Assembly: GCF_964204645.1 (NCBI RefSeq)
Contig: NC_134032.1
Location: 3,496,175 to 3,560,174, forward strand
From: Tubulanus polymorphus
Lineage: Eukaryota > Animalia > Nemertea
DNA length: 64,000 nucleotides
Direction of reading: 5' to 3'
The notes under the pieces were generated by a model. That model was not told the origin of the DNA, did no database searches, and saw nothing but the letters and a program-made list of their open reading frames with translations. The first letter of the stretch is position 1. The number at the start of each line of letters is the position of its first letter. This document shows positions 1-64,000 of this stretch, one piece after another. Position numbers and translations under genes: made by a program.

Positions 1-137
1 TATACGAATCCGGGCCCCCTAACTCGAAAAAAACACGCACACGTGAACATACACACATGCATGCACGCACGCACGCACACACACACACGTAATAAACAGG
101 AGACATATATCAATCAGTATATGAAAGTATACATAAC

Positions 138-524
138 TTGTGGTCAGCCCTGGTTCTTTAGGTTCTTATTTTGTGGGCATTTTATCTCAAACCACCGAAA
201 GACTGAATTACTAATCAATTCAAAAGATCATTAATTAATGGAAATGAGGATCAGTGTTGAACTGATAGTCCTTAGTGTGTCTCTGGTATGGGTGCTTTGG
301 TACTTGGAATCATGTACACCGAATCTAATCTGTATCAAATTCTTTTTATTTTCACTACAGCCGTAATTGACTATGATGTTTTCAAGTGGTCTTAAGTACC
401 GCTAATAGCCGAATGTTGTTGATTTATGTAAAATTTACATACAGCGCCACCCGTTGGTAGTAAAACTAACCCGAGCAATACGGGTGTTAAATCGATACGC
501 TAGCAAACTGGCATTCTCATAATG
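138..524. mobile_element. Isolated right end of the same long-TIR (foldback) family found at 31622-38554
   Basis: Colinear with ~38173-38554 (ttgtggtcagccctggttc...gatacgctagcaaac(t/c)ggcattctcataatg); homology stops at the same terminal CATTCTCATAATG. Confidence 0.85.
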
Positions 525-1259
525 CATTAACCACTTGAAACTGCCAGATCAAACATCATACCGCATCCCCGCAAAGAGGGGTAGTTCAGCAAACCGGAGT
601 TTTCATTGGCCTCTCTAGACTACCCCACCAGTACGGGTAGCCCAACAAACCGGAAAACTCATAATGCGACTAAAGATGAATCCGCGGTCCAACAGATTTT
701 CATTTCGCGACCCGGCACATTGCAAATGCATACCAGCAATCATTTTTTTTTAAATATTGAAGTCGCCCATTAAAGCAATAGTGAATGTAAAAAAATTTCA
801 ATGGAGAATCCTTTCTAGTTTCACACCAAACGCCGAAGCTTCGGCAGGCGGCGTTCAGACCCTGGTAGGTGAGGATGCTGCGGAGCGGATTCGTTCAATT
901 TCAAATTGCCGGAGCAAACCTTATTTCGTCATGGCGGCTGAAATGAAATGATGAAAATGATGCTATAAAACTGAGAAACACTCCTAATAACTCTGGCTTT
1001 AATAAGGTAAATAGAAAGCGGAGGAGACAAACTGTAATCTGAACAGATTAAGATATAAGTTTCTCGTTTGGGAAGATTTGTTTTTTGTGGTGTAATGTCG
1101 TATTTATGCACGAATTCGACCTGGTTGAATGGGTTCTGGATGAAAACCTATTCAATTCAACATAGGCCTATTGTCAGGATATCATATTTAAACGATCGCA
1201 GTGGATATTTTACCGTATATGGCTGAGTGTTTATTTCCGCTAATTTACCATACATCGTC

Positions 1260-1420
1260 GCTGATTGGCTGATTTACACCACGCGTGCGCACAAAGCTGT
1301 GCGACTTAGAAAATTCAAGGAAAGTGGAGAACAGTGTTAGAGAAAATAGAGCGGATGGAGCGAGACTCAAACCCGGGCCAGTAAATAACTAGCGTAGCCT
1401 CATACCACTAGACCACCTAG
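1260..1420 (-). mobile_element. tRNA-derived SINE-like repeat
   Basis: Minus strand reads GGTGGTCTAGTGG (A box) ... GGTTTGAGTC (B-box-like); a related copy lies at ~22560-22705. Confidence 0.55.
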
Positions 1421-1535
1421 TCAGTATCCTGACCGTGGTTTAGTTTCACTATCGGATATTTTATTTTCACAAACCACAGTCAGGAATGGGAAGGTCATTT
1501 TTGTATGCAATCTTCATCGGTATCATCAATGAATA

Positions 1536-2628
1536 ATGTTACTATCATCGCCGTTACTACAACCCAGCGACTGTCATACGCTGCTAGGACACCAGCCTTT
1601 ATTACAGCCTTTAGAAGTTTCACGAGACGCGCTTATCTTCTCAACACACATTTACTTTGTTAGTGTTTCCACTCGGAAGTGTGTTCAACTTTCTGACAAT
1701 AATTCTACTGATAAAATGTCGCAGATACCAGACTGTTTATCAAGCTGAGCAACTTTCCATATTATTTGAAATACATCCTGGTTAAATTCCAATTTTACCC
1801 GAAAATATGTGGAGATAACTATATGACATTGTCAAAACATGGCAAACTGTGTTCATCATCATTGTACCATTTCTATTATTATTTTCAGTACATTCCTAAC
1901 AAATTCATTTCAAAATGTTTGTCGGTTAACATATCTTACAACCAAGCAATAGCAGTATCACACTACATAGTCTTAGCAATTGCTGTAGAAAGATTTGTTT
2001 CTATACGTTTTCCATTCTTTCATATGAGATATTTCACCTACAAACGGCGTGTAATCATAGTATATGGGGTCATCGTGTTTTCCTCAATCATAAACCTCGA
2101 TTCTTCGAGTAAAAGCATCTACATTTATCTCAATGCGGTTCGTAGATATAACGAAACCTTCACTCAATTCAGTTGCAAGCAGTCTTATAAGATGGACCAA
2201 TTTCATTATGTCATTATAAAAATGGCAAGAGTATTCTTTCAGGAGATATTTCCGGCCATTGCGATCATCATAGCATCAATTCTAACTGGTTTATCACGTG
2301 ATCAGAAATCTATTAGGCCTATGTTGAATAGAACGGGGGCAGAACGCTTTCGGTCATCGACCAGTAAAACACTTCTAGTTGTCATTTTAGTCTATATAAT
2401 TTGTGTACTACCCAGCACTGTCACTAAATTCACGCATAACAACGAATTCCTCATGTATGTGATCTGGATAAACCATCGTATTAATTTTACGGATCCCCTA
2501 CTAGAACGTTTTACCTAATAGTTTTGTGGCGTGAATTAGAAGGGATATTCTACGGATTTCGAAACGTCTTGTTCTGCGTAAACCTTTTTATATATTTCGG
2601 TACGTTACAAGTTTTTAGAAGACAATAA
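1536..2628 (+). pseudogene. Frameshifted intronless class A (rhodopsin-like) GPCR
   Basis: ORF 1766-2518 has TM3 LAIAVERF and TM4-6. A TM1-like segment (LLVFPLGSVFNFLTIILLI) lies upstream in another frame. TM7/helix 8 (NLFIYFGTLQVFRRQ) follows a frameshift at ~2512 and ends at a MITE. Confidence 0.75.
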
Positions 2629-3224
2629 ACCATTTTACAGTTGCTAGCCGCCATTTTGTTAGGGTACTTTTGTCCCGTATGGTTGGGTCGTTTCTTTCTC
2701 TTTTTAAAAACTATCCGTGATGTGTGTTGTATCATACTTCATCTGTCCATGGATGGATTTTGACAGTTCCAGCAACATTCAAACTGCGTAAATCTCTAGT
2801 TTTCAGTTATGTAAGAATCATTTTTTTAAAATCTCTATCTTAAAATTTCAAAGTTCACCTGAAAGGGGGCATTTATGCGCACAGTTATTGAAATGTTTGG
2901 ATTTTTTAGAAAATCATTTCTGAAAATAACGAACTTCAAAGTTCAGTACCCTTGATTTCTATGCGCACGGAAAAAACTGACCGCCAATTTTTATATCGCT
3001 CTCATGTCGCATTGTTGCAAATTTAAAGAATGGTTTTTACATAACTGAAAACTAGAGATTTATGCGGTTTGAATGTTGCTGAAACTGTCAAAATCCATCC
3101 ATGGGCAGATGAAATATGATACAACACACTTCACGGATAGCTTTTAAAAAAGAGAAAAAATGATCCAACAATACGGGACAAAAGTACCCTAACAAAATGG
3201 CGGCTAGCAACTGTAAAATGGTTT
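2627..3224. mobile_element. MITE with ~190-bp terminal inverted repeats
   Basis: aaaccattttacagttgctagccgccattttgttagggtac... (2627-~2815) is the reverse complement of ~3038-3224. Confidence 0.85.
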
Positions 3225-3329
3225 TTTCTATAAAACTGTTCTATTACAATACTGATTCATGAAATAAAACGCAATCATCAAATACAAATACTTTCGATCT
3301 TTTACTCGGATATTGGTATAATAGTTTTC

Positions 3330-3670
3330 TTACATAATTGAGCCCCAGTTACTGATAGATTGATTGAAAACTTACAGTTATGTATCGGTGACGATGGAAT
3401 AATACATTCAAAGGGCAGAATCGACGATGCTGACATTTCTGATTTGGCAAAGAGACCTATCCTATTTCGTTGCCAAAGTATCACAAATTTGTGGATTTGG
3501 TGATTTTGAGATCACATTCTTGAATTTTCATCTACGTGTAAATGCTACCATCGCCGAGGTACGAACTCGTTATTGAATTCCAGATCTCAGACAGCGCGTT
3601 AAAACGTAATTAAAGCCATGTTTTAAATGCAAGTGTATTCAGGGTCAACCTTCCACTACATCTGCCTTTG
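3330..3670 (+). pseudogene. BEL/Pao LTR-retrotransposon pol fragment (integrase zinc-binding region)
   Basis: Degenerate translation DDGIIHSKGRI..PIL/LPKYHKFVDLVI..H..VNATIAEVRTRY*IP..RQRVK..LKPCFKCK..QGQP, with stops and a frameshift. Confidence 0.75.
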
Positions 3671-3874
3671 AATAGCAATCGAGTAGTATCGGTTCTAGCA
3701 GTCGAGTAGTATCGGTCCCATATTTCGATTATACGGATTTAGATTACTTAGGCCCTCTTGTGATAAAGTCTGGTCATAGTGAATCGAAATGCTACGCATG
3801 CCTTTTATATGTGTCGACCTATCGGTCGTGCTATGGTGGCTGATTCGGGACATGTAAAATTTTTTTTCGTCCTC

Positions 3875-5290
3875 CACGAAAACGCGCAAAAACAAATCTG
3901 ACCGCGCAAAAACAAATATTACTGCGCAAAAACAAACTTATAACGCGCAAAAACGATAATCCGAAAATTTTTTTTGATCGCCAGCGGTCGTGAACTTAAA
4001 AAATATTACGCCTGCAGGTATGCTGTCGCCATCTATTAGATCAAACAGTTTCTATGTGATAACTTGTTAGATCTACCTAGTCCCACCCCTAATTAACATA
4101 CGATTTGAATATAAATTGGAACTGGTAGAACAATCTGAAAATAGCTTTTTCAATCTAACCCTACTATTTAACCCAACTGGTGAAACATTGCAAAATGTTC
4201 AATAGGGTTAGTCATAGGACAAATAGAGATCTAAACGACGTAAAGCAATGTAAACAAACAAACAACGTCAAATTTCATTTATTTTTATTAATTCTGTATC
4301 TACAAATCTTACGCATGGTCTAATATGGGAATTGTTTTTTTTTACTTTAATATAACGGGCACGGTATTTATATCTAACACGTTCGTACCAAGTGCTGCAG
4401 ATTCCAATTAGATATTCTGCTAGAAATGTCTCTCAGAAAATGAATCTTTCAGAAATGAAGATAAATATCTGTATTTAGGCTAAAAAAAATTGATACCTTG
4501 TTTCTCCGCTCTGCTGAGCTTAAATGTTGACTCGGCCGGCCGCCTATCTACCCTATACATTACTTTTTTTTAAATCGTGATCAATTTTACCATAACAGAC
4601 CCGGCCGCTGTAGAAATGAACTGTTTACAAATTTTATCATATTTTACAAAAATGACCCGGCCGCTGCGGAGAAACAAGGTATCATTTTTGTTTAGCCTTA
4701 AGGTAGAAAACTAGCAGAAAGTGATGCCGATATTTTTCTTAGTATTTTGAAAGGTTTTGTGACACCGTAAAAACCGATACGATATGTTAACATACATTAA
4801 TAACTACCACGCGTTATTAATATGGTTGTGTGTTGGCTGGTGTGCCTACGTTATCAATATATAATGGGGCTAGACTGGTTGCCGGTCAATCATATTCAAC
4901 TATCGGTATTTTCAACAATAAAACTTCATTGTATTGTGATCAATCGAAGACGATAATAACAAACGATATATGCATATATTTATTCATCAAGGGGTCGTCA
5001 ACTTGAATCAAGTTAGTTTTTCTTTGAAATCAATTAATACAACTACATAGATTAATCATTTCTTAAGTTACCGTTTAATTTAATAGATGGCGACAGCGTG
5101 ACATCATAGTAGCGCGCGTAAATTATCTAAATATATGTTTTTTTCGCGTTACTTGACGACCGCGAAAAACAAAGTTTTAGCGCGCAAAAACGTTATATTC
5201 CGTTTTGCGCTTAAAGTTTGTTTTTGCGGGCGCGCAGAAACAAATCTTACCGCGCTAAGACGGAGTATTTCGTTTTTGAGCGTTTTACTA
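3875..5290. mobile_element. Degenerate non-autonomous DNA transposon with inverted subterminal CGCGCAAAAACAAA repeats
   Basis: Clusters of cgcgcaaaaaca at 3883-3955 and, in mixed orientation, 5145-5285; ctgtcgccatctatta (4023) is inverted at 5081. Ends are not defined. Confidence 0.45.
4478..4698. mobile_element. PIF/Harbinger-like MITE
   Basis: TIRs ggctaaaaaaaattgataccttgtttctccgc / gcggagaaacaaggtatcatttttgtttagcc flanked by TTA/TAA-type sequence. Confidence 0.75.
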
Positions 5291-5299
5291 TTTTGAGCG

Positions 5300-5479
5300 A
5301 GGGACTACGTTTGACTATAAACTCCCGTTGAACTCTATTTTCAGCCAAATAACTAGTATAAAATAACTACTTTTACATCGGCCAATGAAGTCTTGAATGA
5401 GATAATTACTCGCATGAGGTTGCTAGTTATTTGGCTGAAAATAGAGTTCAACGGGAGTTTATAGTCAAACGTAGTCCCT
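5300..5479. mobile_element. Palindromic MITE
   Basis: ~57-bp perfect inverted arms agggactacgtttgactataaactcccg...aactag / ctagtt...cgtagtccct. Confidence 0.8.
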
Positions 5480-7333
5480 GGCAAGGGTTTTTTATGAGCG
5501 GCTAGTGGACTTGGTTAAAGGCATGAACAAAAAGATTTTATGCATATTACTTGCTTTATTTAAACTTACTTTATTTACTTGCATTACTGGTATTTGTTTG
5601 TCATTCGGGAACAAAACTTCCCTCCCGCGTCTGCTCTATAAGTCTCGGGTTGAGCTTTTTATTTCAACTTTTTATTTAAAAAAAAAACCAATAAAAGTAG
5701 AATTCGCCCGCCCTCGTCATAGAAGAGAATCTGATGAGAAACTAGTGTATTTCTGTGTGGCCTAACAGACTTGAGCCATTTATTAATGGGGTACCCGCGA
5801 AACCAGCTATCCCACCAGATGGCGCAACAAGCAGTAGGTCGTTCGTTGTCAAAATTAGTTCATTTTCAATGACATTTGAACTGGATTTTTGAACTCCTCA
5901 ATCCATATACTATCACAGCACCTACCAATATACAATACTTTCATTCTTCTTATCGGATGTCGGTAAAGTTTCCATAAATGATTCATTCATTTAAGAGAAA
6001 AGTTAATTTAGGTTTAATTGAAATGTAGACGAAATCGAACGTGGACGACCAACTATCTACTAGCGACACCTGGCGGATCCTCGCCTGCCATACGTGGAAT
6101 CCTCGATTGCCACAGTAGCACTGCGGGTACCCCATTACTGTCAGTAAGTCAGATTCGGTTCGGAAAAAGACACCTTTAAGTATCCACGTCGCGTTTATTA
6201 GAGACGTCCGCCCGTCCATTTAACCCTGGTCTATTCATGGTCTATTCAGACTGCCCATTTTTGCAAATGACACACTCGACGTATGTGTTAAGGAGATGAA
6301 GCGAAATATCCCCGACAAAAATCGACTTAAGAAGTGCCTCGTTTCTCGATAATTACCGAATCTTTGTGTTCAATATTTATTCACTGCTCGACGATTATGC
6401 TATTCCCGAAAGTAATTTGAATTGTTCTACAAACAAATTAATTCAAAACCATACATATTGTCATACGAATGAGAGCCATACATGTCTTATACTTCGGTAA
6501 AGTTGAGACTTGTAAGATAGTCTACCCCGAGTGAAGTTTAAAGGGGTGTTCACACGACATCGTTAAGACCGGCCTAAACTTGGTCCGGTCCAGTTTGACC
6601 AGCCCAAGCGTTCACACGAGCAAACATTCCATTCCGAATTTGCCTTTTCCATTTTAGACCGGTTTTTGACGGACCTAAAAGAGCGAACCCAGGTCCGATC
6701 CAAATTTTTGAACGGACTATTCTGTGGTTGGAACTGGCACGAGGTCCGGTCTAAATCGTATTCTGTGGTATGAATTCAACTGTATTAAACTCGTCACCAA
6801 TTCGACATCCAGCTGATCAGCATAGTTTTTAGATTACATATAATTTCTATATTGCCTAAACGTTAATTTCTTTACTAACGGATTATTATTTATCTTAAAA
6901 TCCGAGCGTGTGTTTCTCGTTCAAATTTAGACTGTTACTGGTACAACGTTTACATGAAACATATTGTCAGATATCACCTTTAAGTGGCCAGCCCTCTCAG
7001 AGGGAACCGTGGTAAAATAATTATTACCACAGTTCGTACCGACAACAATACCTGCAAATCCATGACACGCCTAGATGAAAGTGCCAATCAAAATCTTACA
7101 CTTAACTCACTACTGATAGGTGAGTGTTGGAGCGTGAAATTTGACAAGTCACTTGGCTCTATAATAATAATTCTCAACCAAGTCAGAATATTGTAAGATG
7201 GCCAGCCATTGCATTCATACATGTTTTCATTCGGTCTTTTTTCGTATGAAGGTCAAAGAATTTAAAGACGTATAAAGATATCGAAAGGTGTCAATACGTA
7301 CGTATTTCGTTTTGCCTCCAAGAATTCTCATAA

Positions 7334-7964
7334 GGCCACACACAAAAATCCTGTTTCTCGGCTGGGCAATCACCAAAATGGGTAGGTCGGTAGGGAATTT
7401 TTTTTTCTTTGTATATAAAAAAATATTTCGGGTATTCTTCTGACAGCGGGTAGGTCGCCGTAAATAATTTTGACGGGACCAAATTTCCAGTTAAAAATAG
7501 GATTAGCAGCTAGACGACCACAATAATAAAGGGAAGTTGATGTTTTTTTGTATTATATTTCACACTTGGAAACTGTTTATAAAAAGGAAAACATCAAAAT
7601 CTTGAATAGGCGTATAATATATTGTATACGGAATTCCTGGAATTTTACAATCCAAGGTCGCCAATATCTGATTAGCATCGTTGTCTATATCCAGTATAAG
7701 ATTGTTAAATCCGATGTAATAAGATATTTTTATCATGTCGTCTCGGTGCCGACATCACGATTTCACGAAAAAGAAAAAATATTTACGAGAATGGAGAGCT
7801 TTGTAGTCGGTCGGCCACATATATATTTTTGAAAATAGTCATTTAATCCACAATTTTGAAATAGGGTCGGTAGGCAATTTTATTTTATTTCGAAAATGGT
7901 TATTTCAAATGACAAAATATTGGATCGGTCGGGCCCGAGAAACAGGGTTTTCTTTTGGTGTGCC
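7334..7964. mobile_element. PIF/Harbinger-like MITE related to 4478-4698
   Basis: taa|ggccacacacaaaaatcctgtttctcgg ... ccgagaaacagggttttcttttggtgtgcc|taa, with a TAA duplication and internal ggtcggtagg motifs. Confidence 0.7.
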
Positions 7965-10249
7965 TAAGGATTGAGTTGAGACACATGAAAGACACAAGTC
8001 AGTCTGTTCTTAAAGTGATTTTTCCTATAAAATGACGGTACTGTAGACAAATAACTGAATTTAGTGAATCGAGTAAGGTGGTTGATTTGAACACTGTCAT
8101 AGTCATGGCCGAGAGACCAAAAATGACGAGTCAGGAGTCTAGCTGAAGGTTCGAATTTATTTGACAAAATTGGAATCGGGACATACAAAATTAGCTTACA
8201 AACAGGTAGAAAAGTATTGTTCCCGAAACGCAGGTCTAGTGAATATTAACAAACACATTTATATCACAAGACAAATGCATGGTGGATGCATTCCTTGAGC
8301 CGTGAATCAGCTTATAATATTTGTGACCTACTGGCTACGCCTTAATCATTATACACCTCGATCTTTACACTTCTAACTGAATAGAAATAATGAGATTTCA
8401 ACTGAACGCTGTTAAATATCTCCACAGATCTTACAGTGAACGCAGTTGAAATCAGTTTTTATTTTATAACATTGACCGTGGGAATTAGCTTCTTCAACAT
8501 CGTTTAAAATGTTACCATTAGTGGCCGCGACTCGTATTACAGTACATGAAACTTTTTAATGAAATGGCGCATCCCTGCTCCTCGTCACGAATTCAGTATA
8601 ATATTCTTTATCAATACATGTAATACGCGCGTAGGAAAGATGACCAAAAGAACACATTCTAACAAAATAATCTAATGCAAGATTACATATCGTAGAAATA
8701 AACCAAGTTCAGGTTTCCGGGGTAGCTCTATTTAACTGATTCGTTAAGTTTTTGATTAAATTAGTAAGTTAAAAATTGATCACATTGTGCAATGCTAAGA
8801 TGCTCTCTACAATAACGAGGAAAGAGATTGATTCCGGGGTAGCTCGAACGAATTAACGCTGTAATTTTCATTTTATTTCACAAGACAGCGTGGGTATAAA
8901 AATGTTTAAGCACAAACCGTGTCACAAAAAAAATTCGACGACTTTATTATGAGGGAACATGAAAAAATCGAGAAAAGCAATAGAAGATTTGACAAGACAA
9001 TGAAAAGAAGAGGAGGCAGAGAATTTAGGGGAAGTTTGGAGATTCTTGTTTCAAGGTCTGGACACGCAGGAGCCGTGGCAACCCGATCAGATGTACGTGT
9101 GACGTGTCTCTGGCTCGTCAATCCCGCCAGTATAAAATTACCGCACGCACGACGTCGGTTCATCTTCGTTTGCCGGACATTAAGGCAGAGCTTCTGTTTT
9201 TGCGGCAAGAATCTGGACATAAAACCGTATGTTTTACCTTAAAAGAAAACTTTCGCTTAGTGACAAACTTGGCATACAAATTTCATTGGATTATGACGGG
9301 TTAGTGTAAAAAATCAGATAATATTCGTTTTTGACGACATCTACACTTTCTAACTGCTAGCTGCATTAGGATCGCAACTTACACAAAAGGTTTTTTTGAA
9401 AACCTCAATGCGCTCTCAGGAAGGTAAAACTAAAACTTAATTAAATCTGGAATGAGCCACTTCTCCGCTGAATATAGGGTTGCCATGACATAGAATAATT
9501 TGTAAAACCTTACAAAATACCGATAATTGATGGAACACTATATGTAAATATCAGACAGTTCCGTGATTTTTTAAACGATGCTTGAACCTTTCAAAAGTAC
9601 GAATTTGAAAATTTGAATGCCTATATTCTCCAGGTCAATCATTCTCATTCATGGGAAATTATATATTTTCAGAAATTCACTTATATTTTTTACAAATTCC
9701 ATACTAAATCTTATTATCTCCCATATAATGATCCCTGTACGCAGTACATGAAAAAAATCTGAATTTCCCGTACAAGCATAGTTTAACAGGTATGCAGAAT
9801 AACATTTTTCCTTCTGTCTTTACGAGCGTGCAATCGGACTACTTGGAATAATTCATCTGTCCCATTGTGTTGAATTTGTATAATATTGACATCAATCGCT
9901 GGGGTTCGATTATCTTTTTGGAACCAATTACATTGAATTGCATTACTCAGATATTTCATGTCATTTAACTAACCAATAGTTTCACTTGTTTCTAAATTTT
10001 GCAAAAGAAAATTTTATTTTTCTATAAGTGATATTCCCGGGGTACCAGTCAATGGATGCACTGTATTGGCGTAAAGAAACATGATCCAGAAATATATCTA
10101 AACTTTATCCTTAACGCATGAAACATACTTTAAAAATATCAAAACCTACCGTGTCAGAGGCTTCCCGTATGAAAGTGGTAAGAAAAATAAATTCAAAAAG
10201 AAAGAATGCGTGTGTCACTGAGACAGGTTATTTATAGTATTACTGTTTC

Positions 10250-10800
10250 AGTCCCCTCGCCGTTACGTATCTCCTGCAGTGAAATATAACCCAGTTCACA
10301 TGTTCGGACACTGTGATATCGTCCAGTTTCAAAACGAAGATGGCGGGACCTAAGGCGTAATTCGGAGAATTCGCGGCGATTTGTGAAGTTTTTGGCAAGA
10401 AAATGATTTCTTTAATAAAGCGTGATTTAAATAGTTTGTAGGATTGGTGTTTTGGGTTTATTGTTTGAGTCGTTCATTTCATTGAGCTAGATGAATAAAG
10501 GGCTTTCATTTTAGATTAGAGAAGATTAATTATTTGTTGGGATGGTTTAAACCGATTGAACCAAACACCTGAGAGGTCGTGGCATCCTAGAAGTGAGTGG
10601 AGATTTGTGCACCAGTTCTGGGTAGAGTGCATAGACATTAGGTCTTCATGATATGCTTTATATACCATTGTCGAAATGTTTATTTTAGAGATGCGCAGCC
10701 AGTATTTGACCGTAGTGGCAAGAAGGTACAAGCAGCTGCATTAATAGAGCGTTTCTTTACGCCGAGTAGATACTTGCCTAATTTGATGAACGATTTTCGC
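10250..10800 (-). pseudogene. Non-LTR (LINE) retrotransposon 3' ORF fragment
   Basis: ORF 10516-10731 VKYWLRI...VYKAY...NW...LL...LSGVW resembles the post-RT region of invertebrate LINEs; degraded. Confidence 0.5.
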
Positions 10801-11699
10801 AGGGTAGATAGTTTCATAATATTGTAAAAGCGAGATGGGTATATTACACAGGGGATTGGTTACAGCCAGACATTACTTGCCAGATCATTCATTCAATCTA
10901 TAAATGTCCGAAGCTACGATCAAGTTACCGATGGAAATTCATTCATTATAAAAGGGAGCCTATGCAATGTAATTCAATGGTTATAGCATCTTATAGAGCA
11001 GATATTCATGTGATGTCATGGTTATAAAAAGGCAGGACCGCGACGAGTGAGGGTTCGGGGTAGCAGACGAACCACCTTAAATTTTTCAAAATTAACATAT
11101 ATTTGTCATGTTTTTTTTTCTTTGATAAGCCTTTGATAAATGATAAGCCTTAGCTTTGTTTCTCATCTTCTTCCAGCGGACCGAATTTCAGCTATTCCGA
11201 CCGTTCCAACTATAAGTGGATGATAGATGTGAGTATATTTCGCAAGATTTCTGATATTTTATTCGTGCCAAATTGTGTCAACCATAAAGTAACTTTATTT
11301 CTCTAACGGTAAATAGCTATCAAGAATAAGACTGTATTCCTATCAAATTAATTAAACAAATATGCGAGAGTGCACCATCAATCCTATATGGCGAATAGTT
11401 TGACAGTATCTCTAATGAATGAAGAATAGCTATCACCAGTAAGACTTGTAAATAAGACATTTTGTAACCACACGGATCTCTTTCTCGTGAAATTAATTTA
11501 TCGATTCATCAGAGAATGCAGCCATTCCATGCAGCGGAGACGACCATCCATTAATATTACATGGAAGTATGAGGATTAAGATTTGGATGCTAATTTGATT
11601 TGCTAGAATTTGAAGGCAAACAAGAAATTACAATAGGATATAACATTTAGAAGTTTCTAATAGATCTGTAACTCCTAACGTGCTACTTGTTGATCCGAG

Positions 11700-12650
11700 A
11701 TGAATTATACTGAGATGCACTTAGTTGGACGACCTTACAGCGGTTACATCGTTCTAATGGCATTGGTGAACAAGTCTGGCACCTACCGTACAGTTTCATT
11801 GGTCATACTGCTTGTCATGTTCTTGTTAGGAGCGTTTGGAAATTCGGCTACATTCCTGATAATGATAAGTCGCAGATTCCGCAGTTTATCTTACGCTAAC
11901 TACCTGATCGCTTTGTCTATCAGTGATTTAGTGTTCTGTGTTGGTTTTACGCTGATGCCTATTTTACAGTTTGTTCACTTTAGTCTAAATACTGCTCAAA
12001 TAATTTTGGTAGATTCACTGATCAGTTGTCAAATATACGAATTCTTAATAAATTCGATGGGCGCCAATAGTGCCTGGTTAATAGTAGCGATATCTCTAGA
12101 ACGTGCGGCAGTTGTTCTCTTCCCGTTCACATCTCGTTTGATATGTACACCCAGATTCGCCCGATGCGTCATTGCTTTTTTGTCCACAATAAATGCATTC
12201 GTAATTGGTGTTCATCCAGTAGCAACAATGAAATTTATTTATCCTTTCGGATGTTACTACAAGTCTTGGGACCAAACCTTACTTTTTATGATATGTGTAA
12301 TATACGTTTTTCTTCTGCCATTAACTTTCATATTAATATCAAATTCTGTCATAATAATTCAGTTATTCAAGGGTTCAAAAATGGTTTCGTCCGATCAGAA
12401 AACTACAAAATCAAAACGTACAACAATAATGCTTCTAACAGTTTCACTCGCATTTGCAACTTTTACACTGCCAAACTCGCTGGTCGTACTTTTACAAATC
12501 TCACCGGAACATACAGACTTCCTCATAGATATTTCCTCCCAGTTCGAATCATGTAATTATGTCATCAATTTCTACGTATACCTTTTACTGGGACAAGAAA
12601 TTCGTGAATATTTCTGTATGAAAATCCGCTGTAGAAATTCATTAGAATAA
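11700..12650 (+). CDS. Intronless class A (rhodopsin-like) GPCR, peptide-receptor-like/chemosensory type, 316 aa
   Basis: Seven hydrophobic helices; GN in TM1 (LGAFGN), LSISD in TM2, Cys then ISLERA in TM3, TLP in TM6, NFYVY in TM7; N-glycosylation sequon NYT at the N-terminus. Confidence 0.92.
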   Translation: MNYTEMHLVGRPYSGYIVLMALVNKSGTYRTVSLVILLVMFLLGAFGNSATFLIMISRRFRSLSYANYLIALSISDLVFCVGFTLMPILQFVHFSLNTAQIILVDSLISCQIYEFLINSMGANSAWLIVAISLERAAVVLFPFTSRLICTPRFARCVIAFLSTINAFVIGVHPVATMKFIYPFGCYYKSWDQTLLFMICVIYVFLLPLTFILISNSVIIIQLFKGSKMVSSDQKTTKSKRTTIMLLTVSLAFATFTLPNSLVVLLQISPEHTDFLIDISSQFESCNYVINFYVYLLLGQEIREYFCMKIRCRNSLE

Positions 12651-15376
12651 CCATCCATTTCAAGTTTTGATTTATTCAGCGAAGATAATATAAAGCTTTA
12701 AAACAGTTTCATGAATTCATCGTCAAGCTAATAATTACTGTACCGACCAACGGCCCCTATATGACCTTATTTCTTATGATACAAGCGCGTTCCTCTCTCA
12801 TTCCATAACCAACCTCCACTTTAATATCGTATATTGCCTGCCTACAGTCCGTTCAGTCGGAGTGTCTGGTCCGGTATACGGAAGAAATGACCCGAGAAAA
12901 AATGTCCCCAGAAAAAATAACAATTATAAATATAGCTGCAAAGCAGCGACAACGGGTTTCCTACAAATCTGCACCATGCCATTCAGGTTGATAGGAATTA
13001 TTGAAAATTTAAATGCCGATACATGAAATATAATGTATTGACAGATTCGAACCTAATATACAACCACTGTGTCAACGTCCAATGTTATTCAGTTTTGAAA
13101 CCGAACTTACGTGGACGTAAAATCGATAAATATGAATTGATTAGACCAAGCATTTATTTTGTATCACCACGCTTTAAATAGATCTGTTCTATTAAGAAAC
13201 TATCTTAAGAATCGGCTGACTCAATAGGTGTTGAATACATTTACTGATATAGTAACGTATTAGGATTTAGAATAAGTTTCAAGGAATTAATCTTTTTATT
13301 GAAATATTTGAATAAATACATATATTGTATTGTAGATTCAATCGATTGATTATGAATTGCTTTGGTCTGGGTATTGGGCCGATGTTGATTTTGGCTTTTA
13401 TGGATTACTAATTCTATACTGATGAACAATTTAAACCTTGCAACACGTGCGTAAATATCAAACCTATTCCACTAGTTAATAAACTGTTAGTCACTGCAAA
13501 CTATTCCAGTGTTATGTCGATTGTGTTAATCGCTTTGCTTGAGTTGAACGATTCAGACCGTACTTGATGCAACATCGGTCGAAAAGAGTTGGTGTCGACC
13601 GACTGCCCTTGACCATTTATCTTCATGTGTTTGACATCAGCATATACCCATGAACCGCAAAATATTCATAGAACATGAAAACCTATATACATGTATACAG
13701 TATTCAAACTTTCACTGATGTTGTTTATTTGAATGAACATTGGCTTATTTCAATATTCTAAAGCACGAAATAATAAGCCCAATCAATAGGCCCTATTCCC
13801 ATTGGAATAATGCGTTCAGCTGTACCGTACACTCATCTGTCGAGATTGGAGAAATCGGTATACTAAACCTACGTACTGCAAAATGTACAGGCCTACATAA
13901 TGATTTCTTGTTTTCTTGTATACAAGCCGTGATCACATGAACGTTTTGGATCGAGGTTTGACTATAAAAGTCAGGTCAGCAGACAAGGCCTGAGCAAAAT
14001 GTAATCACATGGCTCAATTAGCCTTTGTATGCGAATACTTTAAGGAAGGGAAACACGAGCGTATTTTTTTGCCCGATCGCGACGATTAAATTCGCCAGTG
14101 AATTCGTGGTCCCTGAACTTCGCTGAAAAAGCTGAATCAATGAAACGCTGAAACATTGAAATAAAAACGCTGAAATTTCAGGGGATTTCCAAAAAACGCT
14201 GAAATCGTGCTAGGTACGGACAATACACGTTTTGAAATATTTTCCGGGCCGGTGTCCGCTGCCGAGTCCTGAACCGTGTTTTAGTCTCTACCTTCGGTTC
14301 CAGAGACATGCATGGACAGTATGTGTGGAGTATACTTCTAGAGGGCCACTTGTTGGACAAATTAATTCGCTTGAAATTCGGATTTTTAATGCATACAGGC
14401 AGCATAATGAGGAAAACCCATTCACAAACCGTGCAAGCCAACTTAAACACTATGCTCAATATTCTCTGCAAGACGCGAAATGTCTTATTTGAACGTTCAT
14501 GTATAAAACTATAGCAACTTTTCTTTTGTCAACACGTTGATGGGCGACGGACTATGGTATTCTCTGAAGGAGGTAAATTAAATTAGACAGCTAGTTATAT
14601 AAATGATGCAGCTTTTGGACAAAAGGGATCTAACTAAATTTCTTTTTAATTCACCGTGGAATGGAATGGATTGACGCCAATGGCATGCAGTAGGCCCCTA
14701 CGTATGGGTCATACTGATTAGCGTCAACCAATTAATATAAATCGGGCAAACCATTCAACAACTGTGAATAATTTATTTGCTGTGGTGTGATAATTAGTTT
14801 TTTTTTTTTTGAAGAAATGACATACCAACTGTTAGAAAAATGTACCGATTCTTATTTTTAGACTACTACTGAATCTATAAATTGAGGAGTCATAGACAAA
14901 GTTGATTTGCTTAACTGGAGACACTTCTTGTCAAGTACATCATCTCGTACTGGGTGTTTTGTAAGTTTAATTTCAGTATTTATTTACTAAGTGCTGTTCC
15001 CTCGGACCTCAGTGCTTTCAAACTAGGCCCACCCCATAGGCTATATATAGTCCAGGGTGTATTAGCCACTATTCTTTTATTTCCTACTTAAATGCACCTT
15101 TTTCTATTTTTAGACTCAGGCTTAGAATGTGCAAATTTTTTTGTGAGATACTGAGAAATCAGCTGGCACCAGTAAACTTCAACTGCGAAATTTGCAGCAG
15201 GATAGCTGAACGACACAATTTTAAAAAATAAAATAGCTATTCGAATGTTATTTCAATAATAACTTGATTCAACCAGAGGGAAATAAGTCAATTGCGGATG
15301 TACAGTACACCCACTTTTCTTCCTTGTTTCCTGGTACCAAATTTTTAGTCTTAAGCTAATCGATATTCTAAGGTAT

Positions 15377-15564
15377 GAGTAATAGGGGTAATAGGCTTTC
15401 AGGCAAAGGTCGAAGGGTCGAGCTCGTAAAAATGAAAATAACAATAATTTCCAGTTGAATTAGTCGCACACACTCCTAATTCAACTGGAAATTATTGTTA
15501 TTTTCATTTTTTACTCACTCGCCCCTTCAACCTTTAACCTGAAAGCCTATTACCCCTATTACTC
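15377..15564. repeat. 188-bp imperfect hairpin at the left end of the truncated Polinton copy
   Basis: gagtaataggggtaataggctttcagg... is complementary to ...cctgaaagcctattacccctattactc; loop near 15465-15475. Confidence 0.92.
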
Positions 15565-15795
15565 TTAAAATATTCATGTAAATGAATAACATTTAAATTG
15601 ACAGATTATTCAATATAAAAGTGTAAGCATTTATAGAATAGATATATAGATATATTTACAACATTATTTCAATATTTATATTTGTATGAGTTAGATTTTT
15701 AAACATTAAAAGTGTTAGTAAAGTGTGATTGAAATAATACATGATATAAATCATTGAACTTCTAAAATCAATTTAAAAAAAAATTTAGTATTAAA

Positions 15796-17945
15796 ATGGA
15801 AGCAAATAAGTACTACTGCCCAACATGTAATATCAATATAGATAAATCCCAAAAATCAAGACACAATAAAACTAAAACACATTTAGAGAATAAATTGAAA
15901 CTAGAATATAAAGATGATTTATTAGAAACTAAATTAGATGAATTAAAGAATGAAAAAGAAACATACAAATGTGATACATGTAATCAATCATTCAGTGATA
16001 AAGGATATTATAAAGAACATTTAAAATCTAAAAGTCATATTAGAAATAAGAATAATGATATTTTAGGTGAAGATTATTTTGATAAAGATAATGATAAGAA
16101 TCAGAAGACAATTAAAAGCATAACAAATAAATCAAACAATAAAAGACCATACACGGAAGATGTAAGAAAATATATTAATTTATTGGATAATAAAAAAGAT
16201 ATAGAGATAACCGAAGCATTTAAAAGTGATATTGGCCCAGCAGCTATCGAGTTTAAATTTCATAAAGGAAAAACATTAGAAGAAAATAAAAAACATTTAG
16301 AAAATATGAAAGAAATAATAAAAATAATAACTGATGTTGAATACCCTAAAATTAGTATATCTTCTAAAGTAAAGTTTATAAAATCTGAAGATAAACCAAT
16401 ATATAATATAAGTTCTCATTCACAACATATTATATCTAAACAACATATAGATGATAAATTAGATAAATGTTATAATGAAGTAAAAACTAAAATAGAAGAG
16501 AAATATTTTGAAGGATCTGGTTTAATATTTGATGAAATAATATTTATGACTTTACATGTTTATAACACAAAATATAATAAGTTAACTAAATCAAAACCAA
16601 TTGATGAAAATAATGTATCATATTATAAAGAACCAGATATTGAAGCATCGAGTTATATTAAACTACCATTTAAAACTAATGCTGTAATAAATGTACAAAA
16701 TGAAGATGATAAATGTTTTCTATGGACAATTATAAGTTGTTTACACCCAGTTGAAGATTATAATAAACATAGTTTTAGATTAACAAATTATAAACAATTT
16801 GAAAATAATTATAAGATAGATAAGTATCCTGTTATAATTAAAAACATCCCAAAAATAGAAAGAGATGATAATTTAAAGATAAATGTATTTGATTTAATCA
16901 AATTACCAAATACAAAAGGTAAAAATATAAAACATTATACATTAGAACCTTTATACCTATCAAAAGATTATGATTCAAATGATGTTATAGATATACTATA
17001 TTATGAGAATCATTATATGTGGATTAAACAAATAGATTTATTCTTTAGAACAGAAAGTGATCACCATAATAAAATATATCTATGTAGAAAATGTTAACAT
17101 AGATTCAGTAATGAAAGTACATTATTAAATCATAAACAATTATGTGAAAATCATGATTATTGTAAATTAGTTTTACCAAATGAAAAAGATAAAATATTAG
17201 TATTCAAAAAATATGATTACAAAAATAAAGTACCATTTGTTATATATGGAGATTTTGAATCATTAAATAAAGAATTAACTGATCAAGATAGAAAAGAAAT
17301 ATATTATAAAAGAAAGAAATTAAATTCTAATGAAAATGATTTTTCAGATGAACCACCAAAAACAAATACTATTAAAAAGATTCATCAATCAGCTGCAGCT
17401 TTCGGGTTATATATTAAATCTGATTATCCAGAACTAATTGAAAGTGAATATTATAATTACAGAAATGAAAATGTTATCAATCATTTTTGTGACTCATTAA
17501 TCGAATATGAAATAAGATTTAGTAAATTATTGAATACAAATAAAGAAATTATAATGACAGAAGAAGATAAAGAAGTATTTGCATTTGCAGATAAATGTTA
17601 TTATTGTTAAAAGATATTTAATTATAAAGATAAAAAAGTAAGAGACCATGATCATTTGAATGGAAAGTTTAGAGGCGCTGCACATGAGAATTGTAACTTA
17701 CAAGCTAAGAAAATTAATTTTGTACCAGTTATATTTCATAATCTATCAGGATATGATGCACATTTATTCATTAAACAGTTATGCCATAAAATAGAAGAAA
17801 TTAATAATGAAATAGAAAGATTAAATTCAAATAGATCAAAAGATAAAATACCAACTTATAAATTTAGAATGTTAGCTAAAACATCTGAGAATTATATATC
17901 ATTCCAACTTGGGTGTTTAAGATTTATAGATTCATATAGATTTTT
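15796..17945 (+). pseudogene. pPolB pseudogene (5' half)
   Basis: Closely similar to the first ~715 codons of 43569-47600; in-frame TAA at 17095-17097 and at ~17608; truncated. Confidence 0.95.
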
Positions 17946-18890
17946 AAATACTCAGAACTCCTTTTTCAGTTTTAATAATTCATATTTTGAACAGGTCTTT
18001 GGCACGTCCACGGGAACCCCCTTTGCTCCATTTTAGCAAATTTATTTCTCGAACATGTCGAAACTGAATTATTACCTCCTCTATACTGGCACTCCCCCTA
18101 AGCTTTGGTTACGATATGTTTATGACGTTCTTGCGCTTATTCCTTGCGATTTTGATATTGATTTATTTCTCTTATTCATTAACTCTGTTTACCCCTCGAT
18201 GAACTTCACATTTGAATTGGAAGTTGATGGAAAAATCCCATTTTTAGACGTGTGCATTCATAATTATTTGTCGTGTTTGAAATTCTCAGTTTATAGGAAA
18301 GCCACTCATTCTGGATCCTACTTGCGTTATTTTCCCTTTACCACTTATAGCATAAAACTCGGTGTTGCTCAGGGATTATTTCTTCGTGCTTTTAGGATTT
18401 GCGACCCCCTTTTTCTCGATGATGAACTCACCCAGATCAGGAATTCACTTAATAAGTTAGCTTATCCTTACGACCTTTTGAATAAAGCTCATTTTCGATC
18501 CCGTCGCACCCATTTTTGTAATTCTCGAGTTTCGCGCCCTCAGAAACTCGCTTCACTTGTACCCTCATTATTCTGTTAGCTTGTTTACCTCCGTTTGACA
18601 CTTCCACTCATCCACTCTCCCTCCGTCCCTCCCTCCCCGGATTTTGTTATTTAATTACTTTAATCTTAATCCTTTAATCTTAATCATTTGTCATATTCTA
18701 GTATAAATATCCTGTTATTTGATTTTATTCTCAGTACACCTGATGATGGCTAACAGTTGTACGCCTGATGATGGCTAACAGTTTTACACCTGATGATGGC
18801 TAACAGTTGTACGTCTGATGATGGCTAACAGTTTTACACCTGATGATGCCTAACAGTTGTTAGCGGAAACGTCGCTCCTCAAATAAACCA
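17946..18890 (+). mobile_element. 5'-truncated Penelope-like retroelement (RT C-terminus/thumb and 3' region)
   Basis: NSFFSFNNSYFEQVFGTSTGTP..LANLFLE..WLRYVYD (YVDD mutated)..IPFLDV..VYRKATH..LRAFRIC; followed by hammerhead-like repeats and AATAAA at ~18882. Confidence 0.88.
18736..18874 (+). ncRNA. Hammerhead-ribozyme-like motif preceded by tandem 25-bp partial copies
   Basis: Five units of ac(a/g)(c/t)CTGATGAtg(g/c)ctaacagtt(g/t)t; the last continues into a ctaac-agtt-gttag stem then GAAAC, i.e. CUGAUGA-stem II-GAAA as in Penelope-associated minimal hammerheads. Confidence 0.7.
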
Positions 18891-19105
18891 TTCTGATATA
18901 GAATTTTTCAATCTTGGCTTCGTTATCGTAGGATTTCTCTCGTCATCATCATACACGGATATTGTGTATCTTCTCGTCTAAACCCAAATCTTATATGAGT
19001 ATATCTGATTAGGGCGGCAGAATCGATGGATCGGAACTAGACCTAGCGATCAAAAGGTGGTTATGAGTGATATAATATTATAGTGAAACCCTCCCCGATG
19101 AGCTG

Positions 19106-19544
19106 CCCTCTCTCAGGGCGTCCCTCATTTCCCTCTCTCAGGGCGTCCCTCATTTCCCTCTCTCAGGGTGTCCCTCATTTCCCTCTCTCAGGGCGTCCCT
19201 CATTTCCCTCTCTCAGGGTGTCCCTCATTTCACTCTCTCAGGGTGTCCCTCATTTCCCTCTCTCAGGGCATCCCTCATTTCACTCTCTCAGGGCATCCCT
19301 CATTTCACTCTCTCAGGGTGTCCATCTTTTCACTCTCTCAGGGTGTCCCTCATTTCCCTCATTTCCCTCTCTCAGGGTGTCCATCATTTCCCTCTCTCAG
19401 GGCATCCCTCATTTCCCTCTCTCAGGGCATCCCTCATTTCACTCTCTCAGGGTGTCCCTCATTTCACTCTCTCAGGGCATCCCTCATTTCCCTCTCTCAG
19501 GGTGTCCATCATTTCCCTCTCTCAGGGCATCCCTCATTTCCCTC
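19106..19544. repeat. 25-bp minisatellite (~17 copies)
   Basis: Unit c(c/a)ctctctcaggg(cg/tg/ca)tccctcattt. Confidence 0.95.
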
Positions 19545-19900
19545 AATCCCGGCACGTATACCGGGTTGATATATGAGGGTATATATGACTTCTCCTGGTC
19601 CTACCCCTCAGACCTACCCCTCTAGATATTTCAATCAGCGAAGATTATACACGTTTAAGTATTTATTAATATCCGCCCTGATAGTTGTTAAACGATGATT
19701 CTTCCTTATATGGACATGTTTTTTGTAGAAGGAAGTGAAATTTTCATATAAAAACGTTGGTGTCCTAATAGTTTAACGCACAGTGCGACGCAGTTTTCTG
19801 ATTTATAAAGTTGATGATATCGGTGTCCGTGTGAATATTATATAAACACAGTTTTTGTTAGTGGTTCACAGTTAGTTGTTTAGTATCGATAAGTCTCAAT

Positions 19901-22900
19901 ATGGCGTCGATGAAGAGTTTGTTTGTAGTCGCTGTATTTTTATACGTCGGGAATTCTCTAGGTAAGCGCATATTTATATCAATATCTCTGGGCGATCGAT
20001 GTCAATGGATTCATTCTCACGCTTGAAACCGTTGGATTCAACGCTCCGACGACCTAGGAGGCACTTTCCTTATTATCTACATCTTTTTTAATTGATGTAT
20101 TCAAACGCAAGTCACAGATACTCTAGAACTATAGACGATAGTGGTTTTGATCCATATTTTAAAAACGCAATTATCAACTGTCTAATCTGATGTCTAATGT
20201 TCTAATAATCTGTTGTTTGTTGTTTCATGTTCCAGTTATTTAAGTGTCTAATGATCTTATGATAGTAACGATACTGTTTTTCAAACCCGAAGTAAAGTTC
20301 TGGCTTCCAACTACTGTCCAAGATCTCATGATCAACTGTCTAATAATCTAATGATGAACTGTTAAATATTCTAATGATCTACTGTCTAATGATTTAATGA
20401 CGAACTGTCTAATGGTCTCTAATGATCTACTGTCTAATGATTTAATGACGAACTGTCTAATGATCTACTTTCTAATGATCTAATGATGAACTGCCCAATG
20501 ACCTTTTTTTAAATTATTGTATTTATTATTTTATTCATTTTATTTTATTTTTTTAATTTATAATATTTTATTTATAATATCCTTTTTTATCCTTTGCCAC
20601 TCATGATCAACTGTCTAATAATCTAATGATGAACTGTTCAATGTTCTAATGATCTACTGTCTAATGACCTAATGATTAATGGTTTTTACCTCAAAATTGC
20701 AAAGTTAAAGTAGATCAGAGTTTTTAGAGTCTATACAAATCGGAGATTGTGCAATACATCCTAGCAAAGTGGTACGGAATCTGGGTGATTATTTTGACAT
20801 CAATATGACCATGGATCACCATGTTAAACAAGTCTGCAAGACAGCTTCTTTTGGTCTTTACAAAATAGGCAAAATTAGACATTTTTTAAATAATCCAATC
20901 ATGGAAAGATTAGTTCATTGTTTTCTAGACTTGATTACTGCAATAGTCTGTTACTTGGTACAAGTCAGTACAATATAGAAAAGTTGCGGCTTATCCAAAA
21001 CTGCTGCCCGACTTGTCACGAGATCAAAAAAGGTTAATTCGATTACTCCAATACTTGCGTGCGCCGGGCTTTAAGTTATTTCGAAAATAGTGACCATTTA
21101 CGAGGAAGGCAAGATGATAAATAGATTCTGGTAGATATCCAGTCATCTTTCCTTTATCATAGAGTATTTCAATTCAGATTATGAAGGTCCAGGATTTATT
21201 TTATACACTTAATGATTAAATTTGGGGTCGGGTTTGATGATCAATTTTCAAATTGCCAGAGGCTCCGAAGACGATGTAGAAGACTGCAAGTATATCTGAT
21301 GTGTGGATCCCTGTAACACGCTCCTACATGGTTGTGATAGGATACTGTAGTATCCTCTCTTCATAAACCCTCCCCCCACTGGTGCAGACTCTATTCTTTT
21401 ATTCAAAGATTTAGATTAATAATTATCAGGATCCAGTTCCATAGTTCCACTTGAGTTTATGATTCTAGGATTAAATCTTTGAAGATGAACTAATACAGAA
21501 CTGTGAACTGTTCTAGATTTTCAGTATTCGTTACTGCTTTATCCAGAGAAATACTGATTTGTTTTGTTACAAAAATATGAAAGATGTTACTGAGGGTTTT
21601 ACTGTTGATAACTGATTAATTTGAGCAGAAATATGAAAGATGTTACTGAGGGTCTTACTGTTGATAACTGATTAATTTGAACAGAAATATGAAAGATGTT
21701 ACTGAGGGTCTTACTGTTGATAACTGATTAATTTGAACAGAAATATGAAAGATGTCATTGAGGGTCTTACTGTCGATTACTGATTAATTGTCTTTCATAT
21801 TTCAATAGAAAATTCAGTTTGTTACTGATGGCAGTTTTTAGAGGTTGCAGCCTTGTTAATTTAAACACAAGATTCCAAATAGATTGAAGTGATTTTTCTC
21901 AATGATTTCAAGCACATATTCGTATATATCACATCAAATAGGAAGTTGATTGTAAATCTATTAATAGATTAGATTTTGACGTGAGGCATTTATACATTAC
22001 ACATTGACAGCAGTTAAAACTGTGACTTTTTACTTCAGTAAACGGCCAATATGACGCGTTGTTCCGGACCTGTAGCCAGCAGTTTTCATGGGCAATTCTT
22101 TTATTTTAATAAAGCATAGGCAATATAGTAGTTCATTGAAGAGTTTGTGTTAGCGGTAGGGAATCAAACCCTTGTAAGCGAGGAATAGATGAAGGTCTCT
22201 GAATTCAGGCATAAATTACACCGCGAACCTAGTGTGTGATAAAGGATCGTAGAGCAAAAGGTGAAACCAAAATCAGTCGACCTTTTTGGGAACAAAACAG
22301 TCACACACAGCCGACCGACCTATTTCTGAGCTGATAGGCACTTGGGAGATACAAATGTAAGAAAGATTAATTAAGATCAAAGCAACTTTAAAATTTCCCT
22401 TGAAAATTTTTAGAATGTATAAAAAGTGCTGATTTCTGCGAAGAATAATGGCCACTAGTCGGCCATCTTTATTCAGAACGCGTCAGTTTTTGGGGGCGAG
22501 CGATAATTCACCGACGTAGCATAATTATTCTAGTAAACACTATTTTGCCGATACCTCGCTCTGATTGGCTCATTTACACCGCGCATGCGTACTGAGGTGC
22601 ACGACTTTAAAAATGTGTAGAGAAAATCAAGCGGAGAGAAAAGAGAACAGTATTGAAACTGAGGCCTGCGAGCACTGGCACAGTTACTTACTACTAGACC
22701 ACCGCGGCACAGTCAAATACAGTCGGAATCTTTTACCAGCCCTCAACCTAACCTTAACCCCAATAGTCAGCGCCGTATGTCTATAAAATGTGTTGTGAAA
22801 TGAGATAGAATTTTGAATAAAATTAATTTGCCGCTTTAATTTTGACAGTATTTCCGCGCCATGATATGAGGCAGCAGCAGTTTCTGTATAAGTTCATTGA

Positions 22901-25900
22901 TATTTTTTCTATATTGGCAGATGTTAAAACTGACTCAAGTTGCAGTAACGGGTGGTCATATAGATTACAGACCGGTTTCTGTACATTCATTGATATGTTT
23001 TCTATATTAGCAGACGCGAACACAGATTCAACTTGCAGTCGGTCATACAGATTACAGACCGGTAGATCAGGTTACATCACGAGTCCTGGATATCCGGACA
23101 ATTATAGTGAGAACCTGCGGTGTTTATGGAAGATTGTTCCACCTGTAAACAAGGTAAATATAAAACACAGGAAATTGTGAATATAAGGAGTGAGAAATAT
23201 TCACTGTTAAACCGGGTGCGCACACCTTTGCGATCATCATATCATCGCATGCGATGAAACAATGAAAATCGCATCATCCCCGCATACCTTAGCGATTTTT
23301 ATGAAGGCCTCGAGTTGGATTCAAACACGTGACTGCGCCGCCATTTTGAGCATCACGTGACTGCTTCATCCTTAATTCTGATTGGCTACTAAAAATTTTC
23401 GTTCGGAAAATCGGCAGCGTAGCCCGCAGACCTTTACGATTTTTATCGTACGGAAAAATCGAATGCGAAAATATCGAACATGTTTGATTTGTTGCGATGA
23501 TGCGATGTAATCGGCTCCGGATGCCACGGCATACCTTTACGACGACGCGATAAAACCATGCGATGAAGCAATCATACGATCGATCGCACAGGTTTGCGCC
23601 GGGCTTTAGAGAGAATATTTTTGTCAGCACATTTTGTACGAGTTTGGAACGGAACTTATATTTATTTCTCTTTGAACCTGACAATCGGGTGCGGAACTGT
23701 TTAACTATTACATTACATCACATTACATCACTCATTATCAATAGGGCTAACTATTAATGATTACTACCAGTTAGAATGGTGCGAACACATTTCATCATTA
23801 TCAATAGGGCTAACCCTTAATGATTACAACCAATTAGAATGGTGCGAACACATTTCAATAACGACGAATCTTAAATCATTTCTATTTCAGAGAGTAGAAA
23901 TATCGTTTGATCCTAGTTTTCACATACAGCGTACGTATAGCAGCTCGGATGACAAATTATTTTTATTTCAGAAAGTTAAAATATTGTTTGAAACATTCAA
24001 CCTGGAGAGTCCAGATGACGGGTATTGCTATGACTATATAGCGGGTAAGAATCGATTTACGTTCTTCATTATTTTCTTTTTAAGAAACGAATCATGATTT
24101 AATTTCGCATGAGTCCAAAAATAGTCTTCACTCTTTAGAATGGTTTTAAATCTTATCAGTGAAACTGAACTCTGAATTATATTTGTGTATTTACTTTTGA
24201 CTTTCATCTTTTATCAGTATTTTTATAATAACTATTTAGTAAAAGTGGAGATGAATAAAGATATATTAGAATCATTATGATTATTGTATTACAGTACGTG
24301 GAATTAAATATTGTGGCAGTACAGCGCCCTCTACACGATACTATTCTGGTAATGTGTATATACAGTTTAGATCAGACGGCAATAAAAACTATAAAGGGTT
24401 TAAACTGATTTGGAGGATATTAAAAGGTAGCTCATAATGAGAAGTTTATCATGGAATCAGTAAATCACATATAAAACAATTCAATTCAATATTTATTTGT
24501 AGTTGATTCGACTTGTAGTGAGACACCTAGAGTACAGGATGGTACATCAGGTTACATTACCAGTCCTAAATATCCGGACAAGTATTATAACAGCCTCAAT
24601 TGTAGCTGGAGGATTGAGACTCCAAAAAACAAGGTAAATATCTACATTGTGTATTTGTGAAATGTTGATCCTAGAAAAAAAAAAATGATATTGTCGCGAT
24701 TTCTGCACGAGCAGGTCTCAGGAGTGAGAAATATTTGCACTAGTAGAAACTCAATGGGGCTAAGATTAGGTCTAACCTTATCCCGGGATTTGGTTTAACC
24801 GATTATTCCGGGTTTAAGTTATAACTGATCAAAATAAACAGTTCCTGAAATAGATAATGAATGATAATTTAATTCTAAGTTTGTATATATATTTTTGCAG
24901 CTGGTTGAAATATCATTTGACAAGAATTTTCGTATAGAGGCCACAAGTAAAGGTGTTTGCTGTGACGAGTTGACGATAAAAAGTGAAATCGGTAAAAATC
25001 TAAACACTCTTCACAACGTGAATAATATTTATGATTCATAAAGTTTTATCAGATTTATTTCTTCATCAGGGAGTGATGAGTATTGCGGCTGGACTGCTCC
25101 TGGTAAACGATTATACACTGGAAATAAAGCAATACAATTTACATCAGACGCCGCTACAAACTATGTCGGGTTCAAACTGTACTGGCGGTTTGTACCAGGG
25201 AAAGGTAAAGATAGCTTAACGATAAATATGGTAAAAAAATGAAATATTTGAACGAAATTCTGAAACTGATGAGATCCATGGATACCACATAAATCTGTTG
25301 TTATTTCTTTCAGGTTCAGTTTGGCAGGTGATAGTGTTTACAGGGCGTACAAGTATTATAACACAAACAGTCCGGATAGGTTTCGGTGAGACAGGTAGTG
25401 ACGTCACGTACTTCCACCTGGGAACCGAGTTCGAGGCCGGTTCAAACAAGACTCATAAACTGTTGTTACCAGTGAACATCACAAATCCACAACCACCGAG
25501 AAAACTCATGTTGAAAACTGCACGGAAAACAAACTGGCGCGTCATCCAGGTTATAGAAATATGGAGAGTGAGGGGAGAGAGAGGCCGGTGTGAATTTGAT
25601 ATTAACTCATATATTCATATATTTAAATTCAACAGGTGGCGCTAGTAGGTGTGATAGATGGTGACAATGTTGTGTACATGTATAACTGCAGTAAGAGCCA
25701 CACATACACAAAGAGACAGACTTGTATTAATCAATCAGAAATTCATAAACCAGGTTCGTTAAAACGTATTATTGCACTCAGAATACCCTATTAACTGAAC
25801 TTATAATTAGACTGTTGCGGTAAGCCTAGGCTAACAAACCTTTCCTTTTAAAACCTGAGTTATGAGCAACTTAACGCCCCAGCGGGCAAGGTGTAAAGTC

Positions 25901-28900
25901 TACTAAGGCTCCACGCTGAAAGCTGATGATAATGATGATTATCCGGTCCAATCCGTGTTTGAATTATCCTCAAAGGTCATAAAAGGGTTCCTCCTCACAG
26001 ATTGCGGTCAAGTGTGAAAAGTCATATTTTTTCCTGTTATTTCTAGTTAAATGGCAGATCGCTGTTTTTAGTGGAATCAAGCGGAGTAGTTCCAGGTTAT
26101 ACTATACCAGTGGAAGAGTTAATATTCAGATTATCGGTGACCGAGGTGAATCACAGTTTACATATCTAGGTTCACAATTCGGGGAACACAGAGAACGAGA
26201 AGATGTGATCATCTTCACGAGAAATATTGGAAAACCTAAAACTGTAAAAATAAAACTCGAATCAGGAGATAGAGAAAAATGGTGGTTGCTAAAACAAGTA
26301 AGTTGTCAATAAGTCCTAAACTGCTCGTAATGTAGGTCAACCTGCTCATTATGTAGGTCATCCTACTCGTGATGTAGGTCATCCTACTCGCGTCGCTATC
26401 TGGAATCGAGGATCATCAGTGATTTACATTTTACAGGTGAATTGATTGAAATAATCAATACAGGTTCCCCTTGCCCTCCTTCCCCCTCTCCCTCTCATTG
26501 TCCTCCTCACCCCTCACAATCTCCCCTTCTACTCTACCCTCCTCACACCCTCTCATTTCTCACTCCCTCACCTCCTCACTAACTCTCTCACCTCCTCACC
26601 CCTCACACCTCTCTCAGGTTTTTACAATCTACCTCTGATTTTCTCGTTGTAGTTCACAATGTTCTCCAGTAAGATTTTCCCGAATCAACAATTTGTCGCT
26701 AACACAACAAAAACGATGTCAGACTCAACCACCAGCACATACATTGGATCGAATCAAGTGGCTGTTATTGAGTTAAAAACTGTAGAATTTGGTGAGTACC
26801 ACAATGAGTACCTCAAGTTAAACACTGTAGATTTTGCTGAGTAGCACAACCTGTAAACCTGCACAGTTGTGACTTCTTAAGCCCGAAAATGGTTGCGTAA
26901 GTTGTTAGTTTGTTTGATTGTGTGGAGTTGAATCTAAGTCCTGTAGCTTGAACTTCAGTTAAAACACGGCGGCGCCGCGAGTCGAACCATATTCAAAATC
27001 GATAATATATATTTGTAGGACCATCAGCAGTGACACAAGTTACAGAAACCACCTCAACGTCAAGTGAGTTATTTTTACAGAAGGTTTAAAAAGTGTACAA
27101 TCAATTGGTTACATGAGCCCCTTGCAGGTTGGGTTAGGTACCATTTGAAAATTGAACAAACATATATATTTATATTTGTAGGACCATCAACAGTGACACA
27201 AGTCACAGAAACCACCTCAACGTCAAGTGAGTTATTTCTATTGATCACCAAAGTTTTAGAAAGTGTACATTCATTTCATGCGAAATAAATACCCTGATTA
27301 AAGCATTTTACTCTTTAAACTTTTTTGAAACAAAAATGCCACGAAAATAATGAATTTGAAACTGTTGACATACAGTTGAGTTTTATATAATTGCAGATTC
27401 TAAAAATGCTGGTCCTGCGGACACGGTGGCTGGTTTCTGGGCAACAGTTGGCAGTGCAATCGGTTTCTCAATTGTGATTGCAATCGTTATCGTAGTAACG
27501 GTCGTGTTGTATGTACACCGCAGAAACATGTATAACAGAAATACTACTGGTTCGTTGTTTATATTTTACAGGGGGTTTGAGAACTCGTCACTCAATGTCG
27601 TAATATTGCTGTATATACAGTTTTAGCAGCATCAGAACCAATTGAATATTCCATGCATAGATTATTCTTATATCTAGAGATTGTCTATACTAGTCAGGAA
27701 CCCGATAATGATGCTGATGATTCATACAAATGATGACTTATACTTAGTATATTGAATTGGAAATATGAATTTGTCAGACTCGAAGACTATCACCAAATAT
27801 TTATGTTCTAGGCAAAACATAGACGTGTGGAATTAGCCCTAAGCAATCATCACAGTCGAGTGGTGACCAGTCAGGTCTGATGACCTGATTACAATACCCG
27901 ATATCATTCTATCATTTGGTCCTCAAAACTTCTTGTAATAGAACGATAACCACACTCAAACGTGGTGAACGGATAATATGATAAAATCCCACTATTTACA
28001 GATTAAAAGAATTTTAGAACAAGAATTTATTTATTCAATCTAAAATATATAGAATACACGACGTTTCGATCTCAGACACCCGACGATGATCTCTAGGGTG
28101 AGATTGAAACGCCGTGTATTCTATATATTTTAGATTGAATAAATAAATTCTTGTTCTAAAATTCTTTTAATCTGTAAATAGTGGGTTTTTATCTTATTTT
28201 CTTGTCTTACTCTTAATAACTGGCAACCATATGAACCGTAAATTAACTATAAACTGTAGGTTCTAATCCGTAGATTTGGCTAGTGCAGTGAACAGTTCAG
28301 TACTAGTACCGGTACTAGTCCTTCCATTATTCCGAAACAAACTATTCCTAAAACTCATCGAGTCCTTGACCTGAAAGAGTTTACTGTTGATGAGAAATAC
28401 GGTGAAACTCTTAGAGTGAATTGAATCAGAACTAAGAATTAGGAGTAAAAAAATAGAGATGACTTCAGTAATGTGACGACTGATCCAAATGACAACTTAC
28501 ACTTAGTAAATTGAAATAGAAATACAAATTGAGACTCAAAATAGAGAGACGACGGGTTGTAATGTTGCGATGATTTCACTGAACTGTTAAATATTCGTCT
28601 ATTTCTTTTTTCAGGTGTGGTTTCTGAACCGGATGTCGTTTATGAATGTTCTGTTGGCGCTAGTGGTAACTCGTGTTTTAACATGTTTGAAATGACGTAA
28701 CTGACTCTGTAGGAATTCTCCGTGATAACGCGATATTTCTCTGTGTTTTGTAGCTCGGATCGACAGACGAACTGTTCCTCCATCTACTCCAGCTGCTCCA
28801 TCTGCTGCTGGTGTCGGGTTCATTGAAGAAGGTGCGCGCGCAGGTCTTCGCGTCCAACCAGAATCCGTTTCGAATTTTTTAAACCGATTCTATTTCTGAA

Positions 28901-29661
28901 ATGTGTTTTTTATTTCTAGTTGAGAATGTTGAAGACGATGATTTCACGGCTGGAAGTGTTGATATTGAGGTTTGTATCGAACCCTCCCGATCTAGATCCA
29001 CCTACACCCCCTCAATCTATAGCGTCGAGCCACCCCCCCCCCCAATCTATAGCGTGGAGCCACCCACACCCCCTCAATCTATAGCGTGGAACAACCTACA
29101 CCCCCTCGATCTATAGCGTGGAACCACCCACACCCACTCGATCTATAGCATGGAACCACCCACACCCCCTCAATCTATAGCGTGGAACCACCCACACCCC
29201 CTCGATCTATAGCGTGGAACCACCCACACCCCCTTGATCTATAGCGTGGAGCCACCCACACTCCCTCAATCTATAGCATGGAGCCAACACTTCAACAATC
29301 TGAAGGGAATGCAAGTTTTTGGCTGAGGGGGTGCAGGGTTTCGACTGAGGAGTCCACACTGAGGGGTGAGGGGTCCACACTGAGGGAGGTGAGGGGTCCC
29401 GACTATCAGGCTGTTGATACCCGCATAAATTGCGAGATAATTAAACATCTTTTTTTTCTTCAGGATATCGGTGAAGATGGGACGATCTATGCACGACTAG
29501 ACAACATGTCCCGACCGGACCCCGCGAGGCTTCAACCGAGCACCTCTAGGGGGCGTACTGCTCCACGAGTGATCCTAGGCGCCGAGGAAGATGTCGGATT
29601 GTACGGTGAATTAGACTTCAGTCGACCTGCGATACCTTTAACAGAACTAAACAACCACTGA
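19901..29661 (+). CDS. Multi-exon type I membrane protein: signal peptide, 2 CUB, 2 PLAT/LH2-like domains, Thr/Ser stalk, TM, cytoplasmic tail with tyrosine motifs
   Basis: Phase-compatible GT-AG exons read manually: 19901-19961 (MASMKSLFVVAVFLYVGNSL), 23014(or 22921)-23153, 23972(or 23891)-24044, 24295-24426, 24503-24633, 24901-24991, 25070-25204, 25314-25549, 25636-25753, 26047-26297, 26653-26791, 27019-27063, 27182-27226, 27397-27549 (TM), 28615-28665, 28754-28831, 28920-28969, 29464-29661. CUB motifs SGYITSPGYP..Y..N..C.W.I and YCG...F.SD....GFKL.W occur twice; AATAAA at ~29912. Confidence 0.8.
20330..20680. repeat. Degenerate ctgtctaatgatcta-type tandem repeats (intronic)
   Basis: Repeated actgtctaatgat(c/t)taatga(c/t)ga motifs. 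Confidence 0.75.
20730..21058 (+). pseudogene. CR1/L2-type LINE RT C-terminal fragment in intron 1
   Basis: VRNLG.YFD.NMTMDHHVKQVCKTASFGLYKIGKIR.FL...LVH, then frameshifted SRLDYCNSLL.G....IEKL..IQN. Confidence 0.85.
21573..21790. repeat. 56-bp tandem repeat, 4 copies
   Basis: Unit aaatatgaaagatgttactgagggtcttactgttgataactgattaatttgaacag. Confidence 0.92.
22560..22705 (-). mobile_element. Second copy of the tRNA-derived SINE-like repeat
   Basis: Shares ctgattggct(c/g)atttacacc..cgactt..gagaaaat..agcgga..actagaccacc with 1260-1420. Confidence 0.5.
23208..23608. mobile_element. Intronic MITE
   Basis: Imperfect TIRs aaaccgggtgcgcacacctttgcgatc / gatcgcacaggtttgcgccgggcttt. Confidence 0.6.
27980..28193. 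repeat. Intronic palindrome made of inverted Penelope-like 3' ends with a central degenerate hammerhead core
   Basis: ~90-bp near-perfect arms; the centre reads cgacgatgatctctagggtgagattGAAACG on + with the mirror cgtttcgatctca on the other arm. Confidence 0.7.
28998..29290. repeat. ~31-bp intronic minisatellite
   Basis: Unit ccctc(a/g)atctatagcgtgga(a/g)ccacccacac, ~9 copies. Confidence 0.92.
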
Positions 29662-30250
29662 AACCAGTGAATTATAATCTGCCAATCGCGACAATCAATT
29701 CCTATTATTTTTAATTTTCTTTTCTCATTTCTTTTTTGTGTTATTTGTTTTTTCTATCTATTATCTGTAACTATTTTTTATTTTTCGGTCAGCTGTCCCA
29801 CTGTATGTTTTCCCACTGATATATTGTAAGATTTTTATGATGATCATATAATCATATTCTGTCTTAGAAAACTGATGTATAGGATTATACTATGTCATAA
29901 TTTTTGCAGGAAATAAAGTAATAATAATAATGATGATAATAGGCCTAATAATAATAATTTATCCAAGTAGAATTTTATAAAAATCAAGACATCATATTCT
30001 TTAGATAATAAATGAATTGTAAATAAGTATTTATCTGTCTAATATTGGTGTGTTTGTAATACGTTTCTAATGTTTGTTTATGACTGTGCAGGAGTCAGTT
30101 GCCTCTAAGTTGGTTGTTATAGTTAACCAGTGGATAGTTGACTTTTGATAGTGACAATTAAAAGTTTATTGTTACTATGTATGCTATTTATCCACCGGTT
30201 ATCTTTATCCATCTTAACAAGCTGCTACAGCCTCCGCCCCCCTCCCCCGG

Positions 30251-30822
30251 GCCAGTTGCGTAGTCATAACTTGAGTCCAAAAGTGGTCTTGAATCGTAAG
30301 ACTGGTCTTAAGTTGTTAGATTGGCTATAGAACTAAGTTGGTCTTAGACTGGTCTTAAGTTGTTAGGTCGGCTATAGAACCAAAATGAGCTTAGAAAGGT
30401 CTTAAAGTTGTTAGATTGGCTATAGAACTAAGTTGGTCTTAGACTGGTCTTATGTAGTTAGATTGGTTATAGAACCAAAATGAGCTTAGACTGGTCTTAA
30501 GTTGTTAGATTGGCTATAGAACTAAGTTGGTCTTAGACGGGTCTTAAGTTGTTAGATTGGTTATAGAACCAAAATGAGCTTAGACTGGTCTTAAGTTGTT
30601 AGATTAGCTATAGAACCAAAATGAGCTTAGACTGGTCTTTAGTTGTTAGATTGGCCATAGGACCAAGTTGGTCTGAGACTGGTCTTAAGTTGTTAGATTG
30701 GCTATAGAACTATGGTCTTGGGTCTAAGATTTTATCTTAAGACTGATTTTAAGTTTATGTCAGATTGGCTGTAGAACTGGTCTTAGACTGGTTGAAAGTC
30801 TAACCATGACTATGCAACCGGC
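30251..30822. mobile_element. MITE carrying an internal 47-bp satellite array
   Basis: TIRs gccagttgcgtagtcat / atgactatgcaaccggc; internal units actggtcttaagttgttagattggctatagaac(taagttggt/caaaatgag)cttag, ~9 copies. Confidence 0.75.
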
Positions 30823-30823
30823 A

Positions 30824-31096
30824 CAGAGCCGTCGGTAGGAATTTTTCAGTGGCAAGGCTTATTTCTGAAGGGGGGTCTGGGGCCCTCCCCTAGAAAGATT
30901 TTGATAATTCAATCCCCGGAGATGCGTTTTGGGGCCATTTCATGGTCTCATTCATAGAAACATGAGAAGTCGTGAGCCAACCACCTAGTACAGAGAACGA
31001 CGAGCTGCTACGCGGTACAGCGTGCTTTGAAAAAACTTAAAGCAAAAGAGTGGGGCGGCTTTGGCCGACCCTGCCGCCCCTGTTCCGACGGCCCTG
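30824..31096. mobile_element. CAG...CTG MITE with 5-bp target-site duplication
   Basis: TIRs cagagccgtcgg / ccgacggccctg; CGGCA on both flanks (30819-30823, 31097-31101). A second left end (47 bp) lies at 31575-31621. Confidence 0.8.
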
Positions 31097-31436
31097 CGGC
31101 AGCTGGATCCAGTTCCACTTTTCGCGGTTAAATCTTAAATGTTATGATAAATCTCAGCACTATGAAACTGGATCAATATTTTCATCATCTAACCCGCGGG
31201 TTACATATGTATTTTCATTGATTGTATGAACTAAAAAGGAATGAATTAATTTGAGAAGATAATTTGAATATAACCATTAAACAGTCGTTAGCGTTTTATT
31301 TTTTTTGTCGTTTTGATGACGTCATGGATATCTTACGGAAAACCCAGTCTCATGGAAGAGGAGTTTGCATCTTGACCCCTCCAAATTTGGTGACTTTCTA
31401 CATACATTTATTTCACCGTACGGTGCTGCCGCTATA

Positions 31437-31571
31437 CTCCTTGTTAGCGGGATTTTCATACACTAACGCAAGTCGACTCTGGCAAGCAAGGGTTATGGAG
31501 TATAACTAGAGAGCACGTCGATTGCCAGAGTTGACTTACGTTAGTGTATAGAAAAAACCGCTAACGATGAG
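31437..31571. repeat. Short imperfect palindrome/MITE
   Basis: gttagcgg..atacactaacgcaagtcgactctggcaa / ttgccagagttgacttacgttagtgtat..ccgctaac. Confidence 0.7.
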
Positions 31572-34301
31572 CATCAGAGCCGTCGGAAGGAATTTTTCAG
31601 TGGCGAGGCTTATTTCTGAAGCATTATGAGAATGCCGGTTTGCTAGCGTATCTATTTAACACCCGTATTGCTCGGGTTAGTTTTACTATCAACGGGTGGC
31701 GCTGTATGTAAATTTCACATAAATCAACGACTTTGGCTATTAGCGGTACTTAAGACCACTTGAAAACATCATAGTCAATTACGCGGTAGTAGTGAAAATA
31801 AAAAGTTACAGTTCGGTGTACAGCACCATAGCACCCATATAATACCACATACATTTTATTCAGACTAAGGACTATTAGTTAACACTGATCTTCATTTCCA
31901 TTAATTAATGATCTGTTGAATTAATAAGTAATCCAGTCTTTCGGTGTTCGAGATAAAATGCCCGCAAAATAAGAACTAACGAACCAAGGCTGACCACAAA
32001 TTGCCCAACAGATAGATTTAAAATTTTTGGAAACGTTTTGACAAGTACTGGCTATATAGGCCCTAGTAAATTATCTGTTTTGCAAACAATTAAGTTGTTT
32101 GGTGTCAAATAACTAGATATGATGTGGACATTAAATTAAAAATTGTTTAACTGACCAATGCTTGACCAGTACTGACCAGTTACCACTAACTAGAACCCAC
32201 CATAAGTAATTTATATGTTTAGTAAAGCAATAAAATCGTGTTTGGGCGTCGAGCTACTAGATACGATGCGGGCTATGATCTAACAACTATTTAACTGACC
32301 AATATTTTACCAATACTGACCTTAAAGTAATTTGTTTATTCTAGAAGCAACACAGTCGTGTTTGGTGTCAAATAATTAGAAATGGTGTGGGCTTTCATCT
32401 AACAACTATTCAAGTGACCAAATATTGACCAATACTGACCACATAGCTATATTTATCTGTTTCGGACACAACTTAGTCGTGTCTCGTATCAAATAATTTC
32501 ATTCGGTCTGAACGTTAATATAATAACTCTTTTACCTGTACAAGCTACACCAGTACTGTCTAATTACCGATTAAATGTTTTTAGAAATAACACGGGGTAT
32601 TGCCTGAATCCTTCGTCAGTACTACTCTTATTAAATGTGTCGTTTTAAAAGTCTTGTCCAATTTTTATTGTAGGAAGCGAGCTAACTTTGAAATTTCCCA
32701 CTAAATGCAAAAGATTTTTACGTAGGGTTTTGAAAGAACAACGTTTCGATTTGTAATTGTAACGTGCGCATTTGAGCCTGTAACGTGCACATTTCACTAG
32801 TGTGAACGTGCGTATCGGTACCAACATACGAAACTTGTCAAACTTTTGCGTTCAAGACGTTTAAACTGAACACTAAAGGAGATATTATATCATATCATAT
32901 CATATCATATCATATCATATCATATATATATGAATAATGAATAGATGGAAGATAATGTAGTAGTTTTGAATGTTTCGTAACTGCCGTCCACTGACCGCAG
33001 ATCATCAAAGTTAATCGCCTCATATGAAATATATATTCGTTATAAGGGATGTAGTAGTTCAGTGAGAATTCAAACTTATGGGTAATTTTAAGTGATCACA
33101 ACGCTGACCAATAGAGAAAGCTGTATCACAACAGAAGTGCGACTAACGTATCTTATTGAAACATTGTAAAATACCGGAGAGTAAATGGGAGAACCCTGAA
33201 TTCGAAACAATTTCACACTCGGATCGTTTACTTTGAAAACACAATTTGCAATTTGTGGACATGCATTATTTCTGCACCAAAAGCATGAAGTATATTATCT
33301 TTGCTCGTAAAAATTTGAAATTTTGAGGAAGATTTTTGGCCTCGTTAACCTGTGAACACGTCCTTCATATATCTTCTAAGACCGATCTTGATATAATGCT
33401 GAGAGTTTAGAGAAAATTATGGTAGGATGTAAACTTAGGCCGCTTCGTATCCGTGGAAGGTTGCTAATTATTGATCTTATACACAATAATCATAAGTACG
33501 TAACACGAGACTCCATAGAATATCGTTTTTCAATCATACGTACACAAATTATTGCGATATAAAGATAAATAGTACTTTAATATACTTTTTACTTCTTATA
33601 CTGAATATTTCTTTAGTAGTATTAATAAAGAGTGGATCAGCAGGCTACCTGAGCCCATTCCACGATTTGAGGTCAGTTGCCAAAAGTTAGTAATTTTACA
33701 TACCAGTGGATAGTTAACATTTAAAATGACAATTAAAACTTCATTGCTAAAAATAACTTTGTATTCGTAGAATAGTTACACTCAAATGCGGAGAATTGAT
33801 AATACTATAATACGATACGAAAATTCACTGTGTACAAATTCAAAAAGATGATCTCTAGTGAACGATCGAACGTTGTGTCGTTATTTTCTAATGATAAAAC
33901 TTGGTTTGAGATTTGAAATGTGTACATATTGGATCTTTTTCATATTAACAGTGTATTTGGTCATGTATCATATTGTATAATGGTTAATTTAAACTAACTG
34001 GTCCCAGAGTTGTATCCTTAAATCCTGTAATAGAGGATGCAATCTTTTTGCGGCAAACAGTACAAATAGCTAGAAAAAGCAACGATAGTGCATTGGTAAA
34101 CTTAAAGCAAGCGTACAATTGGTTGTTTAGGTTTTTCGTTGGGAAAATTAATGTTTAATCATTATTGAAATATCCGAGGCGAGCTTTTCCAGGAATTTAC
34201 AAAGTTGAGCTTTACACAAGGAATTTTTTTTGTAGTCCGATATCCGTGATTACCTCTGGCTTGGAGAGATACAATCTAAAACCAACCGTCGAGTCAAATA
34301 T

Positions 34302-34945
34302 TTTCGTAAAAGCGCCTATAGTCGTCATGAACACCCGATTTGAATTCAAATTCAAAAGACTCCTAAAAACGCACGTGTTTACTCGATTACTGTAAAGCGC
34401 TTGAGCATTTATATGCAAGAATCAGTGAAATTGGCGCTTTATCAGTTGTATTCATCATTCAAACCATTATTCTCCTTATCCTATGAATTTGGAGACCCAT
34501 CCTCGCATGAGAATGAATATAATGTGATTCAATTAAAGATGACACATGGCCTCAATATCATAACGTTATGTTTTTTAACGGGTGGGCGAGATTATATTCT
34601 TATGTTTTTGTTTCTCTGAATGTCGCTATTTAAGAGTTCAATAATAATTCAGTCAACCAAACAAAGGATTTTTCTGTATGTTTCGTGTCCTGTTTTTCCA
34701 TAACCCTAGGACTGCATTTTAGGTATTTTTCGTGGATGACCGAACGCTGCTGTCCCTTTCTAGTAATTTGATGATATCTGTCGAAATCTAAATTTTAAAA
34801 AGGAATCAGGCATATCTCCTTGTTTGATTAAGTAAGAACTCAACTTTAAGGGACACTCCCTTAAAGGCGCCGAAGTAAAATTAGGAGTCTTTTGAATTTG
34901 AATTCAAATCGGGTGTTCATGACGACTATAGGCGCTTTTACGAAA
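34302..34945. mobile_element. Nested inverted-repeat element in the foldback spacer
   Basis: tttcgtaaaagcgcctatagtcgtcatgaacacccg...agactcctaa (34302-~34366) is exactly inverted at 34881-34945. Confidence 0.8.
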
Positions 34946-35323
34946 CTGAATCTTTGTAAATCGATTTAAGTTTCACGTTTACGGCACGCGGTCGGTTAGT
35001 GAATCCGATTTGGTAAATCAAATCGTTTATGGACGCGGTTTAGTAAATTGATTTATTAAATCGACTAACTTGCTCGGCGAGCAAGTTAGTGGCGATTTAG
35101 TCAGTGAAATCCAACTTGGCGTCCTCTTCGACCGCAGGCTAAAGACATCTATTGCAGACCATCATCTATCAATAATTCGGTCACCATTGACGCCCATTTT
35201 CTTTCGAATCGCGACCTTTAGATTGATAAATTGATTCGACTCGTTTACGAAAAACGATTCGATTTACAACATCGAATCGGAATTTAATTAAACCGAATCA
35301 GATTCAATTTCGTAAAAGCGCCT
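34930..35323. mobile_element. MITE with AGGCGCTTTTACGAAA TIRs
   Basis: aggcgcttttacgaaactgaatc ... gattcaatttcgtaaaagcgcct. Confidence 0.75.
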
Positions 35324-38300
35324 TATAATTGAGCATTCTAGGGCTGGAGCAAGAAACGTGTGGGATCGTCCGCCAAGGTATCGCTAAGGAGTCAGTCCGT
35401 GGTGGCTTTTGAAAGCGACGACCGCATATGAATGCATTGATTGAATGACATCTCAAAAGTCAGATTATATAAAATTAAACATGATATACGGAAAGGTTCT
35501 TCCAATTAGGCCTATACTGGTAAAAATGAAATGACCCAATATGTGACATAAATGTTCAATCAAAAAGTAGAAAGTGAATCCGTAATTCAGTATGGTAGGC
35601 CTATTGTTACAACATCAAACACTAAAATTCAATCCTTTGTTAAATTGGAAGCCAGTGTAGATGAGCAAGTATCGTGGTCCCTGATTTTAGTTATCGTAAT
35701 AATTCAAGGCACGCGATTTTGAACTGTTCAACAAGTTGGAGTTTGTGAGTTTGAAATGGAGTGGACTTCAGATATTACTGTTTGCATGCCTATGTCTATT
35801 ACTTAATCTTTTTACTAATCATAGAAAATTGTGGTAAAATATTTGACTCGACGGTTGGTTTTAGATTGTATCTCTCCAAGCCAGAGGTAATCACGGATAT
35901 CGGACCACAAAAAAAATTCCTTGTGTAAAGCTCAACTTTGTAAATTCCTGGAAAAGCTCGCCTCGGATATTTCAATAATGATTAAACATTAATTTTCCCA
36001 ACGAAAAACCTAAACAACCAATTGTACGCTTGCTTTAAGTTTACCAATGCACTATCGTTGCTTTTTCTAGCTATTTGTACTGTTTGCCGCAAAAAGATTG
36101 CATCCTCTATTACAGGATTTAAGGATACAACTCTAAAACCAGTTAGTTTAAATTAACCATTATACAATATGATACATGACCAAATACACTGTTAATATGA
36201 AAAAGATCCAATATGTACACATTTCAAATCTCAAACCAAGTTTTATCATTAGAAAATAACGACACAACGTTCGATCGTTCACTAGAGATCATCTTTTTGA
36301 ATTTGTACACAGTGAATTTTCGTATCGTATTATAGTATTATCAATTCTCCGCATTTGAGTGTAACTATTCTACGAATACAAAGTTATTTTTAGCAATGAA
36401 GTTTTAATTGTCATTTTAAATGTTAACTATCCACTGGTATGTAAAATTACTAACTTTTGGCAACTGACCTCAAATCGTGGAATGGGCTCAGGTAGCCTGC
36501 TGATCCACTCTTTATTAATACTACTAAAGAAATATTCAGTATAAGAAGTAAAAAGTATATTAAAGTACTATTTATCTTTATATCGCAATAATTTGTGTAC
36601 GTATGATTGAAAAACGATATTCTATGGAGTCTCGTGTTACGTACTTATGATTATTGTGTATAAGATCAATAATTAGCAACCTTCCACGGATACGAAGCGG
36701 CCTAAGTTTACATCCTACCATAATTTTCTCTAAACTCTCAGCATTATATCAAGATCGGTCTTAGAAGATATATGAAGGACGTGTTCACAGGTTAACGAGG
36801 CCAAAAATCTTCCTCAAAATTTCAAATTTTTACGAGCAAAGATAATATACTTCATGCTTTTGGTGCAGAAATAATGCATGTCCACAAATTGCAGATTGTG
36901 TTTTCAAAGTAAACGATCCGAGTGTGAAATTGTTTCGAATTCAGGGTTCTCCCATTTACTCTCCGGTATTTTAAATGTTTCAATAAGATACGGTAGTCGC
37001 ACTTCTGTTGTGATACAGCTTTCTCTATTGGTCAGCGTTGTGATCACTTAAAATCACCCATAAGTTTGAATTCTCACTGAACTACTACATCCCTTATAAC
37101 GAATATATATTTCAAATGAGGCGATTAACTTTGATGATCTGCGGTCAGTGGACAGCAGTTACGAAACATTCAAAACTACTACATTATCTTCCATCTATTC
37201 ATTATTCATAAATTATATGATATGATATGATATGATATAATATCTCCTTTAGTGTTCAGTTTAAACGTCTTGAACGCAAAAGTTTGACAAGTTTCGCATG
37301 TTGGTACCGATACGCACGTTCACACTAGTGAAATGTGCACGTTACAGGCTCAAATGCGCACGTTACAATTACAAATCGAAACGTTGTTCGTTCAAAACCC
37401 GATGTGAAAATCTTTTGCATTTAGTGGGAAATTTCAAAGTTAGCTCGCTTCCTACAATAAAAATTGGACAAGACTTTTAAAACGACACATTTAATAAGAG
37501 TAGTACTGACGAAGGATTCAGGCAATACCCCGTGTTATTTCTAAAAACATTTAACCGGTAATTAGACAGTACTGGTGTAGCTTGTACAGGTAAAAGAGTT
37601 GTTATATTTACGTTCAGACCGAATGAAATTATTTGATACGAGACACGACTAAGTTGTGTCCGAAACAGATAAATATAGCTATGTGGTCAGTATTGGTCGA
37701 GATTTGGTCACTTGAATAGTTGTTAGATGAAAGCCCACACCATTTCTAATTATTTGACACCAAACACGACTGTGTTGCTTCTAGAATAAACAAATTACTT
37801 TAAGGTCAGTATTGGTAAAATATTGGTCAGTTAAATAGTTGTTAGATCATAGCCCGCACCGTATCTAGTAGCTCGACGCCCAAACACGATTTTATTGCTT
37901 TACTAAACATATGAATTACATATGGTGGGTTCTAGTTAGTGGTAACTGGTCAGTACTGGTCAAGCATTGGTCAGTTAAACAATTTTTAGTTTAATATCCA
38001 CATTATATCTAGTTATTTGACACCAAATAACCTAATTGTTTGCAAAACAGATAATTTACTATATAGCCAGTACTGGTCATGCATTGGTCAGTTGATAGAC
38101 CAAGGTCCACGCCACGAGTTATTTGATACTAAACATTATTGTGTCGTTTCGGAAAATTTATCTGTTGGGCAATTTGTGGTCAGCCCTGGTTCGTTATTTC
38201 TTATTTTGCGGGCATTTTATCTCGAACCACCGAAAGACTGAATTAGGCTACTAATTAATTCAACAGATCATTAATTAATGGAAATGAAGATCAGTGTTAA

Positions 38301-38887
38301 CTAAGTCCTTAGTCTGAATGAAATGTATGTGGTATTATATGGGTGCTATGGTGCTGTACACCGAACTGTAACTTTTTATTTTCACTACTACCGTAATCGA
38401 CTATGATGTTTTCAAGTGGTCTTAAGTACCGCTAATAGCCGAAAGTCGTTGATTTATGTGAAATTTACATACAGCGCCATCCGTTGGTAGTAAAACTAAC
38501 CCGAGCAGTACGGGTGTTAAATAGATACGCTAGCAAACCGGCATTCTCATAATGGTGAAATACCAACTGCGCACCCCTCGACGGAGAAACCCATCCTCAT
38601 CGGAGCTGCACCGTCGATGTCATACAACTACACTTCGGATACCCCTGAGGACCATACTCTCATCTGGAAAATTTGCGTCTCGAAATGTGCTTCCTTTCTA
38701 TCTAGTCAACACGCGGGATCATCAACTAAGAGAACTTCTACATCATTACCCGAAAAAAATAACTAAAATAAACGATCGGACTATTTACACGTAGAAAACG
38801 ACCAAAAAAATAAAAAAATGGACGAAATGATCTTCAACCTTGTAATAGACGGACGCCGGGCGCCGAAGGCACCCGGAGGATGTCCCT

Positions 38888-39200
38888 GGTTCAAGTCCAG
38901 TATAGCGTGGAATAGTTCCCCGCTCAAAGATACATTTTTAGAAAAGGAGTAATTCGGCTACGTACTTTTCAAGACAAACCGACAAACCGACATACCGACA
39001 AACCGACGAACCGACGAACCGACGAACCGACAAACCGACATACTCGTATTCCCTCGATCCAGCCACGGGTAATCCACGGAAAAACCCTGTCCCTCGATCC
39101 TAGCCACATTATATAAGGGTAATCCACAGAACCACGCAGCCCCTCGATCGCCACATTATATAAGGGTAATCAATAAGGGTAATAATAATATAATAATATA

Positions 39201-39238
<38 letters not shown>

Positions 39239-40001
39239 TAATAATAATAATAATATAAGGGTAATCCACGCAACCACGCAGCCTCTCGATCCCAGCCACT
39301 TTATATAAGGGTAATCCACGCAACCACGCAGCCCCTCGATCCTAGCCACTTTATATGAGGGAAATCGGCGGGTAATCCACGCATAAACCCAGCCCCTCGA
39401 TCCTAGCCGCTTTATATGAGGGTAATCGGCGGGTAATCCACGCATATACCCAGCCCCTCGATCCCAGCCACTTTATATAAGGGTAATTCATGCACCACAC
39501 AGCCCCTCGATCCCAGCCAATTTATACAAGGGTAATCCAGGTACATACCCAGCCCCTCGATCCCAGCCACTTAACATAAGGGTAATCCACGCATACACGC
39601 AGCCCCTCGATCCCAGCCACTTTATATAAGGGTAATCCACGCAAGGATTTGTCGGTTCGTTGGTTTGCCGGTATGTCGGTTTGTCGGTTCGTCGGTATGT
39701 CGGTTTGTCGGTATGTCGGTTTGTCGGTATGTCGGTTCGTCGGTTTGTCGGTATGTCGGTTTGTCGGTATGTTGGTTCGTCGGTTCGTCGGTTGTCGGTT
39801 CGTCGGTTTGTCGGTTCGTCGGTTTGTCGGTTTGTCGGTATGTCGGTTCGTCGGTTTGTCTGTATGTCGGTATGTTCGCACGTCCCTATGGCGTAATGTC
39901 GTAAGATTCAATCAGTCCAATATTGGCGGATTAATTCCAAATACCAGTCCAATGTGATAAGTCCCTGCTGGAACTATTTAATGCTATAATGGACTTGAGC
40001 C
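38888..40001. mobile_element. Merlin-like non-autonomous DNA transposon filled with tandem repeats
   Basis: TIRs ggttcaagtccagtatagc..aatagttcc / ggaactatt..gctataatggacttgagcc; GG...CC ends; perfect 8-bp TSD ATGTCCCT (38880-38887, 40002-40009); internal aagggtaatccacgc..ccctcgatcc units, (AAT)n and inverted ccgac/gtcgg arrays. Confidence 0.82.
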
Positions 40002-41635
40002 ATGTCCCTTTGGTAAACGTGTAGACTAGCTGACAAAGTCAGAAAAAAATGACGTCACTTGACGTCCGGTTTGAAGAGCTCAGACCACTATTCCAAAATC
40101 TTCTATATCCTATAGTAAAAACAAGAAATTCAAGAGTTTAGTTCATATATAAGCGCGTAAATTCAGGGGAAATCCTGCTTATGGCTCATAGGCCAGCATC
40201 TTAGCTACGCATTGAAGTGGTTTTCGCCCCACATACCCAACCTAACTTTTGAAATAATCAAACCTTTAGAAAGGAGGGGTATCCCGGTACAGGTATGCCA
40301 GTACATCCGAGCCAAATATCTAAGGGAATCCCCCACCGTGTTTGGTACCCTTACTCCAAGCAAAAAAAGTCCAGGGAATCCCTTATTTCATCATCAATCT
40401 GTCTCTCAGGATCAATGGATTTCATACATATAACCGAAATTCGTTACCTATTCCATTTGCAGAAATTATGGCAACATTTATGGGGGACCTCTTCTTCACT
40501 CTATGTACTATTTTTGGGGTCCGGCCCTACGCATTTTCGAGCTACTAACCTACTAGTAATTGTGGTCTGATGCCTGAAGTTCATGGGGAAATCGGAAGTA
40601 GAATTACGTCACGCTAAAATCCGGCAGCCCATTAACTAAATAAAATAAGCCAATTTATGGATCGGGTTATTTCAGAATTTATTTATTTCATGAAATTTCG
40701 AACAAGATTGGGTCGATGAATAGTTTAGGCCTAACAATGAACCGCGTTGATCGAACGAGTTCGAAAATAGCTGAAATCCCCTTAGCAACGGGAGTGAATT
40801 CATAATAAACAAACCACGCGCCGGCCGCGGCCCGGTGCCACGCGGTTCGGCGCGCAGGTTCGAATTCCGGAGAATTACGCTCTCGCGCGCGCAGCTGTCA
40901 TTCCCAGCGGCAGCACTGAAATACACTTTTTTAATCAAAAGTAACGACCCTAAAAACTGCGGTGAGAGTCGCGTTAGAGTCTTAAAATTTCTCGGCCAGC
41001 GTGGCGGCGGATCGGCACGGACGGCGTAGTCTCGCTCTCGAGCAGCAGCAACATCGCGGTCGGCAAAAACATTAGTCTCCGCCCCTTCTTCACCAAATAA
41101 GGAATTCGGAATCGCTGGCCACGTGCACTGCTTATTTTGAACCGTATTCCCGGCGGATTAGAAAGAAATGTATATTTTTCGCAAGAGAAATCAATTTTTG
41201 TACAGACATTCGCATTTCCTGCTAATTCGAGTTTTTTCTAGCAGAAAATAATTTTCCGATTTGTGCGTTTCAAACGCGTATTCGATTTTTTTTCTTTTTG
41301 AAGGTAATTAAGAAATGCGTTGTAATCTTCTCATCTTCCTTTTATTTCTAAATGGAGCTAATTTCTAAATTAACTACCAGGTCAAAATTCTTCAATATTG
41401 CAAAAACCCCTCTCAGTTTCCACCATAGAAATGTCATTGGTTACATTATGGTTTCACAAGGAGTTTTAAACCATTAAAAAATGACACTTTATCTAAACCG
41501 AAAGAATAATCTTTTTAGCAGACAGTGGTACCGAGACCTGATTTATAAGAAATTTTTCAAGTTTTTTTTCTCGCAAAAATTAAAATATTAAATTTCATTT
41601 GATCTTATAATATAAGATTAAAGAATTATGAGGTT

Positions 41636-41695
41636 TCATTCATTTCTGAAATTTGGGCTTATAATTTATCAAGCCCAAATTTCAGAAATGAATCA
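41636..41695. repeat. Short AT-rich hairpin
   Basis: attcatttctgaaatttgggctt-ataatttatc-aagcccaaatttcagaaatgaat. Confidence 0.8.
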
Positions 41696-43218
41696 AAACT
41701 TACAGTTACAGAGTTACAGTTTCATCTTCTTTCTTCCCACCCCTTAACTCGAGCATTAATTTTAAATTTTCCAAGTTTTGACTAAGAATTGATTTAATTT
41801 CTTCATTAATTCATTGCTTTGGGTTCAACTACAGTACAATTTCAATATGAAATATTGGAGTTGATTCTCTTTCCAGTTTCATTAACAACATTTAAGTGTG
41901 CTCCTTGTCACTGACAATATTTTGAGTGTTTTCGACTTCGTTACCCCGTACTTGAGGTTGTTTTCCCCCATCGCTATCATTTCTTACTATGAAAAATTGA
42001 ATCAAGCTGTGACGAGGCGTCCGTCACTTAGATTTCATCTATTACATATTATCATATTATGTAGTACAGCTTATTTTTTGCGACAGCGCCACGGCGCTGG
42101 AGCATATTAACCATCTGGTGTCTTCCAATACCACCACCTAGTGGGCTCAAATTCAAGTTCAAATATACTTTATTGATACTCATCAAATATACTTAATTGT
42201 TACTTTATTCAATACTTTATTGTTCCCAGTACTGCAAATACATCAGATTTCTGCAATTAAGTAGAAAGAACACAAATAAAATTAAGAATCTTTTAGTATT
42301 CAGAAAACAACGTACAAGTTATTTTTCAATTTTAATTAGCAATGAGATATTTTTTTTGCGACGCTCACGCATTCCCTTTCTGGAAGGCAGATCGGCTATT
42401 CCCTGAAAAATTAATCGCTGAATCGACGTCCCGCTAATGATGAAAACTATCTTTAGATCCCCTGATTTCAAAATTCAAAAATATAGATTTATATGAACCT
42501 TAGGTCTACCTTGTAATTAACAAATTATTCGAAAGCAAAGATCTTGCATTCGAGTTAATTCATTTTAAGCAGTTTCTTTATTTCAAGCCCCGGATTGATT
42601 GTCTAAATCTCTTTGCTCTTCTCATGACTTGTATTCAATTAAATTTTCTATTCTCATTCTACAATTTGTACGTGAATACTATCAACGGTAGCATTTCTTT
42701 CTTTTCATTTTGTTTTTCATAATGATTTTGTAATATTTAAATCTTCATTTTATCGTGACGGGTGTTTCCGCTTTTAAACTGTTAGTTTATTACTTCCGAT
42801 TTTTTAATCTTCATTAATTTATTCATTCTTTATTACTTCTCTCTCCAAAATCGGAATAATTGTATCCTTAGACGCTTTTGATCTTGATTTTTAATGACTT
42901 TGCAAAACCACCTGTTGCAGTATATTTCCTTTTAGAAATATACCTTGTCTCCCTCTCTTATGCTGCAACCACCATGACACGTAGACACAAATATATCTGT
43001 TGATAATAATATCAAGACAGCGTTTCTTGTGTTCATCATAACCTAGAGGAAACCATCACATAATCCATATATCTAACGTACGTACATACACACCGCAGTG
43101 CATGGCATTCACGTATAACCGCGCGTTGCACTACTGCGCTCTCCTAGCGCGTACTATAAATACTGTCATACGCTGTCTGTTCGTTTAAGACGTTTTTAAT
43201 TGAAATAAGCTTTATTAG

Positions 43219-43487
43219 GAGTAATAGGGATAATGGGCTTTCAGGCCAAAGGTCGAACGGTCGAGCTCGTAAAAAATGAAAAACATAAAAATAATAACAA
43301 TTTCTACTTGAATTACTCGCGAAACTCATAAAAATGAAAAATAAATTCTCACACGCTCGAATTTATTTTTCATTTTCATGAGTTTCACTCCTAATTCAAG
43401 TAGAAATTGTTATTATTTTTATGTTTTTCATTTTTACTCACCCGCCCGTTCAACCTTTAGCTTGAAAGCCCATTATCCCTATTACTC
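43219..43487. repeat. 269-bp imperfect terminal hairpin
   Basis: gagtaatagggataatgggctttcagg...ataaattc [tcacacgctc] gaatttat...gaaagcccattatccctattactc. Confidence 0.93.
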
Positions 43488-43568
43488 TTAAAATATTCAT
43501 ATATATATGAATAACATTTAAATCATTGAACTTCTAAAATCAATTTTAATAAAAAATATAGTATTAAA

Positions 43569-46500
43569 ATGGAAGCAAATAAGTACTACTGCCCAACATG
43601 TAATATCGATATAGACAAATCTCAAAAAGCAAGACACAATAAAACTATAACACATTTAGAGAATAAATTGAAACTAGAATATAAGGATGATATATTAGAA
43701 ACTAAATTAGAAGAATTAAAGAATGAAAAGGAAACATATAAATGTGATACATGTAATCAATCATTCAGTGATAAAAGATATTATAAAGAACATTTAAAAT
43801 CTATAAGTCATATTAGAAATAAGAATAATGATATTTTAGGTGAAGATTATTTTGATAATGATAACGATAAGAAACAGAAGACAATTAAAAGAATAAAAAA
43901 TAAATTAAACAATAAAAGACCATATATGGAAGATGTAAGAAATTATATTAATTCATTAGATAATAAAAAAGATATAGAGATAACCGAAGCATTTAAAAGT
44001 GATATTGGTCCAGCAGCTATCGAGTTTAAATTTCATAAAGGAAAAACATTAGAAGAAAATAAAAAATATTTAGAAAATATGAAAGAAATAATAAAAATAA
44101 TAACTGATGTTGAATATCCTAAAATTAGTATATCAGTTAAAGTAAAGTTTATAAAATCTGAAGATAAACCAATATATAATATAAATTCTCATTCACAACA
44201 TATTATATCTAAACAACATATAGATGATAAATTAAATAAATGTTATAATGAAATAAAAACTAAAATAGAAGAGAAATATTTTGAAGGATCTGGTTTAATA
44301 TTTGATGAGATAATATTTATAACTTTACATGTTTATAACACAAAATATAATAAGTTAACTAAATCAAAACCAATTGATGAAAATAATTTATCATATTATA
44401 AAGATGATAGTATAAATGGAACAAGTTATATTAAACTACCATTTAAAACTAATGGTGTAATAAATATACAAAATTTTGATAACAAATATTTTATATGGGC
44501 TATAATAAGTTGTTTACATCCAGTTGAAGATTATAATAAACATACTTATAGATTAACTCATTATAAACAATTTGAAAATAATTATAAGATAGATAAGTAT
44601 CCTGTTAGAATTAAAAACATTCCCAAAATAGAAAGAGATAATAATTTAAAGATAAATATATTTGATTTAATTAAATTACCAAATACAAAAGGAAATAATA
44701 TTAAACATTATACATTAGAACCTTTATATCTATCAAAAGATTATGATTCAAATGATGTTATAGATATACTATATTATGAGAATCATTATATGTGGATTAA
44801 ACAAATAGATTTATTTTTCAAATCAGAAAATGATCACCATAAAATATATCTATGTAGAAAATGTTTACATAGATTCAGTAATGAAAGTACATTATTAAAT
44901 CATAAACGACTATGTGATAATCATGATTATTGTAAATTAGTTTTACCAAATGAAAAAGATAAAATATTAGAATTCAAAAAATATGATTACAAAAATAAAG
45001 TACCATTTGTAATATATGGAGATTTTGAATCATTAAATAAAGAACTAACTGATCAAGATAGAAAAGAAATATATTATAAAAGAAAGAAATTAAATTCTAA
45101 TGAAAATGATTTTTCAGATGAACCACCAATAACAAATACTATTAAAAAGATTCATCAATCAGCTGCTGCTTTCGGGTTATATATAAAATCTGATTATCCA
45201 GAACTAATTGAAAGTGAATATTATCATTATAGAAATGAAAATGTTATCAATCATTTTTGTGACTTATTAATTGAATATGAAATAAGATTTAGTAAATTAT
45301 TGAATACAAATAAAGAAATAATTATGACAGAAGAAGATAAAGAAGCATTTGAGTTTGCAGATAAATGTTATTATTGTGAAAAGATATTTAATTATAAAGA
45401 TAAAAAAGTAAGAGACCATGATCATTTGAATGGAAAGTTTAGAGGCGCTGCACATGAGAATTGTAATTTGCAAGCCAAAAAAGTAAATTTTGTCCCCATT
45501 ATATTTCACAATTTATCGAGGTATGACGCGCATTTATTCATTAAGCAACTGTGTCATAAAATAGAAGAAATTAATAATGAAATAGAAATATTAAATTCAA
45601 ATAAATCAAAAGATAAAATACCAACTTATAAATTTAGAATGTTAGCTAAAACATCTGAGAATTATATATCATTCCAATTTGGTTGTCTAAGATTTATAGA
45701 TTCTTATAGATTTCTAGCAAGTTCATTAGATAATTTATCAAAATCATTAGTTGATGATGAATTAAAGATATTAAAAGAATATTACCCAAATTATGATGAT
45801 TTTAAATTAATGAGATATAAAGGTGCAATTCCATATTCTTTCTATAAAAATCATAATGATTTTAAAATAACTGAATTATTGAAAGAACAATTCTATGATG
45901 AATTAAAAAATGAATATGTTAAAGATGAAGTTTATAATAGAACATTGAATATTTGGAATCATTTCAAAATAGAAAATCATGGACAATTAGTAGATTTATA
46001 TTTAAAATCAGATGTATTATTATTAACCGATATATTCGAAAGGTTTAGAGATGTAAACCTAAAATATTTTAATATTGATCCTTGTCATTGTTATTCATCA
46101 CCAGGATTAACATGGGATTGTGGATTAAAATTTACAAATATAAAAATGGATTTGTTAACAAATATAGATCAATTACTATTATTTGAAAAATCTATAAGAG
46201 GAGGAGTTTCAGGTGTATTGGGTGATAGATATTTCAATATAAATGATAATCCTGGATATAAATTATTATACATAGATGCAAATAATCTTTATGGTTGGGC
46301 AATGATGGAACCACAACCTTATGGGATGTTTGAAATAACTGAAGTTTTACAAATTGATAAATTTGATTGGAAGAAAAGAATCCTAGATATTGCAGATGAT
46401 TCAGATACTGGTTACTTCTTTGTTGTAGATTTAGAATACCCTGAAAATATCAAATTCAAATCTAGAAATCTAGCATATTGTCCCGAACATAAAACTGTTA

Positions 46501-47600
46501 AACATGAAGAATTATCAAATTATCAAAAAAGAATTAAACTTGATAATCATATTCATACTGAAAAGTTAATGGTAACTCAAGAAGATAAATATAATTATGT
46601 AGTACATTATAGAATGTTGAAGTTTTATTTGAATCAAGGAATGATATTTAAAAAAGTACATAGATATATTTCATTTAATCAATCTAAGTGGTTAGAAAAA
46701 TATATAGATTTTAATACTACACAGAGAACTGAAGCTAAAACTGATTTTGAGAAGGATTACTTTAAACTAATGAACAATGCGTTCTATGGAAAAACATGTG
46801 AAAATATTAGAAATAGAAATGATATTGAGTTAGTTAGTAATGGTAAAAGAATTAGACATTTGCAATCGTATCCGAAATTCAAAGGTAATAGAATATTCGA
46901 TGAAAATTTAGCTGCAGTTAAATTAAAAAGAACTTCTATGAAGTTCAATAAACCTATTTATGTTGGAGCTGCAGTTTTAGAAATTTCAAAGCTATTGATG
47001 TATGAATTCTATTATAATGTATTGCAACCCCATTTTGGGGAAAAACATATAGAAATTCTATACTTTGATACAGATTCTTACATATTAAAGATAAAAAGTG
47101 ATAATATAAAAGATGATTTAAAAATATTAAATCATCATTTTGATTTCAGTAACTATCCAAAAAATCATGAATTGTTTAGCAATGATAATAAAAAAGTTCC
47201 TGGGAAGTTTAAGGATGAATTAGGTGGTGAAGAAATGATAGAGTTCATAGGTATTAGATCTAAAATGTATTCATATAAAACTAAAGAACATGAAGCTAAA
47301 AAGTTAAAAGGAATAACCAAAAGTGTAGTAGAAAAGAATATTCATTTCAAAGATTACATCAATTGTATATTTAATGAAGAAGTTAGAAAACATAAGATGA
47401 AATGTTTAAGATCTGAAGATCATGAAATGTATATTGAAGAGATAGAGAAGATAAGTCTAAACCCATTTGATGATAAAAGATATATTTTAGATGATGGAAT
47501 CCACACAGTCGCCTATGGTTGCAATTTAGATGAATATATAAAATTCAAAAGAGAAGAAACAAAAGAAAATGAGATTATGAAAAGGATTCTAACGTGTTAA
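43569..47600 (+). CDS. polB: Protein-primed family B DNA polymerase with N-terminal C2H2 zinc fingers, terminal-protein/vOTU-like region and EndoVII-like insertion
   Basis: ExoI YGDFES, ExoII FHNLSRYD, ExoIII YLKSDV; polymerase motifs YIDANNLYG, KLMNNAFYGK, YFDTDS; CYYC..VRDHDH..G.FRGAAH..CN; EGSG motif. Confidence 0.97.
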   Translation: MEANKYYCPTCNIDIDKSQKARHNKTITHLENKLKLEYKDDILETKLEELKNEKETYKCDTCNQSFSDKRYYKEHLKSISHIRNKNNDILGEDYFDNDNDKKQKTIKRIKNKLNNKRPYMEDVRNYINSLDNKKDIEITEAFKSDIGPAAIEFKFHKGKTLEENKKYLENMKEIIKIITDVEYPKISISVKVKFIKSEDKPIYNINSHSQHIISKQHIDDKLNKCYNEIKTKIEEKYFEGSGLIFDEIIFITLHVYNTKYNKLTKSKPIDENNLSYYKDDSINGTSYIKLPFKTNGVINIQNFDNKYFIWAIISCLHPVEDYNKHTYRLTHYKQFENNYKIDKYPVRIKNIPKIERDNNLKINIFDLIKLPNTKGNNIKHYTLEPLYLSKDYDSNDVIDILYYENHYMWIKQIDLFFKSENDHHKIYLCRKCLHRFSNESTLLNHKRLCDNHDYCKLVLPNEKDKILEFKKYDYKNKVPFVIYGDFESLNKELTDQDRKEIYYKRKKLNSNENDFSDEPPITNTIKKIHQSAAAFGLYIKSDYPELIESEYYHYRNENVINHFCDLLIEYEIRFSKLLNTNKEIIMTEEDKEAFEFADKCYYCEKIFNYKDKKVRDHDHLNGKFRGAAHENCNLQAKKVNFVPIIFHNLSRYDAHLFIKQLCHKIEEINNEIEILNSNKSKDKIPTYKFRMLAKTSENYISFQFGCLRFIDSYRFLASSLDNLSKSLVDDELKILKEYYPNYDDFKLMRYKGAIPYSFYKNHNDFKITELLKEQFYDELKNEYVKDEVYNRTLNIWNHFKIENHGQLVDLYLKSDVLLLTDIFERFRDVNLKYFNIDPCHCYSSPGLTWDCGLKFTNIKMDLLTNIDQLLLFEKSIRGGVSGVLGDRYFNINDNPGYKLLYIDANNLYGWAMMEPQPYGMFEITEVLQIDKFDWKKRILDIADDSDTGYFFVVDLEYPENIKFKSRNLAYCPEHKTVKHEELSNYQKRIKLDNHIHTEKLMVTQEDKYNYVVHYRMLKFYLNQGMIFKKVHRYISFNQSKWLEKYIDFNTTQRTEAKTDFEKDYFKLMNNAFYGKTCENIRNRNDIELVSNGKRIRHLQSYPKFKGNRIFDENLAAVKLKRTSMKFNKPIYVGAAVLEISKLLMYEFYYNVLQPHFGEKHIEILYFDTDSYILKIKSDNIKDDLKILNHHFDFSNYPKNHELFSNDNKKVPGKFKDELGGEEMIEFIGIRSKMYSYKTKEHEAKKLKGITKSVVEKNIHFKDYINCIFNEEVRKHKMKCLRSEDHEMYIEEIEKISLNPFDDKRYILDDGIHTVAYGCNLDEYIKFKREETKENEIMKRILTC

Positions 47601-47628
47601 TCAATTTCAATAAAAATTTGTATAATAA

Positions 47629-47970
47629 ATGGAGAGTAAACAAGTACACAGTGAATTCTTAGATAGAATTAAAGATACTTCAAGCGTCAAATCTGTAGAT
47701 TATAAATTCAAAAAGTTAACAGAATTAACAATTCACAAGAAATATTTAATTACTAACATTGAAACAATTACTAATAGATATGGAGATAAATTAGTAATTC
47801 ATTTAGAATATGAAGGATTAAAAGGAAATAAATATAAATTCAGAACTTATTTACCAGATAGATTTCATAGATTATCAAGTGAAGATCTAGAAGAATTATG
47901 TTCTGGAGATTTCTATTTCGTATACAAAGGTAAGAATGAAAAAGGGCACCATGAAATAGATTTCGAATAA
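47629..47970 (+). CDS. Polinton hypothetical protein, 113 aa
   Basis: Intact ORF in the gene block with a TAAATG start. Confidence 0.7.
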   Translation: MESKQVHSEFLDRIKDTSSVKSVDYKFKKLTELTIHKKYLITNIETITNRYGDKLVIHLEYEGLKGNKYKFRTYLPDRFHRLSSEDLEELCSGDFYFVYKGKNEKGHHEIDFE

Positions 47971-47987
47971 GAAAATATGTAAAATAA

Positions 47988-48746
47988 ATGGCGGAATTAA
48001 AAGAATATAGAATATTTGTTGATTCTAGAAAACTTACAAATTATAAATCTCATAATTTATTAGTACAATTAGATAGAGAATTCAAGAATTGTGTTGATTT
48101 AAAATTAGTAAATATAAGTTTATGTAATTCTTTTTATAATATATCGAATAAAACTATTGAACATAATACTTTTTTAATTCATATTAGAAATATAAATAAA
48201 TGGTTTCATCTATTTCTAAGACCAGGATTATATAATTTAGAAACATTATCTCAAGAAATTAATCGTAGAGCACGGTTGAAAATTAGAAAAGATGATAAAT
48301 TTTTAATAAGATTTATAAAAAGTGATAGCTCAAATAGAATTAAAATAAAGGTATTTGATGAAAGTCAACATGCATTTATGGTAAAAAAACCTATAGCTAA
48401 ATTGCTAGGAATTGAACCAGATGTTGTTACAGTAAACGTAGAAGGTATTTCAAATATAATACCTTTTACACATTTTTATATTTATTGCAATTTAATTGAC
48501 CCAACAAAAACATTCGAAGCAACTAAAGATACAACATGTAATTCTAGTATATTAAATATTTTACCATTAAAAAATGTTAAAGAATTTGGAACGCAAATAA
48601 ATTATAATTTAACAGAATGTGATTTCAAACCTTGTATTCCTAAATTTAATAATTTTAGATTAGAAATTAGAAATCATAATGGATACTTAATTGATTTAAA
48701 TAATTTCCCTGTAATTTATGAATTAGTTATAAGATGTAGAGAGTAA
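47988..48746 (+). CDS. Putative minor capsid (penton) protein
   Basis: Size and pattern typical of Polinton/PLV pentons: IFVDSR at the N-terminus, L..ISL.NSFYNI, GLYNLETL, FYIYCNLI, C-terminal FRLEIRN.NG.LIDLN...V.YELVI. Confidence 0.68.
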   Translation: MAELKEYRIFVDSRKLTNYKSHNLLVQLDREFKNCVDLKLVNISLCNSFYNISNKTIEHNTFLIHIRNINKWFHLFLRPGLYNLETLSQEINRRARLKIRKDDKFLIRFIKSDSSNRIKIKVFDESQHAFMVKKPIAKLLGIEPDVVTVNVEGISNIIPFTHFYIYCNLIDPTKTFEATKDTTCNSSILNILPLKNVKEFGTQINYNLTECDFKPCIPKFNNFRLEIRNHNGYLIDLNNFPVIYELVIRCRE

Positions 48747-48763
48747 TTTTTTTCACTATATAA

Positions 48764-49105
48764 ATGAATATAACTGTTGGACCGAGTATATGTTTTGGGT
48801 TTGATTTTAAACATGGTAAAGAAATGAGAATTAAACTAAATGATGTAATTACTGATATAAAAAGTAAATCATTTAACAATGCATCAATGATTGATAAAGA
48901 AAAGTATAATATAGAAAAAGTAATTGATTTAATTAAATCACCTTTAGAATATTATGAATTAAATGAAGATGGAATTATTGAAGATATCAAAAACATATTA
49001 TCCAAAATATATGATAATCATAAAAGTAGTAATGAAATAAATGTTGAATTAATCATAAATAAGTTAACTAAATATTTTGATGATAGTAATTTTTTTGATA
49101 AATAA
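48764..49105 (+). CDS. Polinton hypothetical protein, 113 aa
   Basis: Intact ORF with T7-N7-TAAATG start. Confidence 0.7.
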   Translation: MNITVGPSICFGFDFKHGKEMRIKLNDVITDIKSKSFNNASMIDKEKYNIEKVIDLIKSPLEYYELNEDGIIEDIKNILSKIYDNHKSSNEINVELIINKLTKYFDDSNFFDK

Positions 49106-49327
49106 ATGAGTGATAATAAGTGGATAATAACTGGATTATATAATGGCGCATTACTATCAGTTGGAACTGTTGGTTATTCAATGGTATTAAAAAAAGTATT
49201 CAAAATGGGAAGTGTTAATGTTGATAGATTTGATATCAATGATATTTTAAAATTAACGTTAGCAGTTACTTTATCTAATTTAACTATTGATTATTTGGAA
49301 AAACAAAAATATATTCCTCCCATATAA
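49106..49327 (+). CDS. Small hydrophobic (membrane) protein, 73 aa
   Basis: Two hydrophobic segments; T7-N6-TAAATG start. Confidence 0.7.
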   Translation: MSDNKWIITGLYNGALLSVGTVGYSMVLKKVFKMGSVNVDRFDINDILKLTLAVTLSNLTIDYLEKQKYIPPI

Positions 49328-49352
49328 ATGTATAATTTTTTTTGTTAAATAA

Positions 49353-49775
49353 ATGGCTTCTGCAATTATAACTATTATAGGATCAGCAATTGTTAACGCT
49401 TTAGCATTTACTGGTGGTGGTTATTTATTTAAACATATTGATAAAAATAGTTCATTAGGAGAACAAAGAAGACATAACTTAGCGTTAGAGAAATACAATA
49501 AAGCTGCAGAAGAATATAGAGAAATGAGACAAAACTATATGGATTACATCAATAAAGAATTATATGATCAGAAGATTTCACATAGAGATTTTCAATCAGT
49601 TGATGATGCAATGAGTTTATATAACGCAGTAACCAATAAAGAAAAATTACATCTATACAAACCTAAATTATCAGATTATTATACCCCAAGTAAAGAACAA
49701 CAGAAATATGAAATAATATGGATTTTAGGTGGAACTGTTATTGTTATATTTGTTGCTTATAAGTTTACTAATTAG
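49353..49775 (+). CDS. Membrane protein with N- and C-terminal hydrophobic helices, 140 aa
   Basis: MASAIITIIGSAIVNALAFTGGGYLF ... coiled region ... IIWILGGTVIVIFVAYKF. Confidence 0.75.
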   Translation: MASAIITIIGSAIVNALAFTGGGYLFKHIDKNSSLGEQRRHNLALEKYNKAAEEYREMRQNYMDYINKELYDQKISHRDFQSVDDAMSLYNAVTNKEKLHLYKPKLSDYYTPSKEQQKYEIIWILGGTVIVIFVAYKFTN

Positions 49776-49794
49776 TAATTTTTATTCTAAATAA

Positions 49795-50229
49795 ATGGAA
49801 GATAAAGTTGATAGTATTGATATTATTCCTCATGATATAAATAAAACTAAATTAAAAACATATTTAGAAAAACAAATATTAGAATTTGAAAGTGACTTAA
49901 AGATAAAAAAGAAAAAATATTTAAAAAGTAAAATTATATATTATTTGATTATAAGTGGTTCAGTTACAATTAGTTCTGTAATAACATTTTTAGCAATATT
50001 CAGTCCATTAACACCTTTAGCTATATCAATTGGTGTATTAGGATTAAGTTCAAGTGTTTTAACCGGTATAAGTTCAAAATTAAATATAAAAAGTAATAAA
50101 GAAAAAATCAAAACTAATATAAAAGAAATTAATAAATTAAAGAACACACTAGATTATATAATAAGTTTAAATGGCCATATAACAGTTGAAGAACAAGATA
50201 AATTATTAAAAGAATTAATAAATTATTAA
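49795..50229 (+). CDS. Two-TM membrane protein, 144 aa
   Basis: Hydrophobic hairpin IIYYLIISGSVTISSVITFLAIF / LAISIGVLGLSSSVLTGI flanked by basic coiled segments. Confidence 0.72.
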   Translation: MEDKVDSIDIIPHDINKTKLKTYLEKQILEFESDLKIKKKKYLKSKIIYYLIISGSVTISSVITFLAIFSPLTPLAISIGVLGLSSSVLTGISSKLNIKSNKEKIKTNIKEINKLKNTLDYIISLNGHITVEEQDKLLKELINY

Positions 50230-50246
50230 TTTTTTTAGTTATATAA

Positions 50247-51460
50247 ATGGTAGATAGTTTTCCAAAAACTTTCCGATATAATAAATCAATTAAATATAAT
50301 ATTCCAGCAATAGATTTTAATAATGATATTACATATAGAAATGAAGTTTTAGATTCATTAACTAATTTAGAAATTTATGTTACTGAAACTAATAATTTTA
50401 ATGCAAAGATGGAAAATATATTTCATGTATATTTGATTAATTTTAAAAAATTGAAAGATGAAAAACAATGGTTATTAAAATCTAATATGAAGTATTGGCA
50501 GAACCAATTAAATTTTGCTGTTTATTGTGCAACAACAGGTTGTGGAATTAGTTGGAATGATCATTTGAATAATTCTAAATATAAATAAGAACAAAAATTG
50601 GAACAATAAGATCACTTCCATGCCCTAAAAAGATTGCAGAATATTGTGCACTTCCCATACCATCTAATAGTTTTTATAATATCTATAATAAAAAATTAGG
50701 TTATGGTAAAATAGAAACAAAGGATTTAGAAACATTAAATTTCAATAAATTACCAAAATTTTATGATAATTTAAAACAAGAAAACAATAATGGTTGGGTT
50801 TATTTTATTTAAGAAAATAGTGAAGGTTTTACTAAATCAGGTATAGAAAGAATAAATCAATCTATTAGAACTTATTTGATTTGTATTCTAGGATCACAAG
50901 TTGAAACAAGATCGCCGATAATTGGAAATTTGAATACATCATTCGATACACAAAAACAATTTAAAGTTTTATTTGAAGATTCCATACATAATGATAAAAA
51001 TAGATCGATTCCAGAAAACATTATAAGATATCAAAATTATTTAGATAAATCTCATGTAAGACTAAATTATTGTATAGGCCCTAATCTATTAATTATTTCT
51101 AATGATTTAGTATTAAAGATGGGAAACATAATTGGTTATAATAATCTAATTAAAACTGCAACAATAAATAATTCATTTGGATTAAATGATATAAATAAAA
51201 AGATTATTACTGCTCCAAAATCAAAGGAAGGTGAAAAAAATAAAAAACACATTTAATCAACAGAAACTAAAACTAAGAATATTAAATTAAATAATGATTC
51301 CAAAATAAAAGATTACAAAACATCAGAAAATATAAAAACTGATAAAATTCAACATGATATAATTAAAACTGATAATGATAATAAATCACATGAAAATACT
51401 AAATTAGCTATAACTTGTATAGGAATTGTAATCGGAGGAATATTATATTTTAAATTTTAA
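50247..51460 (+). pseudogene. Disrupted Polinton gene with C-terminal TM
   Basis: Fragments 50247-50588, ~50590-51256 (different frame, TAA at 50810-50812) and a tail after an A-run frameshift ending KLAITCIGIVIGGILYFKF*; only the first fragment has the conserved start motif. Confidence 0.72.
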
Positions 51461-51476
51461 TTTTTTTATTATGTAA

Positions 51477-52943
51477 ATGGATGTAGAAGGTGGAGAAGAT
51501 ATTCCATTGGATGACATGGGAAATGATAATGAAGGATATATTGATAATGATTATAATGATGCAGAAACTAATATTGATAATGATGATGAATCAGCATATA
51601 ATTCTAATTTAGCAGATAGTGGTTCTAAAGCCCCATCAACAGATGAATTTGATAGAAGAACTAGATCGAGAATAAATCCTGAAAATGAAAATCCAGATTT
51701 AGTAAAACAAAATTTAGAATATAATGAATTTATGTATGATTTTCAACATGTATTTAAAGATTCTGGATATAATATAAATACCAGAGGCGCTAGACTTTTA
51801 GTACAAGAATTAAAGTTTTTAGATGGTGAATATTATTATCGTTTGAAAGATGATTATTATATTGATATCTCTTATAAAAAACAAAACAAAATATTAGCAG
51901 AATCAACTTTGCTTAAGTCTGACTCATTACTATCTAGAATTAAAAGAATAAGAAATAGTAATGAAATAGAAGATGTAACACAAGAAGAAATTATTAAAAA
52001 TGAAAGAGTATTTAAACAAAGAATTAATGAATTATTTGAAACAATCGATAATAATTTAGAAACAGAAACAACTTCTGAACAGAATATAACTTCCAAAACT
52101 AGTAAACTTAAATCAAACACTGAAGTTCAAACTGAAAAACTTTTACCGAATGGATTACTTGATGCAACAGATCAAGAAATAGAAGCTTTAAGTATGTTTT
52201 CTAAAAAAACAATTAGAGAAATAATAAGTATACGAAATGATGCCGATAAAATTGCTCGCGAAAAACATATTAGATATAATAAAATTAAACCTTTAGAAAA
52301 TAAATTATTTGACACCAGAAAAGAATTAGAACAATTAAAATTAGATAGAGAATTTAAAGTTATTGAAGAAATTGAATTTAAAAAAAGAAATGCATATTTA
52401 GAAAAAGAAATTGATGATTTAGAATATAACATAGAATTTCAGAAAGAAAAAATGAAATTATTATTAAAATCATATGATTATTGTATTAATAGATTAAAAG
52501 TTGTTGTTAAAGAGTTAATACTAAAACCAAATTCTGACATATCACTAAAAGATAGAATAAAATTATTATTTAAGTTTGAAGGAATAACAGTTCTTTCAAT
52601 TCTAACAGCTGTAACTATGTTATTTACAACAATTGGTTTAGCAATATCAAATGCTTTGAAATCTACTCCTACTCCCAATAAACCAGATAAACCTCCAGGT
52701 AATAATTCTATACAAGATAAAGTTAAAGATGGTTTAAAGAAATTAGCAAAATATTTATGGGAACTATCTAAAAAATCTGCTGCAGCTTTCCCAGGAGTTA
52801 TTGCTTCAATTGTTGGTTTTATATTGAAATCTGCAGGAAACATTATTAACTTTGCTGCTGAACATATTATTTTATTTTTAATCACAGTTGTAATTGCTAT
52901 TATTTTTGGTTTAGTAAATATGATATCAAAAAATATCAAGTAA
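51477..52943 (+). CDS. Acidic/coiled-coil protein with C-terminal membrane helices, 488 aa (candidate membrane-active virion protein)
   Basis: Acidic N-terminus (EDIPLDDM), long coiled coil, then ITVLSILTAVTMLFTTIGLAI, a Pro linker, amphipathic helices and a terminal TM. Confidence 0.75.
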   Translation: MDVEGGEDIPLDDMGNDNEGYIDNDYNDAETNIDNDDESAYNSNLADSGSKAPSTDEFDRRTRSRINPENENPDLVKQNLEYNEFMYDFQHVFKDSGYNINTRGARLLVQELKFLDGEYYYRLKDDYYIDISYKKQNKILAESTLLKSDSLLSRIKRIRNSNEIEDVTQEEIIKNERVFKQRINELFETIDNNLETETTSEQNITSKTSKLKSNTEVQTEKLLPNGLLDATDQEIEALSMFSKKTIREIISIRNDADKIAREKHIRYNKIKPLENKLFDTRKELEQLKLDREFKVIEEIEFKKRNAYLEKEIDDLEYNIEFQKEKMKLLLKSYDYCINRLKVVVKELILKPNSDISLKDRIKLLFKFEGITVLSILTAVTMLFTTIGLAISNALKSTPTPNKPDKPPGNNSIQDKVKDGLKKLAKYLWELSKKSAAAFPGVIASIVGFILKSAGNIINFAAEHIILFLITVVIAIIFGLVNMISKNIK

Positions 52944-52986
52944 ACTATGATATCAAAAATAAATAATTAATTTTTTTGTTAAATAA

Positions 52987-54234
52987 ATGAGTGGGAGTTA
53001 TATCAATCCTTCTAAGAATCATAGAATATCTAATGCTATTAAAGCAGAAAGATCACATCATATAATTACTCATAACCCTTCTAATATCAATCCCGATGAA
53101 ACTTTATACGTTAGAATCCCTCGATTAACACAAAATACTTTTTATGTTCCAAACTGTATTTATTTATCAGCTGATATAAAAGTAATCGGTAATAATAATA
53201 ATTATGTTGTTGATAATGTTGGAAGATATTTGATTAAAAAGTTAACAATAAAGATTGGTCCAGAAACAGTTTTCTCATTAGATGATTATAATTTATTTAT
53301 GCATTATAAAGATTTATGGTTAACAAAAGAAAATAGAAATAATATGATATTTCAAGGCATCCAATCAGAAAACCAAAATAAATTAAGATCAGAAGCTAAT
53401 AGCGCAATATTAACAAATGATGTAGATAAATTGATAAAAAGTATATATGGAAGCAAATATAAAATTCCATTAGACTTTGAATTGATAAATAATAATGCAC
53501 CTTTATATAAATACGCAATTCAAGAAGATGTTATATTCGAAATAACATTTGCTCCTGTAAATGAAATTGTAATATCTAGCGTTAATAAAGATATGAGTTA
53601 TAAATTATCGAATATATGTTTAGAATATGATACAGTAACTGATGAAAATATTTCAAGTATAATTCAAACTCAATACAATCAAGGATTTTCATTATTATAT
53701 GATTATATTGATAAATTTAAAACTGTAACTATTAATGCAAATGATGAAATAATAAATGAGAATATTAACTTTCCTAGAAGATCTATTAAAGGTATATTAA
53801 TATTTTTTACTATTGGAACGTATACTAATGGCGCAATAAATGTTGACAATTATTATAATCCTGAAATAACAAAAGTAGAAATAACTATCGAAGGTATAGC
53901 GAATAAAATATTTTGTCAAGGAATGAGAATGATTGATCAATGGGTAGAAATTAAAAAACATTTTATGAATGAAAAAGTAAAATCATTTGAAAATTGTAAC
54001 ATTAATCAAATTGATTATTATACCGGTAATAAATATGCATTATGGGTAGATTTTAGAACAACTGAAGATAATTCATTACATGGTTCTGGAAAAAAACTAC
54101 AAAATACAAAAGATGGAATACAATTATTCATGACAAAGAAAAAAGGAATCAAAAATTTTAAAATGCATATTTATATTATATCTGACGCACAATTAAATAT
54201 TATAAATTCACAATTAGATAGTGTTATGTATTAA
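52987..54234 (+). CDS. Putative major capsid protein (double jelly-roll), 415 aa
   Basis: Size, beta-rich pattern and motifs (NPSNINPDETLYVRIP, VDNVGRYLIKKL.I, ALWVDFR..D..LHGSG, HIYIISDAQLNI) match MCP-type ORFs of invertebrate Polintons as recalled; not verified by search. Confidence 0.75.
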   Translation: MSGSYINPSKNHRISNAIKAERSHHIITHNPSNINPDETLYVRIPRLTQNTFYVPNCIYLSADIKVIGNNNNYVVDNVGRYLIKKLTIKIGPETVFSLDDYNLFMHYKDLWLTKENRNNMIFQGIQSENQNKLRSEANSAILTNDVDKLIKSIYGSKYKIPLDFELINNNAPLYKYAIQEDVIFEITFAPVNEIVISSVNKDMSYKLSNICLEYDTVTDENISSIIQTQYNQGFSLLYDYIDKFKTVTINANDEIINENINFPRRSIKGILIFFTIGTYTNGAINVDNYYNPEITKVEITIEGIANKIFCQGMRMIDQWVEIKKHFMNEKVKSFENCNINQIDYYTGNKYALWVDFRTTEDNSLHGSGKKLQNTKDGIQLFMTKKKGIKNFKMHIYIISDAQLNIINSQLDSVMY

Positions 54235-54266
54235 AATTTTAACTTTAATAAAAATGTATATAATAA

Positions 54267-55145
54267 ATGGAAGGAGGTAAAGTATATAAACATATTCCAT
54301 ACATCGATACACATGAAAATAATGATGGTTTATATTATGTAATACCTTGTAATATAGCTTTGATATTTGATCCTATTTTTAAAAATTATAAAACTAAACT
54401 AATAGAAATCGATAATAATAAAAGTGAAGTTGTTGATAATTTAAGTAATGTAATTGATAATAATGTAATACCTTCTACATCTAATAACGTAATACCTTCT
54501 ACATCTAAAAATGTAATACCTTCTACATCTAATAACATAATACCTTCTACATCTGTAATACCCTCTACATCAAATAATATAATACCTTCTACATATAATA
54601 ATGCAATAATATTAAATGTTAGTGAAAATAGAAATTATTGTGATTATTGTAATGGTGAATTTTCAAACGCTCCATCAAATTGGAATAAACATATGAATAC
54701 AAATTCACATATTACTAATGTTATAGAACGTGTTGGTAAAAAAGAATTTATAGAACACCCATTTAGATATGTTACAAAATTTGTTTCAAATAAAAAAGTA
54801 AATGGTGAAAAAATATATGAAGATTTATTATTAGCAACACCTAATAAAGATGAATTAGATTTAACCGATGCTAATGAAATATTAGGATCAAACACTGTAA
54901 ATGAAATATTAGGATCAAACACTAATAAAGATGATAATGAAAATGGTGTCATACGCCCACATGATGATATAGTTACAGTTAAACATATTGATAATAAAGA
55001 TTCTATAAAACTTAAAGTAGAAAATAATAATAAATTTGATTGGAAGAATAAGTTTAAAAATGAAACAACTATTGATGATTTAGTAAAAAATATGAAAAAG
55101 GTAAAAAAAGGTGAAAAAGGTGAAAAAGGTGAAAAAAAATTATAA
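54267..55145 (+). CDS. Hypothetical protein with (V/I)IPSTSNN repeats and a C2H2-like zinc finger
   Basis: Six IPST repeats (~54463-54600); CDYC-x12-H-x5-H; probable A-run frameshift near 55135 with an acidic tail continuing to ~55223. Confidence 0.7.
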   Translation: MEGGKVYKHIPYIDTHENNDGLYYVIPCNIALIFDPIFKNYKTKLIEIDNNKSEVVDNLSNVIDNNVIPSTSNNVIPSTSKNVIPSTSNNIIPSTSVIPSTSNNIIPSTYNNAIILNVSENRNYCDYCNGEFSNAPSNWNKHMNTNSHITNVIERVGKKEFIEHPFRYVTKFVSNKKVNGEKIYEDLLLATPNKDELDLTDANEILGSNTVNEILGSNTNKDDNENGVIRPHDDIVTVKHIDNKDSIKLKVENNNKFDWKNKFKNETTIDDLVKNMKKVKKGEKGEKGEKKL

Positions 55146-55304
55146 AGATATTGAAGAAGATTCGGTAGAGCATTTAAATAAATTGTTAGCGTCTTATAGT
55201 GAAAGTGATTCAGAAATTGATTAACTAAAACTCGAATAATAAAGGTTGAAAATTGTATAAAATAATAGTAAATAAAAAAGGGGGTTTAAATTATTTAAGG
55301 TATC

Positions 55305-55362
55305 TAATAGGGTATCAGGTATTAGGGTATCAGGTATTAGGGTATCAGGTATTAGGGTATCT
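55305..55362. repeat. 15-bp tandem repeat between the convergent gene blocks
   Basis: (tagggtatcaggtat) x ~4. Confidence 0.85.
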
Positions 55363-55383
55363 AATACATAGGTATACAAATAG

Positions 55384-55995
55384 TTATTTTATAAATATAT
55401 ATTCATAAGGAAATTGTAATCTCAGTAATAATTTTGAACCTTTATTATTCTTTAATTTATTCATATATTCATCATGTAATTCAGTAGGTATAATTTGATT
55501 TTCTTCCAATGATTGTTGCATAGATTTTCTATCTTTGTTGTAGAAAAAAACTAGAAATCTTATATTCTCTCTAAAATCTTTCACAATTGAATTATATTTC
55601 TGATTCAAAACCCAAGTTGTTATCCCAAAATGTCTACCAGAGAAAGCTAAATAACATAACTCACTTTCTCTAATTTTAGAATCATGTAAATTTGCGCAAT
55701 CATCAATAATAAATAATGTATTTGATCCTTTATAAATATCTAATGCAATTTTTATACAATTATCTAAATTTTCTTTTACTGTTTTAGGATTTAATATAAT
55801 AAACTTTTTTATCTTAACTATATCTCTATTATATGTTTTATTCATTTCATAAGTAGGACAGAATAATATTATATTATCAAAATGATTTTTATAAATAGTT
55901 TCTAATAAATCTAATATGAAGTGTGTTTTACCGCAGTTTGTAACTCCAGTTATTAACATATTATGCGGTTCAAATATAAATAAATCTTTATTCAT
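55384..55995 (-). CDS. A32-like (FtsK/HerA) genome packaging ATPase
   Basis: Walker A GVTNCGKT, Walker B FIIDD, GRHFGI..W...Q.Y motif. Confidence 0.93.
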   Translation of the reverse strand: MNKDLFIFEPHNMLITGVTNCGKTHFILDLLETIYKNHFDNIILFCPTYEMNKTYNRDIVKIKKFIILNPKTVKENLDNCIKIALDIYKGSNTLFIIDDCANLHDSKIRESELCYLAFSGRHFGITTWVLNQKYNSIVKDFRENIRFLVFFYNKDRKSMQQSLEENQIIPTELHDEYMNKLKNNKGSKLLLRLQFPYEYIFIK

Positions 55996-57076
55996 TTATT
56001 CTTTTAATTTTACTAGATAAAATCCATTCATTAAATTTATCATCATATCCTTTATATTTCACCAAAGAATACTTTTTTCCTTTAAGAGTTTTTGTTTTCA
56101 ATACTTTTTCTATTTTGTATTCTATTTCATCTGGATTTGGTACTAATGATAATTCTTGTTCATAAAAATAACCTAATATTTCTTCATCTTTTAAATCAAA
56201 CAATTTATAAACAAAAGGTTTAGTTAATATTATCTTTTTAATCTTGAATATTTCTTCAGTAAAATTAGGGGTATAACCTTTATAAAATGTTTTTCGATAT
56301 TTAGAAATTCTAACATGTTGTCCTATTTTAAATTTAGGTTCACCGAAATCATGTGTAACAAATGCTCCATATAAATTATTCCAAACTATTTCTGAATTTT
56401 CTTCTTTTCTAGCTTGTATAGGTTTCATATTTATAGAACTATGTTTAGAATTATTATAACCTTTAACTAAATCATCTAACACATCGATATATTTATATGT
56501 TTCATTAGCAGTAAAATATTTCCACATTCTAGTTTTCAATGTTTTATTAAATCTTTCTATAACAGATGCTTTTTTATCTGAATGTGTTGAAAAATATTCT
56601 ACATCGTTATCAGTTAATAGTTTTTTAAAATGTTTGTTATAAAATTCTTTACCTTCATCAAATTGTATCTTATCTGGGATAGCTTCTTTAAATATAGATT
56701 TAAAAGCATTTGTTACTTCTATACCAGTTTTATTTTTAATCGGGATACTCCATGCGTATCTACTGAATATATCTATAACATTCAGTATCCAGAAATATCC
56801 TTTGTTATATTCTTCTAAGTTTTTCATGTCAATTAAATCTGCTTGCCATTGTTGGTCAATATATGAAACCATTACTTTTCTTGTTAAATATTTTTTATCC
56901 ATCTTTTTATGAATTTGATATGTGGGTTGATTTTGTAACCATGATTTTAATTCACTATATTTTATATTGCTATTATCAGATTTAATTTTATTCCATAATT
57001 CTGAAACGTTAGAATATGATACTTCACTTTCTGGGTTATAATATAAATCTCTTAAATATTGTTCTTTTTTCATCAT
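55988..57076 (-). CDS. int: Retroviral-like (rve) DDE integrase with C-terminal chromodomain
   Basis: WQADLID, IDIFSRYAW, QFDEGKEF, ASVIERFNKTLK; chromodomain YKIEKVL...LVKYKGYDDKFNEWI. Confidence 0.96.
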   Translation of the reverse strand: MMKKEQYLRDLYYNPESEVSYSNVSELWNKIKSDNSNIKYSELKSWLQNQPTYQIHKKMDKKYLTRKVMVSYIDQQWQADLIDMKNLEEYNKGYFWILNVIDIFSRYAWSIPIKNKTGIEVTNAFKSIFKEAIPDKIQFDEGKEFYNKHFKKLLTDNDVEYFSTHSDKKASVIERFNKTLKTRMWKYFTANETYKYIDVLDDLVKGYNNSKHSSINMKPIQARKEENSEIVWNNLYGAFVTHDFGEPKFKIGQHVRISKYRKTFYKGYTPNFTEEIFKIKKIILTKPFVYKLFDLKDEEILGYFYEQELSLVPNPDEIEYKIEKVLKTKTLKGKKYSLVKYKGYDDKFNEWILSSKIKRINE

Positions 57077-57079
57077 ATT

Positions 57080-57475
57080 TTAATCCATTAATAATATTTT
57101 AGATTTATTTTCATTTGATTTATGATTTGACTTATTTTCTGGTATAATAGGTTTATTGTCATCGGAATCATCTTTATCATCAGATTTGAATTTAGATTTA
57201 TATATTACACCAGATAATATAATAACTGTTACTAATCCAATTGTAATATATAATTTATAATTACTTCCAGCATTAGAAGAATTAGATGGATTATTATTTG
57301 AATCAATACCACCGTGTGGGTGCCGTACGGCATCATCAGATAAAGTCTGTGATTCATTTATATCAGTTAATTTCTTTTTCTTAGCTTTTTTTAATTCTGA
57401 TGATCTTTTACCTAATTCTCTTGCCCATTTAATTTGTTTCTCGGATCTAGCCTTTTTCTTAACGCCATCGCTCAT
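57080..57475 (-). CDS. Single-TM protein with basic N-terminus, 131 aa
   Basis: Lys/Arg-rich N-terminus and LYITIGLVTVIILSGVIY helix; TAAATG start. Confidence 0.7.
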   Translation of the reverse strand: MSDGVKKKARSEKQIKWARELGKRSSELKKAKKKKLTDINESQTLSDDAVRHPHGGIDSNNNPSNSSNAGSNYKLYITIGLVTVIILSGVIYKSKFKSDDKDDSDDNKPIIPENKSNHKSNENKSKILLMD

Positions 57476-58073
57476 TTATCTTAGTTAATTTTTGTTCTGA
57501 TTCATCTTCTATTTCGATGTTTTGTTGTAGTACATCTGTTTCGTTCTTACCTGATTTATATTCCATAGGTTTGATATTCGAAAATGTTATAACTCCAGTA
57601 GAAATCAATGTCATAACCGATCCTAATTGAAATGAAGCATATCCAACCCATTTTTGTAATTCAGTCATAACTAAATAGTCATTTTTCAAATCATTATATA
57701 ATTTATTTTCATCATCAATTGGTATTAGCCGGTTACATAATTTTGAATAACATTTGATAATACCATCTGAAATAGAATCATTTATTCTAGCTAATCTTGA
57801 CTCTTCATAAATCTTAAAATATTTAATTACTTTTTCTTTGTTCATATTATCTAATTCTTGAAAAGTTATTGTTTTACCAATAAACTCTTTAGTTTTTCCA
57901 CTCGCAATCAATAGTTCTAGATGATGCTTACAATATAAATAGTATTCATAATCAATATTACTATCAATTTTATTATCACATTTAGTTGCCACATTATCAT
58001 TATCATCTGTTAGACCTAAATCTTCCAAAGTTTTTTCAACTTTAACATTATTCTTATTCGATTTCTTAGACAT
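57459..58073 (-). CDS. Polinton hypothetical protein, 204 aa
   Basis: Intact ORF with TAAATG start and a hydrophobic segment near the C-terminus. Confidence 0.72.
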   Translation of the reverse strand: MSKKSNKNNVKVEKTLEDLGLTDDNDNVATKCDNKIDSNIDYEYYLYCKHHLELLIASGKTKEFIGKTITFQELDNMNKEKVIKYFKIYEESRLARINDSISDGIIKCYSKLCNRLIPIDDENKLYNDLKNDYLVMTELQKWVGYASFQLGSVMTLISTGVITFSNIKPMEYKSGKNETDVLQQNIEIEDESEQKLTKINERWR

Positions 58074-58298
58074 TTATATTAGAGAAATTTAATAAGAATA
58101 GTATTATAAGTATTCTTCAAATGATACTAGCTAGTTAAAGTTAAAGAATTCTAGTATTAGTTATTGTTTTTTTAGTATTTTTTATTTGTGATATAAAGTA
58201 TTCTCTTTTGAAAAGAAAATATTAAAAATTAAAATAGAAATAATAGATAGTTGAAGGTATGTAATTTTTATTATATTTTATTTGAGATATATTAATCT

Positions 58299-58976
58299 TT
58301 AACCACTCATTAAAGACTCAACGTATTGTTCATTATTTGGATTATTATTCCATTGATCAATAAATTTCTTTGCTTTTGTTAACTGTTCTAAATATAACTG
58401 TAAATCTAGTTTGTTTCCTTTACTAATATTTTCTTTCTTTTCGAGTGGTCTCAGGTTCTTCCAATTCCATATCAATTTCTTATTGTGTTCATCATTCATG
58501 TTAAATTTAGAAATAGGCAACACGTGATCTATATGGAAATAATCTCCGTAATTATTTGTGTTCATTTCATCATCGAACTGATATGTAATCCATGATTTTA
58601 AGAATTTATCTGAACAATCTAACAAATTAGATAGTGTGGTTAAATGCGTTTCATTACTAAATAATTGTGATAATCTAGTATTTAAACATTGTTTTATTTT
58701 AAAATTAAAATCTGTTTGATACCTTTTCTTTCGATAATTATTTTGATACTCATTATAATATTCACGATGATCTTCTCGATAATCTGGATTATTTTCTTGC
58801 CATTGTTTATTAACCACTTTTTTACAACTTTTACAGTAATTTTGTAAACCATCTTTCTGAGTATTATTTTTTTGAAAATCTGAAGATTGTTTAATTAATT
58901 CACATTTAGAACATTTCTTATATATATTTATAACACCATTATTGTTTATATTTATAGTGTGTGGTTGTTGTTCCAT
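58299..58976 (-). CDS. HNH endonuclease with N-terminal Cys4 zinc ribbon
   Basis: KKCSKC...F....KDG....CKSC; C-terminal HIDHVLP.SKF...NWKNLRPL...EN.SKGNK. Confidence 0.85.
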   Translation of the reverse strand: MEQQPHTININNNGVINIYKKCSKCELIKQSSDFQKNNTQKDGLQNYCKSCKKVVNKQWQENNPDYREDHREYYNEYQNNYRKKRYQTDFNFKIKQCLNTRLSQLFSNETHLTTLSNLLDCSDKFLKSWITYQFDDEMNTNNYGDYFHIDHVLPISKFNMNDEHNKKLIWNWKNLRPLEKKENISKGNKLDLQLYLEQLTKAKKFIDQWNNNPNNEQYVESLMSG

Positions 58977-59117
58977 TTATATTACATATTTTTTACTAAA
59001 ACTGATTTATTTTTGTTTGAAATCTATGTGCTTCTCTTTTTCATTCCTTGTTCTTTTTCATTCCTCGCCACCGTAGTTGATAAATCATTTCGGATCTTTG
59101 ATATCAAAATCATACAA

Positions 59118-59430
59118 GCAGCCGGCCATTTGTGGCCGGTTTTGCTTAATGCGCATGCGTTAATCATAATTATAAATTCATTCTATAAATTATGTAAAAT
59201 AGAAACAACACATGTGTTACATGCGTCACATGCGGCCATTTATGGCCGGTTTTGCTTAATGCGTATGTGTTAAACATAATTGTATATTCATTCTATAAAT
59301 TCTGTAAAATAGAAACAACTGAACATAGAAAATTCAAACGCATTCATGTCTGCGTCACATGCGTTACATGTGTCACATGCGGCCATTTATGGCCGGTTTT
59401 GCTTAATGCGCATGCGTTAATCATAATAGA
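59118..59430. repeat. Three dispersed ~50-bp palindrome-containing repeats in the Polinton non-coding region
   Basis: cggccattt(a/g)tggccggttttgcttaatgcg(c/t)atg(c/t)gttaa(t/a)cataat at ~59123, ~59233, ~59380. Confidence 0.88.
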
Positions 59431-60569
59431 AACGACTGAACATAAAAATTCACAAATCAGATTTACACAATACATTATACAAGTTGTTCAGTCATTTCTT
59501 CTAATACATCATTTGATTTCTATAAATACAATTTATAATTACAAACATTTTTTCAATTGTTGGTAAATATTTAACTACATCAACAAATGATAAACTTAAT
59601 CATTGGAGTCTTAATGTTTTTGAAATTCTTATATAGTTTCTTCGTTGATCTTTTGGTGATTCTTGTGTTTCTTGTGCTAATTTCTATTGGTTTGATATCC
59701 ATTGCTGTTGATTCCTCAGTCAGAAAGAGTATCTTGAGTTTCTCTATCGCTTCTTGATGTGTATGACGTTTTATTAATCTAAAAGATATTAGCGGTAACT
59801 CTAGCTATCTAAAAGATATACTAAATACGCTTAAATATATCTAAAGGTTTCATATTTAATAGCCTTAATAACTACAACAAACAGTACTTACATTTAGATT
59901 TATAATTGTATACTATAAACTCCTAATTTCGTTTCGAAAGATAGAATATCCTGAGCACAATATTACAGCGTATATCCATTTCCGGGGCGATTTCTAGAAT
60001 GACACGTCGTTGATTATACCACATCATCTAGTTCCGGCGCGCCTTTCTAGAATATTCTACACGTTATGATTCATAATATCTCGGCAGCTGTAACAGCTGT
60101 GAATTTATAGATTTATTCTATAGCTATGTTAAGCGTCTGATGTGCGCGCCTATTTATACTATTCTATGCTCAGAAACATCTAGAATAAGTGTGTTGAGAC
60201 TTGCGAATTAAGAGACTTTTGATTGGTTAGAGCTTAGTTGTCCAGAAAAATCTAAAAAGCGCGTTGAGACTTGTAAATTATGAGATTTGTGATTCGCTAA
60301 CGTTCGCCGTATGATGTATAATACACAACGCGTTGAGACTTGTAAATATAGTTGAAAAAAAATCAATAATAAAGGCATTTAGATCAATGAAATTAATTAA
60401 CTCTTTACAATTGAAATATAAGCTGGTAACATATGTTTACTAGAGCTAATACAACCAACTATATAGCTGAGTATTATCAGGTGTTTACAACGATTCAACG
60501 TATTTTTCACTATGTGTTGAGTTCCTTAATTCGATAAATGTCTTTGCTTTAACCAACTGGACTAAAAAC

Positions 60570-60774
60570 AAATGTGTTATAGTTTTATTGTGTCTTGCTT
60601 TTTGAGACTTATCTATATCGATATTACATGTTGGGCAGTAGTACTTATTTGCTTCCATTTTAATACTATATTTTTTATTAAAATTGATTTTAGAAGTTCA
60701 ATGATTTATATTTTATTCATATATATATGAATATTTTAAGAGTAATAGGGATAATAGGCTTTCAGGCTAAAGGT
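60570..60774 (-). repeat. Right terminal inverted repeat of the Polinton (truncated within the hairpin)
   Basis: Reverse complement of 43453-43657 with a few mismatches; includes the pPolB start and first zinc finger; breaks off 35 bp into the hairpin arm. Confidence 0.93.
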
Positions 60775-61616
60775 CTCGTGATTGACGCAATCTGCTGAAT
60801 GACAGAATCCAGGCTAAAATCTTTCTAGTGAAGATTTAAAATTAACCAATGGCAATGTACTGAATTGCTGATGATATTTTGAATCTGAAACAATGATATT
60901 TAATGTAATTGATTGAACCGTTTAACGCGGAGAGGTGCGGATCTGCACTTTTACCACGCTTTTTGTCGTGGATAATCATTTGAACTATTTCTGTGGCAAC
61001 TATAAATAAGTGTGCTCCTCTTTTAATTTCGTAAGATGCTTCGTCGATGGATACTTAGATTAATATTTTAAGGTAACCTGGTTGGTATAAGCCCATCCGA
61101 TTATAAAAAGCTTACCACCAACGATTAGGTAACTAACTAACAGACACAGGGACCTCATTCGGTGTCAATAACCACTTTCACTAGGCCGTACTAGCTGCGT
61201 GCACATGGTGCAGGCGATAGTTTCACAGATTTAGTTGAGCTGTTACAATTCCTTTGTATCCTCTTTTCTACATCTTCAGCAGGTTACCACCAGCTGACTC
61301 AACCAGTTTCGCCATATTTTCCCACGGCACCTCGTTTCAGAGGTGTGAAAATGATAATCTGTTAATCCATTAAACAAGTGCTGAAAACTGCTGAAAACTT
61401 TTTGCTTACTAGAGTAATTGTAGGTTTAGCTCCCCTTTTCAACCACCCTCCCCCAACCTCTCAGTCAGTCTCCCTGTTAATGTGTTTCTCTAATGACTGT
61501 TTCAATTATATATTATAGGTTATCCTCTCCGGACTGCCGTGTAAACTTCCTCATTAATACTGGACGTGGACTTCAACCGAAATTCATCAGTTTTACTTCT
61601 TCAGTCCACTTCTTCT

Positions 61617-61745
61617 GGACTACTAGTGAACTAACCGGACTATATGTTAACTAACCGGACTACTAGTGAACTGACCGGACTATTAGTGAACTAACTGGAC
61701 TATTAGTGAATTAACCGGATGTGAACTAACTGGACTATATTAGTT
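61617..61745. repeat. 20-bp minisatellite
   Basis: Unit ggacta(c/t)tagtgaactaac(c/t), ~6 copies. Confidence 0.85.
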
Positions 61746-62026
61746 CACTAACTAGATAGTGAATTGATACTCGTGAAAAAACGATCAGTGGTGGACTCCT
61801 GAAGGCCAGACAAAGATCAGTCGAACTTTCTATATGGCAGTGCCACGTTGTGGTGCCAATGTTGGTTGTTTTACATGTCAGTAAATATGTTGTAACATAC
61901 CCATCTCAAACTATGGCTGTACTGTGATAGCCTTGTCTTACTGTCATTTAGCTGTATTTGTTGTCTGAGAATAAAACGGCTTTCATATTCATTATTCATG
62001 TTAAATCTTTCATTTGTTTGGTTAAA

Positions 62027-62172
62027 TGCCAGTAAATCGCCCCTTAGCCCGACCCTGCCAGTAAACAACCCCATAGCCCGACCCTGCCAGTCAATCGCCC
62101 CATAGCCCGATCCTGCCAGTAAATCGCCCCATACCTCACCCTGACAGTAAATCGCCTCATAGCTCACCCTCG
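62027..62172. repeat. ~29-bp minisatellite
   Basis: Unit gccagtaaatcgccccatagcccgaccct, ~5 copies. Confidence 0.85.
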
Positions 62173-64000
62173 CAGGTACATCGTCGTCCAAAACAGTTCG
62201 GTTCTACCAGTCGTACCCTCGGTTTTTGTTGTTAGTAGCCGTCATATTGGCTCCCTCACCGAAGACCATACTATTTTTTCTGACTTATTAATGTAATTTT
62301 TCAGACTTCATAAAACGTACAAGTTTCCGATCCATACATTGCTACAGCTCCGGACAAATATTTACCACATGCAGTTTGTCTGAATTTGGCGTGCACATTT
62401 TTATTACCGATCATCCGCCGCCCTAGCAATGAGGCTTGTGTGAGGTTGAAAATATTAATATTTTTGCAACAGAAAATAAGTCGGAACAAATTGTTAGATG
62501 GAAAAGGCCAAGCGCCCCAGCTGCTTGACGTTTATTTGAAAAATTATACCAAAACACGTGACAACCTAATTTGCTGTCACGTACAAAATTACAATATCAT
62601 CAATCTAACAAAGAAATACAAAGTCATACAAAACTAACTAGGTCAACCGCCCCAGCTGATTGACCTAGTTTCTGATTTAAACAATTATCGGAAAAAATAC
62701 TTCGCGGTCAAAAGCCCATGCTGTTTGACCTATTTATGAATACAAGTAACTACACCACTATTACTAAGAAGTCAAACGCCCCAGCTGTTTGACCTAGTTC
62801 GGAGTAAAAAGTCCTCGATTAATCGTAAGTGGGCTAGAAAAATGGGCTAGAAAAGATTAATCGTAAGAGGGCCAACAAATGCCGTAGGCGCAGGTAGGGG
62901 ATGGAGGGTGGTAAAATGTTAAACTTTACGCCTGAGTTCCGGAACTGAAAAGGACGTGTTTACTTCGCGTTGATTGGCTGGTTGGCTAATAGCCCGAGGG
63001 CGGCGCCACCGGCTGGTGCTATGTTGCCCGCCGGGAGAAGAACTTCATTTTCTGTCGCAAAAATGCTGATGGGCAACTGGTCATTCGCACATCTTTTGTT
63101 TTAGATTCACTGAATACACTTTTTCCTTAGACTTTTTAAACTTCCTGCAACGAAGCGACGGGCTTTAAGTCGAAAAGCGACTCGACGCCTACCAACGTAA
63201 TTCGCCGGATTATCGTCGATTAGCGGTACTACATAACCCCAGCGTATTCAAACTTCGAAGCATTTTCAAACTTCAAAAGGAAAGATGCCATTGATCGCAA
63301 TTTAAGAATGGCCAGTGACCTACCTGCGTTACCTTTTGAAATCATTCGCCGAAGCTTTTATTATCGGTGATGCAACCAATCACCGGCTACGAATTTGAAG
63401 GGGGTCAGTTAAAAACTAGTGGGTGTTCCTACAAGTCGTCAATACACTTGGGAATTCTACACAGTGTTGAAGTCTCTGTCGCTGGATATTGCACAGATAG
63501 GACACGTATTGGAAAAAGAGAATTTTCATTAGATTGTAACAAACGCAGCTGAGCTGATATGAACTATTTGTTGTAAATACAACTGGATTTTGGCAACAGG
63601 ACACGGAATTAAAAATGACTTCAAAATTGAATAAAAGAAGGATTAAATTGACCTCAGCCTCCATCGCGTTACAAGGTTGCTGTAAGGTAGGTGGAGCATT
63701 TATTTAACATTAGCGGTCGAAATTATGTTTTATAGGTTTAGATTTAGAAAAAAAATAGTTGCGCTTTAGGTTAGGGTTAAGGTTAGGTTTAATTAACAGG
63801 TACCTGTACCCAGTGTTACAGCTTCATGGAAGAACAGACACGCCTACTGATGAAAAACAAGAGCGGTCCGAATTGAATAAGGTAGGACATATTTCAGCGT
63901 GGACTTGTCAACTAGAGTTGATACGTCCATGATTTCAGTGAGAAGAAAAAGACCCCCGGGCCACAGAAGATCGAACCCGAAGTTGAATGATGATGACAGA

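Follow-up and report, generated by a model that had tools for sequence, protein, structure and literature searches.

The closest described counterparts of the element reported here are the Polintons, or Mavericks, of animals, with which it shares a protein-primed family B polymerase (pPolB) that carries a terminal-protein domain, a vOTU-like domain and an HNH-type insert, an rve integrase, an A32 ATPase, a candidate capsid protein and a length of ~17.5 kb. The terminal inverted repeat (TIR) is ~460 bp long here and has a mean length of 402 bp in vertebrate Mavericks, and both start with AG; unlike in the Mavericks described in that report, the outer half of the TIR is here an imperfect palindrome of 186-267 bp, and the tip reads AGTAAT instead of (AGT)2 (PMC8097293). 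The word "hairpin" has no occurrence in the main text of three reports on vertebrate Mavericks, adintoviruses and nematode Polintons (PMC8097293; PMC8502044; bioRxiv 10.1101/2023.08.22.554363), "palindrom" has none in the main text of the two of these papers searched for it, and terminal palindromes in animal Polintons were not found in the literature searched. The exit of a Polinton from the chromosome and the restart of its replication are still presented as a model, panhandle excision (bioRxiv 10.64898/2026.07.28.741278).

Structured ends have been described in several other systems. In virophages and PLVs of Halocafeteria seosinensis, palindromes were found inside the TIRs and priming by hairpins was proposed; as in our element, these palindromes adjoin the insertion site of integrase-bearing jelly-roll elements. 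In contrast, the host is a protist, the palindrome has 52 nt in the illustrated subtype, the replication genes are preferentially other than pPolB, and conserved mismatches are absent from the main-text description, although the supplements may list mismatches or pPolB cases (bioRxiv 10.64898/2026.07.28.741278). The present case is an animal Polinton with a pPolB, a palindrome 4-5 times longer and strand-biased mismatches. The typical telomeres of Streptomyces combine priming by a terminal protein with a 3' strand whose palindromic sequence folds back through sheared G:A pairs, as is predicted for our element; these replicons are bacterial, have an internal origin, patch their ends by means of Tap/Tpg and carry several short palindromes, whereas here a single long rod accompanies a pPolB, and no homology is implied (PMC4513846). 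The parvovirus palindrome begins with the very first base of the genome and contains mismatch bubbles, and some termini occur in a single form (PMC8242256). The palindrome of our element is likewise flush with its end, as in the rolling-hairpin terminus of parvoviruses; these viruses, however, depend on an HUH nickase and have no terminal-protein primer, whereas neither an HUH nickase nor an SF3 helicase was found by Pfam among the 15 element ORFs scanned, 11 of which have no confident family. According to the description available for bidnaviruses, the counterpart that encodes a pPolB, their ITRs form no such hairpins (PMC4061559). Poxviruses and asfarviruses, too, have TIRs with long hairpins that are AT-rich and incompletely paired, together with a junction-resolving nuclease (PMC11296320).

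In this work we analyzed a window of 64,000 nucleotides, the whole stretch of DNA under study, from the nemertean Tubulanus polymorphus. It contains a multicopy Polinton of ~17.5 kb (copy A) which is opened at its left end by a long hairpin, and a fragment of ~2.6 kb from a second copy (copy B, 15378-17946). The features are collected in Table 1. From these analyses we confirmed that the hairpin is a real, conserved and structured Polinton terminus.

Table 1. Features of the two Polinton copies, with positions in the window
Feature	Position	Strand	Details
Shorter hairpin, left end of copy B	15378..15563	.	186 bp
Imperfect terminal palindrome, copy A	43220..43486	.	267 bp; 116 Watson-Crick pairs and 16 mismatches; lies outermost in left TIR
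Element tip AGTAAT, integration boundary	43220..43225	+	Junction reads; variant form of the Maverick end motif (AGT)2 (PMC8097293)
Left TIR, including start of the pPolB gene	43220..43682	+	About 460 bp; probable inner limit from read depth and loose contig ends
Motif at nt 27-46 of outer arm	43246..43265	+	Two GG(T/G)CGA units, 8-nt period; position-fixed; candidate origin-binding site
Outer TC/TC patch	43267..43268	.	Opposite 43438-43439; tandem GA/AG on minus strand; common to copy B
Middle TC/TC patch	43317..43318	.	Opposite 43389-43390; closes copy B apex (15464-65 opposite 15474-75)
Apical TC/TC patch	43349..43350	.	Opposite 43357-43358, within 64-nt module absent from copy B
Protein-primed family B polymerase (pPolB)	43569..47600	+	1343 aa
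pPolB domain order	43569..47600	+	Zinc-finger-like N-terminus, terminal-protein-like domain, vOTU-like domain, EndoVII/HNH insert, polymerase motifs
Endonuclease VII-like insert in pPolB, residues 587-635	45327..45473	+	PF02945 E 5e-5, 23.5 bits, cut-off 23.6
Candidate double-jelly-roll major capsid protein (lead only)	52987..54234	+	Atlas features
A32-type packaging ATPase	55384..55995	-	PF04665 E 5e-12
Retroviral-type integrase, chromodomain-like C-terminus	55988..57076	-	PF00665 E 2e-9; PF00385 E 8e-5, below cut-off
Stand-alone EndoVII/HNH-like nuclease, last inward-pointing gene at right end	58299..58976	-	phrog_1035 E 1e-20
Right TIR remnant	60570..60774	-	Reverse complement of 43453-43657 at 97%; broken 34 bp into hairpin inner arm; tip gone

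Copy A has the pPolB with a terminal-protein domain, the rve integrase, the packaging ATPase and the TIR starting 5'-AG by which Polintons/Mavericks are recognized. The 6-bp target-site duplication of the group would be visible only beside two intact tips, whereas copy A lacks its right tip and copy B is a fragment. The capsid gene is a candidate: its Atlas features are 0.97-0.98 similar to viral clusters in which 10-24% of the members are Capsid_N/DJR-like, this recognition is below threshold, and searches against Pfam, PHROG and PDB gave no match. For the stand-alone nuclease the best PDB match has an E-value of only 0.046. An ORF of 113 aa and no known family lies 3' of pPolB in copy A (47629-47970), and instead 5' of it in the related loci L023 (601-933) and L024 (344-685), with 63% identity; a role in single-strand binding would be a guess. 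In the host flank there are two single-ORF genes for rhodopsin-family 7TM receptors (1766-2518 and 11700-12650), and the presence of such genes elsewhere in the window suggests that the host is an animal. The window also includes a near-palindromic element of ~7 kb (31622-38554), with arms 97-100% complementary and ends CATTATGAG...CTCATAATG, which has no blastn likeness to the Polinton and whose end fragment recurs at 342-524; it is possibly a fold-back DNA transposon. Two further inverted-repeat elements, at 2624-3227 (206-nt arms, 90%) and 27972-28201 (103-nt arms, 95%), are probably host MITEs.

When folded as DNA, the hairpin of copy A (43219-43487, 269 nt) forms one rod of -101.5 kcal/mol (z -24.2; none of 200 shuffled sequences was as stable), and that of copy B (15377-15564, 188 nt) reaches -77 kcal/mol (z -21.8); both hairpins are thus present where the original prediction had placed them. 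The GC content of the hairpin, 32%, compares with 24% for the element. Copy A includes an extra apical module of 64 nt that is missing from copy B, and internal modules of the hairpin look duplicated. The inner-arm counterpart of the motif at nt 27-46 is degenerate, and the spacing of this motif is identical in the related loci L023 and L026 and one base shorter in copy B.

It had been proposed that the differences between the two copies are compensated in both arms, and this held: among the Watson-Crick pairs of copy A that align to copy B, 69 are unchanged, eight are changed on both sides and still paired, and none is changed on one side only (a ninth two-sided row, at the copy B apex, is a misalignment and was excluded). 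At 93.9% identity in the downstream coding regions, chance does not account for eight matched double changes. These data show that the arms of the hairpin evolve in concert, which selection and arm-to-arm copying are both able to produce; since such copying also generates covariation, covariation alone is no proof of selection.

The boundary of the element was established with raw genomic reads from another sample labelled as the same species (run X5, of which about 12% was read). A total of 2,731 reads leave the element, 2,185 of them before 43220 and 546 before 43219, and their flanks agree at only 0.34-0.35; because these flanks are unrelated and the breakpoint is one, many insertion sites share a single boundary at AG. 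The homology of the copies starts at the outer edge of the hairpin, as had been proposed, with the correction that the element ends at the A of AG (43220) and not at the G of 43219. A conserved G at position -1 was considered and rejected, since the 546 of 2,731 junction reads (20%) are near the host base frequency.

Read depth is about 1,600-2,260 over 43474-43678 and 800-1,120 over the polymerase body, a ratio of ~2, and loose contig ends lie behind 43681-43682; from both we estimate a TIR of about 460 bp. Given that the right end carries the same repeat, the hairpin is the outer part of the TIR. The original prediction had treated it as an alternative to an AG...CT TIR, in sharp contrast with ordinary termini; instead, the 97% identity of the right-end repeat and the doubled depth situate the hairpin inside an ordinary AG-started TIR. 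The TIR extends over the pPolB promoter region and takes in ~30-38 codons from the beginning of the gene (43569-43682), so that the start of this gene is present at both ends. The break in the right TIR of copy A, at 60774, falls directly next to the equivalent of the conserved mismatch 43254/43452; this is a single case.

The depth over the outer arm (~4,400) is more than twice that of the body, and some ends have no matching polymerase gene at 80% likeness. This excess, which could be read as a MITE that became associated independently with Polinton ends, likely reflects diverged families or non-autonomous derivatives that share the tip. Flipped isomers and stand-alone hairpins should both leave loose ends behind 43486. 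No such ends were seen among the best 6 of 202 rows (the lowest with 414 reads), no duplication flanks the hairpin, and the hairpin has the same position in a relative; an independent MITE is thus hardly credible, and the attribution of the hairpin to the Polinton survived this test. If the rows are ranked by support, flipped isomers and stand-alone MITEs make up at most ~13% of the ends, a comparison that concerns the 2,731 reads in the window orientation and integrated copies only. The reads do reveal many internal length variants of the hairpin, including the form of copy B (joint 43321>43386, 175 reads).

The flip/flop isomers raised in the original prediction were therefore not seen within this scope, which bears on the parallel that it had drawn with poxvirus and asfarvirus telomeres. 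Poxvirus telomeres are covalently closed, occur as flip/flop isomers and have no terminal protein; none of these three features is supported in the Polinton of copy A. A covalently closed telomere of this type, possibly mimicking that of a helper virus, would be in keeping with a hairpin that is long, AT-rich (32% GC) and incompletely paired. However, the terminal protein is kept, flipped isomers have an upper bound of ~13%, the GC content of the hairpin exceeds that of the element, and no helper sequence was found, a pattern made from the end motif having 0 matches in viral contigs. We consider this explanation highly improbable.

The mismatches of the hairpin are not distributed at random. 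The original prediction described patches in which CTC repeatedly faces CTC, at the same places in both copies. Recurrent mismatched patches do exist, but in register they are TC opposite TC, three in copy A and two in copy B, and on the other strand they read as tandem GA/AG. Six of the nine mismatches alignable up to 43316 are shared (43247, 43254, 43261 and 43266-43268, from a script alignment), whereas the other three are paired in copy B; the middle TC/TC patch is also common to both copies by direct reading. The distances between the TC/TC patches (50, 40 and 32 bp) were considered as evidence of helical phasing; since the variants among the reads differ by 3 nt, this idea was abandoned.

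On the strand that starts 5'-AG, the 16 appositions of copy A are C.A/A.C (7), T.C/C.T (7), C.C (1) and G.T (1), and the 10 of copy B are C.A/A.C (6) and T.C/C.T (4). On the opposite strand, which has its 3' end at this terminus, the same sites become G.T, tandem 5'-GA/3'-AG and G.G, so that the mismatches containing G fall on the 3'-terminal strand in 15 of 16 cases in copy A and in 10 of 10 in copy B (binomial p 2.6e-4 for copy A, with sites that are not independent). It has been reported that mismatches with G are the most stable and that tandem GA-AG stacks strongly in DNA (PMC8163305). In agreement, the computed DNA energies of the 3'-terminal and the 5'-AG strand are -111.5 vs -100.2 in copy A and -81.2 vs -75.7 in copy B, and the minus (3'-terminal) strand is thus the one predicted to fold better. 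Sequence context and computed energies in both copies fit a folding of the 3'-terminal strand with sheared G:A pairs; this geometry is predicted, and tandem GA is missing in the relative L023. Regarding variation in the reads, all five mismatches private to copy A have a listed variant that restores pairing (42-67%), in contrast with one of the other 11 (24%); this comparison covers 40 of 106 rows, and reads from one arm can map on the other arm, so it is taken as support and not as a test.

Two explanations bear directly on this polarity. In the first, the palindrome is an excision signal: it would extrude as a cruciform with the element boundary at its base, and cutting by a junction-resolving nuclease would free the exact end. 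T4 EndoVII cuts DNA junctions, and EndoVII-like domains are encoded here; moreover, the base of the palindrome coincides with the boundary to the base, and this route makes no flipped isomer. Nonetheless, a cruciform requires both strands to fold, whereas the mismatches penalise the 5'-AG strand, and no paper joining Polinton, excision and cruciform was found in the literature searched; we regard an excision signal as distinctly improbable. In the second, outward transcripts end in the hairpin or are processed from it, as a terminator or a source of small RNA. G.U and tandem GA stabilise RNA as well (the two strands reach -174 and -151 kcal/mol). The structured RNA that had been suggested is nevertheless very improbable, since it is the antisense strand of pPolB that is favoured, and neither end has an outward-pointing gene; of 13 Rfam matches none reached the gathering score (best 73.7 vs 211 bits), and the coincidence with a DNA end would be left unexplained.

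To examine the conservation of the hairpin, an alignment of 12 polymerases was used to fetch 118 loci, five of which are close relatives with 63-76% polymerase identity. L023 (76%) has a complete hairpin of 257 bp; its tip is AGTAAT and the motif recurs at nt 27-46, though blastn does not align the hairpin to copy A, and the element boundary is placed by the motif instead of by reads. Its mismatches keep the G.T bias (7:1), include no tandem GA, and its two strands fold equally as DNA (-69.4/-69.5). At the apex of the L023 hairpin (about 317-325) the 3'-terminal strand has a three-base GAA loop closed by C-G. Such loops are a very stable type of DNA mini-hairpin. L024 begins inside the hairpin and its inner arm ends in a matching ATTACT, L026 (63%) has the outer arm with the motif and no inner arm, and L025 and L027 have too little upstream DNA to assess the hairpin.

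In a self-blast of the 118 loci, long hairpins upstream of pPolB were detected only in L023, L012 and L102, and most loci stop short of an end; L004, L021 and L050 have TIR pairs that are free of hairpins in the DNA covered, with tips probably outside it, and were counted neither way. The distant loci L012 (31%) and L102 (35%) contain hairpins of ~185 bp (4657-4840 and 7526-7708) located 140-200 bp before the polymerase, with edges ACTACTATA...TATAGTAGT (an ACTACT edge, not AGTAAT), which we record as leads only; that of L012 is intergenic, and its centre is repeated and branched in the way that the junction of two ends might be. The end-motif pattern matched 2 of 102 loci, and a single pPolB query had no match in viral contigs. 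The sequence of L023 indicates that the hairpin architecture recurs in a relative. In consequence, the functional structured terminus of the original prediction stands as a conserved, structured Polinton end, on the basis of the architecture of the relative and of the non-random mismatches, but not as a telomere of the poxvirus or asfarvirus type nor as the mimic of a helper.

The palindrome could also be a by-product of replication, in which fold-back and template switching at the ends make palindromes and homogenise their arms, and mismatches persist only because hosts delete perfect palindromes. Duplicated-looking internal modules, variable lengths, the loss of the inner arm in L026 and at the right end of copy A, and the lack of one-sided changes, which is what arm-to-arm copying leads one to expect, are in line with this. 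What it does not predict is the strand polarity (15 of 16) and the threefold TC/TC motif, the fixed mismatches 43254 and 43261 that flank the compensated position 43258, or the same geometry in a relative that cannot be aligned. We therefore judge this origin improbable.

The priming machinery of the element was also analyzed. The pPolB has 991 homologs, including the PolB of a coral adintovirus. A model of residues 110-680 (62 sequences, pLDDT 82) combines helices with a sheet of four strands; the loop that precedes the last of these strands holds a serine, which is kept in 55 of the 62 sequences. Published terminal-protein domains of the PRD1 type have the same arrangement, and matches of their fold to Y-family polymerases have been described (bioRxiv 10.1101/2024.03.18.585575). 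In our fold search with this domain all the listed matches were Y-family polymerases, one of them an isolated little-finger domain, with weak scores (best E 8.5e-3). The catalytic motif of the vOTU domain is kept in 61 of 62 sequences, copy A being the exception, with an altered motif. Sequence and model thus point to a terminal-protein domain retained in the pPolB of a hairpin-ended element; the hairpin exists alongside protein priming rather than in place of it. What is new and testable in this work is the strand-biased design of G.T and GA beside a terminal protein that has been retained.

Our preferred reading, a tentative one that falls somewhat short of probable, is that the palindrome, the outermost 190-270 bp of the TIR counted from the 5'-AG boundary, folds on the strand with the 3'-OH and acts as a telomere-like origin on single-stranded intermediates. 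On the 3'-terminal strand, G.T wobbles and tandem sheared GA/AG pairs are predicted to keep the helix nearly continuous, and the partner strand would receive C.A and T.C pairs that should disfavour the extrusion of a cruciform in the chromosome. In a strand that pPolB has displaced, or that has been freed from the host, the 3' end could pair flush with the inner arm, and in this form it may be protected and presented for terminal-protein-primed synthesis; such fold-back would remove the need for both ends to meet in a 17-kb panhandle. The mismatches may in turn keep the inner arm from serving as a second origin, as the intact motif at nt 27-46 is present on the outer arm only. The coincidence between the base of the palindrome and the end of the element in 2,731 junction reads and the polarity in both copies (15/16 and 10/10) argue for this origin, as do the compensated stems, the tip and motif spacing common to L023 and the retained terminal-protein domain, and failure to see a flipped isomer is expected when there is no nick-and-unfold step. 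Protein priming on a folded 3' end that contains sheared G:A pairs is already known from the Streptomyces telomeres (PMC4513846).

Several observations count against this telomere-like origin. L023 has no tandem GA and shows equal folding of its two strands, L026 has no inner arm, most of the hairpin is lost from the right end of copy A, and the length of the hairpin is variable; the E-values of the terminal-protein fold are weak, and arm-to-arm copying could explain the covariation without selection. In addition, a flush-paired 3'-OH is itself a good primer, which favours self-priming, and fold-back extension in the presence of Mn2+ has been seen in the Streptomyces system (PMC4513846).

Self-priming would make these elements a clade of animal Polintons that joins terminal-protein priming at open ends with a strand-specific fold-back telomere of sheared GA pairs. 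In this hybrid form of rolling-hairpin replication, the folded 3' end would prime the second strand, and the element's own EndoVII/HNH-like nuclease would open the closed end asymmetrically, with bubbles marking the arm to be cut, so that one orientation is kept. The MVM hairpin has an asymmetric bubble, and terminal resolution is known from AAV. The 3'-terminal T of our element pairs flush and the template continues beyond it. Two EndoVII-like nucleases are available, the stand-alone gene and the insert in pPolB, in which the catalytic-type residues D, H and N are kept in 50, 58 and 57 of the 62 sequences. Homologs of the stand-alone nuclease were found in 4 of the 118 loci (L023, L024, L025 and L048), three of them close relatives, and none in the DNA examined of L026, which also lacks the inner arm. 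Hairpin priming has been proposed for the palindromic ends of virophages and PLVs (bioRxiv 10.64898/2026.07.28.741278), and, as some parvovirus termini of a single form are still thought to use rolling hairpins (PMC8242256), the single orientation seen here is compatible with self-priming. Against it, the conservation of the terminal-protein and vOTU motifs implies that priming is already provided, and simple terminal resolution predicts about 50% flipped ends, compared with the at most ~13% estimated from the best 6 of 202 rows. The EndoVII insert is present across about 90% of the 62 relatives, most with unknown ends, and HNH inserts in such polymerases have been read as homing or intein relics (bioRxiv 10.1101/2024.03.18.585575; bioRxiv 10.1101/2023.08.22.554363). 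Two long pPolB homologs, P0010 and P0024, contain intein-type Pfam domains (PF14890, and PF14528 or PF05204) and have apparent intein insertions. Taken together, we hold self-priming to be possible though doubtful.

If it were true, hybrid replication would give the nuclease insert of pPolB a job and the element a release route from the chromosome, and would link the protein-primed Polintons to the hairpin-ended large DNA viruses. A defined, conserved and strand-biased end offers a short DNA substrate for testing priming, protection, binding and cutting by nucleases. The known Maverick TIRs, which were mined as end-to-end repeats and not as self-complementary ends, are worth re-reading, and terminal palindromes in this group of viruses are not limited to the elements that lost pPolB.

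Follow-up and report, generated by a model that had tools for sequence, protein, structure and literature searches.

An integrated polinton-like virus and its genes

The window (the whole 64,000-nucleotide stretch of Tubulanus polymorphus DNA analysed here) contains an integrated polinton-like virus spanning positions 43220 to about 60774. A preliminary description had placed this element at 47600..58990; the element itself is real, but its true limits are wider. It is multi-copy, with many insertion sites and a second copy within the window, and both window copies, including the one described here, are damaged. The element has a GC content of 24% and its genes are densely packed, with same-strand intergenic gaps mostly of 17 to 43 nt. 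CpG was 0.54 in the element versus 1.0 to 1.1 in the flanks, yet in the window it equals that of codon shuffles. Its features are listed below, gene starts being taken as the first ATG, uncurated, and A-type or T-type denoting the core upstream of the start.

43215..43491, no strand: left terminal near-perfect palindrome (self-BLAST and DNA fold)
43453..43657, plus: left terminal inverted repeat, the 205 nt that are matched at the right end (97% complementary to 60570-60774)
43569..47600, plus: protein-primed family B DNA polymerase (pPolB), 1343 aa, including a zinc finger and an endonuclease VII-like domain (open reading frame); A-type, TAAA at -4
47629..47970, plus: likely single-stranded DNA binding protein (SSB), 113 aa; TAAATG, A-type
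47988..48746, plus: likely minor capsid protein, 252 aa (family in 22 loci); TAAATG, A-type
48764..49105, plus: protein of 113 aa (open reading frame); TAAATG, T-type
49106..49327, plus: small hydrophobic protein, 73 aa (open reading frame); TAAATG, its TAA being the upstream stop, T-type
49353..49775, plus: protein with hydrophobic ends, 140 aa (open reading frame); TAAATG, T-type
49795..50229, plus: membrane protein, 144 aa (weak SLATT-like match); TAAATG, T-type
50247..51460, plus: broken copy of a conserved protein of about 440 aa with a C-terminal hydrophobic helix; TAAATG, T-type
51477..52943, plus: coiled, membrane-associated protein, 488 aa (family in 42 loci); TAAATG, T-type
52987..54234, plus: double jelly-roll major capsid protein, 415 aa (structure model pLDDT 89); TAAATG, T-type
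54267..55145, plus: zinc-finger protein, 292 aa (weak zf-U1); TAAATG, A-type
55384..55995, minus: A32-like packaging ATPase (Pox_A32, E 5e-12); TAAATG within the end of the integrase frame
55988..57076, minus: rve integrase with chromodomain (rve, PF00665, E 2e-9; Chromo, E 8e-5); TAAA at -6
57080..57475, minus: membrane protein, 131 aa (open reading frame); TAAATG
57459..58073, minus: conserved protein, 204 aa (family in 43 loci); TAAATG
58299..58976, minus: likely HNH-type nuclease, 225 aa (weak PDB match to a type II endonuclease, E 0.046); TAAATG, A-type
60570..60774, minus: right terminal inverted repeat, cut off some 40 nt inside the palindrome arm

The first letters of the element are AGTAAT at 43220, a boundary set by 425 + 1677 reads (run X6) that turn dissimilar before 43219/43220 (agreement 0.34-0.35). 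The terminal inverted repeats have AG(T) ends, although the right end is truncated, and the left repeat takes in the first 89 nt of pPolB. No target-site duplication was established around the element within the window; a 6-mer at 61124 is identical to the left flank, probably by chance. One relative (L121) is flanked by a 6-bp target-site duplication. The vaccinia-type resolution motif was absent at the element's left end.

Several gene assignments need qualification. The 1343-aa frame contains three motifs, recognised by eye, which we take to be those of pPolB; the Pfam scan gave no polymerase match, and its match to Endonuclease_7 (E 5e-5) lies just under the cut-off for that family. The lead from the 47629 protein to Phi29 SSB is weak (score 0.85, with the family on 44% of members). 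The 47988 product, which had no Pfam or PDB match, is likely a minor capsid protein by resemblance, and the HNH label of 58299..58976 is likewise tentative. For the 48764 protein the database search gave no homologue, but an N-terminus similar by eye occurs in the relative L004. The gene at 50247 aligned by tblastn with its intact L004 orthologue as two separate stretches, 50247-50570 and 50681-51445, which lie in different frames; neither the fold of that orthologue nor a family search gave a clear match, and the same was true of the 204-aa family. The capsid model matched PBCV-1 capsid chains (Foldseek E 2e-18), while the viral collection searched held no relative of capsid or pPolB and two weak matches to the ATPase. 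In the Pfam scan no RNA polymerase, capping enzyme, TBP or TFIIB was recognisable among the 16 ORFs, nor was any protease family, the adenovirus-type cysteine protease included, at E 0.05, although a very divergent protease is possible.

A fixed start signal

As had been claimed, 14 of the 16 genes start with TAAATG, every start listed earlier reading so, compared with 43 of 696 other ATGs on both strands of the element (6.2%; binomial p = 1.3e-15). The exceptions are pPolB and the integrase, each with TAAA nearby. A TATA box 20 to 40 nt upstream is missing from 15 of the 16 genes, and no conserved box was found in that interval. The pattern TAA-T(5-8)-N(6-8)-TAAATG, reported for seven consecutive genes (48764-52987), was present in all seven. 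However, its leading TAA is not an independent letter of the motif because in three of them (48764, 50247 and 51477) the upstream frame ends with that TAA. The A-rich block described before pPolB, 47629, 47988, 54267 and 58976 was also found.

New here relative to the earlier reading is a T at -12 from the A of ATG, which occurs in 14/14 TAAATG starts versus 19/43 non-start TAAATG (Fisher p = 1e-4, with 17 positions tested) and is common to T-type and A-type cores. The element has a fixed two-part start signal, an AT-rich core with T at -12 and then TAAATG. Whether the two cores mark two temporal classes, as had been proposed, is more doubtful: T-type prevails for the capsid gene, and the 292-aa family is A-type in 3/3, but core type is not kept per gene and three other families switch between relatives.

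Relatives of the element, grouped with it from a quick capsid tree, share the signal. In 12 related loci (49 to 77% capsid identity, GC 0.20-0.44), which are non-independent samples, TAAATG occurs at 45/48 starts despite shuffled gene order; element and relatives together have it at 58/63. Across the clade, T at -12 precedes 54/58 starts versus 41/118 non-start TAAATG. The integrase itself starts with TAAATG in L001 and L004, and a cargo kinase gene in L004 bears the same signal; relatives of this kinase gave no pointer to a helper virus. In three sister groups TAAATG was found at 0/28, 0/47 and 2/242 starts.

Comparison with poxvirus promoters

In vaccinia, late promoters are described as placing TAAAT(G) over the start codon, with a conserved T lying some 10 nt farther upstream (PMC11980589), and the viral polymerase itself is described as reading TAAA, at -1 to +3 (PMC12917281). 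The element resembles vaccinia late and intermediate promoters in TAAAT(G) on the start codon, a T-rich stretch about 10 nt upstream and an AT-rich core. When the upstream T profile of the clade was compared with that of 10 poxvirus gene families, the correlation was 0.78 in register, falling to 0.61 and 0.38 at one-base shifts and to ≤ 0.34 beyond; none of 2000 shuffles reached 0.78. The 21 starts of distant clade members alone also gave r = 0.78, the window element alone 0.55 and the AT-rich sister clade B 0.47. The match is not exact. In the poxvirus profile, drawn from those 10 families, T reaches 70% at -13 and 64% at -12; the element's peak is sharper, with 93% at -12, and lies within one base of this broader one. 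Two more distant poxvirus loci peak at -13 and -15. In addition, the A-type core of the element stops about 10 nt before TAAA, whereas vaccinia intermediate promoters are described with a 12-bp spacer (PMC12917281).

Neither the element nor its clade yielded a gene of poxvirus origin, and clade ORFs had no match among ORFs of 36 poxvirus loci (20 kb each). Two further candidate signatures were rejected. Avoidance of the early terminator looked promising in relatives (TTTTTNT 17 vs 39) but not in the window (7 vs 11), and clade T5-N-T was not rarer relative to T5-N-V than expected; by their AATAAA load, the clade and AT-rich clade B cannot be told apart.

Likeness to known systems

Mavirus carries pPolB and an rve integrase and has no RNA polymerase. 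The element resembles it, and the endogenous mavirus-like elements of Cafeteria, as an integrating virus with this gene set, but its host is an animal, its signal is pox-type rather than the TCTA of CroV, and no cysteine protease was found. In the Cafeteria elements the promoter motif is described as matching that of the helper and as differing between clades (bioRxiv 10.1101/2025.10.09.676808). In a fold search with the element's capsid, the mavirus capsid ranked 48th and the adintovirus capsid 29th, virophage capsids coming below those of giant viruses. With no protease detected and virophage capsids ranking low, the element falls outside the virophages proper (Virophaviricetes). It does have what appear to be features of a virophage lifestyle, namely no recognisable RNA polymerase or capping enzyme of its own and promoters that look to be of poxvirus type.

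The yeast cytoplasmic linear plasmids pGKL1/2 are protein-primed linear DNA and are not known to have a capsid or integrase. They are described as sharing a TAAAN initiator and poly(A) leaders and, unlike the element, as having their own polymerase and capping enzyme and an upstream conserved sequence (PMC6211774).

The element has the features of a Polinton/Maverick in the broad sense: pPolB, rve integrase, terminal inverted repeats, double jelly-roll capsid and A32-like ATPase. These genes recur in Maverick/Polinton groups 1 and 2 (Polintoviricetes; adintoviruses), as do terminal inverted repeats that begin AGT and the 6-bp duplication seen around L121; the element differs from them in having no detected protease, several membrane proteins, long terminal palindromes and its own promoter signal. 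It is probably a member of an animal lineage outside groups 1 and 2, near PgVV/Aquintoviricetes; such an Aquintoviricetes-related lineage (Polinton-3_NV type) is described in animals (PMC11296320; bioRxiv 10.64898/2026.06.19.733378). Polinton-like viruses associated with entomopoxviruses are small and have been proposed as poxvirus parasites, and a beetle chromosome carries one of them as an insertion (Barth et al. 2024, PMC11296320). Their link with poxviruses is co-purification and shared genes, and they encode an adenovirus-type protease but lack an rve integrase (PMC11296320), whereas in the element rve is present and no protease was detected. The words promoter, motif and TAAAT do not occur in the main text of that paper.

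Which polymerase reads the signal

Since 14 of 16 starts carry a poxvirus late signal at matching spacing, the element is likely to be a parasite of a poxvirus-like virus. A co-infecting cytoplasmic virus of pox type would supply the post-replicative RNA polymerase system that transcribes its genes, a reading to which we give a probability of about 0.65. The preliminary description had proposed the same: its pox-type promoters withstood comparison with AT content, Kozak bias and stop-start overlap, and their spacing fits poxvirus loci, while helper dependence is what we infer from them. Its further suggestions, that the element is inducible and possibly protective, are speculative. That virophage genes rely on helper promoters is a described precedent (PMC11464507). 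Against the pox-type reading, coral polintoviruses are reported to be expressed in ordinary tissue (PMC11131425), their clade not being matched to that of the element.

The helper polymerase would initiate at the first A of TAAAT and slip, and the poly(A) leader so added would replace the missing 5' UTR and offset the unfavourable T at -3. Inside the helper's factory, the genome would be replicated by pPolB and the likely SSB, capsid, ATPase and membrane proteins would package it, and the rve-chromodomain integrase would insert it into host chromosomes, those of the germ line included. A nuclear copy might reach a cytoplasmic polymerase during open mitosis, or after being excised at its terminal palindromes; both routes are guesses.

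The motif might instead follow from AT richness, from dense packing of the genes and from coupling of stops to starts on polycistronic RNA. The 24% GC, the tight packing and the three leading TAAs that are stop codons speak for such an origin, but it is largely refuted and scarcely tenable. Only 1/14 TAAATG overlaps an upstream stop, which rules out coupling, and in five relatives back-to-back starts 19 to 30 nt apart have TAAATG on the first genes too. AT content is ruled out by the two AT-rich sister lineages with the same genes (0/75 together): sisters with 26 to 31% GC have no signal, while L006, at 44% GC, keeps it at 3/4 starts. Kozak bias would act in the opposite direction, as T is at -3 in 58/63 clade starts and A in 37/47 starts of the AT-rich sisters. 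This T is also a poor context unless a leader is added, and it counts against nearly leaderless transcripts made by host polymerase II under the direction of an element-encoded factor such as the 292-aa zinc-finger protein. Several genes have no assigned function and could supply such a factor; with no TBP or TFIIB match in the 16 ORFs, no conserved box upstream, 18 AATAAA inside the pPolB frame and AATAAA not depleted (65 vs 70 expected, although AT-rich clade B is undepleted too), we regard redirection of polymerase II as very unlikely.

A cytoplasmic, virus-like polymerase of another kind, from an asfarvirus or egovirus relative or from a linear-plasmid-type element with its own TAAA-initiating enzyme, is rather unlikely. 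Yeast virus-like elements are described as using TAAAN with slippage (PMC6211774). Some sister lineages have an asfarvirus-like TATA initiator in place of TAAATG, and therefore the pool of helpers looks wider than poxviruses; an RNA polymerase motif had 38 matches in the viral collection, none metagenome-style judging by their ids. However, it is in poxvirus late promoters that TAAAT is fused to the start codon and accompanied by an upstream T, and the late initiator of swine fever virus is TA(+1)TA with a median 9-nt UTR. Alternatively, the promoters could be the relic of a helper-dependent ancestor, present copies spreading in the nucleus with the host transcribing pPolB and integrase only. 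It is precisely these two genes that have no TAAATG in the window, both window copies are damaged and most reads examined were 90 to 99% alike. Yet both genes retain TAAA within 6 nt, the integrase has TAAATG in two relatives, the signal is retained before structural genes across deep divergence and differences between the window copies favour third codon positions (65:34:28), so that a relic seems unlikely.

Implications

No earlier report of a pox-type promoter signal on a polinton-like virus was found in the main texts of the literature searched. If true, transcription by a pox-type helper would be the first promoter-level link between polinton-like viruses and poxviruses in that literature, and helper-matched provirophages would extend from protists to animal germ lines. 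A broader and tentative proposal, which we hold somewhat less probable than not, is that animal polinton-like viruses form a family of germ-line provirophages in which the helper can be read from the promoter of each lineage, TAAATG with T at -12 indicating a poxvirus and a TATA initiator 4 to 13 nt before ATG an asfarvirus-like virus. Integrated elements would then be sequence-readable pointers to unknown large viruses. The element's clade would predict undiscovered poxviruses of invertebrates outside insects, a group for which the literature search gave nothing relevant. The long-standing question of whether animal Polintons form particles, and of how they are activated, becomes directly and cheaply testable with a pox-type promoter; on the broader proposal, such elements might also give animals a heritable, virus-triggered defence.

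Start signal of the element's genes

The sequence TAAATG stands at 14 of the 16 gene starts of the element, bearing out the preliminary description, and at only 43 of its 696 other ATGs (p = 1.3e-15). The two remaining starts have TAAA at -4 (pPolB, protein-primed family B DNA polymerase) or -6 (integrase). A T-run motif had been described upstream of seven consecutive genes and an A-rich block upstream of a second group. Both were found, although in three of the seven T-run genes the leading TAA is an upstream stop codon. Among 17 positions tested, a T 12 nt before the A of ATG (-12) accompanied 14/14 TAAATG starts versus 19/43 non-start TAAATG (p = 1e-4). As this T is common to the T-run and A-rich groups, they share one two-part signal with a core that is either A-rich or T-rich.

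Gaps between same-strand genes are mostly 17-43 nt, about one promoter of this type, and a TATA box 20-40 nt upstream is absent for 15 of the 16 genes. In five relatives, back-to-back TAAATG starts lie 19-30 nt apart. Read from one member of such a pair, the partner's T-run becomes an A-run, and partly for this reason the core type says little about timing. The two temporal classes proposed earlier agree with the capsid gene (mostly T-type) and the family of the 292-aa zinc-finger gene (54267..55145; A-type in 3/3) but not with the 113-aa (47629..47970), 252-aa (47988..48746) and 225-aa (58299..58976) families, which switch type.

Conservation among relatives

A capsid search gave 175 proteins. 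Of 233 metagenome loci that were confirmed, the best 80 were fetched with an alignment of 67 sequences. Seven further loci (L117-L123), left out of the start counts, sit in bacterial and archaeal genome bins and are likely to be wrongly binned animal DNA. The first ATG of each ORF was taken as the start and families common to several loci were scored. Before counting, L030 and L046 were removed as duplicates, along with two capsid fragments, the downstream parts of split genes and any start < 45 nt from a contig end. A quick maximum-likelihood analysis of 56 capsid rows groups the window and loci L001-L010 in one clade (SH-aLRT 99), to which L036 and L070 (partial capsids) were joined by identity.

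Within this clade, where gene orders are shuffled, TAAATG is found at 58/63 starts (45/48 without the window; background 4.9%), compared with 0/28 in the nearest other lineages, 0/47 in the AT-rich distant clade and 2/242 in the GC-rich one. Allowing any ATG within the first 30 codons did not alter the counts. T at -12 is likewise clade-wide (54/58 starts versus 41/118 non-start TAAATG). Because the loci share ancestry, p values overstate independence. Two long-branch loci outside the clade, L075 and L079, have TAAATG at 9/10 starts; their tree position is unsure, and this may represent either a second origin or the ancestral state.

In the relative L004, a deoxynucleoside kinase cargo gene (10343-10981, minus strand) carries the same T-run and TAAATG signal. 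This locus also encodes (2996-4321) a conserved membrane-anchored protein of ~440 aa, whose family occurs in 25 loci; its model is confident (pLDDT 78), and fold comparison gave no clear match.

Comparison with poxvirus promoters

Thirty-six loci of 20 kb each were fetched with a polymerase motif that we take to mark the poxvirus type. In the 26 AT-rich loci, 10 of 19 conserved families have mostly TAAATG starts, and upstream of these T is most frequent at -13 and -12. In register, the T profiles of the poxvirus families and the clade correlate with r = 0.78; one-base shifts lower this to 0.61 and 0.38, and 0/2000 shuffles attained r = 0.78. Counting against the match, AT-rich clade B (the distant sister clade) also correlates, with r = 0.47, the window by itself gives 0.55, and two more distant poxvirus loci have T peaks at -13 and -15. 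According to the available parts of PMC11980589, PMC5294985 and PMC12917281, TAAAT(G) overlaps the start codon of late genes and is preceded, some 10 nt away, by a conserved T, while intermediate genes have an AT-rich core plus TAAA. Slippage at TAAAT yields poly(A) leaders (PMC6211774, available part).

The nearest lineages without TAAATG (L011, L040, L045, L052, L056, L062 and L067) have TATA ≤ 14 nt from the ATG at 19/27 starts (background 9%), and are T-rich 10-15 nt upstream. A similar arrangement forms the late promoter of swine fever virus, described in the accessible portions of PMC7163114 and PMC5294985 as TA(+1)TA with a median UTR of 9 nt. TATA near the ATG is weaker in clade B (22/46 AT-rich, 12/225 GC-rich) and not exclusive, 30/63 starts of the TAAATG clade also having one. 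As a lead only, this suggests that promoter codes may be specific to the helper; endogenous mavirus-like elements provide a published example of such codes (bioRxiv 10.1101/2025.10.09.676808, available text).

Gene content, ends and other copies

The element is a 24% GC island within animal DNA, the host being identified as an animal by two long GPCR frames of the rhodopsin type together with a CUB exon (1715-2518, 11694-12650 and 22827-23180). Its 16 ORFs include:

pPolB
double jelly-roll capsid protein (model pLDDT 89; best structural match, PBCV-1 capsid)
A32-like ATPase
rve integrase with chromodomain
several membrane proteins, and further ORFs without assigned function

Among them we detected neither a protease nor an RNA polymerase, capping enzyme or TBP, and neither the element nor its clade showed a poxvirus polymerase subunit. 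The element lacks an intact gene at 50247 and is truncated at its right end. The left end was fixed at 43220 by about 2100 DNA reads with the same species label, which run on into dissimilar sequence (agreement 0.34-0.35; comparison covering 42300-55090). Since many reads diverge at 43220, the element family occupies many insertion sites.

Further structures in the window are:

15376-17946: second copy of the element's left end, truncated, 94% identity over 2.2 kb, pPolB with in-frame stops
15376-15568 and 43215-43491: long, almost perfect palindromes (130-280 nt) at element ends or close to them
31622-38554: 7-kb inverted repeat structure, arms 96-100% complementary, no long ORF
59123-59427: within the non-coding right part of the element, three related units, richer in GC and bearing short palindromes, without a match among fetched relatives
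60570-60658, minus strand: part of the right terminal repeat that duplicates the first codons of pPolB and the sequence ahead of them, facing inward

The frame after the second copy has no Pfam match and presumably resembles a retroelement C-terminus. Palindromes of the same type occur in the genome-bin relatives L119 (3795-3973), L120 (15573-15701) and L121 (290-465 and 15249-15432), the last with one at both ends, AGTAGT at the start and a 6-bp duplication. Hairpin-forming ends are not expected for a protein-primed element; at a guess, excision might occur via cruciform cutting by the endonuclease VII-like domain of pPolB. Read joints (43546-47627; 47970-43535) reveal other copies that omit pPolB or have the 113-aa gene ahead of it, and similar sequence precedes pPolB and the gene at 47629. 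Depth on the element relative to the flank, which is not a copy number, was roughly 100-fold in sequencing record X1 (summed contigs, 42300-55090), about 5- to 40-fold in X2 and X3 and about 3- to 10-fold in the X6 reads. X1 also lists an 83-kb record, and its depth excess may, as a lead, reflect free, amplified element copies.

Probable transcription by a helper virus

The element is probably (about 0.65) transcribed by the post-replicative machinery of a pox-type helper. Observed are the signal, its conservation, its spacing, the missing polymerase and integration at many sites; the steps that follow are inferred. Initiation would lie inside TAAAT and transcripts would carry a poly(A) leader; replication and assembly would take place within the helper's factory, and insertion would be driven by the integrase. 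The original observation is confirmed and its interpretation in part supported.

A cytoplasmic polymerase of non-pox type might read the same signal, which we consider unlikely, and it is somewhat less likely that the signal is a relic. Slightly less likely again is host polymerase II acting with an element-encoded factor. The 19-30 nt between back-to-back starts leave no space for ordinary polymerase II leaders, and at those genes they also rule out stop-start coupling. It is very improbable that TAAATG is a by-product of AT richness, tight gene packing and coupling of stops to starts. AT-rich sisters lack it, whereas the clade keeps it across GC 0.20-0.44. Kozak bias predicts A at -3, as in 37/47 AT-rich sister starts; clade starts have T in 58/63.

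Polinton-like viruses have been tied to entomopoxviruses by co-purification (Barth et al. 2024, PMC11296320, main text). They have a protease and lack an rve integrase; the element shows the reverse and is not one of them. That main text nowhere mentions promoters, and the word 'promoter' is absent from the available text of bioRxiv 10.64898/2026.06.19.733378 and 10.64898/2026.10.13.758929, PMC11131425, 10.1101/697771 and 10.1101/2024.03.23.586382. Searches of openly accessible papers turned up no report of a Polinton with pox-type promoters. The element is not a virophage proper and, as no protease was detected, probably falls outside Maverick groups 1 and 2. By its promoters it resembles a provirophage.
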